37,275 nt of DNA from a virus. Lineage: Duplodnaviria; Caudoviricetes. The position numbers and the translations under genes are program-made. Where the stretch lies: positions 1-37,275 of the IMG/VR virus record IMGVR_UViG_3300030372_003141; one strand, written 5' to 3'. The notes under the pieces were generated by a model. That model searched no databases, was not told where the DNA came from, and was given only the letters and a program-made list of their open reading frames with translations. This document shows, piece after piece, positions 1 to 37,275 of this stretch (its first letter is position 1; each line of letters begins with the position of its first letter).

Positions 1-17
1 GGCCTGAATTGGCTAGC

Positions 18-302
18 CTACGATAGTTGACTAACTAAGGCATCGACAGCCTCATCTGTGGTCAGACCTGCCGAAGGCGGACCTACCCAGATATGAGGGT
101 CGATAACTTTGTTATCAAACATCGTTGGTGTTGCATTGTATCTAGCCACCAAACCTGCTTTGTCGCAAAGAAGCTCTACCTTTGCGATGTCAAGGTTTGT
201 TGGATTGAATACAAGCAAGCCAATACCACCCTCCTTCTTGGGCTTTCGGACCTGTCCGCAAGATTGGAGGTGGTTGATGAGTTCAGATATTATCTCATTC
301 AT
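18..302 (-). CDS. Hypothetical protein (94 aa), first gene of a divergent leftward unit, possibly early
   Basis: ORF with SD-like GAAAGGA (complement of 313-319) about 10 nt upstream of the ATG; region is about 50% GC (30/60 in each of the first two lines), unlike the AT-rich structural operon. Confidence 0.7.
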   Translation of the reverse strand: MNEIISELINHLQSCGQVRKPKKEGGIGLLVFNPTNLDIAKVELLCDKAGLVARYNATPTMFDNKVIDPHIWVGPPSAGLTTDEAVDALVSQLS

Positions 303-330
303 AAGATTTATTTCCTTTCATTAAATGTTG

Positions 331-355
331 TGAATGTGATAATGTATCACACTCA
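331..355. promoter_or_regulatory. Inverted repeat, operator-like site upstream of the leftward gene
   Basis: TGA-A-TGTGATA-ATG-TATCACA-C-TCA: perfect 7-bp arms (335-341 and 345-351) extended by 3 bp after one mismatch. Confidence 0.4.
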
Positions 356-530
356 TCACGAACAGGGGACATCCACCACCACCGCAGGATATGAACAAAA
401 GGTTGATGAAACGAAGTTTCAACCTAGCCCGAAGGGCGGCAACCTTTTTTCAACCGGGTGGGGGTGCATGTATATCACGTGTAAACATTCTACGTCTAAT
501 TTTTGAAATTTTATTTTTTTCAGATTTTTC

Positions 531-559
531 TTGACTTTGTGGTACAAACGGGTTATTTT
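531..559 (+). promoter_or_regulatory. Sigma70-like promoter 1 for the rightward operon
   Basis: TTGACT (531-536), 17-bp spacer, TATTTT (554-559), preceded by a T-rich UP-like tract. Confidence 0.45.
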
Positions 560-608
560 ACTACGTAGTATAGATATAGTACTATAGCTATAGTTAGTAG
601 CTATAGGT
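559..608. repeat. Cluster of overlapping perfect palindromes and CTATAG repeats
   Basis: TACTACGTAGTA (559-570), TATAGTACTATA (575-586), ACTATAGCTATAGT (581-594); CTATAG recurs at 582, 588, 601 and 682. Confidence 0.7.
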
Positions 609-714
609 AATTATAGGCTTACCTACTGCGTATATATAGCTATGCTATTAACTTCTTCCTATATTAACAAGTTACCGTTGCCTATAGGTAAATGGCTACG
701 TAATAACTTAATTG

Positions 715-744
715 TTGACTTATATCACAAATCTTACGTATATT
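715..744 (+). promoter_or_regulatory. Sigma70-like promoter 2 for the rightward operon
   Basis: TTGACT (715-720), 18-bp spacer, TATATT (739-744), about 35 nt upstream of the SD GGAGG (769-773) and ATG 779. Confidence 0.55.
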
Positions 745-778
745 TGGGCTATATCTATCAAAGAAAAGGGAGGATTTG

Positions 779-1243
779 ATGACAACCACACTTACACCAG
801 GAACATTGGTGGTTACTATTTCAGAAACAGTTACACTTAACGGACAAGAGGCTAACTCTCAGAATACGTTAACGTTATCTAATAACATTGCAGAGGCATA
901 CAAAAGGATTCTTACTGTACCTGCTTCTGGAGAAATAACTATTTATACAACTCATGACACTGCAGTAGCAGGAGCTCAGCTTGATGATGATTTAATTAAA
1001 TATGCAAGAATAACAAATAAAGACGATACCAATTATGTTAGCGTTAGAGTTACTGATGCTAATGCTGACGAGTTTGTATATAAGCTTAATGCAGGAGAGT
1101 CATTTTTATTACATTCTCACGATACTTCTATGAGCGCATGTGATACTGCTGATGCAGGTGCTGCAAATGCTAATATTGTTAGTGTTGAAGCTCAAGCTAA
1201 TACTGCTGATTGTGACTGTGAAGTCTTTGTAGCGAGTATATAA
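779..1243 (+). CDS. Putative virion structural protein (small, acidic, beta-rich)
   Basis: SD GGAGG favours ATG 779 over TTG 776; Thr/Ala/Asp-rich composition; LxxGE and C-terminal EVFVAS pattern shared with 12475-12972. Confidence 0.6.
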   Translation: MTTTLTPGTLVVTISETVTLNGQEANSQNTLTLSNNIAEAYKRILTVPASGEITIYTTHDTAVAGAQLDDDLIKYARITNKDDTNYVSVRVTDANADEFVYKLNAGESFLLHSHDTSMSACDTADAGAANANIVSVEAQANTADCDCEVFVASI

Positions 1244-1743
1244 TGAAATCATTAGATAAATTATACTCTTTTATGCTTGGTAACATGTGTATACGTTACA
1301 AACAGACAGTTGATGATATGGAAGATATTATGGATAGAATAGCATTTCACGAATCACATGGAGACCCTAAGTGTCATCAATATGGTGGTGGTCCTGGTAG
1401 AGGGCTATTTCAATTTGAGACAGGAGTTAAAGAGGGTGGCGAAACAGCTATGAATCGATTATTACGCTGGTTTGCTAAAAACAACATTAAAGCACCTAAA
1501 TGGACAAATATCCCATTAGATGGTGTAGATGCTAGTGTTTTAGAGCCAAAAGCTCAAAAAATGCTATTTTTAGGAAATGTTAGATATCATCCGTATGCAA
1601 GCTTAAAAGGATTAAATGACGAAAATCTACCCGAATGGTGGGCTAAATATCATTGGGCAGGTCCTCAGTCTCAAAAAGATGAGAGAATTGCATCATTTAA
1701 TGATAGTATGGATTTCTATGAAAGGGGTAAAAAAAATGCCTAA
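1243..1743 (+). CDS. Lysozyme-like / lytic transglycosylase-fold muralytic enzyme (endolysin candidate)
   Basis: IAFHES (putative catalytic Glu), GGGPGRGLFQFE (GLxQ motif) and a later WAKYH motif, typical of lysozyme-superfamily phage enzymes; TAATG overlap with the upstream gene. Confidence 0.65.
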   Translation: MKSLDKLYSFMLGNMCIRYKQTVDDMEDIMDRIAFHESHGDPKCHQYGGGPGRGLFQFETGVKEGGETAMNRLLRWFAKNNIKAPKWTNIPLDGVDASVLEPKAQKMLFLGNVRYHPYASLKGLNDENLPEWWAKYHWAGPQSQKDERIASFNDSMDFYERGKKNA

Positions 1744-1927
1744 AAGAGAAATTAAGCATATTGACGGTAATAAAGCAGATTCTAAAGAAATGGCTAATGC
1801 CAAAAAGCAAGAACTTGTAGACGTTAAGTGGGAAAAGACACCTAGCTGGACGGTTATGCATTCATTTGGTAGAGAAAACAAAACATCGGATTATTTTGGC
1901 GAAGTCAAAAAAGACAAAGACAAGTAA
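1736..1927 (+). CDS. Hypothetical protein (63 aa, MPKREIKHIDG...)
   Basis: Start re-assigned from 1616 to ATG 1736, which follows SD-like AAAGGGG and overlaps the end of the lysozyme-like gene. Confidence 0.6.
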   Translation: MPKREIKHIDGNKADSKEMANAKKQELVDVKWEKTPSWTVMHSFGRENKTSDYFGEVKKDKDK

Positions 1928-2015
1928 TCAGGCTGGTAAAGGCGATTTACAGCGTTTTTTCCCTGATAAGCAGTATAAAACGAATTATAATAAAATATTC
2001 AGGAGGAAGAAATGA
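1896..2015 (+). CDS. Small basic protein (39 aa, MAKSKKTKTSNQAGKGDLQRFFPDKQYKTNYNKIFRRKK), not in ORF track
   Basis: TTG start assumed; TGA overlaps the next ATG (ATGA); GKGDxxR...YxxNYxxIF resembles a small-protein motif I recall from environmental phages. Confidence 0.6.
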   Translation: MAKSKKTKTSNQAGKGDLQRFFPDKQYKTNYNKIFRRKK

Positions 2016-2113
2016 TACCTGATTGGATTGCTTTGCTGGTTGAAATATGGGGCGTATTAGCATTATTAGGCCTTGTATTAACTTTAATATATTTAATTAT
2101 TACTGAGTGGTAA
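2012..2113 (+). CDS. Single-pass membrane microprotein (33 aa, MIPDWIALLVEIWGVLALLGLVLTLIYLIITEW), not in ORF track
   Basis: Perfect SD AGGAGG (2001-2006); ATG 2012; TAA 2111-2113 abuts the next ATG at 2114; long hydrophobic stretch. Confidence 0.75.
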   Translation: MIPDWIALLVEIWGVLALLGLVLTLIYLIITEW

Positions 2114-2890
2114 ATGTATACGATTAATATACATCATAAAGGAGATAAAGAAGCTACATCTTATAGAGTATATCGAAAAGATGAAGCTGATGAGAAAAAC
2201 ATTAAGTATAAGTATTGGAAGGATGCGGATACAGGAGAATATGCAATATCTGATGATGATTATGTTGCAAAAGTTATTAATAAACGTGAATATCAATCAA
2301 ATAATAAAACTCCTAACATTTATCTACGCTTTCCCTGGGGTTATACATTCTTTAGCCCTAAATACAATTCTAAAAAACTTAATGTAAAAGGCAGAAAGAC
2401 AAATGTCACCTTTACGGGTAAATCGTATATAGAAGTTCAGTCAGGGCAAGATAAAATGCAAAATCTTGCAACAATGTTTGCTTTAAAGCCTGATTATGAT
2501 TTAGCAATTGAATGGGCTATGGGAGCAGTAACAGATAGAGAAAGACGCAAATGGAAGCGTACAATGAAATCGGAGGTGTTTAAGAATATGGTTAAAGAAG
2601 AATTATCAAAATTATTAACAGACCGTGGACTAACAGAAGGTTATACTTTACAATTGTTAGAAGATACTATTGGAATGGCTAAAGATAAGAAAGATGTTTC
2701 TAATTTATTACGTGCCGTAGAAAACCTTCAAGATATGCATGGTATGAAAGATAAACATTTATTAAAAACAACTCAGCAAATTGAAGCAACTAGCTCAACT
2801 AAGCTAATAGATGAGTTGCGTGAAGAAGAAAAACATTTAATAGCAACACAGATAACTATAGAAGAAGTTGCTAAAGACGAGGAGGAATAA
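2114..2890 (+). CDS. terS: Probable terminase small subunit
   Basis: Lies upstream of the large terminase; C-terminal helical hairpin (TLQLLEDTIGMAKDKKDVSNLLRAVENLQDMHGM) like TerS oligomerisation regions. Confidence 0.6.
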   Translation: MYTINIHHKGDKEATSYRVYRKDEADEKNIKYKYWKDADTGEYAISDDDYVAKVINKREYQSNNKTPNIYLRFPWGYTFFSPKYNSKKLNVKGRKTNVTFTGKSYIEVQSGQDKMQNLATMFALKPDYDLAIEWAMGAVTDRERRKWKRTMKSEVFKNMVKEELSKLLTDRGLTEGYTLQLLEDTIGMAKDKKDVSNLLRAVENLQDMHGMKDKHLLKTTQQIEATSSTKLIDELREEEKHLIATQITIEEVAKDEEE

Positions 2891-2997
2891 TGCCTTACGG
2901 AACTGGAACATATGGTAAAAAAAGAGGTAGGCCAAAGAAAAAACAGAAAAACGGCTCACCTAAGAGAAGAAAGGCAAAGCGAGCTTCTCGAAAATAA
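2890..2997 (+). CDS. AT-hook-containing basic microprotein (35 aa, MPYGTGTYGKKRGRPKKKQKNGSPKRRKAKRASRK), not in ORF track
   Basis: SD GAGGAGG (2879-2885); TAATG overlaps at both ends, exactly filling the terS-terL gap; KRGRPKK AT-hook core; 16 of 35 residues K/R, none acidic. Confidence 0.8.
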   Translation: MPYGTGTYGKKRGRPKKKQKNGSPKRRKAKRASRK

Positions 2998-4490
2998 TGG
3001 ATTACGAAGAACAATACGCTCAGAAAAAAGTTTATTCAAAACTTTATGGGAATATGGCACTTTTTGGAAGGATGTGCTTCCCATCAGCATTAAGGAAAGA
3101 GATACCTCCCTTCCACAGCGATATATATCGTGCTCTTTCTGATGACAGTGCCCGAAGAGTAGCAATAGCTGCTCCTCGTGGTACTGCCAAATCTACAACT
3201 ACAAGTTTAATCTTTCCTTTATGGAGAGCAGCATTTAAGCGGAGTGACGAAGATTTATTTATAGTAATTATATCTGAATCACAAGCGCAATCTATCAACT
3301 TCCTATCGAGGATTAAATATCACCTCGGAAACTCCGATAGGTTTAAAGAGCTATTTGGAGATTTGGGCCCTACTACCGCGAAAAGATGGACCAATACTGA
3401 TGTAGTCTTGGCAAACGGGACAAGAATCATCGCAGTTGGTACAGGTCAACGTGTTCGTGGTTTTATTGAAGGTGATACAAGACCAAACTTGATAATAGTT
3501 GACGATTTTGAGTCAGAGCTTAATGCATTTACGGCAGAAGCTAGGGTTAAAAATCGTAGATGGATGACTGAAGCCGTAATACCGTCATTATCCGATGAAG
3601 GCAAGGTAGTAATGATTGGTACAGTTATATCTGAAGATTGTTTTCTTTATTGGGTAAAAGAAAGCTCCGCTTGGAATGTTTTATGGTACGCTATTACCAA
3701 TGATGACGGCACATCTTTATGGCCAGATAGATTTCCTCACTCAAGAATCAGGCAAATAGAAGAAGAGTATAAATCAGTTGGAAATATTAACGGATTTTAT
3801 CAAGAGTATATGAATATTGCTCAATCACCTGATTCAGCACCATTCAAACCAGAATGGATGAAAACGCATCGTTATGATTACAAGCGTATACAAGGGCAAA
3901 ATTGCTTAGTACGAACAATAGGTGAAGAAGAAAAGATTATACCAGTTGAAATCTATGGTGGTGTCGACCCAGCATCTTCGTTATCCATGAGAGCAGACTT
4001 TTTTGTAGTTTCTATGGTAGCTGTAGACTCGGAAAACAATAAATATATTGTTGATTTGTTTAGAGAGCGAATTTCTCCAGAAAAACAACCTCAAAAGATT
4101 ATTGATATGTTTAAAAAATATAAACCTAGAAGAATTAAAATTGAAACAGTAGGTTATCAAGAAGCTTTACGTACTGCGGTACGTGAAATTATGAGAAATG
4201 AAGGTTTGTATATTCCTGGATTAGAATCAGGAGTTAAACCTAGAACTAAAAAGTCAGAAAGATTACTTTCACTTGTCCCTATGTTTGCTAAAGGCGAATT
4301 TCATTGGCGTCCACAAGACATAGAAGGTCAAAAAGAGTTTATGGCTTACCCTAAAGGTAAGCATGATGATATTATGGACTCTATATGGACTGCACTTGAT
4401 GGGCACAGGCCTTGTAGGCAGTCAAAATTCGTTAAAATGGACGAAAATGACCGTATTGGAAAGAAATTCCTTGACTGGCTTACATTATAA
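2997..4490 (+). CDS. terL: Terminase large subunit
   Basis: Walker A APRGTAKST, Walker B LIIVDDFE, coupling motif MIGT, RNase H-fold nuclease motifs GGVDPA and HDDIMDS. Confidence 0.95.
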   Translation: MDYEEQYAQKKVYSKLYGNMALFGRMCFPSALRKEIPPFHSDIYRALSDDSARRVAIAAPRGTAKSTTTSLIFPLWRAAFKRSDEDLFIVIISESQAQSINFLSRIKYHLGNSDRFKELFGDLGPTTAKRWTNTDVVLANGTRIIAVGTGQRVRGFIEGDTRPNLIIVDDFESELNAFTAEARVKNRRWMTEAVIPSLSDEGKVVMIGTVISEDCFLYWVKESSAWNVLWYAITNDDGTSLWPDRFPHSRIRQIEEEYKSVGNINGFYQEYMNIAQSPDSAPFKPEWMKTHRYDYKRIQGQNCLVRTIGEEEKIIPVEIYGGVDPASSLSMRADFFVVSMVAVDSENNKYIVDLFRERISPEKQPQKIIDMFKKYKPRRIKIETVGYQEALRTAVREIMRNEGLYIPGLESGVKPRTKKSERLLSLVPMFAKGEFHWRPQDIEGQKEFMAYPKGKHDDIMDSIWTALDGHRPCRQSKFVKMDENDRIGKKFLDWLTL

Positions 4491-4500
4491 GGTGTAAATT

Positions 4501-6708
4501 ATGACCATGTCTAATCGTCCAAATTACTCAGAATCGCAAAATGCGGAAGAGTTTGTTAATGAAACTCATGATATATTTAGAAACTATTCTAAAGAAAGAG
4601 ATACGTGGGCAAAGCAAGCTAAAGAAGATAAAGAGTTTAGATTAGGCAGACAATGGACTCGAGAGCAAGAAGAGACTTTAAAATCTCGAGGTCAAGCTCC
4701 TATAGTAGTTAATAGAATACATCCTGCTGTAGAAGCGGCTAAAGCAATGCTGACGGCAAATCGCCCATCATTTAGAGTTGCCCCAAGAGAAGATTCTGAT
4801 AATAAAGTAGCGCAAGTTATATCTGGGCTTCTTTCGTATATGTATGATATATCGGATGGTACATCTATCGTAAGGCAAACAGTAGATGATTATTATACAA
4901 TGGGCGTTGGATATATTAATGTATACCAAGACCCTATGATGGATATGGGTAAAGGTGAAGTATGTATGCACAATGTAGACCCTATGGATGTGTATGTTGA
5001 CCCTAATTCAAGAGATAGATTTTTTAACGATGCAGATAATATTATTATATCTCGTATGTTTACTCGTGCTCAAGCTAATAAATTACATCCAATGTATGAA
5101 GATGCTATTAAAAATGCTTCTAGTGACCAGAGGTGGGACGACCCAGACACAGGACGAAGCACTGATAACTATGCAGCTACTTTCCCAGAGGATATACAAA
5201 ATGTTGACCAAGAGGAGTACATAAGGGGATACGAGAGATATTACAAGGTTAGAGTTCCTAAGTATCGAATATATGAAAACTTTAGTGGAAATGAAGAATT
5301 ATTTGACGACAGTGAGATGGAAGAGTATGCTGCTCAACCTGCTTGGATTTTTGAAGGTCAAGTATTAACTGACCCTGAACAAGTTGAAGGCTTAAAACAA
5401 CAGTACATGATGCAACAAAAAGAGCAACATGAGCTTACAAGAGACGAATTATATCGTAGAGGTGAAGACCCGAACAGTGTAGGCGCAGAACCTAATTATC
5501 AAGAATTGCCTATAGAAGAAACTAATTATCAGGGCTTGATTGAAAAAGGTTTGATTGAAGTAGTTCAAATTACTGTTGAGAGGATAAAGTATTGTGTTGT
5601 TATGGGCGATAAGTATCTATACTCTAGAATACTGCCTACTGACAAATATCCGTTAGTAGCATTTATGAATATACATACTAGAACACCGTATCCTACGTCA
5701 GACGTGAGAATGGTAAAAGGGTTACAAGAATTTATCAATAAAACGCGTTCTTTAATAGTTGCTCATGCTACTACTTCTACTAATGTGAAGATATTAGTTC
5801 CTGAAGGCAGCGTGGATATGAAAAACTTTGAGGAAAAATGGTCTCAGCCAGGTGTTGCTATATCATATGACCCGACAGATGGTCCTCCAATGCCAGTTCA
5901 GCCAAGTCCATTGCCTAATGAATTATATAATAATGAGCAGACTGCTAAATCTGATATAGACCATCAATTAGGTTTATATGAAATGATGATGGGTAATACT
6001 CAAGCGGCTCCTCAAACTTACAAAGCTACTATATCTTTAGATGAATTTGGACAAAGGAAAATTAAATCTAAACTTGCTGATATTGAAGCAGGATTAACAC
6101 GTGTTGCGCAAGTAGCTATACCGTTAATGCAACAATTATATACTACAAGAAAAGTATTTAGAGTTGTTCAACCAAACAACTCATTAAGCGAGCAGGTCAT
6201 TAATCAAAAATTGGTTGATGATAAAACTGGCGAAATAGAAGTATTTAATGATATTACAACAGGTTTATACGATGTGGTTTATGTAGCAGGTTCAACCTTA
6301 CCTACAAATAGATATGCTGAATTAGAATTTTATATGGATGCATATCAAAAAGGCTTAATCGATAGACAAGAAGTTCTGAAGAAAACTGAAGTGTTTGATA
6401 TGGAGGGAGTACTTGAAAGAATTGACATTATCAAACAATTACAGCAACAAGTACAAGGTTTATCAGAGCAGAATAAAAAATTACAGGGAGACTTGCAAAC
6501 TCGTGATAGAGAAGCGGTCAATCTTCGTAAGAAAGTTGAAGTTGAGAAGTTTAAAGCAGACTTGGATGGTGTCTCTAATAAGACAAAAGCCGCCAATACC
6601 CTGTATGAAAAACGTCTTGATGACAACATGTCCTTGTTGAAACGCGATGTAGCGTTGGCAATAAAAGAAACTGGCTCACCTTCTGGGGACAAGAAGCAGT
6701 CAAAATAG
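4501..6708 (+). CDS. Portal protein (P22-like, with C-terminal coiled-coil barrel)
   Basis: Follows terL; GRQW...NRIHPAV, VDPMDVYVDP and GLQEFINK motifs typical of podoviral portals; long C-terminal coiled coil. Confidence 0.9.
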   Translation: MTMSNRPNYSESQNAEEFVNETHDIFRNYSKERDTWAKQAKEDKEFRLGRQWTREQEETLKSRGQAPIVVNRIHPAVEAAKAMLTANRPSFRVAPREDSDNKVAQVISGLLSYMYDISDGTSIVRQTVDDYYTMGVGYINVYQDPMMDMGKGEVCMHNVDPMDVYVDPNSRDRFFNDADNIIISRMFTRAQANKLHPMYEDAIKNASSDQRWDDPDTGRSTDNYAATFPEDIQNVDQEEYIRGYERYYKVRVPKYRIYENFSGNEELFDDSEMEEYAAQPAWIFEGQVLTDPEQVEGLKQQYMMQQKEQHELTRDELYRRGEDPNSVGAEPNYQELPIEETNYQGLIEKGLIEVVQITVERIKYCVVMGDKYLYSRILPTDKYPLVAFMNIHTRTPYPTSDVRMVKGLQEFINKTRSLIVAHATTSTNVKILVPEGSVDMKNFEEKWSQPGVAISYDPTDGPPMPVQPSPLPNELYNNEQTAKSDIDHQLGLYEMMMGNTQAAPQTYKATISLDEFGQRKIKSKLADIEAGLTRVAQVAIPLMQQLYTTRKVFRVVQPNNSLSEQVINQKLVDDKTGEIEVFNDITTGLYDVVYVAGSTLPTNRYAELEFYMDAYQKGLIDRQEVLKKTEVFDMEGVLERIDIIKQLQQQVQGLSEQNKKLQGDLQTRDREAVNLRKKVEVEKFKADLDGVSNKTKAANTLYEKRLDDNMSLLKRDVALAIKETGSPSGDKKQSK

Positions 6709-6720
6709 GAACAATATACA

Positions 6721-7653
6721 ATGGAAGAAAATAACAATATGGATACCCCTCAACCTCAAACAGCAAACACTGGAACGTCTATAGATGCTTTTGGTGCTCC
6801 TGAAACAGTTGAAGGCTCCAATGATAACTTATCCGTTGAAGATGCGTTTTTTAGTCGCGCAGAAGAAACGAGTGAACAGGCTCCATCTACAGATGGACAA
6901 CCCGATGTAGCAACTGAAGCTCCAGTTGAGAATAGAAATGATGAAAAGCGTTACGAGTATTGGCAGTCTCAAGCTGCAAAGAAAGACAACGAATTAAATC
7001 AATTCAAAAATGAGGTGTCGCAAATGTTGCAAGCGCAACAACAAGCGCCAGCTCAAACTCAACAACAGCCTCAAGTTGACGAATTTCCACCCGCTCCACC
7101 TGCACCTGAAAAACCAGCGGGATTTTCTCGCGAAGAAGCTTGGGGTGACCCAAGTTCAGCGAGTGCCCAATATCTGGATGCTAAAGAAAAATGGCAAGAC
7201 AATATGACTGAATATCGTGATTTGAGAAATCAGTATGAAATCGCTACTGTGCGTGAGCAATTGGAAACGCAAGAAAAAAATAAGCGTGTTGCTGTAGCTC
7301 AGCGTGAAGAATACAATCGCCAACAAGCTCAAAATCGTGAAATATTTAATCACGTTCAAGGGCATTATGGCTTATCTCAAGAAGATGCGGTAGATTTCAT
7401 GAAAACAATGTCTGACCCAGGCTCTTTAAGCATGGACAATCTTGTCAGTCTTTATAGGTTAAGTAAAGGCCAAGGGCAAACTAATCCTCAATCGCAAGGT
7501 CCTAGCGAAGCATTTCAACAATCTAGAAATGCACAACAAGTTCCTTCACCGATGGGTGTAATGCCAGGCCAAACAAATCAACCTAGAAATGATTCTGACA
7601 CGATTATGGATGATTTAATTAAAACCCACAAGTCCAAGAATCCTTGGTCTTAA
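6721..7653 (+). CDS. Capsid scaffolding protein
   Basis: Between portal and capsid genes; acidic, Gln/Pro-rich, low-complexity N-terminus and coiled-coil core. Confidence 0.75.
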   Translation: MEENNNMDTPQPQTANTGTSIDAFGAPETVEGSNDNLSVEDAFFSRAEETSEQAPSTDGQPDVATEAPVENRNDEKRYEYWQSQAAKKDNELNQFKNEVSQMLQAQQQAPAQTQQQPQVDEFPPAPPAPEKPAGFSREEAWGDPSSASAQYLDAKEKWQDNMTEYRDLRNQYEIATVREQLETQEKNKRVAVAQREEYNRQQAQNREIFNHVQGHYGLSQEDAVDFMKTMSDPGSLSMDNLVSLYRLSKGQGQTNPQSQGPSEAFQQSRNAQQVPSPMGVMPGQTNQPRNDSDTIMDDLIKTHKSKNPWS

Positions 7654-7681
7654 GGGATAACTGTAAAAGGAGAAAACTAAA

Positions 7682-9079
7682 ATGGGAACATTTTATAGTC
7701 CAAATGCAGGGGTAGATGTACAAGGCGTAGATATTAATGACAATAGAAGAGTCTTTAATTTCGGCGACCGTGTAGCTGAATTAGCTCCTCAACAGTCTCC
7801 TTTCTTTGTATATCTTTCTAAAGTAGCGAAGAAGGCGACTGATGACCCTGTATTTAAGTTTTTGGAGCAAAGACACCAATGGCAAAGACGTAATTTTGCT
7901 ATAGAAACAGCAATGACTGGCACGGGTGGTGACGTGCATGAAGCCGTTGTAACCGATGGCGCATCGCCATTATCAGCATTTGGAGTTCAAGGAAATGATT
8001 TAGCACTTGATGTTGATTGCGGATATAACGAAACTGGTATAATTGAAGCAGGTCAACCTTGCAACTTTATCGTACCAGGTGCTGTTCTTGCTATAGTTGA
8101 TAGTACTGGAGCTGTGAGACGATTAAGACTTCATTCTGATTGTGTTATTACTCATTCAGCTTCTAAAACTACTATTAATCTATATACTCACTCAACTACA
8201 ACATGGCACGCAACTGCTATTGGAACATGGGCTGCATCTACGGTATTTAGTGATAATGCTAAAGGTCAAGTGATTGGTTCAGCATGGGGTGAAGGTACTA
8301 CTGCTCCTACAGGTTGGGAAGACCAAATGTTCGACAGAGAAGGATATTGTCAGATTTTTAAAACTGCAATGAATCTATTCTCTGGTACAGCTATGGCTAC
8401 TGGTTATAGAGGTATTAAAGACGAATATAAAAGAGTATGGTCTGAAAAGTTGATGGAACACAAGATGGATTTAGAGCAAGGCTTCTTATTTGGTGTTGGT
8501 AATTCTGGCACAGATGAGCAGCAAACTACAGGTGCTCCTGTTAGGGGTACATGGGGTATCTTGCCTTATACTGAAACTAATGGTAAAGTATATAATATGT
8601 CTTATGCTTCATCTGGATACGATGCTTTCTTAGATGCAATGGAAGATTTCTTTGCACCTGAAAGTGGAAATTCAGGAAATAAACTAGTACTTGCTTCAAG
8701 AAAAGTTATTACTTACTTGAATAAATTAGGTGCTGGTTCATTTATGAATAATTCAGTTGGTTCATCACAATACAACTTGGATGTTCAAAACATCAAAGGT
8801 GCTTTTGGTCATCAAGTTACTATGGTTAACACAATATTTGGTAATCTACATTTTGTAGCTGAACCTTTATTAAGAGGACCATGGGAAGACTATTGTGTAA
8901 TGGTAGACATGGGTAATGTAGCTTATCGACCATTGGTTGGTAACGGAATTAGCCGTGATACATTTATAGAAACTAATATACAAGCAAATGACGAAGATGG
9001 AAGACGTGACCAAATCATCACTGAGGCTGGTCTAGAAATATCGCTTCCTGAAACTCATGCTGTATTGAAGTTTAGTTAA
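7682..9079 (+). CDS. Major capsid protein (resembles the SU10/DUF5309-type HK97-fold family)
   Basis: Strong SD AAAGGAG; SPFFVYLSK, YCQIFKT, EHKMDLEQGFLFG, FGNLHFV and EAGLEISLPETHA motifs; position after the scaffold gene. Confidence 0.88.
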   Translation: MGTFYSPNAGVDVQGVDINDNRRVFNFGDRVAELAPQQSPFFVYLSKVAKKATDDPVFKFLEQRHQWQRRNFAIETAMTGTGGDVHEAVVTDGASPLSAFGVQGNDLALDVDCGYNETGIIEAGQPCNFIVPGAVLAIVDSTGAVRRLRLHSDCVITHSASKTTINLYTHSTTTWHATAIGTWAASTVFSDNAKGQVIGSAWGEGTTAPTGWEDQMFDREGYCQIFKTAMNLFSGTAMATGYRGIKDEYKRVWSEKLMEHKMDLEQGFLFGVGNSGTDEQQTTGAPVRGTWGILPYTETNGKVYNMSYASSGYDAFLDAMEDFFAPESGNSGNKLVLASRKVITYLNKLGAGSFMNNSVGSSQYNLDVQNIKGAFGHQVTMVNTIFGNLHFVAEPLLRGPWEDYCVMVDMGNVAYRPLVGNGISRDTFIETNIQANDEDGRRDQIITEAGLEISLPETHAVLKFS

Positions 9080-9090
9080 GGGGGTATATA

Positions 9091-9567
9091 ATGGCTTGGA
9101 CTGAAACAAATGAAGGTCGGCTTATTAATAATACCGAAACTAAAGCCTTGGCTGGTGCAAGCGCTGTAACAACCTCGTGGTTAAAAGTTCCAAAAGGGGC
9201 TTTAATTACAGCTGCTATTAAATCAGCTCATACAGATGATGTTAGTGTAACTATTGATGTTATCGGTGCAAAATCATCAACTCCTGCCGTTAATGGCGCT
9301 GAGGGAGGACTTGATTTTACATCTTTAACTCATGTTGCAGAAGATATCATGACTGATATAATTGTTATAAGTGAAGATGAAGCAGGTTCTGATGATGCTC
9401 CTGACACTGCAACAGTTACTTTAGGCGACTTAGGGTACGATTACGTTCAATTTAAACAAACTGCAAGTGGAGCTTCTACTGCAAATGTTGTTTATGACGT
9501 ATGGTACACATTGGCTAAGCAAGATTATCTTGTTAAAACTAATGGTGTCGGTGCTGACCCATCTTAA
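9091..9567 (+). CDS. Putative capsid decoration / auxiliary head protein
   Basis: Directly after the capsid gene and before a strong terminator, implying high expression; Ala/Thr/Asp-rich beta-type sequence. Confidence 0.55.
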   Translation: MAWTETNEGRLINNTETKALAGASAVTTSWLKVPKGALITAAIKSAHTDDVSVTIDVIGAKSSTPAVNGAEGGLDFTSLTHVAEDIMTDIIVISEDEAGSDDAPDTATVTLGDLGYDYVQFKQTASGASTANVVYDVWYTLAKQDYLVKTNGVGADPS

Positions 9568-9581
9568 CGTTAGCTAGTTAC

Positions 9582-9617
9582 GTAATGGGGAGCTTCGGCT
9601 CCCTATTACTATATTTT
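9582..9617 (+). terminator. Rho-independent terminator with UUCG tetraloop
   Basis: GTAATGGGGAGC-TTCG-GCTCCCTATTAC 12-bp stem with one G:U pair, followed by TATATTTT. Confidence 0.85.
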
Positions 9618-9628
9618 AAGGAGAAATT

Positions 9629-10105
9629 ATGGCAATACAAGGTAGTAAATGGAGCACTAAAGCTGACTTAGGTCTTGATATTGAAGCGTTAGGCAAAATT
9701 GATGTTCCTGGAGATAATAAATTAAATGTAAACATGGGACATTTCTGCTATTTTGAAGGTTTAGCAGATACGACTAAACATGCAACATTACCTTTTGATT
9801 TTCCAATCATGGGGGATTTAACTATTATAGCAAATCCTACTGGAGTTAATTTAGATGCTGCATTAACAATTGATATGACTATGGAAGGTTCTATTGGCGG
9901 TTCTGGAGCACCTGATGCTTGGACATGGATAGAACTTGCTGATAAAACAAAAATGATACAAGATAGTGATGGTACTATAGATGAAGCAGGACAAGTCGGA
10001 GTATATGATTATGATACATACGGAAGAATGCCTCATATGAGATTAACTATTCAAGGGAATACTAATTGTGATAGTACATATTTAATAGCAGTGGTACCTC
10101 AATAA
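9629..10105 (+). CDS. Putative virion structural protein (beta-sandwich-like)
   Basis: SD AAGGAG; acidic; MEGS...W...HMRLTI pattern resembling its neighbours. Confidence 0.55.
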   Translation: MAIQGSKWSTKADLGLDIEALGKIDVPGDNKLNVNMGHFCYFEGLADTTKHATLPFDFPIMGDLTIIANPTGVNLDAALTIDMTMEGSIGGSGAPDAWTWIELADKTKMIQDSDGTIDEAGQVGVYDYDTYGRMPHMRLTIQGNTNCDSTYLIAVVPQ

Positions 10106-10106
10106 A

Positions 10107-11093
10107 ATGGCTAATTTAAGTGGATTTCCATATTGTACGCCTTGGAAAAATTATCGTTACCCTGTAACTTTAATTGCAGATGAGCATATTGAGTTTACTG
10201 AAAAAACTGGTCATTTTGACCAGCCAGATGGATATGTAAGTACTCCTAGCGTATATTTAGATGCAGATTATGCTTTAAATTATCCTGATATTGCTTATAA
10301 ATTTATTTTTGAAAAAACTGGAACAGGTGCGGGCACTAAGTATAAATGTAAAGGCAGGCATTACCCAATGGCATTTTATGACGGTAATGCTGGAACTAGA
10401 GGTGAAAATATTAGTGTTGATACTGTAGTGCCTGGTTGGTTTGCATTGGGTAGTATTGATACTGTGGAGTATCTTACTGCAGTTAATAGTCTTTCTCCAG
10501 GAAACATTCTTCCATATACAGATAAATTTGGTAATAAAAGAAGTTTGCATCCGATGGGTCCTGGTGTCTATGTATCGTTTCCTGATTCTGGATTCTTTCC
10601 AGGTCCAGCAATAAGCAATAATGATACAATTGCATTTAAAATTAAATCAACAGCATTAGATGGCGTTCCTAAAATTATAGATGGAACTTATACATCATAT
10701 TTCCAACAACCTGTTACAGGTGGGGATACTGTAGTTACAGAACCTATTCCATTTTCTACTAATCGTTCATTTTATTTAAGTATTAATCATGAACCAAGAA
10801 CACAATGGAAACGAGCTTTAGTAGGCGCAAATTGGGGGCATACAGTTTGGATAGAGGTTAGTGAAGATGGTGAAAATTGGATGAAAAAAGGGAGCCCATT
10901 TATTGATGATTTTGAATTTGCTCAAGGAACTTATCCAAATCAAGCAGGTTTTGGGGCAGCTCATGATGCAAGGAATCCGTCAAATGCATTAGATGCTAAA
11001 AAAGTAAGATTAAAACATGAATATGTAACAGGCGGAAGCGTTCAGACATTGCATCCGACACAATTTATAAAACAAACTATAACACCGTATTAA
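10107..11093 (+). CDS. Putative virion structural protein
   Basis: 328-aa ORF in the head-tail region; C-terminal EVSEDGENW...KVRLK beta-sandwich-like motif. Confidence 0.55.
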   Translation: MANLSGFPYCTPWKNYRYPVTLIADEHIEFTEKTGHFDQPDGYVSTPSVYLDADYALNYPDIAYKFIFEKTGTGAGTKYKCKGRHYPMAFYDGNAGTRGENISVDTVVPGWFALGSIDTVEYLTAVNSLSPGNILPYTDKFGNKRSLHPMGPGVYVSFPDSGFFPGPAISNNDTIAFKIKSTALDGVPKIIDGTYTSYFQQPVTGGDTVVTEPIPFSTNRSFYLSINHEPRTQWKRALVGANWGHTVWIEVSEDGENWMKKGSPFIDDFEFAQGTYPNQAGFGAAHDARNPSNALDAKKVRLKHEYVTGGSVQTLHPTQFIKQTITPY

Positions 11094-11106
11094 TAAGGAG
11101 ACGATA

Positions 11107-11214
11107 ATGTCTATATATAAAAGAAAAAAAGCAACAAGTAAGAAAAGGTCACGAAAAGGCGCAGTAGCTAAAACTAAAGGTAAATCTTTAGGTAGGAAAA
11201 GAGGACGTAGATAG
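11107..11214 (+). CDS. Protamine-like basic microprotein (35 aa, MSIYKRKKATSKKRSRKGAVAKTKGKSLGRKRGRR), not in ORF track
   Basis: SD TAAGGAG (11094-11100); ATG 11107; TAG 11212-11214; 17 of 35 residues K/R, none acidic. Confidence 0.8.
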   Translation: MSIYKRKKATSKKRSRKGAVAKTKGKSLGRKRGRR

Positions 11215-11327
11215 TGAGTAGCCCTAAAAAGGTTTTCTCTAGTAGTATTGGGCGACCATTTCAGTCGTCCATTAAACCTGATAGTAGACGTAAATTAAAT
11301 TTAAAATCTAAAAAAGGTAAGAAGTAA
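11214..11327 (+). CDS. Basic microprotein (37 aa, MSSPKKVFSSSIGRPFQSSIKPDSRRKLNLKSKKGKK), not in ORF track
   Basis: GTG start overlaps the previous TAG (TAGTG); GAGGA upstream; TAA overlaps the next ATG (TAATG at 11325-11329). Confidence 0.7.
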   Translation: MSSPKKVFSSSIGRPFQSSIKPDSRRKLNLKSKKGKK

Positions 11328-12475
11328 TGGCGAATATTACTAATCCAAATGTTGTTAATTTAAAAACAAGGTTAGAAGACTTGTCAGGAACATTATATCC
11401 AACAGATGATAGTGCTGTTGGACAATGGCTTTTAGATGGATGTTACGATGTTATTGGAAAGATTGCATCAAAGCCTGGAGAAATAGACTTATTTACTGTG
11501 AAAAGTGGGGCACATAGTTCAGCTATGGCAATTACATTGGATGAGATTATTGATATTATTAAGGTAGAAAGAGGAGGAGTTCCTTGTAGAAGAATCGATT
11601 CTGGAATGCGAGAAAAGATATCTAATAATGCATCTATGTACTATATTGACCCTGCTGATGATAATGACCCTGTATTTTATATACATGACGGGTCATTAGT
11701 TGTTAAGCCAGACCCTAGTGGCGGCAAACAAGGCTTTTATTATTATATACCTGATTATACTATTACTAATTGGGATACAGGAGGAACTACAACAATTGCA
11801 GATTTTCCTAAAAAATACTATAATCACATTTGTTATTATGCGGCAATTAAAATAGTTAATCGTAAGATGCTTGACTATTGGAATGAATTGCCTGATTCTA
11901 TTTATATCCCAGCATTGCCTGAAATGCCAGATAAACCTGGCAATCCACCAGAATTGTTTATGCAATCTTATGATGTTCCAGATATACCAGAATTTTCGTT
12001 TCCAGGCCTTTCTTTAGATTTGGGAAATATTGTCCCTGGAGCTCGTTACTATTTAGAGGATGAAGAAGATATAGAACTTTTAGGTGGAGCTATGCAAATA
12101 CTTGAAAAAGAAGTTACTATATTTGACAAAGAAATGGACAAAGCTGTTAAAGAATATGACAGGCAAAAAGAAAAATGGGATAAAGATGTACAGGCAGTTA
12201 TTGATAATTCAAAATCTGAAGATGAATTTTTAAATAAACAAATTCAAGACTATAATAACGAATTGACTCTTTATACTCATAACTTAACAGCATTTAATGC
12301 CGAAATAAGCAAATTCACTAATAAAATTAGTGGTTTAGAAAAAATATTTAATCAAGATTTTCAAAAAATTAAACAAAAATATGATTGGGCTCAAGGTTAT
12401 AAAATGCAATTGGAAAAATCCTATATGGAATTGTTTGGGTTTAAACCAAGTGCCCCACAACAAGGAGGGCAATAA
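11327..12475 (+). CDS. Head-tail adaptor / tail ring protein with C-terminal coiled-coil extension
   Basis: N-terminal helix pair (LKTRLEDL...QWLLDGCYDV), PVFYI...LVVKPDP and FPKKYYNHICYYAA pattern like podoviral adaptor rings; helical C-terminal half. Confidence 0.55.
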   Translation: MANITNPNVVNLKTRLEDLSGTLYPTDDSAVGQWLLDGCYDVIGKIASKPGEIDLFTVKSGAHSSAMAITLDEIIDIIKVERGGVPCRRIDSGMREKISNNASMYYIDPADDNDPVFYIHDGSLVVKPDPSGGKQGFYYYIPDYTITNWDTGGTTTIADFPKKYYNHICYYAAIKIVNRKMLDYWNELPDSIYIPALPEMPDKPGNPPELFMQSYDVPDIPEFSFPGLSLDLGNIVPGARYYLEDEEDIELLGGAMQILEKEVTIFDKEMDKAVKEYDRQKEKWDKDVQAVIDNSKSEDEFLNKQIQDYNNELTLYTHNLTAFNAEISKFTNKISGLEKIFNQDFQKIKQKYDWAQGYKMQLEKSYMELFGFKPSAPQQGGQ

Positions 12476-12972
12476 TGGCCGCAAATAAAGGAGTAGTACA
12501 CTGCTCTGCAACAGTATTGCCTGATAACATGAAGAAAGATGTATCAGGTGTTGCTTCGTATGATTTAAATGATATAGGTGATAATAATAGGTGGATATAC
12601 TATTTAAATAGTGTGCCTACAACCAGCGAAACTGCAATACCTGACGGTGTTTCATATCTTTCAAACGATGCTGGTGACATTAGTCAGGTTAAAGTGATGG
12701 ATTCATCTGCAGATAAAGTATCTTTTATTGTTTTAAAACATACAGGATATCAGGGTGATGGCGTTACTAAAACAGCTGCAAATACAGTTATTTATTTTAA
12801 TATTGAGTCTGGACAAGCTGCGGATAATGCTGCTGATAATATGATTTTATATCCAGGTGAAGTATGGTGGTGCAGATTAACAAACAACAATGAAATGGAT
12901 GACATCACATTAGAAGCATCAGCAGGGACAGTAAATGTTGAAGTTTATGCTTGTGTGGATGATGCTTCTTAA
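12475..12972 (+). CDS. Putative virion structural protein
   Basis: TAATG coupling; acidic beta-rich sequence; LYPGE and VNVEVYAC resemble 779-1243. Confidence 0.55.
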   Translation: MAANKGVVHCSATVLPDNMKKDVSGVASYDLNDIGDNNRWIYYLNSVPTTSETAIPDGVSYLSNDAGDISQVKVMDSSADKVSFIVLKHTGYQGDGVTKTAANTVIYFNIESGQAADNAADNMILYPGEVWWCRLTNNNEMDDITLEASAGTVNVEVYACVDDAS

Positions 12973-12974
12973 TA

Positions 12975-14351
12975 ATGGCTACTTTAAATAATACTCAAAT
13001 ATCTACTACTTATCTAGGATTGTTAAAAACTTCAGACAATGGAGATTTAACAGGCAATACTGATGCTAGTGCGGTTAATGTTACCGATGGTGTTGGTACA
13101 GCTACAAATCTATATATAAGTACAAATAGAGTAGGTATTGGAGATAGTACTCCTACTTCTATATTGTCAGTTCAAACTACCAGTTTGCCTCAATTAGCTC
13201 TTAAATACGATAATTCAAATACCGCCTCGTTATCTGTTACTTCTGGTGGAATTTTACAGCTTGATAGTTCAGGTGGTGAAGTTAAAATTTTAGACACTGT
13301 ACGGTTAACTGGCTATAGTGGCGGAACTGGCGGTGGAATAATAAATGCAACAGGCCAGGCAATACTAAGCTTTAGCGGAGTAAATCAAGAGTTGGTCTTA
13401 GGGGGTGCTGTAACTTCTCCTGCTACTGTAAAAGGAGAAGGCTTAAATATATCAGATGATGCTATTTTTAGTGCTACTACTGGAAGTTTTGGAAGCAATG
13501 GTAATGGTTATGAGCTATTTTTATATAGTGATACGTCTAATAGGTATGTTCAGTGGGTAGATGCTAATGCACGATTGCAATTTAAAGATAATACTGAATT
13601 AACATTAGGCGATGGAAATGATTTAACTGTAGTACATAATGGTTCTAAAACAACTATTACTAATACTACTGGTGATTTAGATATAGATACTGGTACAAGT
13701 GATTTAGATATTAAAGCTGGCCATATATTCTTAGAAACCGCAAACGGCGATAGTAAAGGTTTTGAATTTAGAGAGGCTGGAGGAGCGGAAAAAGGTGGAA
13801 TGAGGCTTGTAGATTCTGCTGTTAGCGAGGCTGGCGATATATTAGAGCTTGGAACTGTATCTGATTTAAATACATTGCGTATAAGAGATGGCAGAATTGG
13901 TATAAAGACAGGTACTCCAACAGCTACTTTACATATTAATGGAACTACAAAATTTAGCGGGCCTATAATGGTAGAAAAAGATAGTGTAGAGATTTCAGGA
14001 GGTGTGCTCAATATAACATCTACCCAAGGGCCATACATTGCCGCCATTGCACAGCAAGGAGTTGGGTCTGATGATGCTGATACTATTACACATATTAAAG
14101 TAGATGGGAATGAACCAACAATTGGGACTATAATATACTTAACTAGAAGTCATAATGATGTTATCACTTTAACTTTAGGTGGAAGTGCCGCATCTACTAT
14201 AGTAGGATATTGGGCTGATGACGTAGATGAGACTGTTCAAGCAGGCGTTACTGCTGTATTGGACGGTGCTTATGTTTTTGCTCAATTAATATATACAGAA
14301 GCAAATAGATGGAGCATTATGAATCCAGGTGCTTGCAAGATGACTGTTTAA
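12975..14351 (+). CDS. Tail fibre / spike-like protein
   Basis: Gly/Thr/Ser/Asp-rich; two copies of a fibre-type repeat (RVGIGDSTPTSILSV and RIGIKTGTPTATLHING). Confidence 0.7.
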   Translation: MATLNNTQISTTYLGLLKTSDNGDLTGNTDASAVNVTDGVGTATNLYISTNRVGIGDSTPTSILSVQTTSLPQLALKYDNSNTASLSVTSGGILQLDSSGGEVKILDTVRLTGYSGGTGGGIINATGQAILSFSGVNQELVLGGAVTSPATVKGEGLNISDDAIFSATTGSFGSNGNGYELFLYSDTSNRYVQWVDANARLQFKDNTELTLGDGNDLTVVHNGSKTTITNTTGDLDIDTGTSDLDIKAGHIFLETANGDSKGFEFREAGGAEKGGMRLVDSAVSEAGDILELGTVSDLNTLRIRDGRIGIKTGTPTATLHINGTTKFSGPIMVEKDSVEISGGVLNITSTQGPYIAAIAQQGVGSDDADTITHIKVDGNEPTIGTIIYLTRSHNDVITLTLGGSAASTIVGYWADDVDETVQAGVTAVLDGAYVFAQLIYTEANRWSIMNPGACKMTV

Positions 14352-14533
14352 TGAAGATGAAAGTAAAAGATAAAAAAAATAAGATAAGTATTATTGATGA
14401 GACAATTGAAAATTTAAAACCTCAATTGAAAGAATATACAGAAAAAGCTGAATATTTTAATATTATGAAATTGAAAGCCGAAGGAGCTTTAGAAGTTCTT
14501 TTGCAAATAAAAACTGCTAAGGAAGAAAAATGA
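14351..14533 (+). CDS. Small coiled-coil protein (60 aa), possible fibre chaperone
   Basis: Start re-assigned to ATG 14351 (TAATG overlap); ends in an ATGA overlap; KLKAEGALEVL helix; follows the fibre gene. Confidence 0.6.
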   Translation: MKMKVKDKKNKISIIDETIENLKPQLKEYTEKAEYFNIMKLKAEGALEVLLQIKTAKEEK

Positions 14534-15192
14534 CGCAATTAGAATTAATTGAAATAGTTCAACAACATCACCCTACAATGGGAACCGTAGAAATTAGGCG
14601 TGGTTTAAATCGTGCTCAAAATGATTTTTGTGCTCGTACTGAATTGATTAAAAAAACATATCGTCAAATGACTGCCGCAGGTCAGCGCTATTATTCGCTT
14701 GATAGTGATATTTTAAGAATACTAAAAGTGCAATTAGACGACATTATAATCCCTCGATTAATAGGTGACCCTATTATTGATGATGACGAATGGGATGGGG
14801 ACGATGGAAGAGTTGATGCTGGTGCAGGTTCGAATGATTGGTATTGGTATATAAGTAATGATAGAATAGGGGTTGTTGAAAAAGGAAGTATTACAGTAAG
14901 TAATAAGACGTCAAATTACATATCTATCTCTACTTCAAAAGAATTAAGATTATTTACTATTTCTCAAGCGACAGATTTTGGTACCGCCTTAACACAAACA
15001 TCTGATTTGCCAGTGCAATTTAGAGAAGGTTTAGCTTATAAAGTTATAGCAGATGGATATTTAAGAGGGGAAGTTAATCCTCAAGTGCATCAATTATTTA
15101 TGCAAAAATATGAAATGATGGTTAAAGATGCCAAAAAATATGCTAGGTCTAATAGAACTTATACTGGAATGATAAGTCCACAGGATTTTTAA
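14530..15192 (+). CDS. Head-tail adaptor / tail ring protein
   Basis: MTQLELIEIV...LNRAQNDFC...AGQRYYSL...LPVQFREGLAYKVIADGY pattern typical of dodecameric adaptor rings (P22 gp4/T7 gp11-like position and layout). Confidence 0.65.
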   Translation: MTQLELIEIVQQHHPTMGTVEIRRGLNRAQNDFCARTELIKKTYRQMTAAGQRYYSLDSDILRILKVQLDDIIIPRLIGDPIIDDDEWDGDDGRVDAGAGSNDWYWYISNDRIGVVEKGSITVSNKTSNYISISTSKELRLFTISQATDFGTALTQTSDLPVQFREGLAYKVIADGYLRGEVNPQVHQLFMQKYEMMVKDAKKYARSNRTYTGMISPQDF

Positions 15193-15689
15193 TGGGATTC
15201 GTTAAAGAATATATATCAAAAACCAATAACACAATACAGTGGACAGGCAATGTTACTGGAAGTGATAATGGTATAGCTACTAATAGCGATGGTGCTGTAT
15301 TTGGATACCCTGGGTTAACAGTTATGACATTGCATCAAACACCGTCATCTGAATATATGCAGCCAGGTGCTGTAGTAACTATTACTAATTCTCCTAAATT
15401 AAATGGAAGCTGGGTAATTAGATTACAAGGGTTATTCTCTGATAGTACTTATTTACTTAATAAACCATTTGTTGAGACTACAGAAGAAGAGAAAGATGCA
15501 GCGTTTTGGACAGGAACTGGTATTGTAGATTTAGCAGTAGAATCTAAAGAAGCGTCTGGATTAAATGTAGAATCAAATATTATTACAAGCGCAGCTTTAT
15601 CATCTTCTTGGAACGGTACAAGTATGAAGTTTAATAATACTGCATTGTGGAATACAGATTATGGAAATGTTTTAAGAAAGGAAAGTTAA
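15192..15689 (+). CDS. Hypothetical, probably virion-associated protein
   Basis: TAATG overlaps at both ends; Thr/Ser/Gly/Asn-rich. Confidence 0.55.
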   Translation: MGFVKEYISKTNNTIQWTGNVTGSDNGIATNSDGAVFGYPGLTVMTLHQTPSSEYMQPGAVVTITNSPKLNGSWVIRLQGLFSDSTYLLNKPFVETTEEEKDAAFWTGTGIVDLAVESKEASGLNVESNIITSAALSSSWNGTSMKFNNTALWNTDYGNVLRKES

Positions 15690-15856
15690 TGAGTGAATTA
15701 GACACATTAAAAACATTAGGAGTAGGTGCAGGTGGAATGGGAGTAACATGGATAGAATGGTTGCCTCCAATGGTAAGGGTTGCTGTAGGGATAGTAACTT
15801 TTGTATATATCTGCTTAAAAGCGTATAAATTAACGCAAGAAATACAATGGAGATAA
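15689..15856 (+). CDS. Small membrane protein, holin-like (55 aa)
   Basis: Start re-assigned to ATG 15689 (TAATG); hydrophobic helix VRVAVGIVTFVYICLKAY followed by basic residues. Confidence 0.6.
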   Translation: MSELDTLKTLGVGAGGMGVTWIEWLPPMVRVAVGIVTFVYICLKAYKLTQEIQWR

Positions 15857-15857
15857 A

Positions 15858-16043
15858 ATGGATAAATTAATGATTGTATTAAAGAAAATGGCTGTAAAGA
15901 TGGTTTTAGGGCAAAAAGACAAAATAATAGAAGGATTAAATAAGAAATTAGATGTACCTTTTATGTCAGAAGCTGATGAAAAAGAGCTATTAGAAGGGCT
16001 GTGGAGCACTATAGAAGATGCTGTAAATGAGGCCGCTAAGTAA
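15858..16043 (+). CDS. Hypothetical protein (61 aa)
   Basis: SD GGAG; amphipathic helical sequence; coupled to the next gene by TAATG. Confidence 0.7.
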   Translation: MDKLMIVLKKMAVKMVLGQKDKIIEGLNKKLDVPFMSEADEKELLEGLWSTIEDAVNEAAK

Positions 16044-16213
16044 TGATACCTGGATTGATTATAAAACAAGTTCTTAAACTTGCTTTAAAAGGTGCAATAT
16101 CAGAAAAGGTAATCAAAGCTTTAGTTATAAAGCTAGTAGAGGTTTTGGTAAAATCAACTAAAAACGATTTGGATGATAAAGCATGGAAAGAAATAAAGAA
16201 AATACTGAAATAG
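16043..16213 (+). CDS. Small amphipathic protein (56 aa, MIPGLIIKQVLKLALKGAISEKVIKALVIKLVEVLVKSTKNDLDDKAWKEIKKILK), not in ORF track
   Basis: TAATG overlap with the upstream gene; open to TAG 16211-16213; LVKSTxNxLDD resembles a small-protein motif I recall from aquatic phages. Confidence 0.75.
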   Translation: MIPGLIIKQVLKLALKGAISEKVIKALVIKLVEVLVKSTKNDLDDKAWKEIKKILK

Positions 16214-16530
16214 AAAAAAGGGTTGCAACTATATTTAACTTAACATCGTTAATTAGTGACCCTAAGCTTGTACTAGAGGCATTAGGTTTAGTGAGCTCTA
16301 AGGTGTATAAAACGGTTCCAAAACAATGCTCTATATGTAAGCATAAGTATTTTGCAGAAGTTTCTTTATTAGGTGTATCACCAAAATCTTTATTGTGGGA
16401 ATGTCTAGATTGCAAAGCTATGTTTCTTAAATATAGCAAAGCGTGGGTTGTAAAGCAATTTGCGCATATCGAAGATATATGGACAAACTTGTCCGACTGG
16501 GAAGTCCCAGATAAAAATGATTTTAATTAG
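16183..16530 (+). CDS. Zinc-ribbon protein
   Basis: Two CxxC pairs (CSIC and CLDC); start uncertain because it overlaps the upstream gene by 31 nt. Confidence 0.6.
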   Translation: MERNKENTEIEKRVATIFNLTSLISDPKLVLEALGLVSSKVYKTVPKQCSICKHKYFAEVSLLGVSPKSLLWECLDCKAMFLKYSKAWVVKQFAHIEDIWTNLSDWEVPDKNDFN

Positions 16531-16544
16531 GAGTTTTTTAACAT

Positions 16545-17327
16545 ATGAGTAGAGATAAAGGCGTAACTAAACGTTACATCGTTACTCCCGACAAGCATGC
16601 TCCTTTACACGATAAGAAAGCAATTTCAGTTGTAAAGCAAGCAATAGAAATCATCAAGCCAGATGGTTATATAGATTTGGGAGATTTTGGAGAGTTTGGC
16701 AGTGTATCTCATTGGCAGTGGAAAAGAAAGAAAAAACCACCTTTAGAGTATATTATGCCAAGAGTAGATAGAGATATTGCTGCTTGCAATAAGCTTCTTG
16801 ACAGTATTGATGAAAGTCTTGATAAAGCTGGTACAAAAATAAAGCATTTTTGCCAAGGAAATCATGATGAATGGCTAGACATGTTCGTTCAAGAACATCC
16901 ATACTTGCCAGATTATACTTTTAAAAGAGCGTTAGATTTATCTGGAAGAGGTTATAAATATCATGATGCTGGACAGTATTTTAAAATAGGCAAGTTATAT
17001 TACTATCATGGTCATCATTTTGGTGGGCAATATCATGCAGCTAATCATTTAAGAAAATTAGGTTGCAATATAATGTATGGCCATCATCATAGTATGCAAC
17101 AAGACTCAGTGACTCATATAGATGGTCCTAAAAGTGCTTGGAGCATTGGATGTTTAAAAGATATGTCTCATGAGAATAATGAATGGCTTAGGGGCAGAAA
17201 ACATAAATGGGCTCATGGCTTTGCTGTAGTTGATTATTTTACTGGTGGTAAGTTTACAGTACATATAATACAGATTATAAATGGAAAAGCATCGTTATGG
17301 GGAGAAATAATAGATGGAAATAAGTAA
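16545..17327 (+). CDS. Calcineurin-like metallophosphoesterase
   Basis: All five motifs present: DKH, LGDFGE, GNHD, HGH and GHHH; SD AGGAG. Confidence 0.9.
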   Translation: MSRDKGVTKRYIVTPDKHAPLHDKKAISVVKQAIEIIKPDGYIDLGDFGEFGSVSHWQWKRKKKPPLEYIMPRVDRDIAACNKLLDSIDESLDKAGTKIKHFCQGNHDEWLDMFVQEHPYLPDYTFKRALDLSGRGYKYHDAGQYFKIGKLYYYHGHHFGGQYHAANHLRKLGCNIMYGHHHSMQQDSVTHIDGPKSAWSIGCLKDMSHENNEWLRGRKHKWAHGFAVVDYFTGGKFTVHIIQIINGKASLWGEIIDGNK

Positions 17328-17590
17328 TGGATTTATTTGCAATAATAGAAAAGTTTGGGATACCAGTCGCTGTAGCATGTGCTTTTGGCTTCTTTATATG
17401 GAAGCAAAACAAGTATATACAGGATGATTTAACTAAGGATATACATGGTAAATTTAATAGGTTAGAAGCTATCATTATTAAGCTAATAGACCAACAAAAG
17501 AAAATGCAAATAGAGATGAGAGGAATAGTGAAATCTTATCAAACATTAGTAGAAATAATAACTAAATTATTAAAGAAAGAGGGCAAGTAA
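17327..17590 (+). CDS. Single-pass membrane protein with coiled-coil tail, holin-like
   Basis: N-terminal hydrophobic helix FGIPVAVACAFGFFIW, then a coiled coil; TAATG overlaps at both ends. Confidence 0.6.
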   Translation: MDLFAIIEKFGIPVAVACAFGFFIWKQNKYIQDDLTKDIHGKFNRLEAIIIKLIDQQKKMQIEMRGIVKSYQTLVEIITKLLKKEGK

Positions 17591-18840
17591 TGTCATATAA
17601 TAGAACTTTAAGAGAGTTAGGGATAGATGAAGAGGAAGAATTATTAGATTTCTTGCCTAATACTGGGTTTTCAACAGAAGACGGTACATTTCGTAATGAA
17701 ATGGACTATTTTACTCGAATGGGTATGGGCGCAGATATGAATGTTCCAGGTACGAACCTTGGAGAGGTTAATACTAGTTGGTATCCAGGAAAGTATTTTG
17801 GTAATATGCTTGGTGGAATTAGCGACAGGATTGAAAGTCATGGACAATCTTGGTATCCAGGCAAATATGCACAAGGTGCAGCTCGTGGAATTACAGGTTT
17901 ACTTGGCAAAGCTATGGATGGTATTGACAGGCTTATTAATGCTGATTTTATGCAAAAAGGAGCAGGTGCTGGTGGTAATTGGTTTCCTAGCGCTGCAGAA
18001 TTAAAAGAGTTTAAAAATCGAAATAAACCGCAAACATTAAGAGAAACGGGTTCAAATTTAGTACCTAATAATATTCCAGATGCTACTCCAATAAATGCAG
18101 AACCTTCGATTGGTTCATTAGTTGATAATTCGTTAAGAAATATGGACCCTGGCTTTTATAATGAATTTGACACTAGTTATGACCCTGCTAATCCTCAAAA
18201 TCTTTATCCAGATGAGCAATCTAGCTATGACCCAACAAACCCTATGAATATGTATCCAGATGAATTAAAAGGATTAGATTCTGTAGATGAGGCATTAAGC
18301 AATCAAAAATATCAACAACAGGTATCGCAAGGAGGAGAAGCGCTTGCTAATAGCATGTTGTCTAAAGCTTATCAAAATGAAGGAGTTTCTGAAGAAGTTG
18401 GCGACAGATATCCATCTTCTGAAGAAGTTGGCGACAGGTATCCAGTTAGCGAGGAAATGACATTTCCATATACAGACCCTGATACTGGACAAATGTACTT
18501 TACACCAGAAGATATGGACCCTTCTTATAATCCTGGCCCATCAATGGGCGCTTATTCAAATAGCGCATTAACAACTCCATCTCCTGGTATTCATGGTCCT
18601 TCAGCTGGATGGCCAACTGGAAATCCAATGCCTTCTGCAAATATTCCTGGTATTGGGCAAATATCCAATCAAGGTATACCTTTTCCTCAAGCTGGTCCTA
18701 ATGCAGGTACGTTCCAGACTCCATTTGGAAATGTACCTCCTATAGCAATGCCTTCAGGTCCTAGTACTGAAGAATTGGCACAACAAGCAGCATTTTTAAC
18801 TGATATATTTAATAAAAAACGAAAAGAAGATATTTATTAA
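17590..18840 (+). CDS. Low-complexity Pro/Gly/Asn-rich protein with internal repeats, possibly an internal virion protein
   Basis: Repeats SWYPGKY x2, SYDPxNPxNxYPDE x2 and SEEVGDRYP x2; proline-rich C-terminal third. Confidence 0.6.
   Translation: MSYNRTLRELGIDEEEELLDFLPNTGFSTEDGTFRNEMDYFTRMGMGADMNVPGTNLGEVNTSWYPGKYFGNMLGGISDRIESHGQSWYPGKYAQGAARGITGLLGKAMDGIDRLINADFMQKGAGAGGNWFPSAAELKEFKNRNKPQTLRETGSNLVPNNIPDATPINAEPSIGSLVDNSLRNMDPGFYNEFDTSYDPANPQNLYPDEQSSYDPTNPMNMYPDELKGLDSVDEALSNQKYQQQVSQGGEALANSMLSKAYQNEGVSEEVGDRYPSSEEVGDRYPVSEEMTFPYTDPDTGQMYFTPEDMDPSYNPGPSMGAYSNSALTTPSPGIHGPSAGWPTGNPMPSANIPGIGQISNQGIPFPQAGPNAGTFQTPFGNVPPIAMPSGPSTEELAQQAAFLTDIFNKKRKEDIY
18387..18444 (+). repeat. 30-bp-period tandem duplication within the CDS
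   Basis: TTCTGAAGAAGTTGGCGACAGATATCCA (18387-18414) and TTCTGAAGAAGTTGGCGACAGGTATCCA (18417-18444), one mismatch. Confidence 0.9.
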
Positions 18841-21713
18841 TGGCAAAAAGCGCAAAAACATTAAATAGATTTGATGCAGGTTTAGTTGCAGGTCCAAATC
18901 CGAGAGATATTTCGGACGAAGCCGCTTCTATTTTAGAGGGTTTTGACCCTAGTAAAATTGGAGCTTTGCAACCTGTAGGTCAATATATAGATGCTGTAAC
19001 TCCTGGATTTGAAAAGATTTTTGCTACTATTTTAGGAGTAGATGAAGGTTCAGGAGCACGAGAAGGATATGGTTATGGTCTGTTTCAATTTAGGTCAGAC
19101 AAGACTAATCTTGTAAAACATTTACCATTAGCTATGCACAATACTACAGGTGTTCATAGCCCGCTTGTGAATGCAGATGCAAATTATGCTAATTGGGAAG
19201 CATTAAATGGAGATATTGTTTATACTATATTAATCGGGGCTATGGGAACAATGGATGCTGGTGAGCAGGCTGGCACATCCGCGGGAGATGTAGCAACTGG
19301 GCCTCATCTATTTGTTCATTATCATAATTTAAATGATGGAAGCGATGCTTTAAATGGCTGGCATACATTAAATTATTTTAAAAGCACAGGGATATGGAAA
19401 ACTTGTAGTCAGCCTTGGTTTGCAGGCCAGGCGGTTACAGCCGCTGATACAGTTAACTCTGGGACAATAGAATCTGATACTGGTGCAGGCGACCATAGAA
19501 CTGATTTAAGCTATACTGCAGACTTAGCGTATAGCGACTCCAACGACTTTAACCAAGAGTTACTGATTGGAGGAGAAGCTTCTTTTTACAAGCCTAAATT
19601 CTTATTAATTGACGGAGCTGTTCATATTTACGATTCTAGTAAGTATCATGCACCGTTTTATATAGGGTATGTTCAAAATGGAATTACTGCAAATGTTGAG
19701 GATGTAAATGCGCAGATATATTGGAAATCTGATTATTGGCATTTTGGACGAAATCTTTTTTCTAAGCCAAGAAAAAATGGGTATGGCACATTGCAGAATG
19801 CTGGGTCTAGTTCTGCAAGAAACATAACAAATGATGGTCAATATTGGTATCTAAATAATTTTACAACTAGCACTAATTGGAGCACAATAGATTCAGATGA
19901 TTTGGGTGGCACTTCTTGCAAATGCTGGCCAGGAGGAGGTATAGTTAGCACAAGATGGACTGCAAACGAAGATGGAGGCTGGACTAAAGCTGGCAATATT
20001 AAAATTGGCTTATGTTATGTATATGACAAAGACCAAGAAGGTCCTATAACTTTTTATAATAGCGCGTCTGAACCAGGCGAAAATAATGGACCAACCTCTG
20101 AAACTAGTCAACTTCAATTAAGCTTTGCATGGGCTGGGGGTTACAGATTGTTTGCAGAACAATCAACAGAAGGAGATTATAATCTTGCTGGAAAACATAC
20201 TGAAGGTGGTCCAAGAATGACTGGAATGAAAGCATATTATCAATACTCAGAAGGCGCTGTTGATGGTGATAGTGCTAATGAAGGGCTGTTTCTGTTGTTT
20301 CATTTTGATTTTGAAAAAGGTTATAGAATTGCCGGAACTGACACTTGGAATGAAATAGGTTCATACTCGAGTCATCCTCGAAATTCTTTTTCACATGTTT
20401 TTATGGACCCTCCTACTTTTGAAGATTTTGTTACTGAAAACGGATATTTACCAGGTCAAGAAATAACTGCGAATTATGCAACAGCAGTATGGCATAAAGC
20501 TAGATTATTTGCAGGGAATATAAGACAACGTGGCGCAGATTATCCAGATAGGATTTTAAAAAGCCCTATTGGAAAGCCTGATATTTTGCCAGAGGACAAC
20601 TTTATTGACTTAACAGGTAGTGATGCTGAATCAATTATGCATTTAGAGGCAGAAGGTGATAATTTATATGTATTTAAACAACGTAATTTATATGTTGTTG
20701 ATATTGCGACACTAGATGAAGAGAAATTAAAAGAAGAATTTGTTGGGCTAGGAGTGCCTAATTATAATCATGTTGTAAAGACTTCTGAAGGTATATGCTT
20801 TGCTAATGGGTCAGGGGTATTTCTTGCTAAAGATGCTAAAATAACTAACTTGTTAGTTGAAGAAGGTGTAGAAAAAGTCGAATTAGATGATTATAGAACT
20901 ATGACAGGTTATGATGGTACTATTCAAAATCCCAGAGGTAATTTGATTTATGAGCCTTCAAATAATAAATTAATATTTATTGTTAATGGAAGAGTTGGGA
21001 TGTCGACATCAGGTAATGCTTTGATATATCATTTTGGAACAAAATCCTGGACTTTAGCTAAAGATGTATTCCCTCAAAGTGTTGCTAGTGATAAATATGC
21101 TTGTACTAATTTTATACTTGATTGGAGCAATAGAATTTTAACTGCAGGTAATGATGCAGGAACAGTTATGGCTGCTGAATTAGCTACTGATGCAAGTCCT
21201 AATCCTGGAATTGGAACTGATTATAATGGCTGTGCAGAAACTAAATTATTTTTATGGAAAGAATTTGAAAGTGATTCTACTTATGCAGGCACAGCTATAG
21301 CTCAAAATTCATTAAACTGGTCATCAAAAGATTTTGATTTAGGAACTTTAGGTGCAAAAAAATCACTTAAAAAGTTGTATATTACATATAGGGCTCATGG
21401 CACTGGAGATTTACATTTGCACCCGAAATACACAATAGATGCTGGCGGTACTTTGTATACCTTTGAAAATAATTCGAAATATAGCGATAGAACGGCAGAT
21501 AGTTCTGATACTATAGGTTATACCTCTGCAGGTGGATTAAAGGGCACTGATGGTGAATTTAGGACTATAGAGCTAAAGCCTGCTAATAAAATTGAAGCAA
21601 AAAAGTTTAATACGATTAAAATACACTTGACTAATTCTACTGGAGCTAGTCCAAGAACTTTGTTAAATGTTGATGATATAACAATGATATATAGGACGCA
21701 TACTGTTAAATGA
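18840..21713 (+). CDS. Tail nozzle / tubular (stabilisation) protein, P22 gp10/T7 gp12-like
   Basis: 957 aa; N-terminal FDAGL...PRDI, beta-propeller-like C-terminal half (RLFAGNI, LYVFKQRNLYVV, GICFANGSGVF) and WSSKDFDLG...KSLKKLYITY; precedes ejection-type genes. Confidence 0.72.
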   Translation: MAKSAKTLNRFDAGLVAGPNPRDISDEAASILEGFDPSKIGALQPVGQYIDAVTPGFEKIFATILGVDEGSGAREGYGYGLFQFRSDKTNLVKHLPLAMHNTTGVHSPLVNADANYANWEALNGDIVYTILIGAMGTMDAGEQAGTSAGDVATGPHLFVHYHNLNDGSDALNGWHTLNYFKSTGIWKTCSQPWFAGQAVTAADTVNSGTIESDTGAGDHRTDLSYTADLAYSDSNDFNQELLIGGEASFYKPKFLLIDGAVHIYDSSKYHAPFYIGYVQNGITANVEDVNAQIYWKSDYWHFGRNLFSKPRKNGYGTLQNAGSSSARNITNDGQYWYLNNFTTSTNWSTIDSDDLGGTSCKCWPGGGIVSTRWTANEDGGWTKAGNIKIGLCYVYDKDQEGPITFYNSASEPGENNGPTSETSQLQLSFAWAGGYRLFAEQSTEGDYNLAGKHTEGGPRMTGMKAYYQYSEGAVDGDSANEGLFLLFHFDFEKGYRIAGTDTWNEIGSYSSHPRNSFSHVFMDPPTFEDFVTENGYLPGQEITANYATAVWHKARLFAGNIRQRGADYPDRILKSPIGKPDILPEDNFIDLTGSDAESIMHLEAEGDNLYVFKQRNLYVVDIATLDEEKLKEEFVGLGVPNYNHVVKTSEGICFANGSGVFLAKDAKITNLLVEEGVEKVELDDYRTMTGYDGTIQNPRGNLIYEPSNNKLIFIVNGRVGMSTSGNALIYHFGTKSWTLAKDVFPQSVASDKYACTNFILDWSNRILTAGNDAGTVMAAELATDASPNPGIGTDYNGCAETKLFLWKEFESDSTYAGTAIAQNSLNWSSKDFDLGTLGAKKSLKKLYITYRAHGTGDLHLHPKYTIDAGGTLYTFENNSKYSDRTADSSDTIGYTSAGGLKGTDGEFRTIELKPANKIEAKKFNTIKIHLTNSTGASPRTLLNVDDITMIYRTHTVK

Positions 21714-22228
21714 TAGAGAAAAATCATATTAGATTAAAAAATCGAAAAGGTCAAAAAGTGCTAGAGGTCTGGCAAAATGGTCGTTGGCATTCAATTGTAT
21801 TAGAAAATAGACAAAAATCAATTGTTAAAGAAAGGCCTAGACAGAAAGCTTTACAGGTGAAAAAATTACGTCAAGATAGATGGAGTAAACCTGAATCAAG
21901 AGACGGTATGTCAGACCCGGGAGATGCAACTGTATTGAGTTTGAAGACTAGAGTGTCTTATTTAAGAACTCTTGATGCAGGCACTAGGCAATGGTTTTCT
22001 TTACCTATGGGTACTGAAGGTCAAGAAAAGATTTTGATTGTAAGGGAGATTGGTTTATCGCCTACTTTGCCTAGAATTAAAATAACAACAAAACAAGGCG
22101 ATGAAGTATATAGAGGTGAGAAAAAAGGACAAGTATTACATTTAATTTGTGATGGGACATGTTGGTATCCAGTAACGTCAATTGACTCTACTGATGCAAA
22201 TGGCCCTGGTAAATGGAATGTAGAATAA
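21710..22228 (+). CDS. Hypothetical tail-associated protein
   Basis: ATGA overlap with the nozzle gene; C-terminal LPxGxxGQxK...LICDGTCW motif reminiscent of fibre/appendage tip domains. Confidence 0.5.
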   Translation: MIEKNHIRLKNRKGQKVLEVWQNGRWHSIVLENRQKSIVKERPRQKALQVKKLRQDRWSKPESRDGMSDPGDATVLSLKTRVSYLRTLDAGTRQWFSLPMGTEGQEKILIVREIGLSPTLPRIKITTKQGDEVYRGEKKGQVLHLICDGTCWYPVTSIDSTDANGPGKWNVE

Positions 22229-22242
22229 GAACGGAGAATATT

Positions 22243-23016
22243 ATGTCAAGAGCAAGAATGATGCTAGATAGAAGATTGCGAGAAGAGCAAATTGCACGAA
22301 AAAAGAGATTAGGTGACCAAGCAATAGCTGATGAAGGTTCTCGTGTAATGACAAGTAAATCAGAGCAAGGTAAAACTTCAGGTTGGTTAGGTGCAGGGCT
22401 TGGTTTATTAACTCTAGTTGCTTCTGGTGGAACATTGACTCCTTTAGCTTTAGCTTTAGCTGGTGGAGGAGGAGCTTTAGGAGGCAGTTTAATAGGAGGA
22501 GCTGTAAATAAAGCTAAAATGGATTCTGATAGAATGCAATTTGGAAATACTACAAATATTACACCTATTGAAGATAAGATTAGAAAAAAAGTATTAGGTA
22601 GTGATATGAAAAGAGCTTTTCAAATTGGTTCTACTTTATATGGAGGTGCTAATCTAGCTCAAAATGCTGGGGGAATAATGAATGCTTTAAAAGGAGGACC
22701 AGCTCCTGCAACAGGAAAAGCTACAAGTATTTTAGATATAACTAAAGGTATTAATCAGGGGACTATGACTCCAAGTAATATAAAATCCAGCTTAACTAAT
22801 GTAGTTGGAAGCAGTGGTAAAGGTGGGGTTAATTTAGCTCAAAATAGCGGTAGATTAGCTGGTGCTGCAAAAACTTCCAGCGGATTTCAGCCGTTTAAAA
22901 CATTAAGTAACTTGTCAAATAAAAACTTAGAATGGCAAAAGTGGAGACGAGCTAAAAGATTAGGTAAGTTTGTTGGCGATTTTGATGTATGGCAAGCAAT
23001 AAATTCAGTAAAATAA
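22243..23016 (+). CDS. Putative ejection (internal virion) protein
   Basis: Start re-assigned to ATG 22243 (SD GGAG); Gly/Ala-rich hydrophobic hairpin GWLGAGLGLLTLVASGGTLTPLALALAGGGGALGGSLIGG typical of membrane-inserting ejection proteins. Confidence 0.6.
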   Translation: MSRARMMLDRRLREEQIARKKRLGDQAIADEGSRVMTSKSEQGKTSGWLGAGLGLLTLVASGGTLTPLALALAGGGGALGGSLIGGAVNKAKMDSDRMQFGNTTNITPIEDKIRKKVLGSDMKRAFQIGSTLYGGANLAQNAGGIMNALKGGPAPATGKATSILDITKGINQGTMTPSNIKSSLTNVVGSSGKGGVNLAQNSGRLAGAAKTSSGFQPFKTLSNLSNKNLEWQKWRRAKRLGKFVGDFDVWQAINSVK

Positions 23017-23034
23017 GATTTAAGGGGATAAAAA

Positions 23035-24654
23035 ATGGGATATTTTAGTAAATCAGGCAAATGGCAATATTCAAATCCAGCATCGCCAAAATTAAGCACT
23101 TGGGCTCCAGGCACTGATGCCTATAGATGGGTTCATTCATTGGGTGGTATAGACGATGTTAAAGGTCGAGATATAGGATGGGCTGGCGGCAATGTTCTGG
23201 AGAAAGAAACATATAGATTTGGGGAACCAGGAAGCAATCTAATGGACGGTAGGCAAACTGTTGGTTCTATTTACAAAACGAGAGACCGATGGAAGTCGGG
23301 GCAGGGTAGCGGAGGCGATGAATTTATTGGTTTTACTCCTGCAGGTGATAGAATGTTAGGAAATGTTCAATCAGGATGGGATTCTAATGTTAAAGGAGAC
23401 CCTGCAGCTTGGAAAGCGGCGAGAGCAAGAGCAAACCAATTTATGGACAGCGGTGATTTTGCAAGCTACCTTGGACCATCTTTAACTGGTGGAGCTACTA
23501 AAGATGTTGAAGATTTTGTTACTAGAAAAAATAGGCTAGAAGGCATGAAAGGTAGTGTTTGGGACCCTGAAAACAAAACAGGTGGTCAACAAACTTTTAA
23601 AGGAGACAGGTATGGTACATCAAGCAGCGACTTAGGTTATGATAGTTTTAGCACAACAGGAAGAGGTGGAGCTGGTTTTAGATTATCCCCTTTACATACT
23701 GCTGGACAAGCTGGGTTAAAAACATTATTAGCATCAGAATTTGGAAAATCAAATCCTGCAATGTCAAATATTAAACCATTTAGTACATCAGATGAATACG
23801 GAAACATACAGCAAAGAGATGTGGATAGAGCAACTTCATTTGGCAATTTATATGCTAAAGATAATACTGCTAGCGGTTGGGAATCTACTGGCAATCAATT
23901 GAAGGGTTTAATTGACTATCTTAAACCTCAAGCAGACGGAACAAGCAATGTGTTTGACCTTGAGTATCCCGGTTCTGATGACCCTGACACTCCTTGGGAT
24001 GATACGAAAATGGTTGATTGGGATACAACATTAGGCGGCGAAACTTTTAAAGATAAATATACAGATGCTATTCAGAACTACTATTTAGGTAAAGGTAGAG
24101 AAGTTGGAAGTGACCCTTCTAGATGGGGTAGTGTATTGCAGAATTATCTTGATACTGGCTTGCCTGATTTTGAAGGGGTAATGACTAAGCAGGATGAATT
24201 AAAAGGCATGTATCAAAATATAGCAGGTATTGAAAGTGATATTGGTGATGAACAAGCATCTCAACAACAAGCAGATGTCGAAACGAGAGGTGGGTTATTA
24301 GACCAATTTAAAGCAGCAGAACAGCGTAAATATCTTGGTGGATTTGCAGGAATGGGAGAAAGCCCTGCTCTTGCAATGGAAAAAGGCAACTTATTAAGCG
24401 ATGCTGGATTAGGATTATTAGGAACTAAAAACAGAGTAGGTGCTTTACGAGGAGATATAGATACAGAACTTCAAAATATTAGCACAGCTGAAACTGTAAA
24501 TCAAAACTTTTTAGATAATATATATGGTAGCTGGTCTGATTTAGAAACTGATATTAATGAACAAAGTGCAGGTTTTGGTGAATGGAGTAAGCCAGAAGGA
24601 GATTGGCTTACTGATTTATGGAGTGACGTTCAATCTGGATTACCAAAAGGATAG
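23035..24654 (+). CDS. Putative ejection (internal virion) protein
   Basis: Gly-rich N-terminal part and acidic helical C-terminal part; located in the ejection block; SD AAGGGG. Confidence 0.5.
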   Translation: MGYFSKSGKWQYSNPASPKLSTWAPGTDAYRWVHSLGGIDDVKGRDIGWAGGNVLEKETYRFGEPGSNLMDGRQTVGSIYKTRDRWKSGQGSGGDEFIGFTPAGDRMLGNVQSGWDSNVKGDPAAWKAARARANQFMDSGDFASYLGPSLTGGATKDVEDFVTRKNRLEGMKGSVWDPENKTGGQQTFKGDRYGTSSSDLGYDSFSTTGRGGAGFRLSPLHTAGQAGLKTLLASEFGKSNPAMSNIKPFSTSDEYGNIQQRDVDRATSFGNLYAKDNTASGWESTGNQLKGLIDYLKPQADGTSNVFDLEYPGSDDPDTPWDDTKMVDWDTTLGGETFKDKYTDAIQNYYLGKGREVGSDPSRWGSVLQNYLDTGLPDFEGVMTKQDELKGMYQNIAGIESDIGDEQASQQQADVETRGGLLDQFKAAEQRKYLGGFAGMGESPALAMEKGNLLSDAGLGLLGTKNRVGALRGDIDTELQNISTAETVNQNFLDNIYGSWSDLETDINEQSAGFGEWSKPEGDWLTDLWSDVQSGLPKG

Positions 24655-24662
24655 GAGAAAAA

Positions 24663-26210
24663 ATGGCAAATATAATTATAAAAGATGATAGTGATGGCAT
24701 ATTAGATGAAGCTTTAGGTGTGTTGCCTGGTATTTTAGGCCAGGCTAATCAATTGGTTAATTCTAATAAACAAGTTGAACTTGCTAAACAAGCTCAAGCA
24801 AATGCTGATAAGAAAATGGATATGCAAGTTGCTGAATATGAGTATAATGTAAAAACTCGTAAAGAGCAAGAAGATATGAAAGACTTGTTATGGAATACGA
24901 CTAATATAACCCACCCATCTAATGCTATGGTAGCATCAGGTAAAGGGCCTGAATATGATTGGAATCAAGCATTTGGCTCTGAACTTCCTGATTATTTTAC
25001 AGCTCGACAATCTTATATTGAAGGCGCTAGAGCTAAAGGAATTACGCCAAATATGCAGATGTTTGACCAAGACTGGTCATCTAATCAGCAAGCATACTTT
25101 AGCAAGGAATTACAGTCATTTAACTCGCTATATGACCATTACAAAGCTAAAGGGTGGGATAATAATCAGATTTATAAAGAATTAAAAATTAATCATAATG
25201 CAGATAAGATGAGGTCTAAATATAATAAAGTATTTGGCATGCTACCTATAGAGCAACGACCGACATTGCAATATCCATTGCTTGAATCTGTTAGTGGTAA
25301 AGGTAGAGTAGAAGGGTTAATAGATTCTGCTGAGAAATTAGTATGGGATGAACAGGCAGGTGAAATGACTTGGCCAGCAATGATTGGAACTGGTCTAATG
25401 GCAATACCCGCAGCTATGTTAGCTAAATATACAGGAGGCAAGATACTTTCTGTTCCTAAAGCTCTTCGAGGTTATTTTAAGAATAAAAATGGCGTTGCAG
25501 AACTTAGTGAAAAAGGTGTAAAATTAGCAAACGAACAAATGGGCAAAACAAGCTCAAAGTTAGTTAAAGAAACTGCAGGAACAGCTCTTAAAGGTAAAAT
25601 AGGTCCTGAACCTGCAGCGTTTAAACCTACTAAAGAGATGCTTAGGGTAAACAGTAAACTAGATGATATATTAGCGAAAGTGCGAGGTGTAGTAAAGGAT
25701 AAAGGATTACTTAGCCCAGAAAAGATGGATTGGGACCAATGGTGGAAGACATCAGCGGAATCAGCAAAAAACCCTAAAGTAGCCGAAGCTTTAAGAAAGA
25801 AAATTGCTCAATTTAATCCAGCCGAAATGGCTAAAGTAGGAACTAAAGCTAAAGAAAGTTTTGGAAATAGATGGATGCGACGAGGAGCTGCATTTTTACC
25901 ATTTGCTGCAGGAATGGAACTTGGTGGTAAAGGCGTTGAAATGATGGGCGGTGGAGAATTGTCTCAAACTGCTGGAGGCCTTGCTGGAGGTGCAGGGGTT
26001 ACAAGTTTATTAAAAAACATTAACAGCCCAAAAGTAAAACGAGCTATTTTAAAAGTAGGAGGAAAAAGCTTGTATAAAAAAATGCTATTAGCAACAGGAG
26101 CTACACTTGCCCCAGAAGGATTTTCTACTATGGCTGGAGTAGCGGGATTAGGTTTAATGGCAAAAGATATTGCTCAAATACTATCGATTTTAAATAGCCC
26201 AGAAGAATAA
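24663..26210 (+). CDS. Putative ejection (internal virion) protein
   Basis: SD AGGAG; helical, with several Gly/Ala-rich hydrophobic segments; directly precedes the giant gene. Confidence 0.55.
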   Translation: MANIIIKDDSDGILDEALGVLPGILGQANQLVNSNKQVELAKQAQANADKKMDMQVAEYEYNVKTRKEQEDMKDLLWNTTNITHPSNAMVASGKGPEYDWNQAFGSELPDYFTARQSYIEGARAKGITPNMQMFDQDWSSNQQAYFSKELQSFNSLYDHYKAKGWDNNQIYKELKINHNADKMRSKYNKVFGMLPIEQRPTLQYPLLESVSGKGRVEGLIDSAEKLVWDEQAGEMTWPAMIGTGLMAIPAAMLAKYTGGKILSVPKALRGYFKNKNGVAELSEKGVKLANEQMGKTSSKLVKETAGTALKGKIGPEPAAFKPTKEMLRVNSKLDDILAKVRGVVKDKGLLSPEKMDWDQWWKTSAESAKNPKVAEALRKKIAQFNPAEMAKVGTKAKESFGNRWMRRGAAFLPFAAGMELGGKGVEMMGGGELSQTAGGLAGGAGVTSLLKNINSPKVKRAILKVGGKSLYKKMLLATGATLAPEGFSTMAGVAGLGLMAKDIAQILSILNSPEE

Positions 26211-26218
26211 GGAATACA

Positions 26219-29200
26219 ATGCCACAAGGTTTCGAACCATTATGGGATGAAGAACAGACTAGAAAAATATTAGACCAATATAAAGGACAAGGTCATTTAT
26301 TAAAGCCTAATGATAAGATTAATCTAGAAAATCATGCCGCACATCATAACTTACCATTTTATCCAGGTGATTTTTCAATTATGGATGCCGTTAAACAGGC
26401 AGGTATTGGATTCTGGGAAGGATTAACAACGTTTAGTCCTTCTGATGAACGCCCTGACAATGTTTATGAAGGCATAGCAAGAAGTGTAGGTCATCTTGCA
26501 GGATTCGCTCCTGGAATGATGGCTAAACCATTAAAACTACTTGGCGCTCGTGGATTAGCTAATAGAGTTGCTAGTTGGCGTTCTGCTCCTTTATATATAG
26601 CAGATAAAGCTACAGAAGCGATTAAAAAACGAACTAAAGGTATAGGTTTAACAGGAAGAACTGAAGCCCTTAAAGTTGCAAAAGATTTCCATTTAGGAGA
26701 AAAAGCCGCTCATATTACTGAAGGAGCATTTCATTTAGGAGTTGCTAGTGCCGTTAGTGCATGGCAAGGTGGTGTAGATGGAATGATAGAATCAGGTAAG
26801 CATGGCGCTGTATTTGGGGGTGTTTTTAGAGGTTTAGGTAATTTGATACCTGGAACTAAAGCTCATGAAACAGCTGCTAAAGCAGTTGCTGGTTCTTTAT
26901 TTCAAGGGTTACCTGCTACAATGCGAAATGCAACCACAGAAGAACAAGTATACGAATACTTGATGGGTGCTTACTTTGGTAGTAATGAGATATCATGGTC
27001 TAAAGCTAAAGCTATGAAGTTTATGGGCGAGCATGATAAGAAAATGAGAGCAGATGCGGAATATATGTCAATCTCTAGAGGAGACCCAGAATTTCATCCA
27101 GAGTTTGCCAAACTTCCAGAACCAGTTAAAGGTGAAGCAAAAACTATTGCTAAAGAAAGATATAAAGACCCAGCTACACAATTAGGTATGGCATTTAAAT
27201 TAGCTGAATTAGTTGGTCAACAAGATAAAGTTATTCCTGATATTGAAGGAAAAGAAACAAAAATTGAATATGTTGATGGCGATGCTAAGATTGTTATTAA
27301 CAAAAAAGATATACCAAGGGCAAAAGGTTTTAACCTCGGAGGAGGGAATACTGGAGCTGAAGCAGAATTTGCAAGAAGTGCAGATAGAAAAGGCAGAGGT
27401 ACTATTCACTTTACAACCAGAGGTGCTGATAAAAAGATTAAATCACCTGGAGTTGTACGAAGATTAAAAATACAAGAGCTAGAAGATGCAAATAAAGCTG
27501 TTGAAGTAGCTAACCAAACTCTTCAAAGAGACTTGTCAAAAGTCAATGATGATACTTTAAATCTAATTCGTGCTAATAAATATAAAGTAGATAATGGTGA
27601 CGCTGTTTATATTGTTGGTGAAATAGATTCTAGCAATAGTGCTAATTATAGATATGAAACAAAGTTTCAAAAAAATAAAGATACTGGCAAAAAAGAAAAA
27701 GTTCGAGTCTCAAATTTTATAGGCAATAAAGATAAAGTTTTAAAAGGTAATAGTGCATGGGTTGCACAAATGGCAATTGATGCAGGTAAACCTGTACACG
27801 TATTTGACCAAGTTAAAAAAGGTTGGTACTCTTTTAGTCAAGGCGCTAATAGATTTGTGCGTATAAAAGAGCCACCTAGACCACCTGCTAGATTTGTTGG
27901 AACAGGTACTCGAAAATTAAACATAGTTGGAAAAAAGGCCATAGACCGCCTTTTTGATGCCAATTGGGGTGATAGTCCATCTTATAACAAGAAAGTGTCT
28001 GAAACAGCTAAAATAACGCCTCAAATCGAAGCAAGAGAGCAAAGATTAGAGAATATTGACCTTAGACAAAGGAAATTAGAAGAAGAATTAGCTGAAATTA
28101 CTTCTCAAGTAGAATTGGCAAAATCTTTAAATAGGTCTGAAGAACATATTTCTGAAATCGAAGCTCCTAAAAAACTAATTTTAAAAGAACATGATGCTTT
28201 AACTATTGAAGCTAATCAGCTACGTAATATTGATGTTACGCTTGGCGGTAAAGAGAAGCCTATTGTTGATAGGGAAGATAATATTTCTAGTGCTGATGAG
28301 ATAAATGCTAGATTAGATAATGATTTTGAAGGCGCTTCTGAGCTTAGAATAGGTAAGAAAGCTCATCAATTTGTAAAAAGCCATTTATCTAATTTATGGT
28401 CAGGTAAAGCTACCACTACTGATGAAACTATTACATCTATTGACTTAACAAGAAGACTAGATAAGATTATGGAAAGCAAAGATAAGTATGGTGTTCCAAA
28501 ATTTATTCAAAGAGGTAGTAAAGAAAATAGGTCTGAGGCTTTAGCTAAAGAAATTGAAGTAGATATAAACAAGCCTGTTAAAGATGGGGGTTTAGGCGTT
28601 AAAGATTTTACATTAACTCCAGAAGCTAAAGGAGAGCTTAGGCAGTGGATTCAAACCCAAAATACTGGTAAACTAGTCGTTCATCTACAATCTAATGGTA
28701 AGACTGTAAGTAGGATGAATGATGATACTAATCCATTTTCTCAAGCTGGTACTAGAAAGCATCAAAGAGAGCCTAAAAAACGTATTGAATTTGCTTTTGA
28801 AGAGGCTGGTGGAAAGTATGAGCTTAATGAAAATGGCGAGCAGATAAATCCAACATATATAGTTTTAGACCATGTTACCGTTAGAAATGATAAAGGTCGA
28901 CGAGTTGATATGGACTTGTCAAGATTTCGAGGTAATTATTTATTAAGAGAAAATAATTTTAATGCAGAAGTTGCAGATAAGAAATATAGAGAATTTATGA
29001 GCAATGCCATGGAAAGCATGGCTAAAGATGGTTATTATGCTTTTGGTGGACGTGCTGATGGCGACAAAGTACATTGGGTAAGATTTCATCCAGAAGCTAA
29101 TACTTTCAAAATATCCGACATTATATCCGAGGGTTTAAAGGTAGATAAGAATTTTAAATCTTATTATGAAGCTGCTAAGACTAATTTTAGAGCTCAATAT

Positions 29201-32200
29201 GGCCGTGGTCATAAGTTTGACAAGATGTATACTTCTAATATACTGTATGACTTAACAATGAATGGTTTTGATATTAACACTGCCAATTTATCAAAAATGC
29301 TTGGAGAAGGTTTTATTAAAGATTCTAAAGCATTTAATAAGCGTTCTCAAATATGGTTTTCTACAGGTTATGAAGGTGATGGCACTTTTATTAGGAATCA
29401 AGTCGTAGATGGTAAAAAGATTAAGTTAAATGATAATGGAAATTACGAATATGTTATTGTAAGGGACTTGCCTAAAGAGCTTGACAACATGAGCAGAAAA
29501 GAATTAGCTGAATATCAAAAGATGATAGATACAGTAAATAATCATAATCCAGAGCATGTTGATGGGGCTATTATAGTTAGAGATGATATTTTACAAGCTA
29601 TTAGTAGAGACTTTGGAGTAATTGAATCTGTTGGTCAAAATAAATCTTTTATTGTATCGCCAAATTCAGAGCATGGTGCTTTGCTAGGTAAGTTTATGTT
29701 CCATAGTGCAGGAAAAGCTATGACTGAGCATATGAAGAAAAATGGAAATCTTCATATGATTATGCAAGAAAGTGCTGTTAAACAAACAGGTACACGAAAA
29801 ATGGGTGATTATGATATCACAAAAGATGGATTAGTTGTTGATGCTGATAGATACGAATTGACACCTGAGCATATTTTAGGTAGCTATGGTGTTTATGGAA
29901 GCAAGCATATGATAGAAAGCCAGCGTTTACCAAAGCAAGTATTAGGTAATCTTGTCGCAACATTAAGAACTCCTGTTCAGCAAAAAGTTATAGATGAAAT
30001 GTTTAATGATATTATTAATACTCGATTTGAAGGTGACCCAATTTGGAATAAAGAGGTTGATACTTATTTAGATAGCGTTGAAAATGGTGGACTTTCTACT
30101 AAAGAATTGAAAGTTATTGAATCAAAGATTGAAAATAATCTAGAAAATATTGGAATACCTACGCTAATTAAGGCAATGAAATCTGACCATGCATTAAATT
30201 TAACAGAAGTTATTTATAATAAAATATTAAAGATTGAAAAGAATAATGCATATCAAGAATTGTTAGATGGCGAAATTACTGAAGAGCAATACAACCAAGT
30301 TAATGCTGAAATAAATGAATCAACAAATACAGTAGGTAAAATTACAAAGATAGCTAATGAATGGGTGCAAGAGCAAAGGTCAATGGGCAAAGATATGTCA
30401 GCTTCTGCTATTTATATGCATAAATTTGTTAGAGACTTTAGAGTTAAAGCAGTTCAAAATTTTATAGTTAATTCAGCTACTAAGCCTAAGATGGACAATT
30501 CTGCTGTTGGTTTTATTCGACCATACGATAAAGCATTACAATATGACATTGATAATGTTAGTGACTTGTTAAAAAAGAACAATGTAGAGGGCATTAATCA
30601 TAAAGATGATATTTTCTTTTTAGATGATGCTCATAGAAAAATAGTTATCAATACCAATTTAGCAACTAAAGGTTTAGAGAGAATATCCCTTGGCAGATTA
30701 TGGGATAAGTATCAGAATGGTGAATTTTCTGGAACATCTAAGCTAGTTGTAGAAGATATCTTTAGAGCGGCTACAGTACGTGTTCCTATGGATTCAGTTT
30801 CAGGGGTTCAGGTATTGAAATTTGGAGGATTTACAGGTCGTAAAGGTCATGGTATATTAATGCATAGTAGAGCTATGAGAGCTGAAGGTGGAGCTGACCT
30901 TGATGGAGATAAATCTTTTGTATTCTTTGGTGGAAAAGGTGGATGGAAAAAGTCTTGGAAAGATGCATTTGATAGCAATAAAAACGAGCATTATTCTCCA
31001 GATGGAAAAAAAGTAAGCGATAATAAAGCTGCGCTTATACCTGGAACAAATACTACTTATGAAAGTGTTTTAACACAACAGTTTAATAAAAAAACTAAAG
31101 AAAAATTTGATTCAAAAGCTTATCAATATGCACCTGGTGAAAGGTTAAGAATATCAGAAGCTGCTGTTGATGGGAGAAACCTACTTGGTCCTGCAGTTAT
31201 ACAAAAACAAGTAATGACTGCTGCATACAACTCAATTCTCGCTGGTGGAGGGGAGGATGTGCTTCAAATTGAAAGATATGAAAATAATAAAAAAGTATTT
31301 TATGAAGTCAAGATTGAAGCAAAAACAGGTGATGTTCAACAAGAGCATCAAAGAAAACTTGGAAGAGCGCAATTAGGTTTAGCATCTGACCCTTTAGATG
31401 TTTTAGGGTTAAAAAGTAAAAACGAATGGTTTCAAATGATGTGGGATGCTCATTTTGGAATTAAAGAAGTCAAACAAAGAAAATCAGGCGTCAAATACTG
31501 GACAAAGCTAAAAAAAGATGCTCTTAATAAGTTAATTAGCGAAGATATGTTTACAGGTAATCAATTAAAAAGTGGTTTGTTAAAAGATTATTACGACATT
31601 AATCAAGCTTATTGGGGTAGAAATTGGGCTGAAAACAGAAAATATTCAATGGGAGAGATTAATGAGTTAGGCTCTGCTGTTCATAATATTGGTCAAAATC
31701 CTGTTCGATTAAACAATGTACTAGCTAAGACAGGTAAAATGTTAAATGGTCTAGATTGGTCTGATTCTATTTTTGGACGAATTGATAAGCGAGCTATTCG
31801 AGATATGTATCAGCTTAAAATTAAAGAATTGCCTGGGTTAGATTGGCTAAAAAATCTATTAGGAAGACCAACTTTAAAAACTGAAATGGGTGCTTATATA
31901 GATAACACTTTGGAGTTAGGTTTATGGAAAGAAGGTAGGGTTTGGGATAAATCAGGTAAATTGATTGGTGGTATTGAGGCTGTCGCTAAAGATACTAATT
32001 TATTTAGAAAAGCTGTTAAAGGGACTTTATTTGCTAAAAATAAAGATTTAATGAAAGAAGCAATTAGAAGCCAAGATGTCCGTAAGCGTGTTTTAAGACA
32101 AATTCGCGATTATGCTGAAGATTTTATTGTTAACGACGTAACTGATTGGACTACTATTCAAAATACTAGTCGAATTGCTAAGGAAATGATAGATACGAAT

Positions 32201-35200
32201 GATAAAGGTCATAGATTAGCGAAAACAACTGAAGAAGGTATAGCTGCTATACATGAAAAAGTCGAACAATTAAAGAAAAATTCTTATTTAATGGCTAGAG
32301 ATAGAAAGAATTTAGAAAAATATTTAAATGTAACTAAAGAAACATATTCAAAAGAAACAGTAGATTTAAATAATAAAATACTTGACGTTTATAATGAAAT
32401 AGTTCCTGAAGCTAAAAAACCTAAGACTAAAGAGAAAAAGCTTGTACAAGATGAATTTAGTGCCGAAATGGACCAGGCTTTAATTGATTCAGAAATTAAC
32501 GCATTTAAAGATAACTTAACTGAAAATGGTAAGCAGATGTTTGAGCAATTGATGCTAGGCTCTTTAAGTAGAGGGAATATGGCTAAAATTGACAAGGTTA
32601 TTGCATCTGTAGATAAGTTTGACAAAACTACAATGGATTTAATACACAATTTAAGAACACAAGCTTCTAGAACGCAAACTAGCAAACTGGGCTTTAATAG
32701 TAATGCTATATCAGAACAGGGCTTAAAAGAGCATTTAGGGACTTATTTAGGGCTTTATGAGCAAGTATGGACACCTCCTACAAATAAAGAGGTAAAATCT
32801 ACCATTGATAATATTCATAAATCATTAGATAATGTTAGCAATAAAGAAAAGACTAATATGCCTGATGACCCATTAAACGATTTTATCCAAGAGTCTCTTT
32901 TGGAATCTGGATATCAAGGTTTAAAGAAATCTAAATTAGATGATAAGTCACGAAGTGTAGTTTCTGAAATTGCAACGTTGTTAAAATCTTGGGGTAATAA
33001 CAAATTAAATGAAGATTTAAATTTAATCACTCGAGGTAATCCGTTTTTGCAAAAAGATTTAAATACTATGAATTATCAAGACTTTGTAGTGTTTAGAAAT
33101 TATTTAAGAGAAGTAAAACGTGGCAATACTATACAGAGATGGCTTAAAAAATGGGGTGGTAAAAAGCATGAAGGTGCCACTTTATTAGGATTAAGGCATC
33201 ATTTACAAATTCCTGAAACAGTAGGAAGGGAATTGATGGTTGACGATTTACAGTTTATGGAGCAAAATGGATATTTTACTACTAGGTATGGTGGTCGTCA
33301 AGAAGGGCGTATTTTAAAGCCTACAAATTATATAGACATCATGAATAATTGGGCAAGTTTATTAGTAGATAAATCTACAGGTCATGCTGATGGGTTGATT
33401 AAGAAGTTTCATGATACTATGCAATTTCAAAGTGGATTAGAAGATGCTGAATCATTATGGCAAGTTGCTATTAGGACAAGAGAGTTAGGGCTGGAAAATT
33501 CATTATTAAATAATCCTAATTCAGGTAGAAAAGCTGAAACTGATACTATTGTTAAAAAGATTAGAGCATTGTATAATGAAACTTTAAAAGAAACTGATTA
33601 TGAAGCTTCATTAAAAAATAAAGAATACTTGTTAAATATTGATGGTCAAAGAAAAAAGATGACTGGCGAAGAAATCGTTAAGCGTATTGATAAAGAAGTT
33701 GGAAAAACTTTAGATGATATGCATAAGTTTATTGTTGGCGACCCTGGTGTTCTTGAAGATTATATTTATGATTATTGGGATAAAGATACAAGATTGTCTC
33801 CTAAAATTGATTACAAGAAGTTTATTAGACATATGACTGAGCATATGACTGGAGGAGAAAGTCCTTGGAAAGGGGTTGCTCCTAAAGATGTACCTACGTT
33901 TTTTGGTATAGATAATTTACGTGCAGTAGCTAGGTCAATGCAATTAGACTTGATGCCTACAAAAACTAAATCGCAAAAAGATGCTAGATTAAAGATTGCT
34001 TTACAACCAGTATTTGGCACAAGAAAAATTGAAGAGGGTTATTTTCCACATATGTTTTTTGATAAGAAAATAGCTAAAGAATTAACTGATGCTGCGATGG
34101 AGAAAATTATTAAAACTCCTAATAGTGAAATGGATGAAGCTACTAAAAAAGTTGAATTAAAAAAACTACAATATAGATATCGTTCTTTAGAAGGAGATTG
34201 GAACTTTAAAGACATGGAAGAATATGACATGTTTAACGACGTAATTAAGGATATATCTGAAGGAAAGTCGATAAGTGAAAATCAAATTAAATGGTTTAAT
34301 GCTAATGAACGTGCTGGTTCAATGCATTCAAGGACAAGTTATACAGGGGGATGGAGCATTGACCCTGTAGTTGTAGAGGCATATATGCGTTCACTTACCA
34401 ATACTTATTATAGGCAGCTTACTCAAATGTTTGGAAGAGATGTTGTTGATAGAATGGGTAAAGAAATGCCTAAGAAATGGGGCTTAGACCAAACTAAAGC
34501 ATGGCAAACTTGGATGCAGATGTATATTAATGATGCCATTGGTAACCCTTCGATTGTACCAGAGTCTGTTTATGAAAATCCTAATATGAAATTAAAATGG
34601 TCTCCATATGCTTGGTGGGCTGATAATAGAGTGCGTGATAAAATCAATAAAGTGTCTAATAAATTAGGCCTTGGTAACAAGAATATCCCAGAAAATCTAC
34701 GTGGCATAGATATCGATACTGTTAGATACTGGTCTAATTTAGAAGCGCAATATGAAATGGCATCATTATTAGCTCACCCAAAAAGTACTGTAATGAATTT
34801 ATTTGGTGGTAGCATGAATACATTTGCTTCTGCTGGAGTTGGCAATTGGGTTAAGGGTAAAAGCATATCTTATCTTAAAAAAATCAATCCAGCTTTTAAT
34901 TCTAAGCAAGCAGTAACTGACTTTACTATCAAAATGGGAGTTGTTCCTGAATATATTTTATACGAAATGGGTTTGCAAAAAGAATGGCAAACTGTTAAGG
35001 GTAGAAACATTATAGAAGAAATGAAAAATGTATTAGCTCGAGACCCTGAAATGACAACTGAAAGCTTAGTAGAAGTGGCTAGTAAATATGGTAAAGGTTG
35101 GAAAGATAAAGCAATGAATTTTGCTACTAAATTTATGACATTACCTGAAACTGCTTTACGTAGAGACGCATTTATGGCTCATTATGTTCAAGCTTGGGAA

Positions 35201-35908
35201 AAATATGGTGGAGCATTTAAAGAATATGACCATCCATTCTTAATTGAAATGGCTAAAAAAGGTGTAAAAGCTACTCAGTTTTTATATAATGCTCCAAATA
35301 GACCAGCTTTTGCTAGAACTGCATTAGGTAAAGTATTTGCAAGATTCCAAATGTATGCATGGAACTCTGTTAAGTTACGTAATGATATTAGAAGAGATGC
35401 TAAAATAGCAGGATATAAACCAGGTACTCCAGAATTTGAGCGATATAAGCGTTTTTGGATGGCAGATATGTTTATGCTTGGTATGGCTAATGTATTTGAT
35501 TACTCATTATTTGATACTAACTTACCTCAACCATATGGCTGGTATAAAGATACAGCTGAATGGATATTTGGAGATGAAGAAACTAGAGATAAAGCCTTCT
35601 TTGGCGCTTATCCAGAGCCAATTGCACCATTGCAAATGATTACTCCTCCTTCTTTTAGGTTAGTTGGTCCAATTATGAATGGTTTTATAAATGATGATTG
35701 GCAACGTATGTCTAAATATCATATATGGAATGCATTTCCATTTGGTAGAATGGGAAGAGATTTATTTGGAGAATATAATATTATAGATAATCCATCTAGA
35801 ATACCTGAAAAACTATTTGGTATTCCATTGGGACAAATGCAGAGAAAGCGTACTGAAATGAATCGTAGATGGGAAGAAGAAGAAGAAAGGAGATTACTTG
35901 ACCTCTAA
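26219..35908 (+). CDS. Giant (3229 aa) multidomain protein: putative virion-packaged two-barrel DNA-dependent RNA polymerase
   Basis: Catalytic-loop motif GGADLDGDK (DLDGD at aa 1560-1564, nt 30896-30910) preceded by RVP (R1521); second-barrel candidates HVDGAIIVR (D1115), K1142 and K1158; located in the ejection-protein block. Confidence 0.85.
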   Translation: MPQGFEPLWDEEQTRKILDQYKGQGHLLKPNDKINLENHAAHHNLPFYPGDFSIMDAVKQAGIGFWEGLTTFSPSDERPDNVYEGIARSVGHLAGFAPGMMAKPLKLLGARGLANRVASWRSAPLYIADKATEAIKKRTKGIGLTGRTEALKVAKDFHLGEKAAHITEGAFHLGVASAVSAWQGGVDGMIESGKHGAVFGGVFRGLGNLIPGTKAHETAAKAVAGSLFQGLPATMRNATTEEQVYEYLMGAYFGSNEISWSKAKAMKFMGEHDKKMRADAEYMSISRGDPEFHPEFAKLPEPVKGEAKTIAKERYKDPATQLGMAFKLAELVGQQDKVIPDIEGKETKIEYVDGDAKIVINKKDIPRAKGFNLGGGNTGAEAEFARSADRKGRGTIHFTTRGADKKIKSPGVVRRLKIQELEDANKAVEVANQTLQRDLSKVNDDTLNLIRANKYKVDNGDAVYIVGEIDSSNSANYRYETKFQKNKDTGKKEKVRVSNFIGNKDKVLKGNSAWVAQMAIDAGKPVHVFDQVKKGWYSFSQGANRFVRIKEPPRPPARFVGTGTRKLNIVGKKAIDRLFDANWGDSPSYNKKVSETAKITPQIEAREQRLENIDLRQRKLEEELAEITSQVELAKSLNRSEEHISEIEAPKKLILKEHDALTIEANQLRNIDVTLGGKEKPIVDREDNISSADEINARLDNDFEGASELRIGKKAHQFVKSHLSNLWSGKATTTDETITSIDLTRRLDKIMESKDKYGVPKFIQRGSKENRSEALAKEIEVDINKPVKDGGLGVKDFTLTPEAKGELRQWIQTQNTGKLVVHLQSNGKTVSRMNDDTNPFSQAGTRKHQREPKKRIEFAFEEAGGKYELNENGEQINPTYIVLDHVTVRNDKGRRVDMDLSRFRGNYLLRENNFNAEVADKKYREFMSNAMESMAKDGYYAFGGRADGDKVHWVRFHPEANTFKISDIISEGLKVDKNFKSYYEAAKTNFRAQYGRGHKFDKMYTSNILYDLTMNGFDINTANLSKMLGEGFIKDSKAFNKRSQIWFSTGYEGDGTFIRNQVVDGKKIKLNDNGNYEYVIVRDLPKELDNMSRKELAEYQKMIDTVNNHNPEHVDGAIIVRDDILQAISRDFGVIESVGQNKSFIVSPNSEHGALLGKFMFHSAGKAMTEHMKKNGNLHMIMQESAVKQTGTRKMGDYDITKDGLVVDADRYELTPEHILGSYGVYGSKHMIESQRLPKQVLGNLVATLRTPVQQKVIDEMFNDIINTRFEGDPIWNKEVDTYLDSVENGGLSTKELKVIESKIENNLENIGIPTLIKAMKSDHALNLTEVIYNKILKIEKNNAYQELLDGEITEEQYNQVNAEINESTNTVGKITKIANEWVQEQRSMGKDMSASAIYMHKFVRDFRVKAVQNFIVNSATKPKMDNSAVGFIRPYDKALQYDIDNVSDLLKKNNVEGINHKDDIFFLDDAHRKIVINTNLATKGLERISLGRLWDKYQNGEFSGTSKLVVEDIFRAATVRVPMDSVSGVQVLKFGGFTGRKGHGILMHSRAMRAEGGADLDGDKSFVFFGGKGGWKKSWKDAFDSNKNEHYSPDGKKVSDNKAALIPGTNTTYESVLTQQFNKKTKEKFDSKAYQYAPGERLRISEAAVDGRNLLGPAVIQKQVMTAAYNSILAGGGEDVLQIERYENNKKVFYEVKIEAKTGDVQQEHQRKLGRAQLGLASDPLDVLGLKSKNEWFQMMWDAHFGIKEVKQRKSGVKYWTKLKKDALNKLISEDMFTGNQLKSGLLKDYYDINQAYWGRNWAENRKYSMGEINELGSAVHNIGQNPVRLNNVLAKTGKMLNGLDWSDSIFGRIDKRAIRDMYQLKIKELPGLDWLKNLLGRPTLKTEMGAYIDNTLELGLWKEGRVWDKSGKLIGGIEAVAKDTNLFRKAVKGTLFAKNKDLMKEAIRSQDVRKRVLRQIRDYAEDFIVNDVTDWTTIQNTSRIAKEMIDTNDKGHRLAKTTEEGIAAIHEKVEQLKKNSYLMARDRKNLEKYLNVTKETYSKETVDLNNKILDVYNEIVPEAKKPKTKEKKLVQDEFSAEMDQALIDSEINAFKDNLTENGKQMFEQLMLGSLSRGNMAKIDKVIASVDKFDKTTMDLIHNLRTQASRTQTSKLGFNSNAISEQGLKEHLGTYLGLYEQVWTPPTNKEVKSTIDNIHKSLDNVSNKEKTNMPDDPLNDFIQESLLESGYQGLKKSKLDDKSRSVVSEIATLLKSWGNNKLNEDLNLITRGNPFLQKDLNTMNYQDFVVFRNYLREVKRGNTIQRWLKKWGGKKHEGATLLGLRHHLQIPETVGRELMVDDLQFMEQNGYFTTRYGGRQEGRILKPTNYIDIMNNWASLLVDKSTGHADGLIKKFHDTMQFQSGLEDAESLWQVAIRTRELGLENSLLNNPNSGRKAETDTIVKKIRALYNETLKETDYEASLKNKEYLLNIDGQRKKMTGEEIVKRIDKEVGKTLDDMHKFIVGDPGVLEDYIYDYWDKDTRLSPKIDYKKFIRHMTEHMTGGESPWKGVAPKDVPTFFGIDNLRAVARSMQLDLMPTKTKSQKDARLKIALQPVFGTRKIEEGYFPHMFFDKKIAKELTDAAMEKIIKTPNSEMDEATKKVELKKLQYRYRSLEGDWNFKDMEEYDMFNDVIKDISEGKSISENQIKWFNANERAGSMHSRTSYTGGWSIDPVVVEAYMRSLTNTYYRQLTQMFGRDVVDRMGKEMPKKWGLDQTKAWQTWMQMYINDAIGNPSIVPESVYENPNMKLKWSPYAWWADNRVRDKINKVSNKLGLGNKNIPENLRGIDIDTVRYWSNLEAQYEMASLLAHPKSTVMNLFGGSMNTFASAGVGNWVKGKSISYLKKINPAFNSKQAVTDFTIKMGVVPEYILYEMGLQKEWQTVKGRNIIEEMKNVLARDPEMTTESLVEVASKYGKGWKDKAMNFATKFMTLPETALRRDAFMAHYVQAWEKYGGAFKEYDHPFLIEMAKKGVKATQFLYNAPNRPAFARTALGKVFARFQMYAWNSVKLRNDIRRDAKIAGYKPGTPEFERYKRFWMADMFMLGMANVFDYSLFDTNLPQPYGWYKDTAEWIFGDEETRDKAFFGAYPEPIAPLQMITPPSFRLVGPIMNGFINDDWQRMSKYHIWNAFPFGRMGRDLFGEYNIIDNPSRIPEKLFGIPLGQMQRKRTEMNRRWEEEEERRLLDL

Positions 35909-37211
35909 TGATAATGAACAAATTAATTTAGATGTTAACGATGATATTGGTGATATATTAAAAAATACCGACAGATTTGTTGACGGAGATATTAGCGGTG
36001 GTAGTCAATTATTAAGTAATTCAGCTACATTAATAGGCGGGGCATCGTTATTAGGTGCTACAGCACATTATGGTAAGCGTGCTATTGCAAGAGGTATTGA
36101 TACCTATGGTTTTGGAGCAAATGTTACAGGGTCATATCAAGGAGATTCTAAAATTGCTCAATATACTAATAATTTATTGCAAGCAGGTGGTGCTAAAAGA
36201 CGAAATATGCCTATAGAATTTATGAAAACTTTAATGGCTAAAGGTAACCCCGCTGAATTAAGCGCTATGGAAAATTCCATTGCTATGCTTGATGAACATA
36301 TGAGTAAATTAAAAAGCCAAGGTTTACGTATTCCTAAAAAAATGAAAGAATATTATTTAAATTTGCAGGCTATGAGACCTGAGAGAAATATGGCTCAAGC
36401 TATTTTACAAACTAGCTTTAACCAACCTGTTAGCTTTGAACATGGCGGTAAATTTGTAAAAAATGCTATGCCTCAAGTAGATGAAGATATTGGTAAAGCA
36501 TTAGCTAATAAGGGATTTGACACTAATAAACCTTTTACTGTATATGATGTTACTGATGATAAGTTTATGAATAAGAAATTACGTATGGCATCAACTAATG
36601 ACCCTAGGTTAAGAATAATTAACCAAGCTTTAAAAAATAATCAAGTTGATGATGCAAAAATGTTTGCTAAGAACGGAACTATTAAATATGGGAAAGAATT
36701 AATACATACTGGTAAGCCTATCAATTTAGTTAAAGAAGGTGATGGGTATGTTGCTAAATTTGTGCCTCAATATATGCAAAAAGGAGGCAAATTAGCATCT
36801 GTTAAAGAATATGTTGTTGGAGGGCATACTCAACGTGTTCATTTTGGCAAATATGAAGGATTTAAAGGTTTTCATAAAACATATACAGATATGTTTGATA
36901 TTACTAGTTACGCTTCTGCAGGAGAAACTGCTGATAATGTAATTACTAAAGGAAGAATTGCAATAGCAGGAGAGCAAGGTAGAAAAGCTGGAGTACATCA
37001 ACCAGTTGTTACAGTCAGTAGCTATAAACATAGAGCACCTGGGGGAGGAAGAACTCCTGGTGTAGTAGATAAAGTTAAACGTAAAAGTAGAAAATTCGTT
37101 GAAGCTTCCGCTAAAACATTATATGACGACCCTTCTAAGTTGAAAAAATTAAAAGCTAAAGATTTATTAAGAATTGCAAAAATCTTAGTTACTAAAGGCA
37201 AGTCTTTTTAA
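35898..37211 (+). CDS. Hypothetical basic protein (437 aa), possibly an ejected partner of the giant protein
   Basis: TTG start with SD AAAGGAG, overlapping the end of the giant gene; N-terminal Gly/Ala hydrophobic segment. Confidence 0.65.
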   Translation: MTSNDNEQINLDVNDDIGDILKNTDRFVDGDISGGSQLLSNSATLIGGASLLGATAHYGKRAIARGIDTYGFGANVTGSYQGDSKIAQYTNNLLQAGGAKRRNMPIEFMKTLMAKGNPAELSAMENSIAMLDEHMSKLKSQGLRIPKKMKEYYLNLQAMRPERNMAQAILQTSFNQPVSFEHGGKFVKNAMPQVDEDIGKALANKGFDTNKPFTVYDVTDDKFMNKKLRMASTNDPRLRIINQALKNNQVDDAKMFAKNGTIKYGKELIHTGKPINLVKEGDGYVAKFVPQYMQKGGKLASVKEYVVGGHTQRVHFGKYEGFKGFHKTYTDMFDITSYASAGETADNVITKGRIAIAGEQGRKAGVHQPVVTVSSYKHRAPGGGRTPGVVDKVKRKSRKFVEASAKTLYDDPSKLKKLKAKDLLRIAKILVTKGKSF

Positions 37212-37275
37212 CCGTCTGTTGTGTGAATATATCTTTTAAAAGCTCTTTTTAGTTACGTTCTATTTTCTTTAATAA

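Follow-up and report, generated by a model that had tools for sequence, protein, structure and literature searches.

The window analysed here comprises a whole virus record of 37,275 nt and carries a structural gene block on the plus strand, with head, short-tail and putative ejection genes followed by a giant gene that encodes 3229 amino acids in one uninterrupted reading frame (Table 1). No Pfam or PHROG match to a sheath or tape-measure family was obtained in the window. Since the window does not include an early block, the early/late layout was taken from five relatives (G001–G005), with genomes of 47.6–56.4 kb that are 92–100% complete by CheckV. In these relatives, the head, tail and ejection genes lie on one strand and converge on a block that encodes a Sak4-like ATPase, a primase-helicase and an HNH nuclease.

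Table 1. Features of the 37,275-nt window (nucleotide positions; aa, residues of the encoded protein)
Feature	Position	Strand	Basis or remarks
Single-copy non-coding element	415..510		34-bp core 470-503; between divergent early and late blocks
Head module	2114..9079	+	36-75% identity in the five relatives
Probable TerS	2114-2890	+	By position
TerL	2997-4490	+	Pfam/PHROG profiles
P22-type portal	4501-6708	+	Pfam/PHROG profiles
Probable scaffold	6721-7653	+	By position
SU10-type capsid protein	7682-9079	+	SU10_MCP match
Short-tail module with fibre-like genes	11327..21713	+	Family profiles
SU10_adaptor-like genes	11327-12475, 14530-15192	+	SU10_adaptor matches
Probable nozzle	18840-21713	+	Size and position only
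Three proteins upstream of the giant gene (267, 539, 515 aa)	22213..26210	+	1, 0 and 0 cysteines
Giant gene, no cysteine	26219..35908	+	N-terminal domain, SLOG insert, two-barrel core, helical C-terminal region
Gly/Ala-rich N-terminal domain	26219..27118 (aa 1-300)	+	42-46% identity to homologues, invariant glycines
cpYpsA-like SLOG insert, optional	27311..27973 (aa ~365-585)	+	hhalign E 2e-4, probability 46%
Polymerase core	28616..31918	+	aa 800-1900 modelled; ~aa 802-1855 aligned to known enzymes
Duplex-binding helix motif N1040-K-R1042-x-Q1044	29336..29362	+	63/63 rows of alignment A2
Beta-like barrel with D1115, K1142, K1158, K1188	29420..29890 (aa ~1068-1224)	+	Strand pattern in model, conservation
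Beta-prime-like barrel with R1521-x-P1523, D1560-L-D-G-D1564	30497..30934 (aa ~1427-1572)	+	DLDGD at nt 30896-30910
Helical C-terminal region	32366..35905 (aa 2050-3229)	+	Model pLDDT 72.9
437-aa gene, no cysteine, optional in relatives	35898..37211	+	No family match

In the giant protein, RVPMDS begins at residue 1521 and GGADLDGDKSFVFF, which contains D1560, D1562 and D1564, begins at residue 1557, while HVDGAIIVR, which contains D1115, begins at residue 1113 and both K1142 and K1158 are present. The initial annotation had proposed a single-chain two-barrel RNA polymerase from this reading frame and these motifs, all of which were found where it had placed them. DxDGD occurs only once, as DLDGD. 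The spacing from R1521 to D1560 is 39 residues, equal to that from R1322 to D1361 in phi14:2 gp66, and D1115 precedes R1521 by 406 residues and D1560 by 445. The giant protein had no match in Pfam, PHROGs or PDB sequences, and PDB searches with two profiles of its family (A2 and A3) and a tblastn search of 50,697 GenBank phage records with the core and the C-terminal part also gave zero matches. A locus scan with the single sequence did not identify a relative.

Homologues were obtained with the polymerase core, which retrieved 287 proteins in one phmmer search (120 of them among the matches listed) and 309 clusters at 50% identity with fragments counted (150 of them among the matches listed). 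Residue positions were projected by blastp onto a full-length set, the 190 homologues of at least 2600 aa among the matches listed. K1158, R1521, P1523, D1560, D1562 and D1564 are each present in 190/190 of these proteins, and D1115 and K1142 each in 187/189, so the aspartates to which the initial annotation had tied its proposal are near-invariant. Since identity to the query across 100-residue blocks is only 23–59%, conservation of the catalytic residues exceeds chance. The block of residues 3001–3100 is, at 59%, as well conserved as the catalytic block (55%). At the fourth position of the DxDGD motif, glycine is found in the giant protein and 157/190 homologues and isoleucine in 22/190, mostly distant members, so the split between Gly and Ile/Val discussed below is not absolute. 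A separate pattern search of IMG/VR gave 232 matched stretches, 202 of which encode a relative, and 80 loci were retained. The catalytic motif was part of the patterns used to gather the 63 rows of alignment A2, and its conservation in A2 is therefore by construction; R1042, Q1044, D1115, K1142, K1158 and K1188, all outside the search patterns, are each present in 63/63 rows. When proteins of 430–2202 aa that were candidates by shared words were scored with a profile, the only matches were nine members of the family or fragments of them, and eukaryotic RdRPs were absent.

The DNA of the window is present in sequencing runs that bear the label "marine metagenome" or "marine plankton metagenome". 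With the possible source excluded, more than half of the sampled words are found in one run and 0.25–0.45 of them in each of eight others; there are no RNA runs among the matches listed, which says nothing on expression. A GTDB scan gave two bins only, one titled Bacteroidota bacterium and the other uncultured Rhodothermales bacterium, which contain two distant high-GC members of matching GC, and among 401 genomes of the bin's class the capsid gene was found in the seed genome only. We found no cultured member of the family and, in the openly accessible literature, no description of it. Neither the catalytic motifs nor the accessions A0A516LW39 and A0A516LAI4 (see below) were found in the literature, which around virion polymerases included the consulted parts of 10.1101/2022.12.01.518664, PMC11440229, PMC10136315, PMC13434306 and PMC5512222. 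The motif is absent from ten text supplements of PMC10770324, and the 23 alignments of that study may include the family.

The AlphaFold2 model of residues 800–1900 has a pLDDT of 90.8 and a pTM of 0.88. In a Foldseek search of the PDB, phi14:2 gp66 (6vr4, E 2.1e-10) was the only chain with E ≤ 0.001, and the other 49 of the best 50 rows are RNA polymerase entries. A structure search of 48,161 chains by another method placed QDE-1 first (Z 13.7, 532 residues aligned, rmsd 4.7), with maize RDR2 at Z 13.1, gp66 at Z 12.1 (731 residues aligned, rmsd 3.9), P74 gp62 at Z 11.3 and P23-45 gp96 at Z 7.8, while unrelated rows score Z ∼5–6. The second structure comparison gave Z 15.3 for RDR2, 14.1 for QDE-1 and 12.3 for gp66 (794 residues aligned, rmsd 4.5). 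Because the Z scores favor QDE-1/RDR2 and the aligned length and Foldseek favor gp66, these measures disagree and a closer kinship to the RNAi enzymes than to gp66 is not claimed. In BFVD, the best rows for the core are the unnamed entries A0A516LW39 and A0A516LAI4 (26–27% identity), followed by other unnamed entries and by proteins of crAss-like phages. The initial annotation had called for double-psi beta-barrels around D1115 and D1560–D1564; the model contains both, and in the AlphaFold-based Foldseek and second structure searches it matches two-barrel polymerases only. Single-chain polymerases align across the beta-like barrel, and a weak separate match, 7awt_G (Z 5.3, 102 residues), spans exactly this range with a NuoG domain that we take to be a double-psi barrel. 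Beta-prime-type subunits align to the second half of the model only, and two isolated double-psi barrels, 7dww and 7dbo, match model residues 628–773, which correspond to residues 1427–1572 of the protein. Both barrels are predicted to be carried on one chain. Downstream of the catalytic barrel, where a bridge helix and a trigger loop would be expected, the model has long helices at residues ∼1639–1675 and ∼1705–1723, with R1642, R1653 and D1724 conserved; the alignments to QDE-1 extend to residue 1186.

The equivalences to residues of known polymerases given here are drawn from sequence, spacing and aligned ranges, and should be read as putative. According to the part of PMC9508822 consulted, the relevant QDE-1 residues are R671/Q673, D709, Q736, K743, K767, R962-x-P964 and D1007/9/11. 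Judged by eye, the series R1042/Q1044, D1115, K1142, K1158, K1188, R1521-x-P1523 and D1560/62/64 appears to match that of QDE-1 in order and spacing, and the N1040-K-R1042-x-Q1044 motif resembles R671/Q673. The corresponding gp66 series is D962, K1012, K1027, K1065, R1322 and D1361, of which the first three were presumptively assigned by eye. A global hhalign comparison of the giant-protein and gp66 families was unsuccessful; the segment pairing R1521/D1560 with R1322/D1361 has E 0.003 and a probability of 10%, and the remaining two segments, in which R1042 is paired with gp66 R894 (E 0.23) and K1188 with K1065, are not significant. The model and the conserved residues indicate that the giant protein almost certainly has a polymerase fold with an intact active site. 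The consulted text of 10.1101/2020.03.07.982082 ties Ile/Val at motif position 4 to the distorted, self-inhibited catalytic loop of gp66, and among the matches listed all 120 gp66 relatives have Ile or Val there. The glycine at this position suggests that the giant polymerase does not have such a loop.

The regions that surround the core are less readily assigned. The N-terminal domain had no Pfam match and its Atlas matches were all <0.9; it is possibly a membrane or channel anchor. No 19-residue window of the giant protein reaches a hydropathy of 1.0, and there is no clear transmembrane segment. The SLOG insert has no direct Pfam match and was assigned with an hhalign profile built from four SLOG-type segments of homologues, three of which have strong Pfam cpYpsA matches; it is present in 86/190 full-length homologues. 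Among 12 homologues picked for length or known Pfam marks, eight carry cpYpsA, 2OG-Fe(II) (AlkB-like), NADAR, DUF7831, DUF1848 or helicase domains. For the C-terminal model, the best Foldseek row was a chain of the PhiM1 ejectosome (8vb2_A, E 0.021, not significant), which in VIA was also the only long match (Z 6.5, 242 residues aligned, rmsd 6.3) and a weak one, within the chance range for helical models. In addition, NCBIfam PLxRFG was detected below its cut-off at residues 2956–3053 (E 1.8e-5), and an Atlas LPD39 cluster (28% of members) provides a sub-threshold lead. These leads make the C-terminal region a candidate ejectosome or inner-membrane part.

Ejected phage proteins tend to lack cysteine. 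The residue is absent from the giant protein and from 185/190 homologues, compared with a content of 0.6–0.8% in the other genes of the five relatives. Across the 80 loci, 189/202 same-strand ORFs among the three upstream neighbors have no cysteine, and the 358 opposite-strand ORFs have 1.5%. The 267- and 515-aa proteins encoded upstream in the window have hydrophobic helices, the three-gene pattern is repeated in relatives, and all three products are likely ejected; the 437-aa product of the downstream gene is possibly a further ejected protein. Of the 69 loci that have three or more ORFs downstream of the giant gene, 68 show the start of an opposite-strand block within about one gene. From the gene order, with the giant gene last in a cysteine-free group whose products are likely ejected, and from the weak likeness of its C-terminal part to an ejectosome subunit of a podophage, we infer that the giant protein is packaged in the virion.

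The initial annotation had also suggested a lineage apart from the crAss-like phages, on the grounds of capsid type and translation signals. In a profile comparison, the capsid, portal and terminase fall into Pfam/PHROG families other than those of phi14:2: the head proteins of the window match SU10_MCP, P22_portal and phrog_1328/156/38, and those of phi14:2 match Crass_capsid and phrog_11589/6547/6681. The capsid part of the argument is thus borne out, and no nesting within Crassvirales is seen by these profiles. Direct phmmer comparison of the two sets of head proteins gave nothing significant. No crAss_MUZ or CrAss_Ring_1/2 match was found among 29 window proteins, two of which match SU10_adaptor, although the phi14:2 controls matched; against gp65/gp67, no window protein, the 515- and 437-aa products that flank the giant gene included, scored above 8.3 bits in phmmer. 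The gp66 core retrieved 145 phage records and the window core none at E ≤ 0.001, and among the matches listed the homologues of the two cores have no protein ids in common. The translation signals described as rich in Shine–Dalgarno sequences are indeed present but only moderate in number (12/25 window genes, against 1/35 in phi14:2 and a background of 0.07–0.08; 14/33 to 23/38 ORFs in relatives). For TerL, portal and capsid, identity to the nearest GenBank phages is at most ∼31%. The capsid proteins of the five relatives are 59–71% identical to that of the window. No DNA polymerase was found in the relatives, either among 44 scanned proteins or among early-block ORFs of at least 400 aa. By its capsid, portal and terminase profile families the phage is not crAss-like, and it appears to belong to a separate, widespread family of small (47–56 kb) uncultured marine phages.

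The non-coding element is common to the window and the five relatives, from which a 34-base pattern was drawn. The pattern was found at 69 IMG/VR loci, once in each, and once in the window, where 0.01 matches are expected. Family proteins are encoded at 68/69 of these loci, and TerS or TerL lies on the same side and strand of the element in all 63 loci that hold them. Conservation continues for ∼50 bases past the pattern with near-fixed spacing. A weight matrix of the element gave one match per genome at the divergent region, and matched weakly in G002 and in a high-GC contig (G006) as well; it matched neither 65 kb of phi14:2 nor a further fragment (G007). A structured RNA was ruled out by the lack of a consensus fold on either strand (41 rows) and of an Rfam match. 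A genome end near the element was also rejected: on the early side, the sequence of 44/69 loci ends less than 4 kb away, in nine of them at 491–543 bases, but several loci are near-duplicates and contig ends are not clustered. We infer that the element is a protein-binding DNA site. It is a candidate early promoter for the giant polymerase or a packaging site, and could equally well serve packaging or replication. Repeated or hairpin-type early promoters were not found, and a sigma-70 scan gave no more matches than chance would (38 versus 44 expected).

Taken together, the model and the gene context make it probable that the middle third of the giant protein is a two-barrel RNA polymerase and that the protein is packaged, injected and transcribes early genes, the latter steps being suggested by the cysteine-free block and the gene order. 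Under this scheme, the protein would be made late by the host polymerase, packed in the head partly unfolded and ejected last through the short tail, once two or three smaller proteins of the channel have passed. Its terminal regions would hold it at the inner membrane, and it would refold in the cytoplasm and use the incoming DNA as template for Mg-dependent RNA synthesis, which may start from the element at 470–503, with the opposite-strand early and replication genes as targets. The optional inserts (SLOG here; AlkB, NADAR and helicase in relatives) may be counter-defence domains that are delivered along with it.

An injected and active polymerase might have a main task other than early mRNA synthesis, for example as a motor that pulls in the genome or in making primers or RNA-templated products as QDE-1 can. 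This would accord with the fusion to a probable ejectosome region (a weak lead), with structural Z scores that are no lower for QDE-1 and RDR2 than for gp66, with an early block in relatives that has no ORF of DNA-polymerase size, and with the failure to find a repeated early promoter. However, a primase-helicase is already encoded, the early transcripts of gp66 also have no common motif (10.1101/2020.03.07.982082, in the part consulted), and pulling and transcribing are compatible activities, and we regard such a main task as unlikely. If the enzyme were instead made during infection for middle or late genes and kept out of the virion, the presence of one polymerase-type motif per genome in the five relatives, with no second one, would be readily understood. 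Against this, its gene is last or second-last in the structural block and lies inside the cysteine-free group, and the non-virion single-chain enzymes among the PDB matches have ∼590 aa and no such terminal regions; production for later genes is quite improbable.

The equal conservation of residues 3001–3100 and the catalytic block noted above might indicate a structural ejection protein in which the polymerase is an inactive relic, but catalytic and product-binding positions are near-invariant across relatives of 26–79% identity, which leaves this reading highly improbable. The preferred interpretation, a packaged and injected early-transcribing polymerase, can be extended, tentatively and with considerable doubt, to an abundant undescribed family of 50–56 kb marine podophages with a third design of injected polymerase. 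That enzyme would be QDE-1-like, with a glycine-type active site that is ready for catalysis, and would reside within a T7-gp16-like subunit of the ejection channel; it would use a single 34-bp promoter of its own, pull in the genome during transcription, and be at least as near to the RNAi polymerases as the crAss enzyme is.

In the consulted part of PMC13434306 (2026), only the virion polymerases of N4 and phi14:2 are structurally characterised, and the giant polymerase is regarded as a hallmark of crAss-like phages in that of PMC10136315. The family would add an enzyme of the gp66 kind that goes unseen in Pfam, PHROG and PDB sequence searches and is encoded, alongside an unrelated head and tail module, by genomes half as large. 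For the idea that RNAi polymerases derive from a phage it would supply a new branch, and for the self-inhibition proposed in gp66 a natural glycine variant with which to test it; it would also provide a candidate promoter, none having been found for gp66. The core, being compact and confidently predicted, could be produced and assayed even with no host in culture.

Among known systems, N4/Schitoviridae gp50 is similar in size (∼3,200–3,500 aa), in having a central enzyme between terminal domains and in being encoded with smaller ejection proteins (layout according to the consulted part of PMC13434306). Its enzyme is, however, T7-like and not two-barrel, and no N4-type enzyme was found in the structure searches among the matches listed. 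Like the giant protein, N4 gp50 presumably lacks cysteine. Thermus phage P23-45 gp96 (virion) and gp64 and P74 gp62 (both non-virion) are single-chain two-barrel enzymes as well, but gp96 is fused to the tape-measure protein of a long-tailed phage and has no clamp, and P23-45 has a second polymerase. The T7 gp16/PhiM1 tetrameric ejection protein resembles the giant protein as the product of the largest and last ejection gene and through the weak C-terminal fold lead, and polyvalent proteins (PMC5512222, in the part consulted) resemble it as large phage proteins with interchangeable effector domains and through the PLxRFG and LPD39 leads; neither has a polymerase of its own, and the matches are below significance or curated cut-offs. 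QDE-1 and RDR2 share the highest Z scores, glycine in the motif and, by eye, the RxQ helix motif and the SxxK lysine. They differ in that neither the whole giant protein nor its pieces match Pfam RdRP, in the Q736 and K743 of QDE-1 at the positions of two lysines and, unlike gp66, in having fewer aligned residues (∼530–600) and falling outside the best 50 Foldseek rows.

The most extensive likeness is to phi14:2 gp66 (6VR4), which has the same arrangement of a single chain, two barrels and a connector with an R-to-D spacing of 39, gives the longest structural alignment to the core model (731–794 residues), and is encoded by a late gene among cargo genes with an opposite-strand early block; some of its relatives share optional SLOG-type inserts with the giant protein. 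It is packaged in the virion and makes rifampicin-resistant early transcripts, as described in the consulted part of 10.1101/2020.03.07.982082. The two proteins differ in sequence (∼10% identity; DFDID in gp66, DLDGD here), in cysteines (mostly two in gp66, none here) and in length, as gp66 has neither the 3229 residues nor the long helical C-terminal region. In phi14:2, gp66 lies beside partners of 1421 and 1797 aa, in contrast to the small flanking genes here, and the head genes are unrelated to those of the window; the relatives of the window have 47–56 kb, and Crassvirales have genomes near 100 kb or more with their own DNA polymerase. The giant polymerase would therefore work like gp66, but it appears to be neither an orthologue of gp66 nor, by profiles, a crassvirus gene.

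Between the divergent gene blocks lies a conserved non-coding element that is present in a single copy, is specific to this phage family and has nearly fixed spacing across the 69 loci that match its pattern (L112-L180). A search for a consensus RNA fold in the element found none, and we regard it as a candidate promoter or packaging site. The region at window 545-710 is AT-rich, with many short palindromes of the TAGCTA/TATAG-like type, and Logan contigs break there. Sigma-70-like sites at window 531-559 and 715-744 are directed into the late block, with the overall frequency of such sites at chance level.

Features of the window and of a related genome
Feature	Position	Remarks
Non-coding element	window 415-510 (core 470-503)	also at L112-L180
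Lysozyme-like gene	window 1243-1743	weak Phage_lysozyme2 match
UUCG hairpins	window 9582-9609	intergenic, just 3' of capsid gene; similar in G001-G003
CxxC protein	window 16183-16530	
Metallophosphoesterase	window 16545-17327	phrog_221
Small holin-like ORF	window 17327-17590	
416-aa ORF	window 17590-18840	cysteine-free, low-complexity; just upstream of probable nozzle gene
Cysteine-free gene	window 35898-37211	after polymerase gene
Early-block cassette	L094:12673-16577 (G001)	matching genes in G002-G004

The metallophosphoesterase, CxxC protein and holin-like ORF lie within the structural block and are kept in most relatives. At the position of the lysozyme-like gene other relatives carry an M15 peptidase, and the SU10_adaptor-like gene (window 14530-15192) corresponds to two separate ORFs in four of five relatives (G003, G004 and G005 among them). 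The UUCG hairpins are terminator- or processing-like. The 416-aa ORF had no family match. At the place following the polymerase gene, relatives have an optional ORF of about 270-910 aa without cysteine, and these ORFs are possibly interchangeable injected effectors.

The distant family members L098 (G006:C2, 52,893 bases), L099 and L108 (G007) have a GC content of 67-74% and were binned together with Bacteroidota and Rhodothermales genomes, which weakly hints at the host.

The early blocks of the five related genomes (G001-G005) encode a fused primase-DnaB helicase of ∼590 aa, a Sak4-like ATPase, an HNH protein, an exonuclease and a probable SSB; no DNA polymerase was found in them. The early-block cassette, absent from the window, comprises in G001-G004 a small protein (72-111 aa), a larger one of 540-604 aa that carries an E2-like HPF...C motif, a ThiF/E1 protein and a protein resembling Prok-JAB. 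Four of the five relatives have ThiF and JAB, and the cassette appears to be a ubiquitin-like conjugation system encoded by the phage.
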